A stretch of 64,000 nt of DNA from Iphione sp. A-MEVVRFRX5. Lineage: Eukaryota. The stretch is from contig OZ320314.1 in the NCBI GenBank assembly GCA_976226885.1, positions 95,108,001 to 95,172,000 on the forward strand. Reading direction: 5' to 3'. This document shows, piece after piece, positions 1 to 64,000 of this stretch (positions are counted from its first letter, which is position 1; every line of letters begins with the position of its first letter). A program made the position numbers and the translations under genes. The notes under the pieces were generated by a model that worked only from the letters and a program-made list of their open reading frames with translations, had not been told where the DNA came from and searched no databases.

Positions 1-734
1 GACTTCCCCATTGTCTCCTTCCACCCAATCGCCGTCACTTACGCCTATAAAACTGCGAATAAGGAATGTGACCCTCGCTACCCAGCTTGGTTTGTTTTCT
101 TTAACGCAGCGAAGCCAGCGACTTGGCTTCGTATAATTGGAACAAATTATCCAATTAAATGCATACCGTGAAGAATCGTTATTTATGGTTCTAATGGAGT
201 CTAAGTGCACAGCTCTGGCGACAAATGGGATACATTTGCAATATTGATGCGTTGCCCGTGGAAGATTTTGATTCGTGTTATTATGAAGTGAGTCAGTTCC
301 CATATGGCTTTCATATTGTTGAGTACTTCAGCCTGTGACCTTACACCGACCATTCAATCCTAGCCCGTCTACGGTTCACGTGACCTTGGATAGATGCAAG
401 AGGCTAATAATAGCTGTCATTTTATTGCATGATGATACACTATTAAGATATATCTAGGCTTTATCAGTTTCAAAGTTGCTTGAACTTTGCATACTTTTAG
501 AGGAATCTGTGGAGCAGCACTTGCTTATGCTGCGCCTGTGGGAACATACACCTACACGTGTCTCTGATTTACGTGTATCCCTTGGATTAACCAGACACAG
601 TATTACATGTTCACGTGTGTCTTATACGGAAATATTGGGCCGTATTTTTGTAGTCTCATTGGAGAAAGTCTTGGGATGCACGTAAAAGTGTACAGCTGCG
701 CACGCCGAGGAACTGTCGCAAAGATAGCACTGCA

Positions 735-3400
735 TTGCTCTATTGGCCCCCACACTCTCTGGTGGCAGCCCGGAAATGGACTCGACAGCGCCGCCTGCTA
801 AGTGTCCGACATAGGAGACAAAAGTGCTGCCCCACTGCGGAGGGCGCTAATACCAGCGTGGGCTGGTCGGCAGTATCGGGGGTGGCAGTCATCAATGCCG
901 GAGAAGCACCCGCCCTGAGAGCTTCGTGTCCTCCTACAGCGCACCCCTGCACATGGCAGCTCGCAGGGTTCTGTGAGGTAACAGACAGCGGCATCCGTCG
1001 TCCAATCTTATCGGATTCCCGGCATTGCCAGATTTATACAGGGAGGGTTATCATTGCGGCCTCCGCAGCTCCTGCAACAAGGGAGGGCTCTATCTATATT
1101 GGATATCTAGCAGCTTGTGTCTCGGCACGGTCGGGCGACGTGCGGACCCATCTGGATCGGAGTGACCCGATGGTTGCTAGCCCGCCCGTAGGGTCATCGG
1201 GCGGCCGGGCGCGCTTGGCCGTGAATCACACGCCGGCAACTGGATATCGGCATGCAGGAGGCAAACGGCGATCCATCATTGGCGTCGGCGACGGCGAAAA
1301 TTCACGGAGATCGCCGATAAATTGAAGTTGTAGTGGTCGGCGATACTTGTCCCTGAAGAGGTGGTTGCTGCCTGTGAACTGTAGAGGAGAGCCACAGGAA
1401 AGTGAGAAGAGTTCGAGAGAAAGAGAGAGAAAGTGAAAGAAAGACTGGGAGAAAGAAAGGAAGAAAGAAGGGAAGGAGGGAAGGAAGGAAGGAAGGAAGG
1501 AAGGAAGGAAGAAGAGCCTGCATCCAAGTGGAAATTTGAAATATATAGCTCACGTATAGACTCGTACACGTGGATAGCACAATACAGGAATTCATGTTGC
1601 GCTTTCCCCAGACAACGTCACACATTGGCTGAGATAATATCCACGACACGCTCCCTAAGCCATTTTCCGGGCTCTCCTAGGAGGCATATCCCTGTCAGAT
1701 TAATTTCTACATCCGTGACAATCACATCCTAAACTGAGGCTACTGGATGCAATCAAAATGCTAATTGCTGGATTATATTTTTTCCCTTAGAGATTCATGC
1801 CTACTGATACCCAACTGGTAATGCCCATCAAAAGTCCAATTTAAATGTCAGCTAATCTAACGTAGTTTTCTTGGCATTGACAAAAAACGAGGAGAGGTAA
1901 CTGTTAGTCAGAAAAAACAATGCATATAAAAGAATCTTATCAGAATTATCTTTTATACAGGCATAAAATAGTATAAATTTTCCCTACGTTTGTATGGCTG
2001 AAGAAAAAAATCATCGAATATGATGCTGAAAATTAAATACAGCGCTATGTTGATGGGTTAGGCTATCGTTTGAGTTATTTTGATGGTCTTGATTGAACAG
2101 CCTTTCGTCACCCATTTGCCCCTATTCGTGAGGACAGACTGGCCAGGCCAGGCGGCCATAGGTGCCAGTGAGATCTATTGCCCAGACCCTCTGAGACTCC
2201 CTGGGAGGCAAGGTGAAAGGTCGGACACGCCAAAGCCTAGCGAGAGGTGTTTTGCATTAGGGTCTCGCGGATCCACGCGTGAGTCAGCGCGGCGCGAGGT
2301 ACCAGTCTCCGTCGGAGCGCCGCGGACGGTCGCGCTTGGTACTAACACTGCCGCGGCGAAGGTGGTAGTGGCAGTGGTGGAGGTGGAGGTGGTGGGTGTG
2401 GCGACGGACGTTGTGGCGGCGGCGATGCCACCATTGGCGCCGGTCGTATTGGGCTATTGGTGGCAGTGACGACCGGCCATCAGGAGTTTCAACAGCTGGT
2501 TTTAAGGCAAATGGGCCTGGCGGTACCGAACGGTACTATTCGATTCAGAGGACGCTTGACCGAAAGCGACAGCCAGTGCCGGTATTGAAAGTGTGGACGA
2601 TAAGGTAACGAAGTGCAGCAGGGGTTGATGAGCGATCAGTTGGTTGACCGCAGAGGGCGCATCAATCGCATGTGACTGGCCGCTAGAGGTGCTCGCAGTG
2701 GAAATACAGGTGGGAGATAGCGTGATGACGGACGGTGATAGACTGGCTCCCATAAGCTACTCGCCAGGGTCAGCAGCTCTGATTAACCCCCGCTGATAGC
2801 AGAAATATCGCCCTGAGTGGCTCCCTGAGTGAGAAGGAGTTGCTCGGTCAGGCTCCGCGACGAACGCTTCACAACGCACCCGAGGAGTGCCACCCTGAGC
2901 ACTAACAAGCAAACCACTCCGCGGGGATTTATTATCATTGGCAAGCTTTCGGCGCCTGTTTGTGTCTGAGTGGATGTACGTGTCCTAACGTCCAAGGAGA
3001 GGAGAGCTGCAGCGGTCGAGAAAAGAACTCCCGCTCCCTAACTGTGCCCCTCAGCAGACTTCACGCCTCTGCTCCCTATACACAGTAGCTCAGCCTAGTA
3101 CTTCTCAAGGGTCGCGTGGGAGTCATTCAACTCCAGAGGCGTACAGTTTTCACGGAACAAACATACACTTACACGCACGCACAAATTCGCCCCGGGACAA
3201 CTCCTTGACGGAGACTGGTCGGTCAAGAGAACAAACAGGGATCGTGTTCGGTGTGCCGACTTCCTTTCAGGCCTCGTTCTCAACAGAAAAGATCTCACCC
3301 GGGCGGAGGACGGACAGAGAGGAAGGGGAACTACAGGACTATTGTGTATGTATGTGTGTGTGTTGCCAATCCCACTGGCATCCGCAGTCTCCACTTAGGC
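735..3400 (-). mobile_element. Decayed GC-rich retroelement remnant, possibly Ngaro/DIRS-like
   Basis: Minus strand near 2560-2605 reads 'HTFNTGTGCRF', like an eroded gag CCCH finger; 'ALRSGAA' near 830-850 resembles YR box II. Interrupted by a GA-rich tract. Weak motifs only. Confidence 0.3.
1461..1511. repeat. (GGAA)n microsatellite within a purine-rich tract
   Basis: Direct reading. Confidence 0.95.
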
Positions 3401-3937
3401 AGACCCAGACGGCTTCTAACCTAAGAGGTGATGCCCTCCTGTGTGTTGTAGTGATAAATGACCCCTAGACTGAAGCTGATGGGGTTCTACCGGGCGTAGT
3501 TCGCCGCTGGAGACCACCATTCTATCCGATAGTGGCCAACAAACAATAGGCCTGGGTGACATTAACAACCGCTCCATTTGTCCTACTCGGAATGCAATTA
3601 TGGCCTTATGTCCGTGTTAAAGTACATTGGTGGCATTTTTTATCCTGGCAAGACAAGCATCTGCTGTTTGCTTCACAGATACGTGTGGGATTTCCCTATT
3701 GAAAACACCACTTCGATTGACCTTCCATGGCCCTACTACCCTGGATACAGCACTCGGTGTTGAAAACAGTGATAATAACCGCTCCCGAAAACCAAATACA
3801 ATATTGACCTTGGGCTCTTGTCAATATTGGGCGTGACTGAGTGGAAATTGCGAAGCTCTAACAGCGTTATTTTTCAATTGGCGCATCGGAAGAGGTTGAT
3901 TTTTTCGGAAGGAGGAACTATTGAAAAGAAATAAAAA

Positions 3938-5269
3938 ATGGAGATCGGTGAGAGCAATCCCCCGAAAATTCCATTTGGCACGGACATGGAGACGCTGGAC
4001 GCCATGGCCGGACTACTTCCGGGCATGGAAGAAGACCCTCTGGGTCCTCCGGTCAACGCGACGATCGAGAATTTTACTGAAAACTTCATTAACACGACTT
4101 GGATCTTCGGGCCGACGGAGGACAAGGTGATCCTACCGCTGCTGCTGTCGCTCATCGCTCTGTGTGCAATGTTAGCCAACGGACTGGTTATTTTCACTGT
4201 CATCGCCTACCAGCGCCTGCGCACCGGGCCTAATCTAATGCTCTTAAACATTGCCGTCGCTGACGTGGTATTCGCCGCATTCTGCATACCAACGGCCATA
4301 GTCAATCACAGCCTCCCTCCAGCGAGCGGCGGAAGTCTCGACGGTCGCGACGGCAGCGGCGGTGACGGGATCAACGACCCGGTGGGTCCGCCTGTGGACG
4401 TAGCCGTATGTAAGTTTGTACACTACGTCATTTTCGTCACCGTCTACGTCGGTATCTATACGCTAGTGGTGACGTGCATTTTCCGTTTCTTCGCTGAGTT
4501 CCTCGCGACCAAGTTCCTGCAGCTGCTTTCTAAGACGAACGCGGCCATCACCTGCCTGGTGATCTGGCTGGCGTTTGGCGTCTCCCATCTCAACTTTGTT
4601 CTCCAGGAGGACGCCGCCATCTTCCAGGAGCCCTTCATCTGCGTGCAGACTGAAGCTCTCATAGACCAAGTCAAGATGCGCACTCTGTGGGTGACCTTCC
4701 TCGCCTGCGCCTTTCTACTGCCGCTCGTCGCCATCTTCCTCCTGTCTGCCATCACCATTCATATGCAGTCACGCGCCAACGCCAAAGCGACAGCGGCGGC
4801 CATCGCTACGGGGAGAGACCGAGGCAGCAAGGTCGGCGGCGGAAACGGAAGCACGAGCAGCCGGAGCAGTAGCGCAAGTCCCGGCAGTGGTAGGGATCCA
4901 TCCCGGAGTCAGCGTGAGTTGACAACAATGATCATGGCGTCGATGGTGGTGCGCACCGTCTGCTGGCTGCCAATCCAGGTTTTCGTCATGGTCGACATCT
5001 TTGGCGTCGTCGGCGTCACCGAACTCTACCGGAAGGCCGAGATGCTTGCCGTCTGCTGCGCCTTCGGCGGCTCGTGCATCAGCGCGCTCGTCTATAGCTG
5101 TGTCTCGGCCGACTTCCGGCTTGGCTTCCAGGAGACCGCCTCCTGTCTGCTTCCGCGGAAGGACCCCGAGAAACCGCCTCCGACGTACAAGCTTGGCGCC
5201 GAGCCAGAAGTGAACGAGACGATCATGTCAATCCTCACAGACAGTTCCAACCATATTAACTACGCTTAA
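3938..5269 (+). CDS. Intronless class A (rhodopsin-like) GPCR, allatostatin-A/galanin receptor-like
   Basis: 443-aa ORF with a good start context (AAAAAATGG) and seven hydrophobic segments. N-terminal N-glycosylation sequons NAT/NFT/NTT; TM1 'LANGLVI'; TM2 'NLMLLNIAVADVVFAAFCIP'; TM3 'VCKFVHYVIFVTVYVGIYTLV'; ECL2 Cys 'PFICVQ'; TM6 'CWLP'. TM2-TM3 closely resemble my recollection of AstA-R/galanin receptors. Confidence 0.9.
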   Translation: MEIGESNPPKIPFGTDMETLDAMAGLLPGMEEDPLGPPVNATIENFTENFINTTWIFGPTEDKVILPLLLSLIALCAMLANGLVIFTVIAYQRLRTGPNLMLLNIAVADVVFAAFCIPTAIVNHSLPPASGGSLDGRDGSGGDGINDPVGPPVDVAVCKFVHYVIFVTVYVGIYTLVVTCIFRFFAEFLATKFLQLLSKTNAAITCLVIWLAFGVSHLNFVLQEDAAIFQEPFICVQTEALIDQVKMRTLWVTFLACAFLLPLVAIFLLSAITIHMQSRANAKATAAAIATGRDRGSKVGGGNGSTSSRSSSASPGSGRDPSRSQRELTTMIMASMVVRTVCWLPIQVFVMVDIFGVVGVTELYRKAEMLAVCCAFGGSCISALVYSCVSADFRLGFQETASCLLPRKDPEKPPPTYKLGAEPEVNETIMSILTDSSNHINYA

Positions 5270-6431
5270 ATGTAACACACTTACAAACATGATCGCTCTT
5301 TCTCTCCGTGTGTATAATCCACCTCATGAATTAGATGGTTGGATAACGAAACTGTGCATGGTATTGGCACCGCGTATTGATGCATCTGTCCTTGAAAATC
5401 AATCGTGCTGAACTCGTCAGGCGGATGTCGTGATGTCTCGTTATCACCACGTGAATGTACATGGACAAACCTGATCGACAGGACGGCCCGATTCTGTGAT
5501 ATCTGGTGATGATGGCCTCCGGCATTGAACACCACCCCCACCCTTCTTCTGCTCCCACCCCAACCAGTGACCACTTCCCAGAACCGAAGCACGGCAACCT
5601 TAAGGGAGTAGCAGCACTGGAGAGAGATCATGACAAACGAGCGACCCATGCCATCCTTGTCATGCTTGTCCGCGCCCCTACACGCGGTATGCCCTCTGTG
5701 GCGACGCCCTTATCAGATGGGCCAGAAATTGGGGCCTCGTGATAGGTCCCTACCTCTTTCCTCCAGCTGACCGGTCGCAACCATCCCCGGAGGCGGTCGG
5801 AACAGAGGGGCTGTGGGGCGTTTGGGGATGAGGTGGTTGGGACGGCCAGCCGGCACGCGTGACTGGCCGGGGTCATTATCTGGGCTGGCAGATGGCGAAC
5901 ACATCGACGTAGTACATGCCGCACACACCGCCACCAGGCGGCAGCCGACGGACACAGCGATCACGCTCTGCGACAGATGAGTACACTTCTGACTCGGAGC
6001 AGGGTTGCAACTGGGAGGTATCGGGGATAATCCTTCATGGCAGAGGCTTAATTTAAAGAAGGTGGCGGTACCCTTCTTATCTACATGACTTTCTCAATGA
6101 CTTCTACCCCTTCAGGGCATCTGGTCACTGCACCAAATGACCACTGCTTCTTACCTGCCATCTAGGTTGGTGGAGTGTACATAGCACCATGGCTACCAAA
6201 TGATCTGAATGGTTGTGAATAATTGATCTATGTATCATAAATGGGAACTAGTCGAACACATTCATGGAATTTCTCCTGGCCTAATCTATAGATGCTTTGT
6301 GTAAAGAATCTTTTTAACGCTTATTTAAGTAATGTGATAAGTCATTTCTCATATGCTACTGGTATTTTCCAATGCTGTGTTCGATGAAAGGTTCCTGATC
6401 TTTAAAATCATTTGACATGAAAAGTATATAT

Positions 6432-6496
6432 GCAGGGATCGAACTTTTAATTATGACCATGTGCGTCAGTCACAGTGCATTCTAAACCATACAACC
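6432..6496 (-). other. Possible tRNA-derived SINE head relic
   Basis: Minus strand has an A-box-like TGGTTTAGAATG and a B-box GTTCGATCC at tRNA-like spacing. No intact cloverleaf. Confidence 0.3.
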
Positions 6497-9400
6497 TTTT
6501 TAACCAGAAAGCTTTGTCTGAATACAAAAATATTTTGAATCCCCGGATCAAAATTATGATGGTGGAAAAAAGTGTAGGTCCACTCGAAAATAAGTATTCA
6601 GCGGTTTTGTATTAAGTTGGAACCTTGTATATATGTCTCATTGTAGGGTGCTATACTCACAAGATCACTGTAGTAACTCTCACTTCAAAGTTGTAAAAAC
6701 AGAATCCATTACTCATCAGAAGAGACTATAATGTTTATAACTATAGTTGATTCCATGCTTTTTACTGGTCCAGTAATATTCAAAGGAACGAAGGAGCTGG
6801 CATACGTGTCTCTAGAGATATAGTTCTTTAATAACATCTTTGTTATTTATGGAGACATAGTGATGCAAATTTTATTTTTACATCATGTCTACACACGAGT
6901 GAAACTATAAGTTCTTAATAAATCTGTCTCAGAATGGTGAACTGTTTGGAGAATCATTCAAGCCTGCTTCACATTTAAAGGTTCCAAAAGGATGTATACG
7001 TGTACATAGATAACGATATTACCGGAAGGAAATGTGTAACTTGCTGTATTTGGAACAAGTCCGCTTAAATAAAAGTTCGTAAAATAGATATTATCTTCCT
7101 CCTTTTGCCTGCTAACTACATGTACACATAATATTCTATAAGAACTTTTCTTACAGTGATATATCATCGTAACATTCGGCAAGTGACAATGAAATCAATT
7201 ACTTTATTAAGCAGCAGCCCTTTAGAAAAGTTAAGTGTCTTACAATACTTAAAGGAATTCTTTCTGTAAGCTGAGTTAATCTATTTTATAAATTCTCTGA
7301 GCTTATGATAGCAGGCCAAACAGCCTAGAATCCCACACATGCACCAAAAGGAAATGACCTATGCTCCTTTGGCGGTTCTGCAGATAGACCGCACGGTCTA
7401 CACTACAGGGATGAATCTTTCCATCAGATTTTAGCCACAAATCCATCATAGGTCGCAGTAGGGGTTAATCTTCGCTGGGGTCATCACGTACCGCCCTCCC
7501 ACACCATCTACACCTCCAGGCTTCTACTACTACTCCAAGGATTTGCGGAGCAATGCCATCCATGCAGCAGAAAATGTAACAGCCGCTATAGGTATTGGGT
7601 CTGCTACCTACGTAGGTACCCTTCCTACCTACCTCCTCCTTCTCGAACTCTTTTTTTCTCTTACTGTTTCCACTCGGGTTTGCTTGGAATTATGAACGTG
7701 TTCTTCGTGTTGGTATTGCTGTTTTACCAGTGCCAGTCCCTCTCGACCGCTAACGGCAGGAAGCCATTGGCACTCCTACTGCTCCCTATATGTGCCTCTC
7801 CACAACAAGGCGAGAAGCAGTTACGAGCACGTTAATGATATCACCAGTGAAAAACTGCTCATTAGCTCCCAGCACGTTTAAACGTTACAGTAATGACATT
7901 GACAGTTTCAGAATGCATTTCATTTCCATATTTCTTACACTGACGTCTATTGAACAGGATTGTGAAGAATTTGAAAAAAGTTAGTATTTCTCGTTGGATA
8001 GCGACTAGCTCAAACTAAAAGTTGTTCCGTCTGATACTCTTAAGGTATACATGTATTTGCATGTGCTCACCTTGGTAATATTACATATTCTTGCCCTTGT
8101 CCAGAGACAAAACAGTTACAGGGTCTGGGACCAAACACAAATAACGGTGCTAACTGTCGGGAAATGAGTCGGGGTTATTGAGGGTCTAAGTCGTTTACAT
8201 GTACATGGTAATTCGGACATGACCCCCCAGAATGAACTCTGACATGAGGTCATCTTTGGTCAATACCCGCTCTCGCTTTCTCTCTTTCTGCCTCTCTGTC
8301 CTACCTCTCTATATACATATGTATATATAATATATACTGTCTTAAAAGGATTCGTATATTGTAGGGGAAACTTTGCTGCAATGTATCACTTTTTCTTCTT
8401 TTTGACTGAAATTTCATTTAAAAAGCAATTGAGTCATTCCACTCCTGCACTACATTGGCCGTCCAAATTTCGCGCTAGACCGAACACTACAGTGTCTTCC
8501 TTGTTCCTCCGAAGCCCCTTGCCAAACACCTACTATACTTAATCAGTTGGTTTTGCCAAAGGGGGGGGTGGAGCTTGGCTGCCAGGGTTGCTGGTATTCC
8601 CGAGGCAGCTGCCGCTTCAAATGCCGCCTTTCTGTCAACATGCCGTTTCGATATCGCCCATGTTTCTGTCGGTGAGCAGTGACCAGAAGTCGTGATCCTA
8701 GCCCACCGGGCGAAGTACGCAACGTTTGAGGTCTAATCCGAATCCTAACATTTGGCGCTGCTCTCGCATGTTTGCCAGATCGGCCTGGCCACCTTTACGT
8801 ATAAACTGCACGTGGGACGCCCGCCTTGCCGGTAGAGGCGCCTCTGTATATACTTCCAGTTAGTGCATGTACACAGAGCAGGGGCAGTCTCACCTGGAGG
8901 TAATTGAAGGGTGGGTGCTGGAGCAGCGCCCGATAGCCCGAGCCCACCTTTTTCCTCCTGCTGTGTGGTCCTATCGCACCAACTTGCACTGCACTGTCAG
9001 CCGCTAGACCGAGGGGCTCAACCACTTTCTGGGATAATGAAGAAAAATAATAAAAACGGACCGTGTTCCTACACAAATAAAGCTGGGCGTGGGTGTCTGT
9101 TTCCCGTGGTATTAGTGAAGCTAGATCGGTTGTTCATAGATCATAAGGTTTCGGTTACTTTTCCAACAGAATAGAATTCCTCTCACGAAGTGATGCCCCT
9201 CTGACTGAAGATGCGAGATTAGCTCCTTCTCCCATCATATCTCCTAAAGTCCACAGTGACTAGTATCATCCGTTGTATTTTTACCATGCTACTCCATGCT
9301 ACTTCGCGTCACCAGTGATATTTTGTGTCCTACAATATTTGCTAAAAGCGTCTCGGTTATTTTCTTCATGCTGAAATACAAATATTACACGTAATTTTGG

Positions 9401-11008
9401 GGGGTGGGACAACCGTTTTTTTTCTCCTCCATGTAATGTTTCCGGATGTAAACAATTATCGTGTAATTTTCTTCGCACTTGTCACCATTCACATCTGAAG
9501 TGTGTGCGCTGATGTGTATGATGACATGTACAATATTTCCATTATGCTCCCCATACCCACGCGCTATATAAAAAGGCATGGCAGTTAGGGAACCGGGCAG
9601 CTTAAGTAATGTAAAAAAGATCCCCAGGGTATGCGCGTGATTTGCTCGGTCATATTTTTTGTCACTCAATGTATGGCTCTTGAGACCCGTCATACAGAAG
9701 ACACTGCACCGGATGATACGGCCACCATCATCCCCCACTGCTATCACTGTGTCTGCCATGACAGCGTTATCACCACTGAGGCCATAACAAACACCGGTGG
9801 TCGTTCAGCCTATTCCTGTCTGAGTGGCTGGAGCCGTTTGCACCGGAGGAGATCTGTGCTGCCAAGGTCAGGACCAGCTGGGTCCTACTGAAGCATACAA
9901 TTTCACACAAAAATCACGCATTATGATTGGTTATGGTGAGGATCTTTATAGGTGGGTCCCTCTCATTGTAGAGAGGTACCGCCTGGTACAGTAGAGTGCT
10001 ATTGTTGGTGTTGATAACGTGTTGATAAACTCCACCAATTCAGTAAACTTTCATGCTAAAAGATATGATTATATACATGTATAATATATAAATAGTGTGT
10101 AGGGACCATTTGACCATTATGAGAAAATGATAAGCTACCATCATAAAGGTAGTCCCTATTCAGTGTGTGATCAACGAACTACATGTATTAGTAACATCTG
10201 AATGCCTGGGATGGCATCGTTGGCCGTGTCGGCATTTTGATTTTTCATATTGATTGAAGACTTATATATCCAGTGTCATTCGAGCTTGAACAATACTTCA
10301 GATAAGCTTTGCCTATCAGAACAATTTCCTTTCTCCCCATAGATGAGTGACGAGTATAAAATGTCTCTGTCTCACCTGCATAATGTACGTATACATCCTG
10401 TTAAATCTCTCTAGTTGTATGTCCTTGGCTTCTGGTGATTCCAAAAAAAGAGAATCCCATATAAAATATACATAAAGGTTTCGGAAAATCATGATTTGTT
10501 GCTTGTAGTATCTTCTTGTAAATGAGGATTTCCAGGTAAAATGGATCCATTTGATGAGGTCCGACCGTATCCCTGCATATATTCAGGTTTACTGCGACAA
10601 GCTTTCACCAGAGAACAGAAAACGCCCTCTTGTATCTGCACTGCGTGCCGATAATTCGTTAAAAGTTCGTCTATTGAGGAGAATCGAAGCACGCTTTTAG
10701 CATGAACACCAGTACTTTGCAGTGTTCCATGATTCACGGTTGGAAGAAACCTATGAAATATTTGCGCCCAAAATAGAATACACCTCATTGCCTTCAATAT
10801 CAGCATACAAGGTGGCATAGAATACCTTACAGACACTGTAGAAATCGTCATTTGGGTAAATTCTTTTGGAAATCCTCTTTCTCCTAGTGTGTCATATTTT
10901 ACAAACACCCCGTATCTCTTCATTCCTGTCATAGCTGTCCTTTTTCTGTTTGGGCTTTTACTGTTTCAAATGCTGGCTGCAACCAGTAGCGTCGAGCAGC
11001 CAAATATG

Positions 11009-11167
11009 CATGCCCGTAGCCAAGGGGGTATTGGGGGTATCGTCCGATACCCCCATTGCAATTAATAACTATTAGTCTTTATAGGGATAGAAAAAGAATA
11101 GTTCCACCCCTGTGGTATCGGGGGTATCGTCCGATACCCTCCAGAAAACTTCCTGGCTACGGGCCTG
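11009..11167. mobile_element. Short hAT-like MITE
   Basis: TIR CATGCCCGTAGCCAAG / CCTGGCTACGGGCCTG and an internal direct repeat GGGGGTATCGTCCGATACCC (x2). No matching TSD is visible. Confidence 0.55.
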
Positions 11168-11653
11168 TACATGTATGTGGCTTTGGTAGTGGCTTCGAGC
11201 AAGTAGCATTTGTAGTAAACGTTAGGGTTTAGGTCAATAGGCGAACGGAAGTACTGCAGATGAAAGGGTAGATAGAAAAGACAGATACGTAGATAGATGT
11301 AAATAGATGAAGTCCTCACAGATGTATCTACTAGAGCGAGTGAACTGCTGGCCCGCAGTTGGTGTTAGAGCAGGCATCGTGGGAGCCAGAATTGGTACAG
11401 CAAAGTATGTTATTATTGTGATTTATGAACCTCGCTGAAATATCTATCGAAAATTGGAAACCATTGCAATCATTATCCCGGGACATTTTGTGACTTATGA
11501 GACGACGTGAGGAGGATGGAGGAAAGAAAGGGTCAAAAAGACACAGAAGGGAAAGAAATGCCTAACAAGAGAAGGAGGAAAAGAGACCATGATGATGAGA
11601 AAAAGCTGGATAATAAAAACTTAAGAAACAATTGAAATATAATAGCTGTTAAT

Positions 11654-11848
11654 CGGGGGTGGGCACTCAATGAAAAGTTGTTGCATATTTTAACCTCTGT
11701 GTGGCAAAAAAATATTTCAATCCAGTGATATTGTGCTTTTTATTAAGTACTGAATATAAACACACAGAAAATGAAAACCTCTGTTGTCGCATATTTTAGT
11801 GTCTCTGTCGCACATTTCTTGCGACATAGCAACATTTGCCCACCTCTG
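11654..11848. mobile_element. hAT-like MITE
   Basis: Ends CGGGGGTGGGCA / TGCCCACCTCTG; TGTTAAT is directly repeated on both flanks (11647-11653 and 11849-11855). Confidence 0.65.
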
Positions 11849-12179
11849 TGTTAATTCTCATTTATGGAATACCCTTGGAGACCTGAGTATCAAGTTGGTT
11901 TCTTTCTCCCTAAAATAGAAGAATTTGGTGGCAGTGCTAAAGCCTAAATGATTTATATAATTTGTCGCGTGTAGATGGTCTTGAATGCCTAATTGTCAGT
12001 TCCGACAGCCTTGTACTATTCTTAAAGAATACATCATATTTCAATGGTAATAAAGTTTACAAACATCTTTTAAGTGTGTCTGAAAGTGCATGTTCATAGT
12101 AATTTTTATCCATGTTTAAACATGTATTTCATTGAGTGCATATTGTTGTGTTTTGTGATGAATTGCCGTTGCTTTATAA

Positions 12180-12523
12180 GGCCAAATGAAAAAAAGGTGT
12201 GTTTCTGTTAACGACCAGCCAAAAACCTAGGTAGGGAGGGGTATTTTTTTTCAATTTTTTCCCACTGCCTTCCTCTGCTTTTCAATAATGATAAAAGTAA
12301 TATGAAGAATTTTGACTAATTCACATGAGTTTTACAGTTCTTTGCTGAATTTCCATGGAGTTTGTTGTTTTTCTACTGAATTTATCTAAAACATATGCAG
12401 TGAAAACATATGTCTAAGGAAATTCAGCCTTGACAACTCTTCGGGGCCAAAAACTTTTTAGGTAGGGTGAGGTTTTACTAGGTAGGGGTGGATGACCAGA
12501 AACACACCCATTTTCTTTTGGCC
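12180..12523. mobile_element. PIF/Harbinger-like MITE, family A, copy 1
   Basis: GGCCAAA...TTTGGCC ends, subterminal inverted GGTGTGTTTCTG / CAGAAACACACC, and TAA TSD at 12177-12179 and 12524-12526. Homologous along its whole length to 44716-45045. Confidence 0.85.
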
Positions 12524-14079
12524 TAATTTGAGATAGAATGAAACACGCAAATTACAATATTTTCCTTTTCTTTGAATTGGAGCTGATGCATATGGTGTGG
12601 AACAGACAGATTGTATATACTGTCCGCAAATATTCTTATGGCCCATGAATCCTCGACCATGATACACAATGCCACAAATGAATACAATGTACATGTATGC
12701 CAGTCCCGAGGCATTATCAATATTGTTCAATAGAGAGCAAAATAAAGGCACATTATTTCTGCACGTTTATCACAATGAATTTGACAAGTGTGGAAGAATT
12801 GACTCAGGAAAGCAAACAAAAGAAGTAAATATAATTAGCATAGACGCCGCTTTTGATATGTATCATCGTTTATCGGAAAATTACATAAACAAAGGACTGA
12901 GGCGAACGGCAGCATCGTAGTGCATTTGGCTCTCAATCTTTATAGATGGTTAATGTACACCGTGCAATGGCTAATGCAGTTGATTTTCTATATCTCGTTC
13001 GAGCCATCATCTCCCTGGGAGTAGTAATATGCTGACTAGTCAAACTGATTCCTTTGAATGATACATTCAGAAATGCAATATAGATGACAGAAATATGTTT
13101 GGACCATATGCGCAACGTATCACGCTGTTACGAAATATAACAGACACAAGTTTTGGGTCGATTCTCCCCAGTGGACATTCCTTTCATGTGAGCTGAGGGT
13201 AGTCTGCTAAACGCCGTGTAGATTAGAGGTAGCCTGCTGTACCCCTACCTGCCGCTTGGGGCAGATTTGTCACTCTGTAGGGCGTGAACGCATTCGGGGG
13301 TGTATCCCATAACAACGCCACGGTGCTCCTGCAAGCAGCTGATGGGAAACAACAAGATAAGAGCATTTCGCTGTTAGCCCTGAACCCCCTGCAGAAGTGA
13401 TAACCTGCGGAGAAAGCAATGCTGCCGAATATCTACACCTTGAAGGGTGCATCGAGACGGGCTGTCAAGTGCCCCCATGCCGCAGATGGTATAAGGAGTT
13501 CATCTGACGACTAGAGTCAGTGCTGCATGCACCTTCGCTAGTCATGGGGGGAGGCTCAGATAGCGAAAAAAAAGTATACCTACAGGTAGTACGTGCGGAA
13601 ACGAAAAAAAAAATGAGTTCGCTGACGTAAATGTGGAAAAGAATGCAAATATGATATGTACGTATATTTATCAGTCTAGACCGAATTTAAAGAAATAGCA
13701 ACAGAAGCTGCACCCTCACAGCTTGATACCCGCACAAGATGTTAGTCATGTTGTGCAAATGCACAGGGCAATGGGCTACGTTATGTATGTTACAAGACAG
13801 TTGCTGTTACTGCAGACTCGCGAAAACCCTTGTAACCTATTTAAGACTGCAAAATGGTTGAAAGAATACTTGAGCCTCTGTCTGGTTACAAAGAATTACC
13901 CAGCTACTACTAACATATAACGGTACGATGGGAAGTCAGCAATATCATATGGGTGCAACATGGGGTTAAAAGAACAAAGAATCTCCTTATAGTTATTGTA
14001 GGAGAAGATCCAGTTCGTGCAGGTTTTCTCCACATGCGCAGTCAAACTAAGTTTTCGTTGTAGCAGAATCAGACACGGG

Positions 14080-14380
14080 AAGCGTCATGTTTACGTCACG
14101 AGAGTGGAAACGACACCCCTAATCCGGCCAGAACGCGGCGTGTGTTGAAATGCCGCACGCTCAATGATCGTCGTGGTGCACAAGAAGACGTCACGTGTTT
14201 ACGTCATAGCTGATCACATGACGTCCTCAAGGGTAACGCGCCATCCTCCGGCGGTGCCTGCAGCCCTTCTGGTTGCGATCGTTACGGTTTGCTTTTCGTG
14301 GTGGTCTGTGAAACGGTGTGTCCCGTGGAAAATTCGGAACAGCCGGCCCTGTCTGGCAAAAGTGAATGATCTCACGTGGT
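14080..14380. promoter_or_regulatory. CpG-rich cluster of CRE/ATF, forkhead and E-box motifs; candidate enhancer or promoter
   Basis: TGTTTACGTCA at 14088-14098 and 14196-14206, GACGTCA at 14187-14193, CACGTG at 14192-14197 and 14373-14378, TGACGTC at 14219-14225. Confidence 0.3.
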
Positions 14381-17300
14381 AAATAACATTGTCCGGCTTT
14401 GCGACTATAATGAGACGAAACGATGTAAATCTTTAAACTGACATGTCTAGACAGAGATGAATGACTCTGTGAGGGCCTTCAGTAGAAAACACTCCCATGA
14501 AGTCTGCCAAATATGCAGGATATTACAAACTTTTTAGCACACGACCCTAATATTACCAATAACGTGAGTGGTACCGTTTGCCTCGGGATACTAGTATACA
14601 CGTGGTATTGTTTGCTTATCTCGTGATACTGGGATATACATCACTTGTTTGGATACCGGTGTACTGAATAAGGATGAATTTGGGCCGGTAAATATGTACT
14701 TTGAATCTATTAATCATAGGACTAGCTACAGTTAGATTAGTTCTGAGAGATACAACCTACCCTCAGACCAAAGTGCATCACTCTTCCCTTAAAGAAGTAA
14801 ATCAGTTCACCGTTGTTCAAGACGTACGGCTGCTGCTCCATATAGCTTCTCCAATGTTAATCATCCGGAAGTTATCTCCCTCTGTTTGTCAAAGAGAAGT
14901 TCCTCCAGTTGAAGAATAAAGGTTTCCAGGAATATATATGTCTCCCTCAATAATACGGATTCGCTTGTCGCAGAGATACAGACTGATATGGATCAGTACA
15001 AAATAAAACGTAATCAACATAACATAAATATTTCTAGATGCAGAGTGCCCTGATATTTAGAGTTGGCTGTACATGCATGCAGGAGACACTGTGAATTGAA
15101 AGTCTATCCTGTCGAACTAATACGTCTTCTCAACGATAGTGATTAAATATTGAGAGAAAATGACAAGGTAAACTAAGGAAAGCTTCTATAACTTCATGGA
15201 ATTACGGCTATTTTTCATGGTTTTCACAGTAGCAAATCCATCTGCAAAGTGTAATACGTGTAACTATAAAATTCCTTCTCATGCGAAAGATTTCTAGAAT
15301 CATGTGCAAGGATTCGTGAAAGGTTACTTCTCTTCTGCGCAAATAGGACTGAAAGATAAGGCAGATTTTTGTTTCCGTGAAGAAAATAAATCAGCTTTTG
15401 TCTTTACATCTATAGCCAATAGTGACTGGAGCCCGGCGATCCCCTAGGTATACGTATTAGCACAAAGTAGAATTTAGACAGTATGGGCATATAGGTTCTT
15501 CTTAAGTTTATTTCCTGCGGCTCGGTGGACACTGCATTATATCTCATATTCAGGGGTCAAAGGTCAGCCAGCCTTATCACAAGGTGGCACGAAGATCTCC
15601 CTCTACCTTGAGCAGTCAATTATGAGCTGCTCGGAGGAAGGCTGAACTGTTTGAGGATAGGGTTTCTCTCACCCTCAACCCCATGAGACTCGATCATCCG
15701 CGCCTAAGAAACCTCCCTGTTGGCAGGTTGGCGCACACAGGAGGACCAGTGCCTGTGAGGCTTGTCAGAGACGGGAGTTTATAAGATGAGGTCCGGCAGA
15801 TGTGGGCAATAAAAACACCGCCTACCAACCGTTCATGTCGCAGTACCACATATAAGAATAAAAAGAGAGCTTTAGTATGTCTTGATAAATTACACTTTTT
15901 TTAATTATCGTGCCAGACAATAGAGGGTGGAGAGTGGCATAATGAAAATTAATAAATCTGTTTTCAGCTTTAGATAGGCTTGCACATGTTGTATGAGATT
16001 AGGTTAGGCTGCAATAATCAATTTGAGCTATACGTAGATCATTAGTTACGCCAAATGAGATTTACACTTTATTTTTGGCCAGAGTATTTACAGTAGAAAA
16101 TGAAATCAAACAGGAAAGTACCAGAGTGAAATAAGCTGTCAGCTTGAAAGTTCGCTAGAAAATTGTCTCTGCTAGGAAGTAACGAGACACATTCATTAAA
16201 AAAAAGATCTTCAAAGAGACTCGTATGGAAGACATTGGACAGGAGCAGCTGGGCAATGAGCAGCTCCAGAGATATATCCAGACTAGGACTCTTTAAAGAA
16301 GGGGCGCCAGCTGTCAGCGCAGTTCTTACGGGGCCTTCGAAGTTGGTTAATGAAAGCATTCCTCAGTAGAGACACGTGAGCGCCGCCCCTTAGCCAGCGC
16401 CCTTCGTGTTTGTATGTGTGCATACATATGTCCGCTTGTGCGGCTGTGTTGGATAGGCGGGAGATGAGAGGGTGGGTGGGGGACAGGGGTTGTTAAGACG
16501 TAGTGGTGGCGATGGGTGGGTACGTACTGGTGGTGGCGGATATCCCTCACAACCGTCGGTCTACGTCGTATAGACCGGCTCCAAAAGAACTGCAGCAGCC
16601 GTAGAAGCCCAGGCCTCGTCGTCGATTGCGATTGCTGCCTGCGGCTTGTAGCAGCCCAGTGCGTGTGATCACCGTGCCGGACTCTCCAGAGACGCCATCA
16701 TTAGAGGAGGCACTGGCCTCTTGGGGGCCGCCAGGGGAGACAGCGGGGCGTCGAAAGGCACTAAACAGCCTGGCCGCACTTCAAGTACTCACCTATCTGA
16801 GTAACGTCTTGAAAGACATCAAACTTTGATATGGCGTACTTCTGTCTCGCTATAGTGTAAAAACTAGGTGTGTATTCCCGGACGTTAGTTCGTCTTGAGA
16901 TCTCGCCTTTCTTACTTTCTGTGCCTTTCGATCAACAGTTTTCCTCTTTGATTCTAATTCTATCGTTGGTAACGATAATTTGCTTTATCAACTCTGCTTC
17001 CGTGTCAGTGCCATACCTGTTTATAAGAAGTGGGCACTACTTCAGAGGTTCAATTTCTATGGCTGAATTGGATAAGCTCTAGCCGCAACCTTTCAAAATT
17101 TAAACGCTTATTTTTGCTGTCAAGTGTCTGTAACAAACACATCAAGATGGCGTATATTTCAAAACCTTCCACATGTCTATTTATATGGTGTTCCTCCTGA
17201 GAGAGAAAAGCTTATAAAGTGTAAATGAAAAACACAAGTGAAGTCTAAAAGATGATCCTGATCCAATTTTGTAGGAAAGGAAATCCCCTCAACCCCTCGC

Positions 17301-17732
17301 GTCTCCTAAAACTGAAACAGGCGCGCGCGGACGAAGACTCCCTGATATAGTGAACATGGCTCAGCACATGCCAAGGTGAAGATTTAATGATACAGGGGCA
17401 TTCAACCATAGAGCTTGAAACAACACTCATTTGCCTGTTTGCAGTGTCAGATTTATTGGAGCCGGGTTATATTTCCCTGGCATGTTACTAGTTCCCCTCC
17501 CCTTTCCAACCCAGAACCCTTGGTGGCTCTCAGCGGCTGACGGACCGTTGTTGGCGGCTGTCGGGGTCCGCTGTCCGTGTCAGTTCACCTCCATACCTGC
17601 CCTGTGCTGTCGGCTGCCAGTCTTTGAGGTGTCTTCCGCCACCCCGGCGCCGCACCCCAACAGTCGAGTTGGGGGGATTGTGTATACTGTCAGTCCCAGT
17701 TCTTCCCTACCTCCCCCCCGACCCCCCCCCTC

Positions 17733-17761
<29 letters not shown>
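17733..17761. repeat. (CA)n microsatellite preceded by a C-rich run
   Basis: Direct reading. Confidence 0.95.
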
Positions 17762-17765
<4 letters not shown>

Positions 17766-20700
17766 GAGCATGCGCAACCAGCTGACATGACGTGACGGGC
17801 GCTGACGTGAACAAGTGAGGTGAGCCGGGGGTTGGGGGGAGATGTAGGAGTTGCGGTCGTGAGCCTTCTGACAGGCCAGATATATCTGGATACGATATGA
17901 ACAACCCTATCTGTATGTCACTCAATTATCGGCCACCTTCTGAAAATATGTTCCTATTTGCAGCCAAGCTTATCTACTTTGTGGGTCTTTACATCTGCAT
18001 CAGTATATCTTTTCCGAACCGAAATTCATACTCCCTTTTATCTCGGCTGCTTTCCGTATCCGCTTTCACGATTTTTCCCCGTAGTGCTTCCTGTTGTGAT
18101 TAAGGCTTCACTTTGTTTTGGGAAGGAACATATTCGAGAGGCAATGTTTTACGTTTATGTGCGTGGATGTTAGCGTATGCACATGTGAACTGTGTGTCTG
18201 TTTGCCTGTCGCCTTACGTCTGGGCTACGTCCAAACCCATGTTGTGACGTCATCTGGCTGTGATCACGTGCAACACTTAAACCGATCCATGGAGCCTTCT
18301 TATCTACCGAGGATAATTTTTCTCGTGTCGCCTGAGCAGATATACGGAAAATGGCAAAAAAGAAAGATATCCACAACCTCATCCTGGCGATGTTGAGCTT
18401 GGATGAATCTAAATCCCCTCACATCTTCTTTTAATTGAATTTAAAAAGAGTGATTCCCGCGGTACATATCGATTCAAAGTCCATCGTGCTGGCCCCTGCC
18501 TTTGGAAGTTGTATTAAGTTCATGGTTTTAAAATGCATCCTAATGTTCGTGTTTTTCGTTAGTGACATGTTAGCATATGTTGGCCAGACACTAATTTCAC
18601 TCAACATCAGGATTCTCACTTTTTCCCCGTGTCGTAGGGCAATATATCTTCGACTTAACACATGTGAGCATTGTTCATAAGTTCAAAGAGGGAAATCTAA
18701 AACCACACAAATCTGTGCCTGATTTTCTCTCTGTATTTCCAACTTTCCCAGAGAATGACGCAGGGTTGGTTTAAAGTTTGCTGCATATTAATTCTTTTGC
18801 TATTACATTTCACATTTATTGTATCTTTCACGGTGTCTGTCATGCTCTATTGCTGTTTACCACAAATGTTGCTCCCTTACTGCAAAATAGTCAGTACTAT
18901 GCGTTCATTGTTTGATATAGAACTGAGATCATTGCGTGTACCGAAACATTAAGCTGGTCCGAAATAGGCATTAACGTTGCTTCTCAATCGTACCTGGGTT
19001 AGTCATATATCAACGTCTTGTGTGTGTTCATTACTGTATTATTTTTTTTCATTATTTATAATTCGCATCGTTTACTGTTCACTGGAAGACCTCTTTGTAC
19101 GCTGTAACGCATGGAGAAGCGAATAAAATACATTCAAATTTAAATTCAATTTTTATCAACTAAGGACTTGGCGCATCCTGTGAAAGGTTTTTTGCTGTAT
19201 GTAAAGCTTCCCTTTAGCTGCATAGGTATGGCACATGACCAGTTAACCCAGGTAGCCATGTTTGATTACGGGGACAAGCTCTTGCAGGATTACGCTTGGC
19301 TCCGAGAACGGATTAGCATTAACAAGCAAATTTTGTTGCGTCCAGTAAGAGTTAACAAAGGATGAGAAACATTTGCAGTTCAATTTTTTTCCTTGGAGTG
19401 AGTCATCATTACGGGGGAGGGGGCTATTGCTGTGTATTGACCCAGAGGCTCTTAAGACAGCAATAGAACAAATCAATATTAATGATCATATATAACAAAG
19501 GACAGCATTCAGATTATTCCCTTCTCAATACATAAAAAAAGAAATGTGGAACAAAAATACGCATCGATACCTCTTGCATTCAGAGGGATGTTACTCCACC
19601 CAACGCTTCCTTATCGTAGAGAGACTGAAAGTGGTCTTATTGGAATACTTTGCTTTTGCAAGGGATTGCTTCGAAGAAATAAAACATTAAAACTCTACAA
19701 ACTCTCTCACATGCCCTTAAAAGTAACCTTGGATGACAAATGGAGACAACTGGGACAACGGTAGTTCCTACGACTGCTAACACACACACACAAACACACA
19801 AAGGTGTGTATATTTATTGAAACGTACTGGATCGGCTGGATGGGATCGTCTGCCCGTTCACTCCTTGGCCTGGTGAAAGCTGCCGAGGAGCAGCTCCCAC
19901 TGTGTTGAGCAGCTCGCCAGGCGGCCTGGAAACCAGTCGAAAATAAAGACCCTGCCTTGTCCATCAGCAAGTTTGCCCACGTACAGAAGCGGCGGAGCGG
20001 GCAGTGGGTTTAGCCGGTGTAACGCGCTCCTTTGGCTAATATTAAAAGCTATTCCCCTGGACACATCTGAAGATATCTTTGAAACACTTCGACTTAAATT
20101 CTCCGGAACAAAAAAAGGTGGACTGAGAGAAACTTTACAGAAAATATAGGGTAGCTAACTGCATTAGCTATTTTAAGGACCACGTCCTGAAGAAGTAGGC
20201 CATCTAGATTTGAAGTGCATTGACAAGTGTGTACTTTGATGTGGGATGTTGTTAATGCGTGTATATAAGTCCAATGCGTACAATAAGAAGTAGGGCAAAA
20301 TGTGGTGGTATATTACCAAAGGTTTACCATTCTGAAGGTTTGTTCATCTGCAGTGAAATAGGCTTTATCCTTGTCTCCCTCTAATGAATGCTAAAAGGAT
20401 CATTTTCTCTGTTTACCTTATCATCTGTTCAGTCAGCACTTGTTTTCAACTGGACATTTTATATTGAATGATCTACCTGCTACAGTAACAAAACTAGACA
20501 TTGTTATCGGCAGGCTTGTTCTGTAGTAGCCTGTTTACAACATTCATATCTAGGAAATGTCTGTCATAGGTGTACTCAACATATCGCAACATAATGGTGG
20601 GCTAATAAAATGCAGCTCAGAAACGGCGACGGCAAAGTGCATCAGATAGAACGTAAACTAATACGTACATGTTTAGAAATCACTACGTAAGCACATTTCT

Positions 20701-23524
20701 CATCACCCTTATGGGTTTTTTTTCTCAGGAACCTTGGAAAGACGGTACAGAAAATAACCATAATATGCTTTCTGTCTACCATGGATCATTGCAAAAAAAA
20801 GATCTGCCTGATTCTCTGATTATAAATGCTTGGTTTTCAGATAAGTAGTTCAGTTCAGTTCAATGACTTGAAGTATGCGAATCACGCAGCGGGAGATTCC
20901 TTCCCGGCTGCGTTCGATGGGATTTTCGACTGCCGCTTTGACATAGGTCTCGCAAGAGGGAAGTTTAGAAGAAAAAAGGTGCGGCCCGTTAGAATAGGCA
21001 TCAACATCATTTTGGAGCCAAGGCCTGCCTCAGGGCGATATGAGGAAAGGTGGTGGCACGCACCACCAGGAGCAAAGCCCTGAGCGCCAATGTTAAAAGG
21101 GGGAGAATCTAAAACAGCGGAAAGAAGCGGCTGAAATAGATGCGACTTTCAGACGTTAGGGGACGACTGACGTGAGGCGCTTGTTAGAAGGAAAAACATT
21201 GGGCTGTCCTTACCATTTTTATCTTTGCAGCTGGTTTGTAGCCTGTATTGTGAAGAGTTAAAAAAACACAACCTTTTGTAGGGAAGCTGGGCGGCTAGGA
21301 TGGACTTTGGTATGAGATGGTAGTAGATACAGCCTCTTCCTCTCACCCATCGCTTGGCTTCTGCTGTCAACGGCCCAAGTACTTCGCTGTAAATGTTTTT
21401 GAAACGTGTTAAAGAAAACAGCGGCTTTGTTTTGTCCACTGGAGCTATTGTTTATCCTAGTGCTTCTAACCCTGGATGTTAACCGCCTTAAACATCGCTG
21501 GTCGTAGGAAAACACTTCAAACAATCATCAACTACTCTGTCTTAGCTTACGTAATCCGGACATTAATACCATGTATAAAGTACACGAGTACTGCCTAGTC
21601 TAGTCGCTTAGCTCTTCATGGGCAACAGCGTTTTCTTTTTTTAACTAGCCCGGGAGCAGGATTCTTGGTCCGTCGCGACCTTCCCAAAGGATTGTGATAA
21701 ACGGCTGTTGACGGTAATGGCCCGTAGATTAAGTGAGTGGACTGGGCAGACCGACCCGATGGCAAGCGCCAGATAAGACTATGTTCGTGAACTTTCGCCA
21801 CCCTTGTTCCTATTTCCTTCCGCCGCCGCTTATGTCTTGTCGTGGACGACATACTCTATGCACAGTGACCATGCACCCCAACTCCACACACATGCACACA
21901 CACGCACACACGCACACACATATACATCTTTCATCTTACCGGTCGTCTAAAAATGATCGCCATCGTCTCGAACGAGACAAGTTATCTCATTATTATCAGC
22001 AAAGAATGTCTCCTTAACTTCTTCAACCTCCATGAACCAATGCCACCACAACCGATGTGCAGTCTTGGGGACCACCATCTCGTTAGACAGAGGCAACCAC
22101 TATCAAAGCGATAAACCAATAATCCCCTCCCCAGCGGCCATGCGCTCCATTAACTAACACCAATACTCTCCTCGCTGAGTACAATCATCACTAATGAGAA
22201 CGAATAACACCAGCTCACTAACTGGCTCAGTAACAGTTCACCACAGACAGCACAGTAAAATACTGCGCACGATATTCCCAAGAAGCACATAAGCTTCCTT
22301 CCACGTCATTTCAGCTATTTATAAAGTACATTTCCAATTTATCTGGCCGCTAGCATAATGTATATGTGGATATGATGCTGTGAAGCCTTCACATCTTGTT
22401 CCCTGTTATGGGATAATTTCTTGTATCTCAGCAGTCTTCTAGCCCCAGGGTCTGCTACTATCATTTCATCGCATCCATCTCAGCTGCCATCCACAGCGAT
22501 CATCATCATTACCTCGTAGGCCGGTACACCTGCGACTAAATCTTCAATTCTGAGCCAGATCATCTAGTTATATGCAAAAGACTAAAAGTATTTGCTTACA
22601 GAGACGGTTTAATCATATATAGATCTGTAAAACCATAAGGTTACAGAGGCGTCCTTAAATATTCAGTGGTTTCGACTATGTAACGAAAATATTGTACTTC
22701 AGGACAGACCAAAATTCGCAAAGAGCAGGAATCAGAACAGAATTCTAAAGAACAGAATTCCGTCCCCCTATATTTAGAAAATTGGTACACCAAAACCTGA
22801 CTCACATCTAAGTGCATTGTCCCGGGTTCTGATCAGAACACAGAGACAAAGAGAACGTTTCAACAATAGCCAATTCAGCCTATGATTAGTACATGTATAT
22901 GTCTCGTACCAAATAATGACTGTGCATCAGAAATGCAGTCAACTTTACTCGCAGGGTATTGGAATCATTGAGATAAGAATGAATTGCACTCCTATGTGCT
23001 CTGTTTCCATGTGCACATTATACACGTGAGGCATGTAAGCATGTAGTATGCATGTTTTTGTAAATACACGAATAAACACACGTTTCCATGTATGTGTGTA
23101 GCATGTAGCATGTCCCATTTTCCATGGAAACATGGTCATGTTCTCATGAAGAATGGTAGTAAAATATCTATACTAGGCATGTTTGCTGCAGAAAACTACA
23201 TAATTCTGTACATTACCACACAAATCCATGCATTCTTGCACAGGTTCTTGTGATTTTTGCTGTTTTTTGGCCAAATTTACCTGAATTTCGCTGTTTTCTA
23301 CCATTTTTCAGCCAAAAGTGCCTTACATTTGCCTAGTTTCAGGCCAATTTGCTTTCTTATTGGCTAATTTGCACTATTTTTCCACGTTTTCACAGGCGAA
23401 AAACACCACATGCATGGAAACAGTCTCTCTGTGCTTCCTGTTGGTTCAGTAATTATCAGATTAAAAAAGCACGGTCTTACAAACATGGCCCACACCTACA
23501 TGCATGCATGGAAACCAAGAATAA

Positions 23525-23833
23525 GGCCGTGTTTACATGCATCTGTACAAAATATCTGTCTACGGATCCGTACTCATAGTAAACCTCCTGCTGTGTTTAT
23601 TCTAAGGCCTTCCATATGTAATACCAGAAGTTTTTTCTACTTCTGGAGCCTCTGAGAAACAGATGGAGGTCCATAAAACATCTGTCACTGACAGATCTGA
23701 AAATGTATCCGGATCCAGATCCGTTTTGAAACAGAGGCATGTGAACAGCTTAGTACAAGTACTATGGTTAGATAAAATACGTCTACATCTACATGTCCGT
23801 TTTCAAATAATACGGATGAATCTGAACACAGCC
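23525..23833. mobile_element. PIF/Harbinger-like MITE, similar to family B
   Basis: Imperfect TIR GGCCGTGTTTACAT / ATCTGAACACAGCC, TAA on both flanks, and shared internal motifs (ACGGATCCGTA, CTACATGT) with 34339-34668. Confidence 0.6.
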
Positions 23834-24310
23834 TAAGGCTGGGTGACCATGTTCGCCATGACGCCATGTTGTTTCCACGAAGAATGGTTTTAAGAACCCT
23901 TTTCTATGACCTTACCATTACCATCATGCAATGTCATCGGGTTGAAGTCTGATATAGGGTCAATTCAAATTTCAACCTCTGAGCCCAGGTCAAAGACATC
24001 TCCACACATCCCATCATTACTCAACCCCTGATCTCTCCAGTGCCTTTTATTGATCAATTTAGCTATATTCACCCTCTCTGGTCCATCAACATCCCATTTC
24101 TCAATTACATTGTTTCATATGTATTTTTTTAACTGAAATCATTTTTTTTATTATTTACTGTGTGGTTAAGGAATTACAAACCACATCGGACCATAAAGGA
24201 CTTTTTTGGAAACACAAAAACTCCTTATAAGTTGCTTAGACAATGAAGGGACCAGTCTAATGAACTGGTGCCCACCTTGAGTATTTATGGTAATTTATAC
24301 CCAGTAGAGA

Positions 24311-24346
24311 CATGCCTGATGAGCTCTGAAGAGCGAAACCCTGTTA
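24311..24346 (+). ncRNA. Hammerhead-ribozyme-like core (Penelope/retrozyme type), probably degenerate
   Basis: CTGATGA (24316-24322), stem II GCTC-tgaa-GAGC (24323-24334), GAAAC (24335-24339), then AATAAA. Stem I pairing is not evident. Confidence 0.45.
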
Positions 24347-25467
24347 GAGAATAAACATGAAACAATTAATCTTAGTGTTTCATTTTCTCTAAGACCTCCA
24401 TTATAACGTAATATATCTCAGGAACTATATCCTGTCAACAAATCTCCCTAAGCAACAGGACAGGAGGCATGACTACAACATTCTTTGTGCCATAACAGGG
24501 TACTTTAATTCTCTCTAGCACAACAGGTCACTCAGTTTTCTCCTGTTTTTGAACTGTATATAGGCTCCATCTGACAGCCCCATTCTTTAGTTCTGATAGT
24601 AGTCCAGCTGTCACAATAATACACTGTAGCTATTTAGCACTTATAAATATCAATACACTGTATATTAAATGTCTTGCTTTCAATAGTACTTTATTTGCTT
24701 ATAACACTACTGTGTTTTATATTACAGTATAATAAATACACTGTTTGTCATGATGTAGTAGAAAATAACTTAATATAACATGTATGGATATAATTTGTCC
24801 TGATATGAATGGTATATCATGGTATGTTTATGTTACAGTCTATTGTAGTATAATAGTCTAGTACTAGTGTTAAGTTAATTCATAAACTAAAACTAGCAGT
24901 ATAGATTACTAGCACAGTACCATTATTTGACACTAGACCTTATCACGCTCAACATAAAACTACCTGTTCTTTTGTTTTGAAGGATTATAATGAGACTAAT
25001 AACCAATTTATCCTCTTTCATGACAGAATGTGTTTTCATTGTAGTTGCTATGGGAATCTGGACCTTATATACAATACATGTACACAATTTTCAGAGTAAA
25101 TAAACGTATTAAAAAGATTATGTGATATTAATCATATAATGTAGACATTCCCAGGAGAATGACAGTACTGCCAATATTTTACCGCCATTCTCTAAGTGTG
25201 TACGTTGGGGTTTGAGGCGGGTGAGAAGTTATACAAATCTCAATCCTCTGTTAAATCGTTGTCCAAACAGGCATGTGATATTGATTTGAGTAGACTTGGG
25301 TGGGTGGTAAATAAAATTGATAAGATACACAGGTAGTGCACTTGTCCTCACTTTGAAAATGTACGTATGTAGTCAAAGGGCAATTACAGTCGATTCTGCT
25401 TGAAAACGAATGTGACCACATTGTAGACACCCCAAAGTAATAGTCACACCTAAGCAGATACAATGTA

Positions 25468-26669
25468 GGGGAAGGATGTGTAATTTGGACCCCCGAGAAA
25501 AATATGCTCTAAAAAGCAAAATGTCTAAGCCAGTGTCCAAATACTTTGCTTATTTTGAAGCAATAGGGGCTGCAGCATATTTCAACAGACTGGGAGAATC
25601 TTAGTCAGATTAGTCTTTGAGTAAAATGCAATTGACAATTTTTTATAACTGGTACAGTTTACCCAACAGGGAGGGTAAATTGGACCAGGTGCCATAGTCT
25701 GCTCAGTCAGGTGTAAAATGAATCTAGATCCTAGAAATGTAAGTCCCATGAACAACAGCATGGCTTTGAAAGGTTTTGGACACTATTAGTTGTGATGCCA
25801 ATGAACTTTGTGACTTCTACCATCAAAATATTCATTTGACAAGATAACCTCTCAGGCCTAAAAAGCTCCTTGCACTAGTGACAGGAGCTTTGTTGATGAC
25901 CTTCTTTAACACTCAGGCAGATTACCACACATCTATACCAGTTGTCTTGTCATTAAAAGTCCAAAATATGTTAAAACCAAAAGTAAATAAATAAAAACCA
26001 ATAAATGTTTCTCTATTTATTTTTTTAAAATGATGCCTTTCATTTCAATAAAAAAATACTTACAGTAGAAAAAGGTACATCATGGAGTTCCATAAACTTG
26101 CACTACATTTACTGTCTTAGTTCAAAATAGATTGGCTTCATGTGATAGCTCCATGTTGAGACCAAATACAGATACCACAAGGTTTCTCTAAAGCCTGCTT
26201 AACAGATAAAAGAAAAGGTAATGGTTGTGTAGGTAGATTGGACTGAGTCAGGTAGTTTAATTAGTTGTCCAATATACCCTCCCTATAGTGGTCCAATTTA
26301 CCCACATACCAATCCACAGGAAAAATGGTTTCCTCTCATTATTGTGTAGATGACAGAGACTAAACTTGGTGTTAGTATTGCTTCTGAGTGAGACAGTATT
26401 GATATAAAGTTATGATAGGGGTCTATGTACTTTCTGCTCACAACTACATTGCCAAATATGATTAGTAAAATTAGATCAGTGACACATAAAACCAATAATG
26501 TTTCACAGCTTGGCATATGTTTTTTTGAAGCCACCATATTTTAGTTCTGAGACATTGTATAGTTATATCACTTGTTATTAGATGGTGTCTATATTCCTTC
26601 CTTGCCTGAAAATCAGAGATCTTGATGTGGTTCAATTTACCCAATGGTCCCAATTACCCACCTTTCCCC
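25468..26669. mobile_element. Non-autonomous Tc1/mariner-pogo-like DNA transposon
   Basis: Imperfect TIR GGGGAAGGATGTGTAATTTGGACC / GGTCCCAATTACCCACCTTTCCCC, flanked by TA within a TGTACA-type target. Internal subterminal repeats (GGTCCAATTTACCC / GGGTAAATTGGACC). Confidence 0.6.
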
Positions 26670-28399
26670 TACAATATATGTGCATTCGTATGCTTTTGCC
26701 AAGTACATGTATTCTCAAAGTTCCTTAATCTATGAAACTTGCCTATTTTGGTTACTTCAAATAAATAAATGTGAATAACTTTATCAATCACAACGTCTAT
26801 GTACCTGTTTTAGGGCTCGTTATTTTGATATGGGTTCTTCCCGACGTTGGTACTAACCGTGTCCTAACAATACATCACCATTCTGCCAACCCTGGCGGGA
26901 CCTACGCAGCCAATTACCCTTTAGCCACCACCTGTGGTGCATTAGTGAGTGTTTCTTCGTCCATTTGCCAAGACAGTGAACATTCCTTGTGTTTATCCCT
27001 AAAGCTCTGAACGCCGCTTGAATAACGCACTGAAAACAGACGGCCAAGTCCTTTACGAAAGTCACGATGTCCTACGGCACAGTCTGAACATTGAGGAGTT
27101 TAAGAGTAGGAAAGATAGGTTTTTTCCTGGTTTCACTTTAGTATTTGTTCACTGAGACAAAATAAATATATTCCCATCATTCTAGTTCCCATGTGAACTA
27201 TGGCAATGTGATGAGCATTTTTGCTTCTACCTAATCTTGCTCGGACCTACAACTAAGACAGATTTCTCTCAGTACGGAGTAAAATTATTAGAAATACAAT
27301 CATATATGCGACGAATATATTCATACATCATGTATATATATCTAAAACGTTACTTCATCTTTGTTACTGATATTATGGCAAGAGATGTGGGTTAAACTAA
27401 ACATTGAAGTTCTAAAGCGTACCCGCCTCATTGATGGAGATTATAATGAGCACGGCCTCAAATAAAAAGAACTTTATGACGTAATGATTGTAAATAATGT
27501 AATATTTCATGCCACCTAGCGTTTTGACCGGTAATAATTAACTTCAATGAAATACGAACAGGAATCGCATCAGCATCGAGTTACCCTTGGCAAGTCTCTC
27601 GATATTTACTGAGGCTGGGCACGAATGGATGGACATATCCCTGCTGTCAGATCAGAAATTGGCTGCGTTTTAATGCCATCCAATAGATGGCAACATGGAT
27701 ATGTTCGTGCGATACGAGGGAACAGGATGCACCCAATAAATCTCACCCATCACAGAAACGAGAGTAGAATATCACCTATGTGGTCGTGTGTGGCAAAAAT
27801 AAGGGCACCAAGGTGTAGATTGTCGTAGTACCAACAGGATGGATCGTATATTACGACCATATTCATCCAGTTAGGAGATCAATTGACAACCTCGTCTAAT
27901 GAAATAAGTTGTATATCAAACACAAAATGCTAATCGGACGGTAGACCCTTAGCCGCTCTTTTCTGATGAATGAATTTGAGATAGCTGATTAGAAAATGGC
28001 AGCAAAATCTTTATAGGTAATAGCTATTTACGGCTATAATTAAAAATACATTTATGCACACCAGGGTACAATTAATAATGTAGCTTTTTAATTAATTTTT
28101 TTCTCACCGAAAGATAATTCAACAATAATTCGACTGATAGGCATGTAGTCCGCACTAGCAACAAGATTTTGGATAGAATTCGTTCCATTTGACGACTACG
28201 TTGAATCTTCTGACACGAACAGATCTACTATTGGGAATTAGCAGACAGTAGAATGAAACATGCATAGGTTAGCGAGAACTTCCACTTCGGTGCACAATGA
28301 GAAGGACCACGCTAGGGAGACGGATAATGTTCGGCTACGGTGTCATGGGCTCATACAATGACGCTAGACGGCTGTAAGGAGTAACTGCGAGCATTTGGA

Positions 28400-29700
28400 G
28401 ACTCCCAGCCGCTCTGCCAATGAGCAACTCAGCGCGAATCTACAAGAACAGACGGCGCATAACAATGAGTCCATCCTGGCCGTGAGGTGGGAAAAGGTCG
28501 GTCTTTCGACGCCCTGGAGCGAGTGGCTCCAGGGCCAGGTGAGCCGTACCTTCTGACCCTATCCACTGACGGCTACTGCACCCGTCCCCACCACCTCCTG
28601 CTTCACAAAGGAGACTCATTACCGGCGGGACAAGCACGAAAGGTCCAACGCCACCAGGCCTGCAGAGTGATCTATTATACAGGATGGATGAGAGTCGATT
28701 TAGCAGGCGATTTTTTAAAGGCAAGTCGACTTTGGATGTCCGGAGAGCAACAGAAAATAGACCGTTATATTTATACACCCCCGTCAGCCATAAACATTTA
28801 TTTATATAGGAAGTCTGGAGGTGTAGCGCAGATGGATGCCTCGGTAAAGTTGGGTGGAAAGCTCCTTCTCGTTTATGTGGTAATGGGAATATATCCCCTC
28901 AAGGTGCTAATTCGTAATTTTGCCAGAAACAACATCAAGGTTTGTCTTACTGATTGGCATGACCCCCCCCCCATAGTCTTTGAGATGGTCCCTATCCCTC
29001 ACGAAACGCGGGCAAACCTGCCTGTCCTTTGATAGAAGAAAGTCAATACTACCGATTATAGTGCACACGAACTTGATTGCAAGTGACCCTGTCATACTTT
29101 ATATGCTTACCGTTTTCCTCTTATCACACCTCACAGTGTCATGCATCCTCTTGCCTTTGGGCCTATCATCTTTCTACAATCACACCGCCCTCCTGTCCAC
29201 CGCATCCACTCATCCGACCTGCCGGACCTAACTACCACAACCTGCCAATAAACAAGGAGGTCCATAGACCGTTGGTCACCTCCTATCATGGTCAACTGTG
29301 TCCAATCTGGGCATGCCCAGGTAGGACTCGCCCTCTATCAAGGAGGAGATCCACGCAAGTTGCATTATCGCAATTGCCTCCTCATTCACGCCGGCGCCAC
29401 CGAAGCCAACTGCCCTCCACCGAGTGGTGCCTTTCGCTGCCGACCACCCACCCATCCACCCCTTCCTCTCCTCCACCATCCCCCTCTCCGACATGTCTGC
29501 CAATACTGTCTTTCTGCCATCCCCGCCGCCCGCTGTTGACCTTCTGCCGATTCGGCCTATCATATATATTAAGACGAACCCCGATACTAGGCCTCTATGG
29601 AGGGCGAGCTAATTCCGAGCGGGCCTGCCGATCCATAAGTTAGAATGGGGCGCCGCTGGCATTACCGACACGGCGGAGGTGATTGATCCACGTTTGACTC
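28400..29700 (+). mobile_element. Highly decayed tyrosine-recombinase retroelement remnant
   Basis: GC-rich island with eroded YR-like motifs ('GQLCPIWA'; 'H..GATEA' resembling HSFRIGAAT). No intact frame. Confidence 0.35.
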
Positions 29701-32700
29701 TTCAAACAGCCGCCAGGAGGCAGTTGGTGATGGCTACAAGAGAGCATCATGTGAACAAGATCTCCCCTTACAGTTTCGAGCACCAAAATGATGATGACAG
29801 TTTCTTTCGTCGTTGACATTAGAAATTAGAATTACTATACCGGTGTTGAAACAACATTTTACCTATACGATGTAATATGCGGCAAATTTGTGAAATGGTT
29901 TCATTGGTTTTTCATTTCGTTTTTTTCTTTCTCAAAAGAATTATCATAGGCCCAGATCGGCGGTTATTTGAGCTAGGCCACCATCACATTATTTTTGCCC
30001 CAAACTCCCTCTTTTCAATTATGTTTTTGCAATATACCCAACCGTCAGTATCTGTCTTGTCAAAGCACCCTTAGCTCACTTTTAACAAGAATAACCTCCC
30101 CTCCCCCGTAATGGCCGGAAGTTAGAAACTCGCCATGGTGCCGCCTGGTGGGAAACATGCGCACTGCCATATGGGACCCTGTCTCGGTGACGACCCATTC
30201 ATTGGCTTCCGGGCCACATTTCGCTCGTCGGGCGGCGCTGCCATCGACGGGGTTAGATGGGTGCCTGGGGTCCTCGCCGCCTTGCCTTGGGTGGTCGGCA
30301 ACGTTTTAAGTCCGGATCACACGCTGCCCAGTCCGCTCGGCCATTCACCCAGACAAAGATACCCGCAGGGACCGTAGCCCGGTGCGGCGGTTTTGGGAGA
30401 GATGTCGGTGTTGTCGTGATGGAAACTGACTGGTGTCCATCGGCCAGGATTAATTACCACGTCTGTGAGGCATGGTCATGAACTTCAGGCTTTCACAAAT
30501 GATAAACGGTTTCATCCCCTGCGAGAAACAGGGGGATATTGTGTGATATTTATACTGAACAAAATTGGCCGCGATCAGGCTTTTATCACCACAGAGGACA
30601 AGCTCCCCTGAAATATGGTGAGGGGACTCAGCTGAATTGTCTGTGTTCCTTGTTTCTTAAAATTTCTCATCTAGACCATTTTATATCGGATCCCATGGGC
30701 ACCAGCTGCTTTCTATAATCATGTAACCTATCAAGTCATCTAGTTAATTCTATTAACCTATATGAAGGGAAATGAAAGTGGAAAACGATGTCCTCGCTGA
30801 GGGTTGACATATTGATCCACACACTCATCATCCATGCCCAATGCTCCCACCACCCTCTGCTTCCACTGCTCTCATATCTGGTACCGTTTTGTGCCATCTG
30901 GGACTAACAAAATGGTTTGGCCATGCATTTAGAGGTTTATCTTCATCCCTTGTTCCTCCTGATATGCTCGTGACGTTTTGCAAAGAAAAGGAATTAATAC
31001 AACTCATTCTGATTTGATCAAAACCGTACTATTTAACGTTGTCTTTATTCTTAGAAGACTATTTCACAATTTAATACTCAACGACAGAATTATCACCACA
31101 TGCTATTATAATAGTGCTATATATTCTATGAACTCTTTCGGTATCCTCTCATATACTCTCCAAATAGGAACCCAATAAACATATCAACTTCAAAAGTAGG
31201 GTGGGATCAGTTACGCGTCACAATTCTGAAGGTCAGGCATCAGCAGATATCAGATGCAGACCCCTAAAGATAATTTCCTAAGGGACTCCCAATCACAGAG
31301 AAAAAAGATCAAATCCTCTGCGTCCTTACATTGCAGTACTCGGGTTGTGGGAAACCTGGGCGACACTGACCTGGGCGATATCTTTACTACTCAAAGTCAT
31401 GTGTTCAGGATTGTTAGACACAGGCAGAAAACTCATCGACAGCAGAGGCAGTCTTCACAGGTCGATTTATTTGGACTGAAAAGAGAGTAGCAACCCTTTG
31501 AAATCCATTCTTTGTCATGCCTTAGGTGATCTTTCAATCTGTAATCAGCTCTCCTGTGACAACCGGATCGTATTTTACAGCATTTTTCGCTTTAATTTTC
31601 ACTCTGCCGGAGTGTGCAGACATCTAATGTACAAAACACGGGGTGTCCTCTTACGATAGGGAAATTTTGGACGGCTGGTTAAGTAGAATAGTGACAGGGA
31701 GAGGAGGAGGGTAAGCATAAGTCCAACGCATATCTACATTTACATTTGTACATACATTTGTATCTACAATCCACTGCTTTCACGGTTGCAGTCAAGTGGT
31801 AACACGTACCTCTACCTGGAAAATGTATGTTTCTAATGTCTTTAAGAAACAATGGTACGCACGAGATAACTGGAGAAAGATCGACAAAATATCGTCGAGG
31901 TAGTTTGCATTTGTGCAATTTTCATTACAGTCATACATGCAGTGTTATCCATTTTAAAAAAAAACAGGTCTAACATTTAGAAGAGAACTGTGCATTGATG
32001 CCATACCTTCAATATCTAATTTTTGTTAAGCGCTGATATGGTAAATGGTCTCCGGTAAATTTTATTTCTTTAGCTTGAGTTGCAAACTCTATGTGATCAC
32101 TCGGCATCCTGTATTTTGCAGAATAATACATCTACTCTACTAGAGACGAGGAGTGTTGTCCAAAACAAAACGATTACTCGAGAAAAAGAAGGAGATAGGA
32201 CATTCCCACGTTGACGATGCAAGTAGCTTGATAAAACGATCCACAGTCAGTACACAGGCGTAATTCTACCCGTAGCTTTGACAGAATTTTAATTACTTCA
32301 TTGCTGAAGGTGACATCACAATGCACCTATCAGAAGAGACTGACATTTTTGAAGTGTTACACTGGCAGAGTAGCTGCGGCACTTTAAGATGATCTTCAAC
32401 TGCATGGTTTTATGAGCTAGAAGTCGATTAATAGTTTATTGAATATGCTTTCCAATATTTCGTTGTTTTATTTGGTCGTGATTCCTGGTTCTACTAGATG
32501 TTTCAAATCCCCAGGCAAATACATAGCATGGTATCCTAAGATATATGAAGTCTACTAGCGCAATATGTCGATAGTTTCAGATGTACACTACACTTTGCAA
32601 CTATGGACCACATAAGTATTGTGCTACACTTTTACAAATGCCGTCGGAGATCTGTGTATCGATGTTTACTACCTTACTCCTTGGTATTTCTTGCGCTGCA

Positions 32701-34338
32701 TCCTCCTGTTCTGTCTCTGTCTTTGGCTTACAGCTCTGTCTTTGGCTTACATCGAGAAGAATGTACCATTCACTTATGTAACTGGCTGCAGCTCACAGGA
32801 CTTTCACATTCATCCATGAACCTTCATTCTCTAGGGAATTTAAATTTACAGTATCTGACATATTTAGCGTGCTCTGCAGAGATGCATGCCGGCATTTTGG
32901 CTTTGGTTAGTTAAAAAACAACCGTGTCTAACACTAAACAGTACATTCACATACCAGCTGGAAAGTAGCCACAACGTTTTTGGCGAAGCCAGAAGCCACT
33001 CATGCTAGTGCGGAGTAGTTACGTGCTCGAAGTTACTTCCGAGCTGCTCTACTTTGGCCGTCCATCGTAAATTCCTGTACATTTATACATGCGGAAAAAA
33101 AGAGCAGAGTGTTTAAAGGGTGATGATCTATCCCCTTATCTGTTGAGTGATGGCGTCGATGAGTGGAGATAATCCAGACTCATGGCCGGGTAGGTCTAAC
33201 CCGTGAGGCCCTGAACATATTACATGTCTTCACGTTCACAGCGGCTCAGCCATAAGCAGTGTGCTGAATGCATCAATTTGTCTACCTACGTGTCTCTATG
33301 TCTCTTCCTCCCTCCGGTTTAATTTACCATGAGACAAAGACAATCTTCCTCTAGGCTCAACGCTTCCTCATCTCACTCTCTAAAGTTCAGTATGCTGCAC
33401 TAGATGAAGAGACAGTTTCCAGCCTGATCCCGCTCATATCCTTTTTCTGTTTTCCTGTCACTCTCTGTCTTCTCTCTGTATCCGCTTGAGTTGTCTGTAT
33501 TGCTTGAATAAGCATTATTGACGATGTTAGTTGCTGCTCTTGTAATTTGACACAATAATTAACTAGATTGTCTATAGATATCCTGGGGTGTCAGTTTCGT
33601 CCACTAAGTATATATGTGCATATATAGAGAGAGATAGAGCGTATACAGATGATTGATAAAAATAGATGAATTATCATTCACGGATGTAATCCTAGAAAGA
33701 TTCAGATACATCGAAAACGATGAAAGTCATAAAGAGAATATGAGGGGGAACAAAATATAGAAAATACAAAAAAAGTTAAATATTGAAGGATCGCAATAAA
33801 TATAGATCATCAAAAAGAAAAAGATAACCTAGAGGTAAGAGCTGGAAAATAGGGATCCGTAGAGAAAAGAAATTTACTATATACAGGGCAATTCCAGCAC
33901 AATACCTGGGACTACCATGTAACCTGTAACGAGGTGTTCCTGCCCCACTGCTCCCCCCCCCAAAAAAAAAAGAAAATGGGAGGAATAATCGACTCAGATA
34001 ATATTAAAGATAGAGATTACATGGTAAGATAATAAGTGATAATTTCAGGTCGTTCATTAAACAAATAAAGACCATGAGAATGACTGATAGGTACCTGCAT
34101 AAATAAAAGTATGTTATAAGCAACAATATTTAGAGATGGAACAACGCACAGAGATAAACAATACTGTATAGAAATGCTATAGAGACATGTAGAAATAGAA
34201 ACAGGGATGAAATATTTTTGTGATACACAAGAAAAAATCTAGAAGCAGCAAAGTAATGTAAAATGCAGAACAAAAACATATTCTTGCATCTTCTTCCGTC
34301 CTTCCAAACAGACTACATGTATCCACACATTTCCCTAA

Positions 34339-34668
34339 GAGGCTATTCACATGTACACGTACGATATCCATATTTTTCTATGTCTCCGGACATGTAGATA
34401 CCCATCATATAGAAGTCATGTAAACAATTCAGATGCACATGTATCTGTATGGATCCGTGCCTAAGGATCCGTAGACATAGATGACAAAATGGTCTGGGAC
34501 AGATTTTCGACATCTACGGATCCACAGCTCATAGACTCCAATAGTAAAGAGACGCCTGGTTAACATATGTAATTAATTAAAATAGATATCCATAGGCGGT
34601 ATCTACGTCTCTGGATCCATAAACATAGTTTTAATCCAGAAATTGTATATGTACATGTGAATAGCCGC
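34339..34668. mobile_element. PIF/Harbinger-like MITE, family B
   Basis: TIR GAGGCTATTCACATGTACA / TGTACATGTGAATAGCCGC with a TAA TSD (34336-34338, 34669-34671); internal GGATCCGT-type repeats. Confidence 0.8.
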
Positions 34669-34919
34669 TAACTATCTAAGTCTATCCTCTATTTTTTGCT
34701 GTTGTGCTATCTACTCCAGCATTCTCCACCTAAATCGCTGATTAAAGAAACGTAAATTATCACTGATTGTCAAAACACACCCATATCAGGAATAAGCCAA
34801 AATATCTGAAATGTTGTGTCTGACCACACATTACCGTCCTCTAGTATTTTTCTTTTCCTTTTATTTTGCTTTAACCAAGTCAAATCATCTCATCTCATGT
34901 TATTTAATCTCATGCAATA

Positions 34920-35500
34920 GGTATGAATCTATACGTGGAAACATTATGTGTGGCGTCCCCCAGGGGTCCATTCTCGGACTCCTATTTTTCCAGCTATTTA
35001 TATATGACTTACATCAAAAATTAAAAAGTGGAATACCATTCATGTATGCAGACAATGTCGCAGTGGTGGTGCATGGGAACACACATGAAGAACTGATGCT
35101 GAAGATCACACAGGTGGGTGACATGTGTAGTCAGTCATTTCGAAAATGTTAATAAATCATGATAAAATGAAGTGTGTGCACTTCCACTATTGTAATAGGG
35201 TAAAGAATACACATGGTAAAGTACTACTTTGCTGCACACAAATACATGTGGTAACAGAGATTAAATATTTGGGAATTGTACTGGACAGTGCTCTAACGAT
35301 GATGAAGTGCAACATACAAGTGGTATATAAGCTTGTAAGCAAGTACAATTACTTCAGGAAGATTCACACCTGCTTATCAGTTCCAACAGCAGTTATAATA
35401 GCAAGGACAATGTTAATCCCTATCTCGGAGTACATAATGATTGTCAACACTAACATGAAAACAAATCAGTAGTAAAAAAAATTGATTGATGCAAGTACGG
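34920..35500 (+). mobile_element. LINE reverse transcriptase fragment (CR1/L2-like)
   Basis: 'CGVPQGSILG.LFFQLFIYDL', 'MYADNV' and 'IKYLGIVLDSALT' across two frames (ORFs 34811-35152 and 35146-35472). Confidence 0.8.
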
Positions 35501-38500
35501 AGAAACATCGTAAACACAGCTTATGGATACAGAAAATACAGCGTAGCAGAAGCAACAAAGGATTATATAGTGAAAAAGGGATCAGAGAATTCTGTCAGTT
35601 CACAGGGACTTAGTCCAAGTTCAGGTTTCAATTTTGGAGAGAAGAACATGGTTGTCAGCACGAAGTCAAATACCAATGCAAAAACCACCTAGGGAAAAAT
35701 ATAAATTTTCAATTGTATATGCTGCCCATCATCTATATAATCAACTACCAACTCAAGTAGTAAATGGAGTGGGGCAGGGATTGCTAACATATCTCAGGGG
35801 TTAGGTAGGGAACATCAGACATCGTTTCAAGTAAGCTAAAGAAAGTTACGCAGCTATCATCCAGATATTATGTGTACATGATGCACATCTGCTGCACTCC
35901 ATTTAATAGGATGGACTAGGAAATGTGACCTTTAATACATGGGGCACAGCCACTGTATACAGAACACATAGTATCGATATAATACTGTATGTATTATAGT
36001 TCTTGAGTATTGATGAAGGTATGTAGTACAGATTGCAGATGTTGAGGTTATCTCGGCTAAGTAAGAAAAGTCACTATCAAGACCAGAAGTACATGGGGCC
36101 CTGCCGCTGTACAATGGTTAATTAGTATGATTCTTTCTTAATGCACAGATTTAAACCGAGAAATATCTACATTTTTGTAACATACAGACAGTGATCCGAT
36201 TTTATTAAATTAAGTAAAAATACATACTGGTACCAAATCCTTAAAATAACAAATACCTGCTTTCATTCAAAATCTGGAAGTTAATGAATAAGGATACACT
36301 GCAAAAAGGGCTTCATTTCATCTCATTTCATCTCTATCATTAAGGTTGTTGATACACCTGGCTGGACTCACGTACTATGTACACTCATCCAGTGATAAAA
36401 AAAGAAAGATTTAAAAAAAACTTCTACTACGATGAAACAGGGGAATAAAATATTCCTTACTTCAAAATTAACCGATTAAAGGAAGTCAACAAACCTAAGA
36501 CGTAAGATATCGAATATACTTTTATATAGTAGAGTGACTGTATGCCCTCCATTCATTTCCTTCCCTTAATTGTTTCTGATCTTTATTTTCAATTACTACG
36601 AGGAGTTTTGAGACTTTCCGAAACTGACCATTTGTTTCCCTCAAGAGGTGCTTTGAAGAAGTGATAACATTAAACATCAATGATTACATATGACATCATG
36701 TACAGCTTTCTAAAGTTTCGTTAGATATTATCGGATGAAATTACCCTTAATACACCTGGAAATATATCACCCGCCTGTCATATCCTCTTCAAATTTATTT
36801 TTAATTCTTCAAAGTGAAGCGTCTGCAGAATTTAGTTATCTTGAAAAGGGATGTACGTCCCTATAATTGCAGTCTGTACGTTGATTTTGAATTTGATATA
36901 TTCATAGTAAAAAGCTTTCAAGTTAAGATACACTGCTGTTGAAGTGTACCCTGTGAGGTAAATAAAGAGGGGGGTTTTCGGTATTTTCATAGACGCACTC
37001 TAAAAGGAAATCAGTTATATCGTTCAGGTCCGGGTGCACTTTGGCTGCTGGAGGGAGAATCAGCAAAAAATGGTACCGATTTATGCCCACTGCTAACTGC
37101 GGTCGGATCCACCCTTTAATTGCCACATTAATCTGGACGGACGGGGAAAAAATTCACGCGGGGAGCAGGCGTTAGTGGGCATACGATAACGTGGAAACGG
37201 TCCAAATTGGGAACCCACTACTTCTCTATAGTTCTACCCACTACAACAACCCCACGCGTCCCCATCACCATCCTGTGGCTATGCTACAATACCGTTTGCG
37301 CAGATAGCGGTTAGAGAGGTGTGGGGAGTCAGACGGGTAAAGAGGAATGCCGCGAGAAGAGCTCTCCCGATAAGCCTACCAGGCGCAACCTAAAGAGGAC
37401 CAAGAAGATGGAGCGGCCGCGTTGTTGCCATGGCCCCAGTCATCCACGTGCCACGAGCGTCTAGAAGACTGGCACCGCTCATGGTGCTTTTTATTCTCTT
37501 TTTCTCTCCCTATGATTCTGCATTTAAGTAGTCGTCGAGCCTTTCTCGTTTTTGTATCGCCAAAAGAAATGCCGAAATTGAAAATGACATTATCGCTGAT
37601 GGAAGGTAGTGTCGCTCGCTATCTGCTGTAGGGTTGCCGTGGAACGTTTAAGTTAGAACTCCGAGCCTTTCCGCCCAACATTGATTTTTCATGCATGCCA
37701 TGCAGCCAACGTGTGGTTACTTTTAGTCCTTTAAACCTTACCATTTATATTCAAAACACTCTGGATATTCTCATATGACATAGCCCTGTGAACCTCTAAG
37801 TTATTTACACGTATTTAAAGCATGGCCACCCTGTAGTATTTAGTTTAGTGACTTGTACCTCTTGTGTGTCTCCTGTAAACTCCGGACAACAGCGCCATAA
37901 TATATTGATCTTGACCTCCTAGAATTACATTTGTTCAATAATGCCATGCTTTTAGTAAGTCCACCTCGTTAGTGACTGTATTTGAAACATTGCTTTGTAG
38001 AGACTAATTCAGCTTCACTTCGTTAATCTCCACCTCGCAGTATTTTGCATACAACCGGTTGTATATACCACATAGAGGCAAAAGTTAATGGAATTGAAGG
38101 GATTATTATTATGTGGATCTCAACATATCATCTGTTGATGGAACCAAACTCCAAATACTGGGAAATTGTCGAAATTATGGGATCATCCTCTTACGATCTT
38201 TCTTTTCTGAAAGCTTTGAATCCAGATTCCTGTGACCCTTCTCTACACTCAACCCGTTTATTCCTCCATCATAGTAAGAGTTTCATATCCTTCTCTCAGC
38301 TACACATTCCTTATTAAAATTCAGACGGAAGTATAATTAATGGATGTGACATCCCTTTTGAGTGCGGCCATACATGAACACACATCCATTGAGGGGCAAC
38401 GGTCGATGTGTAGCTATACACTCCAACTGAATTGCAAAGAAGAGGCATTTATGAGCCACCCACCCATTAGGAAAAGACTGCATGAGCTTAAATGTCTGAA

Positions 38501-40169
38501 TAGGTGTGGTAGTAGGCAATCAAACCTTAACTTTTACATGTAAACAGGAATGAAATAAAGTACTACTTTATGACCATCCAGTCTTCTGCAATGTTTTGGG
38601 AACTAGGAGTAATACCTCCAACGGGCTACCCATGACATGCATTAATTAATAATCAAGCAGAGCTACTTGCTATGACAGCATGTTCCCTCAAATATAAGTA
38701 ACACTTTTTAAATCTCAAATTAAGTCAGATATGCATGATATTACCTTAATTAATACATACGCTTTATAAACAGCATTAACATTATTTCTCAACCCTAGAT
38801 GCAATCGTTATCATGGGGTTAAATTCTTAAGGCATTTTTCAGTTCATAAAAGTCCTGTTCTGTTTGCATGATTGCAGTATGATTGCAGTATGCATAGATC
38901 CCTTTGTGAACAAGACATGAATGCATTCTAAGCCTTTATCGCCCATCTTGAAAGCTACACGACAATTCTGCAATCTTCTGAAATCTTTCCTTCTCTTGGT
39001 TGTCTGGATTGTCAGGATGAAGATGTGAAAGGGGATTTATATGGTAACCCTTTCCCGAACATCTGCTGTTTTCACGTTCTTGTTAGAGTTGGTTGGAGTT
39101 GGTTGTTGGTATTGCCTTCTAAATGAGGAGAGTTTGGTTATCTTGGAGAATCCCCTCGTGTCTCCTGTACTTTGAGTTTACCTTACAGTCGCTGACATTC
39201 ACGGTGCTTCCAGTGTATGTAGTGTACATGTACATGAATCGAGGCATGTATGTGCATGTACATGTATGCATGTACACGTGTCGTATTGAGATCGTAGTCT
39301 TTACTCTTTATCCCAAAAGACGTCGTCGGAAAAACGTGTTATCACTATATGGTCTATGATTAAAATATAGTTTTTATGTGATGGCATAAATTCATTTTTA
39401 AACAACAGAAGGCATATTTAATAGAGTACATGTACTTGTAACACCCACTTTATTCAATACACGAACTGTTCTGACGAATCTTTAGCGATCATAGTTGAAA
39501 TGATAGCATGCAAATCGACGGCACCAACCCCGGCGACATGTTACATGCTGAGAATGTGGTGGTCTGAGATTTTCGGGTGTAGGAGGGATCTGTCAGTCGT
39601 CGCCTGCCGGTCCGGGTTTCGCTGCTGACGGGGCTATGCAAACAGTTTGGCCCAACCTGTCGGTGGTCACTGCAAAGCGGCGGATGCCAGGAACATGTTA
39701 ATCGGTCCAACATCTGTTGGGGCCTATCGACAGCAGGCTGGCTTTAACGTGCTCAATTCGGGGCACATTGGTTTAGAAGGATATCAGAGGATGGGAAACA
39801 GGTGCGAGGCTTCGTCTCAAACTACGTGGGAAGGTACAACGAAATGTATGTATAGATACTGTACATAATAAACTATGGACGAGGCTTCGTCTCGATCCAA
39901 TGTTACTTGATGACGTTGACTATATGCAAGGTTATGATCACGGAAATACTATTAAATGTCTGCCTTTAATTACCAAGTAAGCCATTAGGTTATGAGGATT
40001 TTTCCTCTACTAATAAATCAAAATATCATACTTATCATTACATACATATCATTATTGCCTATGGATCAACATTGTAGAAAAATACCATGGACATGTATAC
40101 TAACTGTGCTGATGTATAAAGGACCTAGGGGGTGGCTATATCAACAACGAGCATGTTATAATTGGGATA

Positions 40170-42815
40170 ATGGATAGGCTTAAAATTATGACGTGGAACG
40201 TTAGAAGCTTACTGCTAAATTTGATGGAAGTAATTAGAGAGATAAAATGTTTAGATGTTGACATTGCTATATTAACAGAGGGCTGGTTACGGGAAGAGAT
40301 ACCAAATAGTGCATTACAAGTAGGTGGTTACACAATAATACGCCAGGATCGATGTCCAAGAAGTAGAAAAAGGGGAGGAGGCATCGTTATGTATATTAAA
40401 GAAGAATTAGCGATCCCCATAGAGGTAAAAGACACTCTGACTCAAAATAACAATCACATTGAGGTCCTGTGTGTTGAGCTGAAAATAGGGAAAGGAAAGA
40501 AGATGTTAGTGGGGGGACTTTATAGCCCTCCAGGAGGTAATATGGAGAGATTCCTAAATGATTTAAGGGGAATTCTTGAGAACAGTAGGACAAGTACTAG
40601 ATTATTTCTTGGAGACTTCAATGTGGACATGGCAGCTAGTACTAGTGATAGAAGGAAGCTCCTTGATTGTGCGATGAGTGAAGGTTTAATACAGTATGTA
40701 AAGAATATGACTAGAGTAACCAGAACAAGTAGTACCCTCATAGACCAGGTGTTTAGTTCCGTGGAGGGGGTAGCGGAAGTAATTGAAAATAATCTGAGTG
40801 ATCATCACATAGTTTGTATGACGTTGAAGGATACAAAACCAAGGAGGAATCGGGTAAAAGAAGTTAATTCTAGGAAATATGGACCATTTAATGCTGAGCA
40901 GTTTAAGAAAGAATTGGTCTTTGCTAATTGGTCAAACTTCTGGAAAGCCCCAAATATAGAGGATAAATGGCAAATATTAATTACGATACTATTACAACTC
41001 TACAACACAATGTGCAAACCAGTAAAGATAAAAGTAAAACATGAAAAGGTAGGCTGGATGAATGGTGAAGTATAGGATAGGATAAGACAAAGAAATAGGG
41101 CATTTCGGAAAGCGATAAAAACAAAAAAGGAGGAAGACTGGGAATATGCACGTAAAATGAGGAAGGAAACTCGACAATATATACACTGGAAAAAGAGGCA
41201 GTTGATTAGGGAACAACTAGATGAGTGTAGAGGGGACCCAGGAAAATTCTGGCAATGTCTCAAACAAACCTCTGGATTAGTCGAAAATAAGGCTGAGGAT
41301 ATAAACTTGATAGTAGATGGTAAAGATATAGATAGAGAAAGTGTAGCGGAGTAAATAATTTCTTTGCAGGAATCAGGCCAACATTGGCAGATAAACTTGG
41401 ACAGTTCGCTGAAAAGAGTAATAGATTTATGGGTGAATTTGAACTTAAGAGAGTTGGGTTGGAGGAACTACTCAGGATAATAGGGGGATTAAACACGAAA
41501 AAACCCTCTGGTGTGAATAAAATACCAATGTGTCACTTAAAAGTAGCTTTACATGCAATAGCCTTGCAGATACTGCACTTAATAAATACATCGATAGAGC
41601 ATGGCATAATACCAAAAGAATGGAAACAGGCTGTGGTGACCCCCATTTTCAAAGAGGGAAACAAGCATGAAATTGGTAATTACTGTCCAGTCAGTGTATT
41701 GAATGTATTTTCAAAAATACTTGAAAGAGTAATACATACTAGATTGTACAATTATCTAGAAAAGAATAATTTGTTAGGTATACATCAGTATAGCTTCCGC
41801 AAAGGGAGATCTACAATGGATGCGGTGGGAAATGTTATTTCATATATACATAACAATTTCAATCAAGGAAAAGTGGTACTTGCGACATTCATAGACTACC
41901 GCAAGGCATTCGATTCTATAAATCATAATGTAATATTGAAAAGATTACAAGAATTGGGAGTGGTCAAACCAATAAAGTGGTTTGACAACTATTGACAACT
42001 ACCCCACAAGGGTCCCTCTTGGGACCCTTATTGTTTTTTGTATTTATAGACAAGGTGCAACACTTATGGGACAAGGTAATCCTATATGCAGATGACCTGG
42101 TGATACTGTGTGAGGACAAAAATTTAGAAGATGCTACAACTACTATGCAGCGAGCATTAGACAAGGTCGACAGTTGGTCAAAAGAAAATAAAATACTTAT
42201 GAATATGGAAAAATCCAAATATATGAGGTTCTCCTATAGATATCCAAGGAGAGAGAATGTGGAATTAAAATTGGGAGGGATACTCCTAGAACGAGTTCAT
42301 ACTTATAAATACCTTGGAATATGGGTGGACGAAATGTTGAATTACATAAAACATGTAAATATGGTACACAAAAAGGTAGGAGCAAAGTTATACTATCTAA
42401 GTAGAATATGAAAATACTTAGGACTCTTGGATAGAAAGGCCTTAATAAGAGCGATGGTCCTACCAGTGATAGAGTATGGCATTATGTTGATGACGGACAA
42501 TAGTAGTATGGCCTACCAGCAGTTGAATAGACTATATAAGAAATCCATGAGAATAGCAGCAGGAAGAGGGTATAGCAGTGAAGAGAGTCATGTATTGCTA
42601 CAATGTAATAAGCTACATGATCGTAGAAACCAGGCCCTATTAATGTATATGTACAAGAAAGCCAAGGATGGTGAGTGTAAAATTGCTAAAGATGGAAGAA
42701 CTAGGAGAACACAAATGCTGCATTTCCCTAGGCCAAGAGTAACTAGAGCAGGATTTCAAAGATCTATTGACTTTTTGGGCAGTGTACTTTGGGATAAGCT
42801 GAGAATAGGATATCC
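40170..42815 (+). mobile_element. Non-LTR retrotransposon (LINE, CR1/L2-like) ORF2: APE endonuclease + reverse transcriptase, disabled
   Basis: APE motifs 'IMTWNVRSL', 'ILTEGWL', 'RGGGIVMYIK', 'LGDFNVD', 'TLIDQVF', 'SDHH'. RT motifs 'WKQAVVTPIFK', 'YCPVSVL', 'DYRKAFDSINH', 'PQGSLLGPLLF', 'YADD', 'YKYLGIWVD'. Split by stops near 41075, 41354 and 42411 and a frameshift near 41993; followed by a GA-rich tract. Confidence 0.9.
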
Positions 42816-42827
42816 GAGAGAGACAGA

Positions 42828-42830
<3 letters not shown>

Positions 42831-42858
<28 letters not shown>
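42831..42858. repeat. (GA)n microsatellite at the 3' end of the LINE
   Basis: Direct reading. Confidence 0.95.
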
Positions 42859-42865
<7 letters not shown>

Positions 42866-43329
42866 GGGGGGAAGTCAGAGATAGGTCATGGCTATAGGTA
42901 GGGATACCATGTGAGGAGCGAGGGGGAGACACTGCAAACCAGAGGATCGGAGAAAGAGAAGAGAGACAGAGAAACAGAAGGAGAGAAACATCTGCTTAGA
43001 GCGAGTTTAGGGCATGTTTGTAACAGTACAAGGTCTAAGAGATTGTGATGAGGGGAAGAGAATACGTTTAAGATGCTTGAGAGAAAAGGATAGAGGCATG
43101 TAGGAGGAGGCATTTGGAAGTCAGAAGGGAAGGGGAGGGGAGGAAGGGAGGTATGAAGGGGTGTAGGAAAAAGAAGAGAGGCAGTAATTAAGGCTCAATT
43201 CAGAGGATTATAGAGCAAATTTGAAGGACAGAAAAGATGATATGTCCTTCTCAGTTCGAACTTCATTGACACTTTACCACTTCCTCAAACTAGACAAAAA
43301 GATCGGAAGCGACGGGAAAATAGGGAAGA

Positions 43330-43332
<3 letters not shown>

Positions 43333-43399
<67 letters not shown>

Positions 43400-43405
43400 G
43401 AGAGA
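43333..43405. repeat. (GA)n microsatellite
   Basis: Direct reading; one CG interruption. Confidence 0.95.
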
Positions 43406-44715
43406 CTGGAAGAAGCAGAGAAATGTACATTTACACGTCCACTGAGTTTCAGAAGCCTACTTCCTTTAAGAGAGGCATTAGCCACGGTTACAGACAAGGA
43501 GAAAGATGCAGGCGCCATCTAGTGAGAAACATTGGTTTCTTCCTGAAGCTCGCGGTGTGGTTTTCATGCCTCTTTCCATTCACAGTGCAAGTTATGTAAA
43601 TTTCATCTTATTGCATTGGAAGTATGTCTCTCTAAATTGCCTCAAAGTTTAGAAAGGTCCCACAAGTGTATTAATATAATGGCAAACTTCGAATCAAAGT
43701 GACTTCATGTTTGCAACACAAGAAGATGAGCAGGTTGTCGTAAATGACGGGCACAATATAATACTGACCATGAACATTCAAGGAATAATTCTTTCCCTAT
43801 ATTGGTACGTAATTGTGGCTCAGGCTTATTTGCCATCTTCACTCGGTATAGAATTTTTCATTGGACCGTTGTACTTTCCTTATGAAGTCGAAAATAATTA
43901 TGTTTTGTCCATACAGTCTACGACAACGAATGTAGTTGGATGTTAAAGTCTTTATTAGCGTTATAAATAGCACCAAATCTGCTCGTATAAGTTTAACATA
44001 TTGCAGTTTAAATTCATTATCGTCCCTTAAGCTTAATGGAGGGATCTGCCAACAAATCTTCTTTGTGAAGTAATAGGACTATTGTGTTCCTTTCAAAATG
44101 ACAGTGCCACATACATGTAAATGTATAAACAGTCAGGTTATATAAAGTGATATACAGAAATGTGGTTAAAGTAATACTATATGCCTAATGTGATGATCGG
44201 ACGGATTTGTATACATATGCATTTTATATGTTAGGTAATTTAAGACAAAAATGAAAATGATTTGAACATCAGGATATGAATAGTGTTCCCGTTTCCTGAC
44301 CTAAAGGTATATCAAGTACTAAAACACGTGGTAACATTTAAAACAACTAGTCACCACCAAAACGTAGCGGGTGAAAATATCAGAAATCATACACATGTGT
44401 ATCACAATGAGCTCCGAAGTCCGTTTCTATATAGAGAATTTATGTTTGACTTATACAAACCCAGTAAAATGCATTTGATAAAAGTTCAACATTCATGTTT
44501 CTAGTTCTACTTGTAAAGTATGTCGATTTCTATGGTTGTTACCATCATTTTCACGCACGCACTCTGTCTAATTTTATCCTGCTGAATCTGCTGATCGGAC
44601 AGGAAAGAAAAGATACGAGAAGACAGACGTATCGAAGATGAGAGATTGCTCGTCTTGAAAGAAGTCATAATCAGAAAAATGGTGTAACTTTTCATTCTAA
44701 GGCCCGGTTTCCTTA

Positions 44716-45045
44716 GGCCAAAAAATTGGTGTGTTTCTGGTAACGACCAGCCAAAAACCTAGGTAGGGAGGGGGACAATCTTTTTTTTCCCCACTTTCTT
44801 CCTCTGATTTTCAATAATAATATATATGAAGAATTTTGACCAATTTACATGATTTTTACAGTTTTTTTGTTGAATTCCATGGATTTTGTTGTTTTTCTAC
44901 TGAATTTAACCAAAAATATGTGTCATGAAAACACATAGCTTAGGAAATTCAACCTTGAAAACTCTTTGGGGCCAAAATTTTTTTAGGTAGGGTGAGGTTT
45001 TACTAGGTAGGAGTGGGTTACCAGAAACACACCTATTTTTTTGCC
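44716..45045. mobile_element. PIF/Harbinger-like MITE, family A, copy 2
   Basis: Same TIRs and internal sequence as 12180-12523; TTA TSD at 44713-44715 and 45046-45048. Confidence 0.85.
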
Positions 45046-46106
45046 TTACCTGTGTTGCAATCTGTGCAATTTCGGTGCATTTTTGTGCGTTTTTGAAGCG
45101 TTGAGGTGCGGTTTTTATTACCCAGTGATCATTAACGAGTGCTGTCTGATAGTTAAACGCACACCGACAGCAATGAACAGTAGCATAGATACCTGTGCAC
45201 AGCTCCCTCACAAATTACACCAATGGATGTATTTTTCTCATGGATAAGCGCCCGTAAACAAATCCTAGCAAATGCATGCATTAAATGTTTATTAAAAGGT
45301 ACACGATGACAATTACTGACTGCTTTCTATTTTAGATCCTCCACTGACACGTTCTGCCTTTCCAGAACTAAATCTGAAGCTATCAATAGTAACGGAGATG
45401 CGAAAGATCCGAACTGTAGATTCATTCAAAGTTGCATAAAGCGGTATCGTTAATTTTTCTAATTAAATGCCATAAACTGATAGATATGAGGTAAGATTGC
45501 AGCTGTATCGTTTTGTGAAGGAGGATATTTTCAGAAAATTTCTAGGCTCACGATTAGAGGCATATACATTCATTGTATATAAATCTGTAATCAATATTTA
45601 TGTGTGAGGAGTGCAAAGCATTTGAAACCGTCGAATATAACCCCCAGGTACCCACATGTATAAGTACAATTCTCGGAAATATATTTTGCCGTGAGTTAAA
45701 CAAGGCAACTTTGATTCAAATTTAATGATACGAAGGAGGATGGCAGGAAGGGAAATGAATGAGACATGCTTATTTTGTACAAAATAATGATAGTTGTGAG
45801 TAACCCAGAGAGCCATCCGCGCCACTCATGTATTGGGCACATCTTTAAAAATTATTTTTTCGTTGAACATCAATAACAGTTAGTTATGAATGAATTTTCC
45901 CACAAGATACAGAATAAAAACTTCGAATAAGACCAAGCGTGGGAATGTCGGTTTCTTTACAGTGCCAGTAATATGATGCTAATAGACATGTTTGGTTCAT
46001 GAAGATTTCAGGCATAATCCATTATAGGTCTCCCTATATAGGTTAGTCTTCGAGTGGATTTCTACTGTATTCATCTGTATGTAGATGAGAGATGCCCATG
46101 TCTTCA

Positions 46107-46805
46107 CTAGACTGGGAGCGCATCCAGTGAGGGTTCCTCGAAGTTGTCTGAGATGCGTTCATCGTTCGAGATGACATTCATCTTGTAAGAAGGTGGTGGG
46201 GGCAGGGTTCGACTGAGCAAATGGCGCAGGCTGGCGATGGTGCCGGCGGTGAAAGATCTGCTCCGTCTGAATCTCCTTCCCATCATCGATCCCCAGGAGG
46301 GCAAGCCGGCAATGCTACCTCGGTAGCTGCCACTGCTGCCTCCTCCCCCTGCTCCTCCGTCTCCTTCGATACTCTCATGGCTTCGTCGGTCGACGCCAGA
46401 CGGTTTCTCCCAGTCTGTGGCTACCATGTCCTGGTGGGAAGGCAGGGACACCGAGGGCCTGAGAGACAGGTGATTCAGCTGGCTATGATCGTTGTAGTCC
46501 TTATCGGGCGTCGCTGCAACGTCGCCCCAGATGCCTGCCTTATTTTTGTGGCCCATGTCGCGGAAGCCGTCCAACAGGGTCGCCAGTCGCGCGATTGGCA
46601 CCTCGTCGTCGCCGTCTCCCGCAAGATGTCTGCCGCTGTTGGTGCTGCTGCCTCGCGGCCTCACATGGGGGCTGAGCGACTCACGCGATGCGGAGCGCAA
46701 TCGGTGAGCTTGTACCGTCCGCGACAAGACCCCTGTCCACTTGGGGTGCTCCAGGCCAACTTTCTTGAACAGCCAGTAGGTCTCCCCGATGTTTGGGTGA
46801 CCGTT
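46107..46805 (-). CDS. Terminal coding exon of the same receptor (end of the cyclase domain plus a ~220-aa low-complexity C-terminal tail)
   Basis: Polypyrimidine acceptor ttcttttctcctgcgcag|AAC at 46805 is phase 0, matching the phase-0 donor at 53447. The exon encodes 'NGHPNIGETYWLFKK'; TYWL is the conserved C-terminal motif of receptor guanylyl cyclase domains and is missing from the large exon. GC-rich, coding-like composition to the stop at 46107. Confidence 0.8.
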   Translation of the reverse strand, partial: NGHPNIGETYWLFKKVGLEHPKWTGVLSRTVQAHRLRSASRESLSPHVRPRGSSTNSGRHLAGDGDDEVPIARLATLLDGFRDMGHKNKAGIWGDVAATPDKDYNDHSQLNHLSLRPSVSLPSHQDMVATDWEKPSGVDRRSHESIEGDGGAGGGGSSGSYRGSIAGLPSWGSMMGRRFRRSRSFTAGTIASLRHLLSRTLPPPPSYKMNVISNDERISDNFEEPSLDALPV

Positions 46806-49655
46806 CTGCGCAGGAGAAAAGAAGGTGAATCTACGTGTTAAAACTTCACTACCAACGGGAAGATATTCTATGATAATTGTAAGAAAAACACACAGAATTT
46901 CCAAAGTTACAGAACAAATATATATATATGCTGAGAGTAGTTAAATATCACCCCATTTATAGCATTTATTGATATGGTATGGTAGAGATGGTCTGTGTTT
47001 TTATTCTCACCACTTCTTAGTAATAAAATAAAAAAATTTTTAATGATGTCATCAGTTTAAAAATAATTCTCAGAAAAAACGATAAAATAAAAAAAAAATT
47101 GTAATACATGTATACGCAATTTGCTTCAACAAGTTTTCCTGTAAAATAAAACAGACGAGGGGGCATTTTCTTGTTTGCAGTGAGAACAAGACCGAGAAGT
47201 ATTAGCACGCCTCCAGGCTTGATGCGTTTTCGAATATTAATACACCAAGCTCAAATCAGGAGACATTTTCCGTAGGAAGTTTCCGGTTGTGCCTAGACAT
47301 TCACATCGGCAACGATGTTCAAATATTGAACCACCTGCTACAGATTGAACCGTGTGGTGCGGTGCAGTTCTAAAGGAATTCAGAAAGTATTTATGTTTAG
47401 GCGAGTTGCATACAGCAGTACCTTTGCACGTCTAAAACAGTGAGAATTTGTTCAATCATCTCTACCCCGTAAATTGTGTTCGATGCCAAGGGTTTATTTA
47501 TATCCTTCTGTTTAGTTTCCCCATTTTCAAACCGGTCAATATGTGTTCCGGTAGGCTAGCGAAATATTGTTTGGAATGCTGTGCAAATGTTTGTCATCAA
47601 CAAAACTCTCTGATGGATGGTTATAGCAGATGTTAGTATCTATATATAAACTATAATAATATATATTTCATATATGTACGTATATGTATATATGAAGGGG
47701 GAGGATTGGAACAAGTTAAATTTGTCGCTTTGGGGGGCTGCGGTAGAAATAAAAGCAATATCAAACAGAAATATTTGCGCTCTTCGATTACGATCCACCA
47801 GGTGATGAATTAAATATCTGAGATATCATATTTCAACAAGCGTGGATCCATTGACTACATAATGTGACGTTTTGCAGCTAAAACAATGTAAGCGAGATCG
47901 ATCCAGCGGGCATTAGCTGGATTATCTAGAACCAAGTATTGTGTCACTTATACTACATTAAGATTACTGAACACTCTCTCAACCGATCAACAACGCTTAA
48001 ATACATTTTAAGTGTGTAGAAAAGTGTTCATTTCCTGATTTTGTTGCCCTAACGATAGACTCATTTTTTGAACAGTACACTGGAATGGTTTGGTAAATGC
48101 CTCACCGCCTGACCATTGCATACTAAGGCCCACTTTCCATGTGTGCATGTCAGTGTGGAAGGGTCCAGAAATTCTGCGTATTTTCCAGATGAGCATGGAC
48201 AAGCACAGGCAAGCATGGAGGATTGTTTTCCATGTAAATGGGTAAGGAACAGTCAGAAATGGCCAGGATCGGTTAGTAATGGTCAGATAGCTGCCTGGGA
48301 GAGTGTGTGTTAATACGTGTGTGCCAACTTCTGTTCAAACTGTGTGTCTTGTGCCGATTGTAAAGAATTACACCCAATTCCGTTAAGAATGTATGCCTTT
48401 TGTGCAAACCACAAAGAATTACACCAAATTTAGTTAAAACGGTTCTGATATGCAAATTACATATTCATTTACATGATCTCACATATGTTAGATAGTAATC
48501 TTTCTTATTTAAACACACATTTCTCCATTCTACTCATCTGTGTCCATAAATATGCATCTGTGTCCAGAGGAATTTATGGCCCAGGTCCGCTTTCTGTCCC
48601 CGGACAGCTCCTGACACGGAGCATGTACACCAGGAAATATTCCGAATCATCGTTACTTTTTTTCAGGAACCTGGGCTTTATGCACCCCATAAACTTTCTG
48701 TACAGATAAAAAGCAGGTCTAAATGTATATTTTTCAGGGTAATTGCTTTGTGATTGACCAGTGTACTGCCTTAAGCATATGTATGTTTTATAATTCCACC
48801 AATAGATGTACCAGTGGTATTCTCCGGGACTATTAAAAACTACAGGAAGAAATAATTTTATAGTGCTAAAAAATTGTAACAGCTTTCTCATACCCCCTAG
48901 GCCAAACCATAGCTAAAAAAGAAGTAAAATATCAATTGAAATTTAATTTACACCACAAAAACCCCATCCCGGAGAATATCTTTTGGAACATCTACTGGTG
49001 GCATCAGTCATAGGTAACATGGAATGAGGCACCAATTGTCCTATGTCTATCGATTGCATATTACTACCTGTGGATTGTGGGCCATAAGTAATCATCCAAG
49101 CTGTTTGAGCATTCTCCGGTCGACCATCAATCAATGTACTAGAGGTACCTAAGAGATACCTAAGCAACGGAGCATGGCCATGCTACTAATGTATTTACAT
49201 GTGTACATGTATTTGACTGTTAAAATGCTAATAAGGACATTATATATGTAATTCTAAGTACATAGACTTGGAATAGATTACATACTTTTCTTGAAAGTAA
49301 ATGTAATGTGCTGTGCACTTTCTTGGGATACGTGATTCGTTCCAAGCATAGCCTTCGCCTAACGACATTAACACTAAATGACTCCTGTTTGCACTCATTT
49401 TCTTGATTCGTGTATTATGCATTTGTCTACAGTGAAAACCACTGTACATGTTATGAAAACTGTTGAAGAAATGCTTGTATCTTGTATCTTGTTTGTCTAG
49501 AGACGAACAATGTGATGTTCTACCCGCATCACATGGAGACAAAACTTTTTTTTTCAAATTATACAGCCCTATTTGGATTTTTTGGGGAAAACTTCCAAGA
49601 ACATACGTTTACATTTAGGATTGATATATAAAGGTTCACTGACATTAATTATTAT

Positions 49656-52600
49656 TAGTCTAGTGGCTTAGCTAAATATTTGTGCACTTTTGGAAACAAG
49701 TATGAACATTTGCATGCAGATAAATATCACCATAGTGTTTTTTTCTAGCTATAGAAGCACTTTCAAAGTGCCCCCTGGTGGTGGGTGGCACATCCTGTAT
49801 GTACCAGATGCTTTTCTATCATATATTATGAGATAATTGGTCATTAATTTTGGTCTTAATTATTCTGACTTGATTAATTATATCTCAATGCAACATAAAG
49901 TATATGGAAAGGCTATTCCAAATATTTTTAGAAAGGAAAGTCTTTTTCATCATAATTTTGTAAAGCATGGACATCATGATGTTCCTAAATTACTGTTTTT
50001 ACAAGAATAATCCCCATGTTTTTACATAAAGTACAGATTTCAATATTAAGGCATGTTCTTGAGCACATTGCCTGAAAACTAAAAGTGCGTGATGAATTAA
50101 TTGTGATATGAAGCCTATACTTTCATTGTAAAATAGTTTTTTCTACTGTTCATACAAGAAATGTTTATGTATCTTCCAAGCACATGCATGAGCACAGTGT
50201 TGTACATAATAACTCAGCATGGAAGAATCCACAATGACCTTGGCTGCAGGATTTCTAGCATCCACATTTAATACGGTTTCTGCATCCTTTTGATGCTTCA
50301 GGTAACACTCTACAATGTGGCCCTATCTTTCATTAGTTTTGGACCATCCCACTCGGCTGGATTGGCAAGTGTCATCTGAGGAGTCATAGATTTTCCCAGA
50401 TATGACTGCTTTGGTATGTTGCCTTTCGATGTGCTCCTTGAGAGCTGCTTTATAGGAGGAAGGTTGTCATGCTTAATTCTACCTTTCCTTGTGAAAATGT
50501 CCCTCCAAGCTTTATCAATGTTGGTATGTTGACTTGTCCAGTCATATAAAAGAATGACAGTATGAGAGTTTCTTCACTCATTGTGTTGGTGTTCTTTGAC
50601 AATTCACTGAATGCAGCAGTCACCTCAGGATACACTCTCCAAACTGCCCACACTGTTTTCTCTCCTCTCCAAATAAAGGTAAAAACTGTATTGTATCCTG
50701 TGAATGCATGGTAGTGATCTGGATTGTGCAAATCCTATTACCTTTGTGATGTCATGAACTGGGAAAAAGTGAAAGGTCTTCCCAGTCCTAAAGGCTACCC
50801 ACAACTCCTTAACACCAATCCTTTCAAAGTATGCCAATCTTAGGACCAAAATATCTGTATTCACTATCCTTATTAGGATTTTCTGGCTACCCTACTTTGC
50901 TGCATAGGCTGCATTAAGTATGACCCTTTTATCTGCCTCTTTGTGATTTGGGGGTCTTAGGTATTAACAGTTAGCTGGTTGAGTACACAGGACTTTTTCT
51001 CCATCAGTGGTATACACTGCTTTTTCTGTCTCTGGCCTATCTACAACAGCATGTCAAGAAACTGAATAATTCTGTTTTGTTTTCCTCTGCACAGAGAATT
51101 TTTTCCAGTTATTAGGGATTTTGGATGTTTGAAAAACTCTCCCTCTGGTTCCCTTTCCTCTCTTTTTCCTCAAATATGCTTTCAAACTTTCAGGTATGTA
51201 GGAATCCCATACCACATCAATACATGAAGTATTCTCTAGTTGTCAGTTAATGTATGGTATAAAAACTTGGGAGGCATATTCACCAAAGGTTTGTGCTGTC
51301 CTTGGCTCCAGTAAGTGCACTACAGCTGCACCGTCCAAGATTATTGAATCCACTTTTGGAGAATCAGACACAATGCTTGTAAGATCTTCCAACCAAAGCA
51401 CAAGGTCTGACCTAGTGCCTGTGTGCAGATTTCCCTGATCTGACAAACTTTGTGAATAGGGATTTTTAGCACACTTAAAACAAATCATCAATGTTAACAG
51501 CCCTGGTTCAGCATGATGCATAATCCTGTTTTTCACAAATCTGTTTCCTTTTCGAGACAGTTTCTATCACAGAAGTATATCAACTAAATCTGTAGAATCT
51601 AAGACCAGCAGACCGGCACTTTCCTCAGTAAAGCGGTGTCCCTTTCTATTCCATAGTGGACACTACAGCTGTTACATGCGTGGCAAAAGCACTTTGTACT
51701 GCAGGGAGCTGCTCATGGTATCCAAGGTCATTGTCTGCAAGGTAAAAGAATATTGTCTCAAATTCTGTCAGTATTCTGGCCCTGCCATGATCCAATGTCT
51801 GAATGTACTAGGGTTTTCTATGAGGCCTACACCACCTTCTGAGCCTTTGAACAAGGCATTATTTAGTTCATGTCCTTGGTCAGTTGATAAACCATATGAC
51901 ATATAATTTGTTTTCTGAATTACAAAATTGCCTCTCTGAAACTCACTTTCCACTTATGGGTGGATAGCCATGGCAGGGATCTGACCTGGATTGACATGAT
52001 GTGTTGCTTTTCTGATCACTTCCATGCCATGCTTGACCATGGCAACTATGTATGCAATCTCATAAAAAATGGCATCAAGGCATTCAGTGGGACGGAGTGT
52101 TGAACTTGCTGCTAGAGCAGGGCATGATTAGCACCTTAAGACCAAAATGTCTTTTATCAACATTTTCCTTGTCCACAAAAGATATCACCGTTGCTAACCA
52201 CTTGAACCATTGCAGATATAAAGACGTTGTTTCCTGGCCAAGAAGATCTCTTTTGTGCATAGTATTGCTGAGAGGAGCATCTGTATAAATATCTGGGAGT
52301 AGCTTGACCTTTTGTTTGCCTTCCTGTGGGGTTGATGGGTCAAGCAGTGTTACACCCTTGCCAATTCCAGGGACCTCATCTGTCAGAAACTGGAAGAGGG
52401 ATTTGCTAGTTCCATGAAAGGAATCATGTGCTGTAGCAGATGTTGGGTTATGATCACAGTTATCCAAGGCTCTGACTGACAAAAACCAAGCTTCATGTTA
52501 ACAGGACAGACCACTCTTTTAGCTTCACATCCTTCACAAGTACCATTGGCTAAATTAGTGATCACTTGTAACACATGGTCATAGGACACGCTCATGCTGA

Positions 52601-53047
52601 CTTGAGACATCATGCCCACCAGCCTTTTTTTGTAAGAGTACGTAGCTGCAGCCCTATGTACAAAGACAAGGGTGTTTCGTGCTCTGGTTTATGCTTGATT
52701 TTTCCAGAAGATCAATCCCTGACATGTTTCACAGCATTGAAAAGCAACAACTGAGATTTCAAATAATACATAAACATACAATCTAAGACCTCAAATTAGT
52801 GTAAAATGACCAACATTATGGAAGGAAAACTCTTTAGCATATTAAAAGTTATGACATTTGAGCTGGTTATATGCTAAAAAAGCCCTTGCTACATATAGGT
52901 GGCACCACCTGCCACCAGCGGGCACTATGAAAGTGCTTCTATAGCTAAAACAAACCACTATGGAGATATTTATTGACATGCAAAAGTTCATACTTGTTTT
53001 CAAAAGTGCACAAATAGCCACTTTTTGGGAGCTAAGCCACTAGACTA
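49656..53047 (-). mobile_element. Academ-like (XPG/FEN1-nuclease-type) DNA transposon, internally deleted and pseudogenised
   Basis: Imperfect TIRs of about 170 bp starting TAGTCTAGTGGCTTAGCT (49656-~49823 and ~52868-53047), flanked by TAT at 49653-49655 and 53048-53050. Broken minus-strand ORFs carry 'DHNPTSATAHDSFHGTS', 'GNFVIQKT..DQGHELNN..KGSEGGVGL.ENP', 'ILDGAAVVH', 'NTDILVL..LWVAFRTGK' and 'HAFTGYNTV..GEKTVW' (XPG/H3TH-like). TAG..CTA ends, a 3-bp TSD and an XPG domain fit Academ. Confidence 0.8.
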
Positions 53048-53446
53048 TATCGAGATACTGTGAAAAGGTGTTTTTTTGTAGGAAAATGGTATTTGTTTTT
53101 TGGTAGGAAAATACTATTTGTTTTCATTAGGCTTTCGTTGTGATACATGTACATATGTGTACAAAAATGCCCGTTTTGAGAATTTGATCTTCTGTTCGTT
53201 CTTGATAGTTCTCGTCTTGGTGTGTACTGTGTGTATCTATAAGTAGGATGGGAACTCTCCCTAGTGGTTATCCCTAGTTCCAGACACGTTATGACTATTA
53301 AGTAAGGTGACCACTGGAGATAGTAGGTAGTTTAGCATATATATACGTAGCAATGTGTAACAGACTTTGACCTAGTTAGGAGAATATGTGCTGCATTAGA
53401 AATCAAATGATTATCTCACCGGAAGTGTCATTAAGACCAAACGTAC

Positions 53447-56132
53447 CTCAGCAACAGTCTCCGGATTGGCCTCCATTCTTAAGTGGTCCACTGCAAAGAT
53501 TGTCAGAGCGTCTTTGAACGCCCTGGAGACCAGCAGGTGCCCTGGATGGGAGTGTCGGAGTAGAATGTGGGCCTCCTCCAAGGCCTCGCCCATGATGTGA
53601 CAGCGAGGTTCTGTGTCCTGTACCAGGCCTGTGTAGATGGACCCATGATGCAGCACCACTCGGTACGATACTGTAGGTGGGCTAAGGGTAGATGATGAGC
53701 AGCTAGGGGTCACTGACCCTACAGAGTTATCCTCAGCTACAGTTTCTTGTCCAGGAGGCGCCATTGTGTCGACGGTTGATGCTGTAAAAGCTGTAGCAGC
53801 AGCTGGTGCGTTAGCGTCGGGCTCGTTGGTGATGATCTCGAATGCTAAGCGGGTCGCCTGGATGGCTTTACGTTTCTCCTTGCTGCCGATACCGTAGATG
53901 AGGAGGTAGACCCCGCAGGTGTAGTTAATCACTGTGCACCCGTATCGTGCAGCCACTTCTTGGATGCGTGTCTCCGACGCGTTCAACCAGTGAACCGGAC
54001 GTTCCTTCCCCTTCCTGTGCGTCGCTCTGGAGCAAGACGCTGCCCTCAGAGCCAAGATACAAACACTGGAAGTGAATTCGATCTCCCTGGTGGAATTCGA
54101 CGCAGACAGACGCTGTTGAAGAGGTGGAGGTATCCGTAGGTCAGTCAGACGAGCCACTCGTTTTTCTGCCTTCCCGAGCTGCTCTTTGCACAGTTGGAGT
54201 TGCTCTTCCAGGCCAGACGTGTACTCCTCGGACGCTTCCACCATATAGTCTAACACAGAGGACCTCTTTGGATTGTGCGCCGATTTCACCATTTTCATGA
54301 CCTGTTCGCTGGAAGGCCTAATCGTTGAATTTTCTGCCCAGCAGCACTCCATAACCTGACGAACAGCTATCGGCGTGTTTTCTCCGTGTGAGGGTCGCAA
54401 CGAGTTGCTCATGATGGCTTTGATCAAGTCACTTGGCGACATGGTATCGAAATACTCGCTGTAAGGATTGCGGCGTGTGAAGATCTCTTGTAGGATGATG
54501 GCGTAACTGTACAAATCGCATGCGGGTGATGGATGTAGATTGTTTTCTGCCCTGAGCAACTCAGGAGCCGTCCAAAAGTCGAGTACGGCGGCCGAGTCCT
54601 TGCCAACCTCATCGGGTGTCTTGCGCAGGGCAAGAAGTGGGTTTCGCTTAGGATTTAAGTGCGTGTAAAGATGGCAATACTCCCAGTCGGCAATCTTGAC
54701 CGTCCATTTGAAGTCTACGAGACAGGAGGAGGACCGGAGGTGGCCGTGTGTGATACTGTGTGAGTGCAGAAAGTAGAGTCCGTTAATGATCTCCAGTGAG
54801 ATGGCAAACTTGCACTCCTTGTTTAAAAGATACTTGTCGTCCTTTAGCAGGTCATCGAGAGGGCCTTTGGAGCAATAGTCACTGACCACATAACGGTCCC
54901 CTTGTAGCTCAGCCAGCCCGTAAAAATTGAGCACGTTGTTGTGAATTATATGGTCTCTCATTGACAGCAGCAATTTCTTTGTAGGACGAGATACATTGGC
55001 CATACTCTTTATTTCGAGCAGGCGGAGGCCGACATTGAGCCCGTTCCATTTACCAGGCCACTGCAGGATGTGTTTCAACATCTGAAAGCCGTCATCGACC
55101 TCCTCTACATCCGTCAATGACCGAATTGACGACCACATGACGAATCGCGACTTACCACTCGTTGCCGACTTCGCCGTCGTATAGAAGACTATATCCTCGA
55201 TGGGGATATCCCACTCGTCGGCGTCGAGTTTCCTGTTCCGCCGTATGTGGGAAACGGCGGCGTAAATACCGATCCCTATGACAACTAAACCGGCCATAGC
55301 GACGCCGACGATGGTAGGCATGACCCACTCCTTCCCACCACGCCTTTCCTCCTGCTCAACGCGAAGTTGTTGTTTAACGACAGGCCACAGTGGACGGCCA
55401 CCACAAGTGAGCTGGTAGAGCACCAGCTCCTCTATACGCGTGGCAATAGAGCTGCTCAGCGGGACCATGTTGTGGCGGGAGCAGACATTATCAGCGCTAT
55501 CGTCGGTGGTGAACCAATGGATGTAACGGAGCAGTTCCTCCGCCGTCGAGCAGCTCCGCATGTTCATACGGACGATCATGTAAGTGAACGTAGCGATGGG
55601 GTAGGAGTCTTTTAGTTGGTGATTGGACAGATCCACGGTCAACTCATCCTCTATGATCTCGGCTGCTTTGTCCATGGCCACCTGAACTGCCACTTGTGTC
55701 GGGCTCACCACGTTGCCGAATTGGTTCAGCATGTGCGCGTACTCCAGTCCGGCTTCTACTGCATCGGCGACTACCAGATAGCCGATGCTGTTGGGCAATG
55801 ACAGCAGCAAGCCAGCCATGCCCCGGTTCTTCTGGGCCAGATAAGCGATGACCGAGGAGTCCCAAAGTCCAGACGTGAAGGTGCCGTACCGTTGTTGCCA
55901 ACCGGCCACCGACGAGAACGCCGCCGTCACCGTCCGCGTCGTTCCCGAACTGTCGCCGCGCGCGATGACGACGATGCGCTCGCCGGGAAGCCTCACGTTT
56001 CTGTTAAGGGCCTGAAGCGCTGTGTCATTCCAGTACTCATAGGTACCATTGTAGATACCGACGGCAACATCCAACGACAGCACCAGTGATTGGTTGGTAT
56101 CTAGTTCCAGATTGTAGCCAAAGACGATGGCA
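53447..56132 (-). CDS. Large internal exon of a single-pass receptor: PstS-like ectodomain + TM + kinase-homology domain + degenerate guanylyl cyclase domain
   Basis: Lies within the 923-aa ORF 53411-56182. Acceptor ttgtctgtctcgttgcag|T at 56132 and donor GAG|gtacgt at 53447. PstS motifs 'GIYNGTYEYWND..LQALN', 'IARGDSSGTT', 'NSIGYL', 'YPIATFTYMIV'. TM 'MPTIVGVAMAGLVVIGIGIYAAV'. KHD 'HNNVLNFYG', 'GLYFLHS', 'HGHLRSSSCLVD', 'WTAPELLR', 'DLYSYAIILQEI'. Cyclase-like 'RVVLHHGSIYTGLV..EPRCHIMGE'. Confidence 0.9.
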
Positions 56133-58740
56133 CTGCAACGAGACAGACAATGTGTAGCAGGTGTGTATACTGATATTTTCAAACATGGTACAAAGCCAAC
56201 AAGAGTGAGATGAAATATACAAAGTTACAGGGAAAATAGTGTCCGGTTAGAATAATCAAATGACCTGCATGGTTGAGACCATGTGTTCCCATGTCTGTCG
56301 TGCTTAATGCAGATGAACATATGCGCAGTTGATTCCACCCATTTCCCATCTCTCCTGTTGCAACTAAAATATATTTCAATTGAGGAGAAAACATTCATTC
56401 TCACTGCGTTGCATTTCTTGCACGTTTCATGGGTAGAAATCTCAAAGAACTTATAGGATGGGTGTTAGGTTAAGAGCCAACCCATCCCTGCACGACAAGG
56501 GACAATGTAAAGATGGACGAGACAGCCTAGGGACAGAGATAGGGAGTGGTCTTCAGGGGAATTAGGAGGTGTTCAATTTAGTGAAAATTAGTAAACATAT
56601 GCATATATCTATCTGCGTGAAACATATTGTCGATATTTAATTCATAATTGGGCATTTCAAAAATAGGATTGATTAAGAGAGCATGTTATGGTTATGTTGG
56701 TCTACGGACCCCTACCGCTCATGGGCGAAAGCCTGGCTTGGACATTTTTACCAGTTTTTTACATTTTACTGTTATATGGAGACACCCTATTCAGATGCGA
56801 GCATCATGATGATGCACTTACTGATCCCTTTTAAATACACAATGTACACTGTGCATCTAGCTGCTTTCGAGTTGTTGAGGGAATTCGGGGTCTCGATCTA
56901 ATGATTCGCAATATTGACAGACATGCTCTCTTATCGCCTTTTTGATGTGCAGGGGCATCCGAGCTCGAGGATTCAAAATGGACGGGGACGATTGCAGTAG
57001 ATTGAGGATGCTCATAAAGCATTCTCCCAAAAGTTTTCATAGTCCTGTTTGGCTACAAAACGCAACGAATAGACTGACTCGGTGAACAATAGAAGGCATT
57101 TTTAGACTCAATGAGGTTCTGACAGCCACAACAAGTGTTACCAACCCGCCAGAACTACAGATAGATTTATGGCAACTCTTAATAAATCGATATTATATAG
57201 GTATTATATACATATGATAAACCCTCTGACGTCCTAATCAAATACGTCTCTAAAAACAGTACAAAAAATAACCTAAAATATTTTGCCCAAACCTGCATTC
57301 AGGGAAGTATAAGTAAACATTATCTCCTGAGTGTGACCTTAGGCTCCGACATTTGTGGCTTCTATGTGACCGCTGTAGTTAGTATAAGGCCTGCCTTCCT
57401 GCATTCGACTTGTAAAATGTATACGGGGTCTGTGCGCCAAGGTATGTTGTTCGAAGTCTGTTTCTGGATACAAACATAGAGGGGTGTTCCATGTACATTT
57501 GTACATCTGAGACAGTCACACAACAGTGCCCAAAACTCATTGAAAACTGTATTACAACAACCTATAGAACTCATGTAAACCCACAAAACAGAGCAAATAA
57601 CTCATTAGAACTGCCCAACGGTGTGGATACTTGATTAAAAGTCACACAACCGAGTAACTCACAAAATGTGTGGAAAGGTGTTTTTTCATACACACCTAAC
57701 ATGATTATTTGAAATGAAATAGAACACTACTGTCACAGTTTACGGTATACGGTGTCTGTGGTATGCAAGAAAATTTATGGATATTTCTGACAGTGGATAC
57801 ACGGACACAGACAGATAGACCGGATATCTAGAAAAGCCTGGTTCACTGTCATAATATTATATTTTTACATAGACCCATATGTAGGTTTTAGAAGATCGCA
57901 CACATGGAAACCCGTCCTAGAGGTTGTTTACTCTGAGCAATCCCTCCATTCAGTGAACTGTGTTGGCTGGGGCTTGTAAGGGCCAGAATATTATGCTAGA
58001 CTTTATCTGGAGCAGAGCAGATTCAGCTCGAGAATATCACTTAGGCTGAGCTGCCTTATCCTTTTTTTGTTATCACTACTTTGTATGTTGACTTGTTCAA
58101 CTTGACGTTCAACCTCTTCCCAAGCGGTCCTGTCGCCGCTTGACTATGCTGTGAAATAACAAGGTAGATCGGAACAGAAACTTACTCTGTACTGAGAACC
58201 TACCGGCAAACCTTGCCCTGCAAACATCAAATCACTTCAGGCTTTAAATATATGCATGCATCATTTATTCAATAATACCCATCAATCCTAAATAAATGCA
58301 TGTGAGTATATGCAGTAATATGCTCCTTTAGGTTATTAATATTTCACTATAGAGCTCTGACTAAGATCGTCCTTTCTGGAATGGTTTGCATATTTAGACC
58401 CATGTTAGAAAGACCTGATTTGCTAACTCTCCACAAGACTCAAAATTCAGGTAAAGGCGGTAAAACGGGACATGGACAATATGTAAAAAAGGAATATTTA
58501 TTCTGGCTTTTGTAAATTTTCCTCCGGCTCGAATTATCATGACGTGATTTCCTATACATCCAGGAGACTGTCGATAATACAGACCAATTTACCCTTGACA
58601 ATACCCGGGCAATTCTATGGCTAAATCCATTTCACCTAATTGTAATAACTTTGATCAGAATGAAAGCCACTCCAAGTTTATACTGGTAGAAGCATTTACA
58701 TAGATAGTAATATTACCCGCTAATGCAGTAATGTATTATT

Positions 58741-61700
58741 GTGCCACCAGAAATCGCCCTAGGGGTGCCTATATTAGTAGCTGCTCACCTTGAACCACCC
58801 CTTTCCCGCATGGCTGGTAGAGGTGAAAACATTTCGAGTGACACTACTACAGCAGGCGGATTGCACGTGCAGCGGTCACAGAGTTGGCAAGGACGAGGAA
58901 ACGCAGAAGAAAATTTCTGGCCTTGGCACTGGTCTTGAGAAGGTTCTACAGCTAATTACGAAATTAGAAGAATGCTCCGCTGAAGCCAGATGTATCGTAA
59001 CCCGCTCAAAGTCAATTCAGAAGAAAGACTCTGCTGAGAAGGGATCTTCGTCTGTTCCTTAACCTCTAGACACTGACCCCACTCAACAGGTCCGGTATTG
59101 AAGAAAATGACTCAGACGACAACAAACCTTCACCTCACCAGCTTCACACAGAGGCAGGAGAGCTTGCTGAACTGTTAGTGGCAGCAATCTATCCAACAAA
59201 CCCTTCAGTCTCTCACTTTCCGTTTCCACTATCAGTCACCAAATATATTCCTAATATGTCATTCGAGATCTCAGTACGTGGTTGGGGTCTCGATTGGCCC
59301 CTACTGGTGATGAAACATCAAGGTCTCTATTATTTTGATGTTAGTCTCCCGTTTGTGACAAGGCACTGCTCTGTGTACCTCCAAGACATATCTACATATC
59401 TAATACGGTTTTGCATGATGAACATACCTTGGCTGACAGTTGTGGCTTACTGGATGACTATATTTTTGTAATCGAAGCAGATAAAGCTTGTAGCGCCTTT
59501 CAGTCTATTACAAACATTATTAGACAATGTGATCTTATCACTGCTGACGATAAGGCCATCAAAGGCATTTGCTTGGCTTGGCATACAATTTGACATTGAA
59601 GCAGCAACAATGACTATTCCTAAAGTTAAGCTGGATAAGCTGCTCTCCATGGTTCAATACATTGTGTATAGGAAAAGGTGTACCTTCAAAAAAGTTCAAC
59701 AATTATTGAGTCTAGTAAATCATGTGGCTAGGTGCATACAGCCAGCCTGGTTATTTGTCTCGCAGATTCTTGAACAATACAGCCCTGAAATCGCGGCAGG
59801 CCATATACATGTACTAATAACAGACCAGTTTAAAAAAGACTTATACTGGTTTGTTCATTTTATCCCACAGTTCTCTGGTATGGCCCTATTTCCTAGGACC
59901 ATGTATCTCGATGAAATATTATATTGTGATGCCTCTTTGTCAGGCCTCGGGGCGTACAGCAACAAAATGTACTATGCTCTCCCCCTTTTTACCTCCATTC
60001 AAACATTTAACATCACAGAAATAACACTTATTCCAAGCAATTCTAAAAATTCATCACTTTCAATTACAGTTTGCTGTGATAATCAGGCCTCTGTTAATGC
60101 ATATAATTCAGGTTGTATAAGAGATCCGGTATTACAGGCGGCAACTCGCTCTTATGGTTTCATCAGACAAAATTCAACATTCATGTTAAATTTGTTCACA
60201 AGACAGGGGCTCAGATGGTGTACGTAGATGCTATGTACAAGGCATTAGTTGAGCAGTTCTGTATGAAGAACCCAGGCTTCTCATGCATCCATCTTCATCA
60301 TAATCTTCTTAATCATATACTTAATTCTTAACTCTTTAACTGTCATTCTGTTTGCTGATGATACAGTGATCTACACTCATGCTAAATCATGCAAGGAAGT
60401 GGCCAGCAAACTGTAGGGGGCTTGTAAGGAACTGGAGCAGTGGTGTAACTCACATAAGTTAACAATTAATGCCAGCAAATCTAAAATAATGATAATAGGA
60501 AAACAAAATTCTGATACTTATGAGCCAAGAGTGAAACTCTACAATGAAGTACTTAAAATGGTGAACAGTTACAGATACCTAGGAGTAACTATTGATAACA
60601 AACTGACTTTTAATACAGAGGCGGACATATTATTAAAACGGTTATCCATGAAAATATATTAATTCAATAAAATCAAAGGCAATGTATTATCTGGAACTGC
60701 ACTGATGCTCTATAAGTCCACCAGTCAACCACTGATAGACTATAGCACAATATATCTTACATCATGTAGAAATAAGAAACTGAGCAAAATACAAGCAATG
60801 CAAAATAGATCTCTAAGAATCATATTCAATCTTGGAAAGAAAAGAAAGTTAAGAGCCTATGAAATTCATAACAGGGATCTGCACTTGGAACTTGGAATTG
60901 GTAGCACATATGTAAGACGAACCCATATTACCATTAAAATGATGTTTAGAGCAATAAAAATTGGAGTACTTCCCCTAAAACCAAACACTATTACCAGGGA
61001 TGCTGATGGACTACTGCTGTATCAAATGATCCCAAGGAAAGAAATCTGTAGGAAGGGTATCATATATAAGGGAGCACAACTATGGAATCAACTGGATCCA
61101 CTCTTCAGAAACATAACCGACTCAACCAACTTTAATAAATTAACAATACAGACATGCTATACCTTGGCTGGACCACTCTACTGAACTCTTAGAATGTATA
61201 GAAACAACATGTGTATATAATGAATCACATTTTCCCCTCTTCATATGTAATTACTTCATCACCTGACAATATCAATTAAATTATCATGTATTGTCTTGGA
61301 AATGCATTCCTCACCATGTAAACCGTCTACTAGGACAATAGTCAGAATGAATAAAATCTATTATTATTATCATTATTAACTCTTGATTTGCAGATCCCAG
61401 GCTACAGGTGTTTGCAGCCAAGGCAGCTTGATGCCAAAGGCAAGCAGTAACTGATGCAACAGACAAAGCTCATCAGAGGATGCTGGCACTGGCCCTTGGT
61501 TTCTGTGTACATTACAACATAGACTATTCAGCAGATGAATCTTGACGATTTCCTTATATTTATAGAGTACCTCGCAAAGTATTTTACACTGGTTGTTGCC
61601 TCCCAGCACATATCTGCATTAAGGTTCTTCTTCCTACAGCTACTGCTCCAGAATAAAATTCTAAATCATGATAAGGCCCTGAAGTCTGTGCAGAAGACCT

Positions 61701-62400
61701 CCCCTGATAAGATAGATCGCAAAGATCCTATTACGCTCGAGATGCTGTTCAACATTGTTTACTTATTGGATGGAGACCACATGGTTGGTCCTGAGCTTAA
61801 AGCAATTTTTCTTCTTTCAATTTTTAGTTGTTTTGTCAATCAAATTTATTTCCTAAGGAAGGGCAGCCTTTTGATGTTAGCAGGCATTTGACTAGGGGTG
61901 ATATTATAAGTAAAGACAAGTACTTTTTGTTAAGTGGTCTAAGACAAATTCTACCACTTAAAAAAATGTATGTTCATGCTATTCCGGACTAAACATCGTG
62001 TCCCCTTGAAGCCCTTAAGTGTGTAATTAGGGCAGATCCTACAATGTCAGATGATCAGCCCCTGTTCCGACTTCCTGGTGTGACCTCGTCATTTACAATA
62101 GATGCAGTAGCAATGTACAGCATTCAAGGTCCACCTCAAGGAACTCCAGATCAACGATACCAGGTACATGCTTCACAGCTTTCTTAGGGATGGAGCGACA
62201 TTACTCCAGGCAATGGGTGTGATGGAGCAGGAGATAAGAGCACAAAGAACATGGTCTACAATCTCTTTGTCTAAGACAGGACACCTTTATGATCACTTCT
62301 CTATTGAGATAACTCCTCTAGCAGGACAAACTCGGGGAAAAAGCAAAATGTACTTCTTGCCTGATATTGCTCCTTCGATATATTTCTTACATGGTTTTTG
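58741..62400 (+). mobile_element. Tyrosine-recombinase retrotransposon (DIRS/Ngaro-like), degenerate; RT, RNase H and YR fragments
   Basis: RT 'LDWPLL..GLYYFDVSLPF' and 'LLDDYIF'. 'WLGIQFD..MTIPKVKLDK', 'KDLYWFVHFIPQFSG' and RNase H 'LYCDASLSGLGAY'. YR 'KDPITLEML', 'QPLFRLPG', 'HSFLRDGAT..MGV..IRAQRTWS'. Boundaries approximate. Confidence 0.8.
60337..61375 (+). mobile_element. 5'-truncated LINE (CR1/L2-like RT C-terminus + 3' UTR) inserted into the DIRS/Ngaro element
   Basis: 'ILFADDTVIY', 'YRYLGVTIDNKLTF' and 'LYKS..QPLIDYS' motifs. AATAAA followed by an (ATT)n tail at 61350-61376. TTAACTCTT is duplicated at 60328-60336 and 61376-61384 (TSD). Confidence 0.85.
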
Positions 62401-63379
62401 AAAGCATACTTGGTAAATACTACGACCAGTGAAGGGACTAAGACATTTTGTCAGCAACTGTTGGTGGCCCCGTTTTATGAGTAGATGCTATTGCAGCACA
62501 TACACCATTTGAAATAGTCAACTGAAGATTGAAATATCGAAACATGATTCTGTTTGCTTTGATAGGGAAACATCTACTGTAATGGGATGCGAACGGTAAA
62601 ATGAGGTAAGTCAAAATGACAGCTTATGGTTGATAATCCAGTGGCTTGACGCGTCTGCATCTTCCTCAAGTGTGACCTCCCCCCCCCCCCTCAAGGTATG
62701 TTACACCTTGATCAGGTGTGATACAATTCAGAAGATATGTGTTTCATATTATCCCTTGCTGTGACACGACCTCAAACTATAAATAAATGAAGTGCATTTT
62801 CAAGTTGAAATATGCGTTTTTTGGATTTAGGGAGCGCATCGCCCGATCCCTCGAATTGCCCTTATTTCTGCTTCCTTTCAATATTAAATTATACAGAAAA
62901 ATCCATGGAAATGTTCCAAAACACCACTGGTTGCCCTTTGAGTCCGGATGCCCACAGCATCGGTTGCAAAGCTATTCGACAAACTATTTGTCAATTTCAG
63001 TGCTGACATACCACTCGAGGTATCACCACATCAAATTTGACCTCAAAACATGACACTTTTGAAACATAAGGGCATATCAGTACGTTGTAAGTGCATTATC
63101 TCTGATATTATCTCAGCTATTGAAAGCAGTGCTGCAAGTACTAGATACCAGCTGGTGGACTAGTACCATTCTGGCAGATTCACCGGTAGCTGATTCACAT
63201 TGCAATAAACATCTTTAGGACAGATAGAGATCTCTTAAGCAACTGATGAGGTGATATCCTTGTGGAATCATAAGTTAACTGCAGTGTTATATTACATATG
63301 CGCATGGAAAACTCTACTGTCCATGCACATTTATCTTCTCTGTTCCTGTTCGCTTTCTAGCACAATCTCTTAGTATGTC

Positions 63380-63531
63380 TGTCTACCATTTCATATGTGT
63401 AAACCCTAGTGGCTGAACACTGTAGAAATTGTGATACTGTGGATGTCTCTGTGATGTCTTTGTCTACCGTTTCATGTGCGCAAACCCTAGTAACCGAACA
63501 CTGTGAGTAATTGTGATACTGTGGATGTCTT
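63380..63531. repeat. Tandem duplication, ~81-bp unit x ~1.9
   Basis: TGTCTACCRTTTCAT..AAACCCTAGT..GAACACTGT..AATTGTGATACTGTGGATGTCT starts at 63380 and at 63461. It lies upstream of an (ATTCA)n LINE-type tail near 63848-63866. Confidence 0.85.
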
Positions 63532-63936
63532 TTGCTTATATTTCTGTTGGTTGCCTGATTGCTGATTAATTGTCTGTATACCCGCTTGTAGTAGTTTTGT
63601 CTGTATGTTCCACCTGTTATGCTCGCTGTTTGCTCTGCCGTATGGATGTACCACTGCAAGCTCATATCTCTACGTGTATTATACGTTTCATGTTCAATTG
63701 TCGCCATGCACAATCCTCTGTTACTCTGCTGTTTTTGTTCATTGCATGGATGTAACATTGTATCTTGTATCTGTCCTCCATGTGTGTATATATGTTCGAT
63801 TAACCAGGAAAACTTTGTACAAGGACGAAGACTGTGGTTTATTAAGGAATTCAATTCAATTCAATTATCATTTGACTGTATCATGAAGGCGACGAAAATT
63901 ATTTGCAAAACGTTTTACAAAACGGTTTATATATTA

Positions 63937-64000
63937 CAGTGGGACCTCTCCAATCCGGACACCCTGCGTTCTTCCCCAATTCGTCCACATTGTAGAGGTG
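63937..64000. mobile_element. Start of a pogo/Tigger-like MITE, truncated by the window end
   Basis: TA followed by CAGTGGGACCTCTCCAATCCGGACACC, a typical terminus of pogo-type MITEs; the other end is outside the window. Confidence 0.5.

Follow-up and report, generated by a model that had tools for sequence, protein, structure and literature searches.

Does the gene at 46107..56132 on the minus strand of the window, the 64-kb stretch of DNA analysed here, encode a receptor for extracellular phosphate, and, if so, by what means could such a receptor signal? To our knowledge, the sensing of extracellular phosphate by animal cells is an open question, and described animal receptor guanylyl cyclases (RGCs) typically carry an ectodomain of the ANF-receptor type (class I). 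An earlier note on this DNA had proposed a PstS-like ectodomain fused to the transmembrane (TM), kinase-homology and cyclase domains of an RGC-type receptor, and had thereby implied a sensor that produces cGMP. We examined the gene model, the ectodomain and the intracellular module in turn.

The locus probably holds two of three coding exons

Two minus-strand exons, 56132..53447 and 46805..46110, can be spliced via canonical sites into a frame that stays open across both (895+232 = 1127 codons) and that encodes, in this order, a PstS domain, a TM helix, a kinase-homology domain, a linker helix, a cyclase-homology domain and a tail. The large exon, probably exon 2 (53447..56132), consists of 1 leading base and 895 codons and runs from the second segment of PstS to most of the cyclase-homology domain. 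It is preceded by the acceptor ctcgttgcag directly before 56132 and ends in a phase 0 donor at 53447/53446, where GAG is followed by gtacgt. A 6.6-kb intron (46806..53446), delimited by these splice sites and containing short ORFs without family matches, separates it from the last coding exon (46107..46805, minus strand), which comprises 232 codons plus stop and starts with AAC after the phase 0 acceptor ctcctgcgcag. The stop codon occupies 46109..46107, and the end coordinates proposed earlier were correct: the first acceptor borders 56132 and the stop ends at 46107. The first ~20 residues of the last exon provide the final strand of the cyclase fold, in which GETYWL fits the ETYWLxGR motif of the relatives, and are followed by a Ser/Arg/Gly-rich tail. 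Counterparts of this exon are located ~7 kb downstream in the contig of the closest relative (L001) and ~4.6 kb downstream in that of a 49%-identical relative (L002). A search of the 64-kb window for a second copy or a tandem array gave no additional match to PstS, to the kinase-like domain or to the cyclase-like domain. The neighbouring gene encodes a GPCR, and its named best matches are all annelid, which points to an annelid genome and led us to reject a mollusc origin of the window.

The protein encoded by the two exons carries three quarters of the PstS fold. A tblastn search with ten relatives as queries found the N-terminal PstS segment with the equivalents of T10, S38 and D56 neither in 56133..64000 nor elsewhere in the window, and a profile HMM run on the six-frame translation of the window did not find this exon either. 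In L002, the first exon is located 4.6 kb upstream and carries the N-terminal phosphate ligands of PstS; its split codon is identical, and both the acceptor position and the split Gly codon at 56132 are the same as in this relative. A first exon was likewise not found within 10 kb upstream in L001. Judged from this exon structure, the locus probably represents the last two of three coding exons of an annelid type-I membrane receptor gene, and the first exon, coding for a signal peptide and PstS residues ~1-76, is probably located outside the window.

A PstS-type ectodomain with conserved phosphate ligands

The ectodomain (55367..56131, minus strand) spans exon residues 1-255, which correspond to E. 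coli PstS ~77-321. It matched the Pfam family PBP_like_2 (PF12849, E 1.6e-11) and the PstS equivalog model TIGR00975 (E 4.4e-40, profile positions 77-311 of 315), and a phmmer search against the PDB retrieved E. coli PstS (1ixh, E 6.6e-21) among PstS structures with E-values of 1e-23 to 7e-21. These were the matches that the earlier note had predicted, and no ANF_receptor match was found in the ectodomain, for which PBP_like_2/PstS was the only hit. Comprising three quarters of the domain, the window ectodomain scored 137.7 bits against a TIGR00975 cut-off of 205, which the complete ectodomains of relatives exceed (Haliotis 212.2, Owenia 207, Tubulanus 212.2). An AlphaFold2 (AF2) model of the window ectodomain (pLDDT ~93) was aligned by Foldseek to PstS structures 1quk and 5wnn with an rmsd of 2.7 Å over 251 columns; structurally aligned, it and E. 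coli-type PstS are ~26-28% identical. The model of a relative's full ectodomain (pLDDT 96.2) superposed on PstS structures with TM scores of 0.88-0.90.

The 41-residue string on which the original proposal was built maps to 56059..55937 on the minus strand, within the 895-codon open exon, and the E. coli PstS string quoted beside it was reproduced by the phmmer alignment to 1ixh. The R-G-D-S-S-G-T-T ligand motif (55937..55960, minus strand) contains the equivalents of PstS R135, D137, S139, G140 and T141; in a residue-by-residue comparison with 1ixh and 2z22, none of these five C-terminal ligands differs, which confirms the R-x-D-x-S-G-T pattern described before. Across about 86 related animal receptors, the nine phosphate-ligand positions hardly vary: among the C-terminal ligands, Arg is present in 86/86, Gly in 85/85, Ser in 83/86, Thr or Ser in 86/86 and Asp or Glu in 77/86, and at the N-terminal positions T10, F11, S38 and D56 the relatives have Ser or Thr (17/17), Phe (16/17), Ser (21/22) and Asp or Glu (22/22). 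Carboxylates of the Asp56/Asp137 type let PstS pick protonated phosphate over sulfate, and the nine ligand positions, both of these discriminating Asp included, are far above the rest of the domain in conservation.

By sequence and fold, the ectodomain is a true PstS homolog, but it does not make the protein a transport-type PstS: a single frame joins it to a TM helix and to a module of RGC type, and it is not a free subunit of a PstCAB ABC transporter. Because the ligand residues rank with the best-conserved columns of the family, we infer on good grounds that the ectodomain binds inorganic phosphate. Across the family, the ectodomain also shares an N-G-T sequon and two Cys that do not vary, features that fit an adaptation to the extracellular side.

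Ectodomain origin and distribution of the family

In quick, midpoint-rooted trees, the animal ectodomains formed one clade (support 96 and 98), which was nested among sequences of Chromosphaera, Fabomonas, Willaertia, Andalucia, Amoeba, Palpitomonas, Entosiphon and three fungi. A branch with a support of 90 set the eukaryotic PstS-like clade apart from every named bacterial and archaeal PstS in the sample, and PstS-like sensors occur across eukaryotes in several different fusions. The nesting of the animal ectodomains within a pan-eukaryotic clade, apart from the sampled bacterial PstS, speaks against a recent bacterial transfer into animals, which we reject as the horizontal origin that had been raised for this domain.

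The receptor family is widespread in molluscs, annelids, a nemertean and a priapulid under wrong database names, such as 'speract receptor', 'retinal guanylyl cyclase-like' and 'ANP receptor-like', the last of which the earlier note had correctly guessed. These names mislead for dozens of invertebrate genes. We also considered a free 'PstS-like' protein of abalone (P0041) as a soluble animal PstS and rejected it; it hardly differs from the ectodomain of the receptor P0166 and is thus probably a truncated gene model.

An intracellular module predicted to be non-catalytic

The single TM helix (residues 269-296; 55244..55327, minus strand) is a hydrophobic stretch that aligned with the TM segments of all full-length relatives and, in the AF2 model, runs on from the stalk helix as one long helix (249-303). 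It is followed by the juxtamembrane region and kinase-homology domain (54236..55228, minus strand; pLDDT >90), which matched PK_Tyr_Ser-Thr (PF07714, E 3.2e-28) and is co-linear with residues 545-902 of GC-A (E 4e-29). With GC-A as the best PDB match by both sequence and fold, the proposed TM and kinase-homology domains of receptor-cyclase type were thus corroborated. The kinase-homology domain has a pseudokinase signature, with HGH in place of HRD and DWE in place of DFG; HGHLRSSSC of the window protein aligned with HGNLKSSNC of GC-A, and the kinase catalytic Asp is absent from every family member. The linker (dimerisation) helix (54062..54235, minus strand) aligned to the GC-A linker and forms a helix at 626-666 in the AF2 model. 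Conservation peaks in the juxtamembrane and kinase-homology region, with identities to the closest relative (P0001) of 78% for the juxtamembrane region and 68% for the kinase-like domain, compared with 43% for the cyclase-like domain. The C-terminal tail ends in a conserved motif (46110..46295, minus strand; RSRSFT ... PSYKMNVIS ... EEPSLDxLPV-stop), which is 72% identical over 65 residues to the L001 tail, again versus 43% for the cyclase-like domain.

The first 205 residues of the cyclase-homology domain are encoded by 53447..54061 (minus strand). The expected Guanylate_cyc match held only in part: homology was established by the family profile, which matched the GC-A catalytic domain with E 4.8e-47, and by the fold, which is retained in the AF2 model (pLDDT 80-88) with the GC-A intracellular domain as top match, whereas the Pfam score (PF00211, 17.9 bits, E 0.0025) stayed under the 21.9-bit cut-off. 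The catalytic positions that read D-E-D-R-C-N-R in Owenia, Priapulus and GC-A read R-N-G-R-H-E-I in the window protein, with loss of both metal-binding Asp, the Glu/Cys specificity pair and the Asn/Arg transition-state pair. We score all seven catalytic positions as replaced, and on the basis of these residues the window protein cannot itself make cGMP. The implied cGMP-producing sensor therefore does not apply to the window copy, which, its catalytic residues being lost, belongs to the RGC lineage through ancestry but is not a guanylyl cyclase enzyme.

Loss of the catalytic residues is common in the family, with an intact cyclase in about 10/60 members. Owenia, Priapulus and several other representatives have a fully canonical catalytic set; in the four closest relatives of the window protein, the metal-Asp pair and other catalytic positions are also lost, and P0002 keeps only the Arg. 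The cyclase-homology domain is the least conserved and fastest-evolving domain of the protein, and in the window copy it contains a low-complexity disordered insertion of 47 residues (771-817; 53681..53821, minus strand), which appears as an alignment gap in all relatives and has a pLDDT <50. Its fast evolution and the disordered insertion could be mere decay of the cyclase-like domain.

Proposed function and rival explanations

On balance, we think it likely that the gene encodes a phosphate-binding, non-catalytic receptor, a PstS clamp on a module of the RGC lineage, that modulates or scaffolds signalling. In this receptor, the usual ANF-type ectodomain has given way to a PstS-type clamp of the class II periplasmic-binding-protein fold. 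The clamp would shut on inorganic phosphate, and its closure would be passed via the stalk and TM helix to a dimeric intracellular module. Since the metal Asp pair and the Glu/Cys/Asn/Arg set are missing, neither site of a class III cyclase dimer would be completed, whether the protein pairs with itself or with a catalytically competent partner, and the output would hence have to be non-catalytic. Most likely, the protein would act as a phosphate-binding modulatory subunit that pairs with competent relatives and silences or tunes them; alternatively, it might serve as a scaffold via its best-conserved stretches, the juxtamembrane/kinase-homology region and the C-terminal tail motif. Continued constraint is seen in the intact 895+232-codon frame, in the conservation of the juxtamembrane region, kinase-like domain and tail motif, and in the fold retained in the model; synonymous sites are saturated at a protein identity of 57%.

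Three other explanations were weighed against this proposal. The retained cyclase fold and dimerisation helix of the model, together with the canonical catalytic set kept in Owenia, Priapulus and several other members, would fit a working phosphate-activated guanylyl cyclase that synthesises its own cGMP via unconventional catalytic residues. The canonical set in some members indicates that the ancestral receptor was probably an enzyme of this kind, but for the window protein we regard the idea as highly improbable: 7/7 catalytic positions are replaced, both metal-binding Asp included, the four closest relatives likewise lack the metal-Asp pair, and the domain falls under the Pfam cut-off and has the lowest conservation in the protein. 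No class III cyclase is known to function in the absence of the two metal-binding Asp. Quite unlikely, in our estimate, is a 5'-truncated or non-functional relic whose first PstS exon was lost or split off by transposon insertions. The 1127 open codons are spread over two exons whose splice sites are canonical and matched in phase, a relative that possesses exon 1 has its acceptor at the same position and the same split codon, and ligand residues, kinase-like domain and tail motif are strongly conserved. The failure to find the first exon within 7.9 kb upstream would fit a relic, but the closest relative also has a first intron of >10 kb and yet a conserved last exon; transposon-like ORFs in the upstream stretch and the intron, and a degenerate cyclase domain with an insertion, remain on the side of decay.

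The remaining alternative concerns the ligand. D137 is replaced in about 10% of the family members, and related solute-binding folds bind other anions, so that the ectodomain might recognise another oxyanion (arsenate, sulfate, phosphite or a phosphorylated metabolite) or be only a dimerisation or structural module. We consider this unlikely, as the matches are specific to PstS equivalog models, with complete ectodomains above the curated cut-off, and as the nine ligand positions, both discriminating Asp among them, are far more conserved than the remainder of the domain. Moreover, in a fold search with a relative's ectodomain, the top 49 PDB matches were all phosphate binders, and ModA appeared at rank 50.

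Extending the phosphate-binding, non-catalytic receptor to its relatives, we tentatively suggest, with rather less than even confidence, that protostomes (priapulids, annelids, nemerteans and molluscs) possess a dedicated family of extracellular inorganic-phosphate receptors, in which a PstS clamp derived from pan-eukaryotic membrane-tethered PstS sensors sits on an RGC chassis. A minority (Owenia, Priapulus) would convert phosphate into cGMP, and the majority, including the window gene, would be double pseudo-enzymes that restrain or scaffold these or further pathways in a phosphate-dependent manner. The fusion of PstS with a receptor cyclase was not described in the full-text literature searched, a collection with few subscription journals; a study of the oyster kinome listed 23 RGC-group kinases, eight of them oyster-specific, and did not consider ectodomains (PMC4883820). 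Many invertebrates may rely on this family to sense extracellular phosphate. It offers a readily testable candidate sensor in which the domain of one of the best-understood phosphate binders, with all of its ligand residues conserved, is wired to the chassis of a well-studied signalling receptor. Where the cyclase is intact, cGMP with and without phosphate provides a simple read-out; members with a dead cyclase represent a natural receptor made of two pseudo-enzymes, and they raise the question of the role that a ligand-binding, non-catalytic receptor cyclase may have.

Comparison with known systems

Of the systems compared, GC-A (NPR1) resembles the intracellular half of the protein. Both are single-pass receptors with a kinase-homology pseudokinase, a helical linker and a class III cyclase fold, and GC-A came first among PDB entries in the sequence search (E 4e-29, co-linear across 360 residues) as well as in the fold comparison (E 1e-26). 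The ectodomain of the window protein is, however, of the PstS type (class II), whereas that of GC-A is of the ANF-receptor type (class I); in addition, the window copy lacks the cyclase catalytic residues, has a long conserved C-terminal tail and shows the family-specific DWE where others have DFG or DYG. The bacterial PstS of the PstSCAB transporter (1ixh) shares the fold and the phosphate-ligand residues, but in the window protein this domain is covalently linked to a signalling module via its stalk and TM helix, and the family adds an N-glycosylation sequon and a Cys pair of eukaryotic type.

Receptor cyclases that sense small inorganic cues are known from C. elegans, where GCY receptors are direct ion sensors and ODR-1 and DAF-11 function only as a heterodimer, each RGC giving part of one site (PMC5225109). 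ODR-1 and DAF-11 are likewise incomplete subunits that need heterodimers; each keeps half of the catalytic residues, in contrast to the window protein, which has none and would be unable to complement a partner, and neither their ectodomains nor those of the GCY receptors are PstS-like. The best functional analogy for a dead-cyclase subunit is NPR-C, a ligand-binding, non-catalytic receptor that suppresses cGMP through heterodimers with NPRA/B (PMC10334801). NPR-C lacks the kinase-like and cyclase domains, whereas the window protein keeps both as folded pseudo-enzymes. The Venus kinase receptors (VKR) of invertebrates, which occur mainly in protostomes, similarly join a small-molecule-binding Venus-flytrap ectodomain to a kinase-fold module via one TM helix (PMC2680970, PMC3703292). 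Their flytrap, however, is of the class C GPCR type (class I) and binds amino acids, their tyrosine kinase is active and they have no cyclase.

PstS-like domains of the same eukaryotic clade are found on class III cyclases in Fabomonas tropica P0231 (two PstS domains, kinase, cyclase) and Willaertia magna P0292 (PstS, cyclase). In both fusions the cyclase residues are intact, unlike those of the window protein; Willaertia has K..D at the specificity positions, which is typical of adenylyl cyclases, and Fabomonas differs further in its two PstS domains and in a stronger kinase match.

Structure of the receptor gene

The receptor gene of the window lies on the minus strand and consists of a big coding exon of 895 codons (56132..53447; open frame, acceptor ctcgttgcag, donor gtacgt following GAG), a 6.6-kb intron between 53447 and 46805, and a last coding exon of 232 codons that runs from 46805 (acceptor ctcctgcgcag) to the stop at 46109..46107. 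The donor/acceptor pair around the intron is in phase 0 on both sides. Because the last exon starts with NGHPNIGETYWLFKK, in agreement with the final cyclase-fold strand of relatives (ETYWLTGR), both consensus and homology back the 53447/46805 splice. The earlier note had placed the receptor at 46107-56132, and the open exons and splice sites found here agree with these coordinates; the peptide it quoted was located at 56059..55937. In total, 1127 codons are open with canonical splice sites, and the C-terminal 65 residues share 72% identity with the tail of the closest relative, P0001 (contig L001), both of which we took as signs of continuing constraint. The conserved tail includes RSRSFT, which resembles a basophilic-kinase site, and ends in LPV; any functional reading of either is speculation.

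A 206-aa ORF antisense to the tail exon (46221-46841, plus strand) is most likely a by-product rather than a gene, since this exon is G+C-rich and has few stop codons on either strand. ORFs of 232, 159 and 132 aa without Pfam matches at 59529-61184 (plus strand) and 50450-52620 (minus strand) are located in the presumed first intron and the 6.6-kb intron, and are probably degraded mobile-element remains that inflated both introns.

Neither PstS profile positions 1-76 nor a signal peptide was found in 56133..64000. Despite the absent PstS start, the window gene does not look like a truncated gene. In relative P0003 (49% identity; contig L002), one exon, situated 4.6 kb upstream, codes for a signal peptide and then the PstS start (E 9e-31), with the motifs GAGASFP, IGSSRG, AGSD and FPTMAG in this order, and terminates in GG before gtaagt. 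The big exon starts with A GCG GTT GTC ATT GGA TAC AAC in L002 and with T GCC ATC GTC TTT GGC TAC AAT in the window, the boundary position and the split Gly codon being identical. In P0001 (57% identity), the first intron is likewise longer than 10 kb, and the last exon lies about 7 kb downstream, as in the window. Together, these findings argue against truncation, and from the two related gene structures we infer that exon 1 sits past the window edge. A gene model from Priapulus caudatus (P0191) begins at PstS profile position 79, the place of the exon boundary in the window. The first exon of this family may thus often be missed by gene predictors, and the intron position at this boundary may be ancient.

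The ectodomain is predicted to bind phosphate

The ectodomain of the window protein matches PBP_like_2 (Pfam, E 1.6e-11) and the curated PstS equivalog model TIGR00975 (E 4.4e-40, profile positions 77-311 of 315), and among solved structures the PstS proteins of Yersinia and E. coli align with it (E 1e-23 to 7e-21). The PstS phosphate ligands R135, D137, S139, G140 and T141 are all identical. In relatives, the complete ectodomain exceeds the curated TIGR00975 cut-off of 205 bits (Haliotis and Tubulanus 212.2 bits each, Owenia 207 bits). The superposition suggested in the earlier note was carried out with the full Haliotis ectodomain, whose AlphaFold model (mean pLDDT 96.2) fits PstS structures with TM 0.88-0.90; in a fold search of the PDB, every protein at ranks 1-49 binds phosphate, and ModA, the first binder of a different anion, appeared at rank 50.

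We then counted residues at the ligand positions (E. coli PstS numbering) in about 86 animal receptors of this type. Arg is present at the R135 equivalent in 86/86, Gly at G140 in 85/85, Ser at S139 in 83/86, Thr or Ser at T141 in 86/86, and Asp or Glu at D137 in 77/86. Among receptors with the N-terminal segment present, the T10 equivalent is Ser or Thr in 17/17, F11 is Phe in 16/17, S38 is Ser in 21/22 and D56 is Asp or Glu in 22/22. Across ectodomain columns, the median top-residue frequency is 0.46, and 12.6% of columns reach 0.9. In PstS, the two Asp residues of this set discriminate protonated phosphate from sulfate. The cut-off scores, the fold matches and the conservation of the ligand site relative to this background lead to the strong inference that the ectodomain of the family binds phosphate. 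The family also conserves an N-G-T sequon and has two invariant Cys residues, in keeping with an extracellular domain.

The cyclase-homology domain of the window protein has lost its catalytic residues

The earlier note expected PBP_like_2, kinase and Guanylate_cyc profile matches; the kinase fold (Tyr/Ser-Thr) was indeed detected by Pfam (E 3.2e-28) alongside PBP_like_2, but Guanylate_cyc matched only below threshold (E 0.0025). Searched alone against solved structures, the 598 intracellular residues matched the receptor guanylyl cyclase GC-A best (E 4e-29; the best true kinase was ten orders of magnitude worse), in a single co-linear alignment from the kinase-homology domain across the linker into the cyclase domain, of which it covers the first half. 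The cyclase-like profile of the family matches the GC-A catalytic domain with E 4.8e-47. In an AlphaFold model of the big-exon product built with the family alignment, every domain is folded: the PstS part (pLDDT ~93), the stalk and TM segment as one long helix (residues 249-303), the kinase-like domain (pLDDT above 90), the linker helix (residues 626-666) and the cyclase-like domain (pLDDT 80-88 outside a disordered 47-residue insertion). Its best fold match is the GC-A intracellular domain, followed by kinases and PstS for their own parts. As in all receptor guanylyl cyclases, the kinase-homology domain lacks the catalytic Asp; the replacement of DFG by DWE is family-specific.

Compared with the Owenia protein (FSDIVGFT, VETIGDAY, YCLFGDTVNTASRMES) and, by alignment, with GC-A, the window protein has R-N-G-R-H-E-I at the cyclase positions D-E-D-R-C-N-R; the phosphate-contacting Arg of the LRIGIH motif is the sole residue kept. 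Judged by these residues, the cyclase is dead in the window copy. In the class III cyclase dimer, the metal-binding Asp pair of a site comes from one subunit, and the specificity and Asn/Arg residues come from the other. This sharing of the site between two subunits is also documented in PMC5225109. Because each site draws on both residue sets, a subunit without either cannot complete a site in any pairing. Compared with P0001, the cyclase-like domain is the least conserved part (43% identity; juxtamembrane 78%, kinase-like 68%, PstS part 62%).

Distribution and origin of the family

The same architecture was found in molluscs (Haliotis, Patella, Nucella, Physella, Biomphalaria, Bulinus, Liolophura, Octopus, Argonauta, Pinctada, Saccostrea, Mytilus, Argopecten, Mercenaria), the annelids Owenia and Helobdella, the nemertean Tubulanus and the priapulid Priapulus, and the best 150 representatives of an exhaustive profile search include at least 55 receptor-type clusters (50% identity). 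As the earlier note suspected, such fusions are already present in public databases, where their names mislead (ANP receptor-like, speract receptor, gcy-like, GC-E-like, retinal GC-like); a full-text literature search of incomplete coverage found no paper on a PstS-receptor-cyclase fusion. P0041, a 'PstS-like' protein of 436 aa from Haliotis cracherodii, hardly differs from the receptor P0166 in its ectodomain and so probably represents a truncated gene model.

We tabulated 60 cyclase-like domains. The complete guanylyl-cyclase set is retained in about 10 of them (from Owenia, Priapulus and some other representatives), and about 47 are degenerate, including all named molluscs and the subfamily of the window. 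This table suggests that the ancestral receptor was probably a working cyclase and that catalytic loss is common. Some degenerate members retain both metal-binding Asp residues without Asn/Arg (P0005, from Haliotis, and P0162, P0036, P0022, P0018), whereas P0011 keeps Asn/Arg without the Asp pair and P0010 keeps only the Arg. By analogy with ODR-1/DAF-11, the pairing of such complementary subunits could yield asymmetric heterodimers in which one site works.

In quick, midpoint-rooted trees with many unnamed rows, the animal ectodomains form one clade (SH-aLRT 96 and 98), whose nearest neighbours are PstS-like ectodomains of other eukaryotes and not bacterial proteins: those of Chromosphaera perkinsii, Fabomonas tropica, Willaertia magna, Andalucia, Amoeba proteus, Palpitomonas, Entosiphon and three fungi. 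The named PstS proteins sampled from bacteria and archaea all lie across a branch of support 90. Of the horizontal origin for which the earlier note proposed such a phylogeny, these trees exclude one form, a recent transfer into animals. The top match of an exhaustive ectodomain search, P0161 of the ichthyosporean Chromosphaera perkinsii (2386 aa), carries four tandem PstS domains, Ephrin-receptor-like repeats and a TRP-like channel region (27.7 bits, just under the cut-off of 28.5), and might couple phosphate binding to a channel. P0231/P0297 of Fabomonas tropica combine two PstS domains, a kinase domain and an intact cyclase (D-E-D-R-T-N-R), and P0292 of Willaertia magna joins PstS directly to a cyclase with intact catalytic residues and the specificity pair K..D, typical of adenylyl cyclases.

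Other features of the window

An intronless rhodopsin-family GPCR gene (443 aa; 3938..5269, plus strand; 7tm_1, E 1.2e-25) has closest relatives with 68-72% identity. Its named matches are all from annelids (Lamellibrachia ('GPR54'), Capitella, Ridgeia), which points to an annelid genome, and one source labels a relative as an allatostatin receptor. A LINE-like retroelement lies at 40170-42900 (plus strand; endonuclease/exonuclease/phosphatase domain E 2.5e-11, reverse transcriptase E 3.8e-16). The region 40-44 kb shows strong GC skew (about +0.27-0.30) and AT skew (about +0.19).

Proposed mechanism

The family can be classed as a lineage of receptor cyclases in which the ligand-binding domain is a different, well-understood one and most members have a pseudo-cyclase. 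For the window protein, the analysis demonstrates the architecture, a conserved ligand site and a cyclase that has lost its catalytic residues. In our working model, phosphate would close the PstS clamp, and the stalk and TM helix would pass this movement on to a dimeric intracellular module, in the manner of other receptor guanylyl cyclases. Since the window subunit can contribute nothing to catalysis, its action would be non-catalytic. It might serve as a scaffold through the conserved juxtamembrane/kinase-like region and the tail; most plausibly, it would bind phosphate as a partner of intact relatives and silence or tune them. Such a silencing or tuning role would correspond to the mechanism reported for NPR-C, which forms heterodimers with NPRA/B (PMC10334801).

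What the first reader, a model, noticed from the sequence alone, without database searches (positions are those of the whole stretch)
53447..54110. The cyclase domain appears catalytically dead although the reading frame is fully intact
Seen, by manual alignment to the canonical GC consensus: SVTIYFSDIVGF becomes SVCILALRAASC (first metal Asp to Arg), and KVETIGDAYMV becomes VINYTCGVYLL (guanine-specifying Glu and second metal Asp lost). RYCLFGDTVNTASR becomes RCHIMGEALEEAHI (specificity Cys and transition-state Asn/Arg lost). A ~50-aa Ala/Ser/Thr/Pro insert also sits inside the domain. The KHD is a pseudokinase as expected (VGLR for VAxK, DWE for DFG). An 895-codon stop-free exon with clean splice sites suggests purifying selection. 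Inference: a double-pseudoenzyme receptor that signals by scaffolding or by heterodimerising with and regulating an active GC, rather than a pseudogene.
Basis: partly seen in the sequence, partly recalled or inferred. Interest (0 to 1): 0.7.

Follow-up and report, generated by a model that had tools for sequence, protein, structure and literature searches.

The report
Receptor with a dead cyclase domain
This invertebrate gene encodes a cell-surface receptor with a bacterial-type phosphate-binding outer domain and an inner guanylyl-cyclase domain that keeps its fold but has lost every catalytic residue, yet has been conserved over long evolutionary time, so it probably signals without making cGMP.

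Summary
On the minus strand, exon 56132..53447 (895 codons) encodes part of a PstS-like ectodomain, a transmembrane helix, a kinase-homology pseudokinase, a signalling helix and a class III cyclase-like domain.

A family-wide MAFFT alignment and an independent profile-profile alignment agree on the six catalytic positions. Canonical D-E-D-C-N-R reads R-N-G-H-E-I here. AlphaFold2 still predicts a confident cyclase fold, whose best PDB matches are sGC and GC-A.

It does not look like a pseudogene:
- Five orthologous loci (about 50-57% identity) keep the open frame, the same splice donor position and a similarly degenerate site.
- In the cyclase-like domain pN is about half of a saturated pS.

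The gene sits in a well-supported 25-member clade of a large protostome PstS-receptor-cyclase family. No member of that clade keeps all six residues, whereas other family members (Owenia, Priapulus) do. In the degenerate clades constraint has moved from the cyclase domain (20-25% identity, against 62% in canonical members) to the kinase-homology domain (49-59% against 31%), which gained an invariant QWPGKW motif.

Because both catalytic half-sites are lost, it cannot complement a partner. A heterodimer could only be inhibitory.

Not tested: expression (no RNA runs were listed), and exon 1 (it lies outside the window). The scan had already noted the ectodomain on this same window (s1-325144).

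The parts
53447..56132 (-). Large internal coding exon (895 codons plus 1 base). It encodes the C-lobe of the PstS-like ectodomain, the TM helix, the KHD, the signalling helix and most of the cyclase-like domain.
   Evidence: ORF. Acceptor and donor read. The donor position is conserved in orthologous loci L001-L005.
55358..56131 (-). PstS-like (PBP_like_2) ectodomain, C-terminal two thirds. The phosphate-ligand residues equivalent to E. coli PstS R135, D137, S139, G140 and T141 are kept (codons 55940-55960).
   Evidence: Pfam PF12849, 44.9 bits. phmmer to PstS structures 2z22 and 1ixh, E 1e-23 to 6e-21, with alignment. Codons.
55253..55312 (-). Single transmembrane helix (IVGVAMAGLVVIGIGIYAAV).
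   Evidence: A hydrophobic 20-mer aligned to the TM segment of GC-A. Coordinates.
54293..55096 (-). Kinase-homology pseudokinase domain: beta3 Lys -> Arg (55022-55024), HGHL in place of HRD (54740-54745), DWE in place of DFG (54680-54688), and the clade-specific invariant QWPGKW motif.
   Evidence: Pfam PK_Tyr_Ser-Thr, E 3e-28. Alignment to GC-A. Motif comparison.
54134..54253 (-). Signalling helix / coiled coil between the KHD and the cyclase-like domain.
   Evidence: AF2 helix, residues 2-41 of the model, pLDDT 93-98. It aligns to the same helix of canonical members.
53447..54082 (-). Cyclase-like (class III nucleotidyl cyclase fold) domain without catalytic residues: R713 (54044-54046), N753 (53924-53926), G757 (53912-53914), H862 (53597-53599), E869 (53576-53578), I873 (53564-53566).
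   Evidence: AF2 pLDDT 82.9. Foldseek to sGC, GC-A, Rv1625c and RhGC, prob 1.0. Pfam 21.2 bits against a cut-off of 21.9.
53696..53800 (-). Ala/Ser/Thr/Pro-rich insert between helix alpha3 and strand beta4, predicted to be disordered. It is longer than in any orthologue.
   Evidence: pLDDT below 50 at model residues 153-187. Alignment gap in the orthologues. No convincing internal splice signals.
46806..53446 (-). Intron (about 6.6 kb).
   Evidence: Bounded by the donor GAG|gtacgt and the acceptor ctgcgcag|AAC. An intron of 4.6 to 7 kb lies at the same codon in L001 and L002.
46107..46805 (-). Terminal coding exon (232 aa plus stop). It holds the last beta-strand of the cyclase fold (GETYWL), a low-complexity linker, and a conserved C-terminal motif (46110-46295: RSRSFT..GTIA.LRH.L.RTLPP.PSYKMNVIS..ERISD..EEPSLD.LPV).
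   Evidence: tblastx to L001, 75 bits. Translation. Sequence. The tail is 72% identical to L001 and L003, and an ETYWL exon is also present in L002.

Best explanation
This is a functional gene for a single-pass receptor of the receptor-guanylyl-cyclase superfamily. It carries a PstS-type anion-binding ectodomain instead of the usual ANF-receptor ectodomain.

Shown: its C-terminal cyclase domain is a pseudo-cyclase. The fold, the preceding signalling helix and the final TYWL strand are kept, but both metal aspartates, both base-specifying residues and both transition-state residues are replaced.

Inferred from the established two-half-site mechanism of class III cyclases: it cannot make cGMP or cAMP as a homodimer, and it cannot complement any partner.

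Shown: the dead domain has been kept under purifying selection, weaker than on the rest of the protein, in an old clade. In that clade selective constraint has shifted to the kinase-homology domain, which acquired an invariant QWPGKW motif. A conserved C-terminal tail motif is also present.

Inferred mechanism: ligand binding in the ectodomain is relayed through the TM helix, the KHD and the signalling helix of a dimer. The dead cyclase domain serves as the dimerisation and conformational-relay module. The output is non-catalytic: recruitment or release of partners at the KHD surface and at the conserved tail, which has a basophilic RxRxxT site and a hydrophobic LPV C-terminus.
For: - Architecture: Pfam and PDB sequence hits.
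- All six catalytic positions are replaced, by two independent alignments.
- The cyclase fold is predicted with pLDDT 82.9. Its best matches are sGC and GC-A cyclase domains, at 12-17% identity.
- Orthologues P0001, P0002, P0003, P0009 and P0012 carry RNGHES, KDGYDR, KDGYEK, VDGHEN and KDGYET at the same positions.
- These orthologues form a 99%-supported clade with the window, inside a 25-row clade (99%) with no fully canonical member.
- Splice acceptor and donor positions and the terminal ETYWL exon are conserved.
- pN/pS in the cyclase-like domain is 0.44-0.52 for the nearest pairs (each 95% CI within 0.36-0.62) and 0.72 (CI 0.62-0.83) against the most distant orthologue L002. The KHD gives 0.21-0.26. 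pS is saturated, so these are upper bounds on omega.
- Two haplotigs of the nearest orthologue differ by 11 synonymous and 3 nonsynonymous changes.
- The conservation ranking is reversed. In the window clade the KHD is 59% and the cyclase domain 25% identical. In canonical PstS cyclases the KHD is 31% and the cyclase domain 62%.
- QWPGKW..G[LI]RL is invariant in the degenerate clade and absent from canonical members.
- The C-terminal 62 residues are 72% identical to the orthologue, while the linker before them cannot be aligned.
Against: - There is no expression evidence: no RNA run was listed for this sequence.
- Exon 1 (signal peptide and N-lobe of the ectodomain) is not in the window, so completeness of this particular copy is unproven.
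- The cyclase-like domain evolves about twice as fast as the KHD. It reaches only 25% identity to the most distant orthologue, so part of it may be drifting.
- No partner, ligand or output has been shown. The tail motif has no match among the fetched proteins.
- Enzymatic inactivity is inferred from sequence, not measured.
Confidence: 0.6

Rival explanations
1. Decoy or dominant-negative subunit. The protein's main role is to heterodimerise, through the signalling helix and the cyclase-like domain, with a canonical PstS-ectodomain guanylyl cyclase of the same cell. Because it supplies neither metal aspartates nor the Glu/Cys/Asn/Arg half, both composite sites of the heterodimer are dead. It would therefore lower cGMP output and tune sensitivity to the shared ligand.
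For: - Class III cyclase sites are built across the dimer interface. Complementary heterodimers exist among receptor cyclases: ODR-1/DAF-11 (PMC5225109).
- The dimerisation helix and the fold are retained.
- Canonical PstS cyclases with all six residues exist in the family.
- One of them (P0047) lies in the same ENA assembly as the window's nearest orthologue.
Against: - The gain of a strongly conserved KHD motif and of a conserved tail is not needed for a mere poison subunit.
- The degenerate clade is as diversified as the canonical one, which suggests autonomous roles.
- Contig coverage differs (28x against 44x), so it is not proven that the two genes are in the same organism.
- No co-expression data exist.
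Confidence: 0.25
2. Pseudogene or decaying copy. The gene, or at least its cyclase-like part, is no longer functional in this genome, and the open frame is a remnant.
For: - Pfam score below threshold.
- A lineage-specific low-complexity insert.
- Exon 1 was not found in the 7.9 kb upstream within the window.
- No RNA data.
- The cyclase-like domain is the fastest-evolving domain.
Against: - 895 plus 232 codons are open, with canonical splice sites.
- The chance of the long ORF is about 5e-17.
- The same degenerate state, frame and intron positions are kept in five other loci whose synonymous sites are saturated.
- pN is well below pS.
- The predicted fold is confident.
- The nearest orthologue L001 also has no exon 1 within 10 kb, so a long first intron is the simpler reading.
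Confidence: 0.07
3. A still-active or re-purposed enzyme. The domain makes a cyclic nucleotide with unorthodox residues, or binds a nucleotide as an allosteric ligand, as the pseudosymmetric site of adenylyl cyclases and sGC does.
For: - The fold and the pocket-forming elements are retained.
- Several replacement residues are themselves conserved in the clade: Gly at the Asp-2 position, and Glu/Asp at the Asn position.
Against: - There is no acidic residue at either metal position.
- All four substrate and transition-state residues are lost.
- The domain is the least conserved in the protein, unlike any active cyclase in the family.
Confidence: 0.05

Closest known systems
Receptor guanylyl cyclases (GC-A/NPR1, GC-C, C. 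elegans GCYs)
   Same: Single-pass topology. The order is ectodomain, TM, kinase-homology pseudokinase, signalling helix, class III cyclase fold. The KHD aligns to GC-A at E 4e-30. The cyclase-like domain superposes on the GC-A cyclase domain.
   Different: The ectodomain is PstS/PBP_like_2 (a type II periplasmic binding protein), not the ANF-receptor type. All catalytic residues of the cyclase are replaced. There is a long C-terminal tail with its own conserved motif.
Half-degenerate cyclase subunits that work as obligate heterodimers (sGC alpha/beta; ODR-1/DAF-11, PMC5225109)
   Same: Loss of canonical residues in a class III cyclase domain that is nevertheless retained. The dimeric architecture is built on a signalling helix.
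   Different: Those subunits each keep one complementary half-site (metal Asps, or Glu/Cys/Asn/Arg), so the pair forms one active site. Here both halves are lost, so complementation is impossible.
Canonical PstS-ectodomain guanylyl cyclases of protostomes (e.g. Owenia fusiformis CAH1793096.1 = P0031; Priapulus caudatus XP_014672517.1 = P0032)
   Same: Same family and architecture. They share the DW[EQ] motif in the KHD and the PstS ligand residues.
   Different: They keep D-E-D-C-N-R, and the cyclase domain is their most conserved domain (62% identity). They lack the QWPGKW motif.
NPR-C / NPR3 clearance receptor, and pseudokinase receptors in general
   Same: The concept is the same: a member of a catalytic receptor family that signals or buffers ligand without the family's enzymatic output (own knowledge; a pseudokinase review, PMC13519141, was listed but not read).
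   Different: NPR-C has lost the whole intracellular module. Here the complete module is kept as two consecutive pseudoenzyme domains.

Membership tests
Class III nucleotidyl cyclase catalytic domain (Pfam PF00211) | Profile match above Pfam's gathering score | tested here: not met
   21.2 bits for the domain alone and 17.9 bits in the whole ORF, against a cut-off of 21.9.
Class III nucleotidyl cyclase catalytic domain (Pfam PF00211) | Beta-alpha-beta-beta-alpha-beta cyclase fold | tested here: met
   AF2 pLDDT 82.9, pTM 0.75. Foldseek prob 1.0 and TM about 0.7 to isolated GC and AC catalytic domains. hhalign prob 99.2% to canonical members.
Class III nucleotidyl cyclase catalytic domain (Pfam PF00211) | Two metal-binding aspartates | tested here: not met
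   R713 (or a gap) and G757.
Class III nucleotidyl cyclase catalytic domain (Pfam PF00211) | Base-specifying pair (Glu/Cys for GTP, Lys/Asp for ATP) | tested here: not met
   N753 and H862.
Class III nucleotidyl cyclase catalytic domain (Pfam PF00211) | Transition-state Asn and Arg in helix alpha4 | tested here: not met
   E869 and I873.
Receptor guanylyl cyclase architecture | TM helix, then kinase-homology domain, signalling helix and C-terminal cyclase-fold domain, in that order | tested here: met
   Alignment to GC-A over residues 291-766.
Receptor guanylyl cyclase architecture | ANF-receptor-type ectodomain | tested here: not met
   The ectodomain matches PBP_like_2/PstS instead.
Receptor guanylyl cyclase architecture | Guanylyl cyclase activity | not testable with these tools
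   This needs an enzyme assay. The sequence predicts none.
PstS / PBP_like_2 phosphate-binding proteins | Profile match and C-lobe phosphate ligands (R135, D137, S139, G140, T141 of E. coli PstS; numbering from own knowledge) | tested here: met
   PF12849 scores 44.9 bits against a cut-off of 27. The motif ARGDSSGTT aligns to RRADGSGTS of PstS.
PstS / PBP_like_2 phosphate-binding proteins | N-lobe phosphate ligands (T10/F11, S38, D56) and a signal peptide | not testable with these tools
   Exon 1 is outside the window. In orthologue L002 the exon is present with GAGASFP, GSS and AGSD motifs.
Pseudokinase (KHD) | Kinase fold lacking at least one of the beta3 Lys, the HRD Asp and the DFG Asp/Gly context | tested here: met
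   PF07714 at E 3e-28. R387 replaces Lys, HGHL replaces HRD, DWE replaces DFG.
Complementing heterodimeric cyclase subunit (sGC alpha or beta type, ODR-1/DAF-11 type) | Retention of one complete half-site | tested here: not met
   Neither the metal half (R, G) nor the substrate and transition-state half (N, H, E, I) is retained.

The most novel reading that the evidence does not exclude
An old lophotrochozoan clade of cell-surface receptors senses an extracellular oxyanion (probably phosphate) through a PstS-type ectodomain. This clade has switched its output from cGMP synthesis to non-catalytic signalling through two tandem pseudoenzymes: a pseudokinase that gained the invariant QWPGKW surface, and a pseudo-cyclase kept as the dimerisation and relay module. 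It would be a previously undescribed signalling mode in the receptor-cyclase superfamily and a candidate animal extracellular phosphate receptor.
Probability: 0.35. Interest if true: 0.8.

Novelty: new variant of a known kind. Interest (0 to 1): 0.6.

Why it matters
Receptor guanylyl cyclases are defined by their enzymatic output. The known departures are subunits that lost half a site and work as complementary heterodimers. A whole, diversified and conserved clade has lost both half-sites, kept the fold, and at the same time tightened constraint on the neighbouring pseudokinase. That would be a clear natural case of a receptor enzyme family turning into a non-catalytic receptor.

This gives pseudoenzyme biology a tractable example with built-in active paralogues as controls.

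Together with the PstS-type ectodomain, which keeps the phosphate ligands, it also points to a possible extracellular phosphate or oxyanion sensor in marine invertebrates. I know of no such receptor in animals (own knowledge). Seven full-text searches found no paper describing this family.

Tried and rejected
- **RNA evidence.** The look-up of sequencing runs listed no run. Expression and the splice junctions are untested.
- **Exon 1.** tblastn with the N-termini of four relatives, an HMM of those N-termini against all six frames, and the L002 exon-1 peptide all found nothing in 56133-64000. They also found nothing in the 10 kb upstream of orthologue L001. Exon 1 is taken to lie beyond the window.
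- **Proper dN/dS.** The nearest orthologue is 57% identical and pS is above 0.75, i.e. saturated. Only uncorrected pN/pS upper bounds and a haplotig comparison with few changes could be given.
- **Hidden intron in the insert.** The only GT...AG combinations have poor donors (GTCGAC, GTAGCT), so this was rejected as unlikely. It cannot be excluded without cDNA.
- **Charge swap as a cross-subunit salt bridge.** Asp-1 -> Arg/Lys paired with Asn -> Glu/Asp recurs in several clades. But acidic residues at the Asn position also occur where position 1 is acidic. The idea is not supported as a rule and was not pursued.
- **Tail motif.** It has no match among 160 fetched proteins and no Pfam hit.
- **Literature.** Seven searches for PstS-ectodomain cyclases or dead-cyclase receptors returned nothing relevant.
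- **Atlas.** The search gave only family-level leads: PBP_like_2 plus kinase clusters in Mollusca and in protists.
- **Joined model.** The spliced exon 2 plus exon 3 protein was never built or submitted to any search or fold tool. The exons were analysed separately, by reference.
Full report
**What is there**

The window carries a 923-codon ORF at 53411..56182 on the minus strand. Reading the DNA shows that the real unit is an exon from 56132 to 53447. It has a polypyrimidine/AG acceptor (ttgcag|T, phase 2) and a consensus donor (GAG|gtacgt, phase 0), and holds 895 codons. An open frame of that length has a chance probability of about 5e-17 at this base composition.

Pfam finds PBP_like_2 (44.9 bits), a protein-kinase fold (E 3e-28) and a sub-threshold Guanylate_cyc match of 17.9 bits in the ORF. 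The cyclase match is 21.2 bits for the domain alone, against a cut-off of 21.9. The PDB sequence search aligns residues 291-766 to human GC-A/NPR1 (E 4e-30) and residues 20-227 to bacterial PstS (E about 1e-20 to 1e-23).

The architecture is therefore: PstS-like ectodomain, one TM helix, kinase-homology domain, signalling helix, cyclase-like domain.

**Gene model**

tblastx against the locus of the nearest orthologue (L001) revealed a conserved downstream exon. In the window it runs from 46805 (acceptor ctgcgcag|AAC) to the stop at 46109-46107.

It begins NGHPNIGETYWL, which is the last beta-strand of the cyclase fold. A low-complexity linker follows. It ends in a 62-residue block that is 72% identical to the orthologue and finishes in LPV. 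L002 has the same ETYWL exon.

The donor after the large exon sits at the same codon in L001, L002, L003, L004 and L005.

The first exon (signal peptide plus the N-lobe of PstS) was found in L002, 4.6 kb upstream of its large exon. It was not found in the window's remaining 7.9 kb, nor within 10 kb upstream in L001. It probably lies beyond the window end.

The joined exon 2 plus exon 3 protein was never built or sent to any tool. The exons were handled separately, by reference.

**Check of the observation**

I collected the family with a word-indexed search and an exhaustive phmmer search. The latter gave 213 cluster representatives at E <= 1e-30.

A MAFFT alignment of 55 C-terminal regions includes members with textbook motifs (FSDIVGFT, KVETIGDAY, RYCLFGDTVNTASR). 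It places R, N, G, H, E and I of the window protein at the positions of metal Asp 1, substrate Glu, metal Asp 2, substrate Cys, transition-state Asn and transition-state Arg.

An independent profile-profile alignment compared the six-member orthologue clade with twelve canonical members (hhalign, prob 99.2%, E 1.5e-19). It gives the same mapping for five positions. It puts Asp 1 opposite a gap, in a strand that holds no acidic residue at all. phmmer against the RhGC and sGC-beta structures shows the same helix alpha4 replacement.

The KHD claims are also correct. The beta3 Lys is Arg, the catalytic loop reads HGHL (GC-A has HGNL), and DFG is DWE.

Two corrections are needed:
- The insert is about 35 disordered residues by AF2, and about 30 residues longer than in the nearest orthologue.
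- The domain continues into the next exon.

**Fold**

I ran AlphaFold2 on window:53447-54256:- with the 54-row family alignment. It gives pLDDT 82.9 and pTM 0.75, with a long N-terminal helix and a beta-alpha-beta-beta-alpha-beta core. Only the insert is of low confidence.

Foldseek against the PDB returns human sGC, the GC-A cyclase domain, Rv1625c, RhGC and mammalian adenylyl cyclases. Probability is 1.0, TM is about 0.7 on the isolated domains, and sequence identity is 12-17%. The fold is kept although the chemistry is gone.

**Pseudogene or selected gene?**

The nearest relatives form a 99%-supported clade with the window protein. They are P0001 (57%), P0002 (50%) and P0003 (49%), with identities, together with the more distant P0009 and P0012.

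All have the long open frame and similarly degenerate sites: RNGHES, KDGYDR, KDGYEK, VDGHEN and KDGYET. Gly at the Asp-2 position is invariant in this clade.

Synonymous sites between these loci are saturated (pS 0.76-0.97). In the cyclase-like domain pN is 0.38-0.41 between the window, L001 and L004, giving pN/pS of 0.44-0.52 with bootstrap confidence intervals within 0.36-0.62. Against the most distant orthologue L002, pN is 0.56 and pN/pS is 0.72 (CI 0.62-0.83). The KHD gives 0.21-0.26. Because pS is saturated, these ratios are upper bounds on omega.

Two haplotigs of the P0001 species differ by 11 synonymous and 3 nonsynonymous changes over the exon, with none nonsynonymous in the cyclase-like part. 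These are few events.

The domain is thus under purifying selection, relaxed about two-fold relative to the KHD. Expression could not be tested, because no RNA run was listed.

**Family context**

The maximum-likelihood tree of the ectodomain-to-coiled-coil region was built from 48 rows with IQ-TREE (quick search, SH-aLRT support).
- It separates ordinary receptor cyclases as an outgroup.
- It unites 45 PstS-ectodomain proteins at 100% support.
- Within these, 12 rows form a weakly resolved group (SH-aLRT 88) of which ten keep D-E-D-C-N-R. They include Owenia fusiformis and Priapulus caudatus proteins.
- One 99%-supported clade of 25 rows contains no member with all six residues.
- That clade includes RefSeq models from Haliotis, Liolophura, Argopecten, Bulinus and the nemertean Tubulanus. 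They show different partial losses, for example DNDVDS, EADCKQ and EQDCNT.

Degeneration was therefore progressive, and the window's subclade is an end state.

Mean pairwise identity by domain shows a reversal of constraint:

| Group | Ectodomain | KHD | Coiled coil | Cyclase domain |
|---|---|---|---|---|
| Canonical members | 0.39 | 0.31 | 0.49 | 0.62 |
| Window clade | 0.43 | 0.59 | 0.35 | 0.25 |
| Mollusc/nemertean degenerate group | 0.40 | 0.49 | 0.42 | 0.20 |

The KHD N-lobe motif QWPGK[WY]..G[LI]RL is invariant in the degenerate clade and absent from canonical members.

**Mechanism**

In class III cyclases each active site is composite. One protomer gives the two metal aspartates. The other gives the base-specifying pair and the Asn/Arg of helix alpha4. 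This is established knowledge from the adenylyl cyclase C1/C2 and sGC alpha/beta structures. The ODR-1/DAF-11 receptor pair works the same way (PMC5225109).

The window protein has lost both halves. As a homodimer it has no site. In a heterodimer with an active protomer, both composite sites would lack one half. It can therefore not be a complementing subunit. Through its cyclase domain it could only silence a partner.

The gain of a strictly conserved KHD motif and a conserved C-terminal motif is not needed for a mere poison subunit. The tail motif has an RxRxxT basophilic site and a hydrophobic C-terminus. I therefore favour an autonomous non-catalytic receptor, in which the dead cyclase domain is the dimerisation and relay module and the KHD and tail are the output surfaces (confidence about 0.6).

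The decoy model comes second, at about 0.25. A canonical PstS cyclase (P0047) is present in the same ENA assembly as the nearest orthologue. Its contig coverage differs, though (28x against 44x), so it is not proven that both genes are in the same organism.

Residual enzymatic or nucleotide-binding function (about 0.05) and pseudogene status of this particular copy (about 0.07) remain possible.

**Ectodomain**

The part encoded in the window keeps the residues that align to R135, D137, S139, G140 and T141 of E. coli PstS (residue numbering from my own knowledge of the PstS structure). The N-lobe ligands are in the missing exon, but they are present in L002.

**Novelty**

Databases name relatives 'atrial natriuretic peptide receptor 2-like', 'retinal guanylyl cyclase 2-like' or 'gcy-29-like'. 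Seven full-text searches found no paper on PstS-ectodomain receptor cyclases or on receptor cyclases with fully dead cyclase domains.

I rate it a new variant of a known kind. The concept (a pseudoenzyme in a receptor) is known, but this double pseudoenzyme with reversed constraint is, as far as I could find, undescribed.

**Limits**
- The organism is unknown. The relatives suggest a lophotrochozoan, probably a mollusc.
- There are no expression data.
- Exon 1 was not seen.
- No biochemical test was possible.

Noticed in passing
window 54990-55060 (-), KHD N-lobe: The motif LQWPGK[WY]..G[LI]RL is invariant in every member of the degenerate clade examined. It is absent or variable in canonical PstS cyclases. 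It is a candidate new interaction or nucleotide-binding surface, gained as the cyclase decayed.
   Followed up: partly
window 46110-46295 (-): The C-terminal 62 residues are 72% identical to the orthologue, although the preceding ~150-residue linker cannot be aligned. They contain RSRSFT (a basophilic-kinase type site), PPxPSY, and a terminal LPV that could be a PDZ-type ligand. There is no Pfam hit and no match among the fetched proteins.
   Followed up: partly
window 3938-5269 (+): A single-exon 443-aa ORF with a rhodopsin-family 7TM domain (PF00001, E 1e-25). It is a neighbouring GPCR gene.
   Followed up: no
window 40170-42897 (+): A non-LTR retrotransposon remnant with an endonuclease/exonuclease/phosphatase ORF and a reverse-transcriptase ORF. 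It coincides with the strong GC and AT skew at 40-44 kb.
   Followed up: no
L007 (ENA ERZ25767047, ctg37524) against L001 and L003 (same assembly): A PstS-ectodomain cyclase with all six catalytic residues (P0047) occurs in the same assembly as the window's nearest dead-cyclase orthologue. Coverage is 28x against 42-44x, so it is not established that both are in the same genome.
   Followed up: partly
Atlas clusters: Clusters that combine PBP_like_2 with kinase-like domains, or a phosphonate/phosphate-binding domain with kinase-like and cyclase domains, are reported from Amoebozoa, Chlorophyta and diatoms as well as Mollusca. The architecture may be much older than animals, or may have been assembled repeatedly.
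   Followed up: no
window 52084-52482 (-) and 46221-46841 (+): A 132-aa ORF lies inside the intron. A 206-aa ORF lies antisense to the GC-rich terminal exon. Neither was examined for homology, and both are probably spurious.
   Followed up: no
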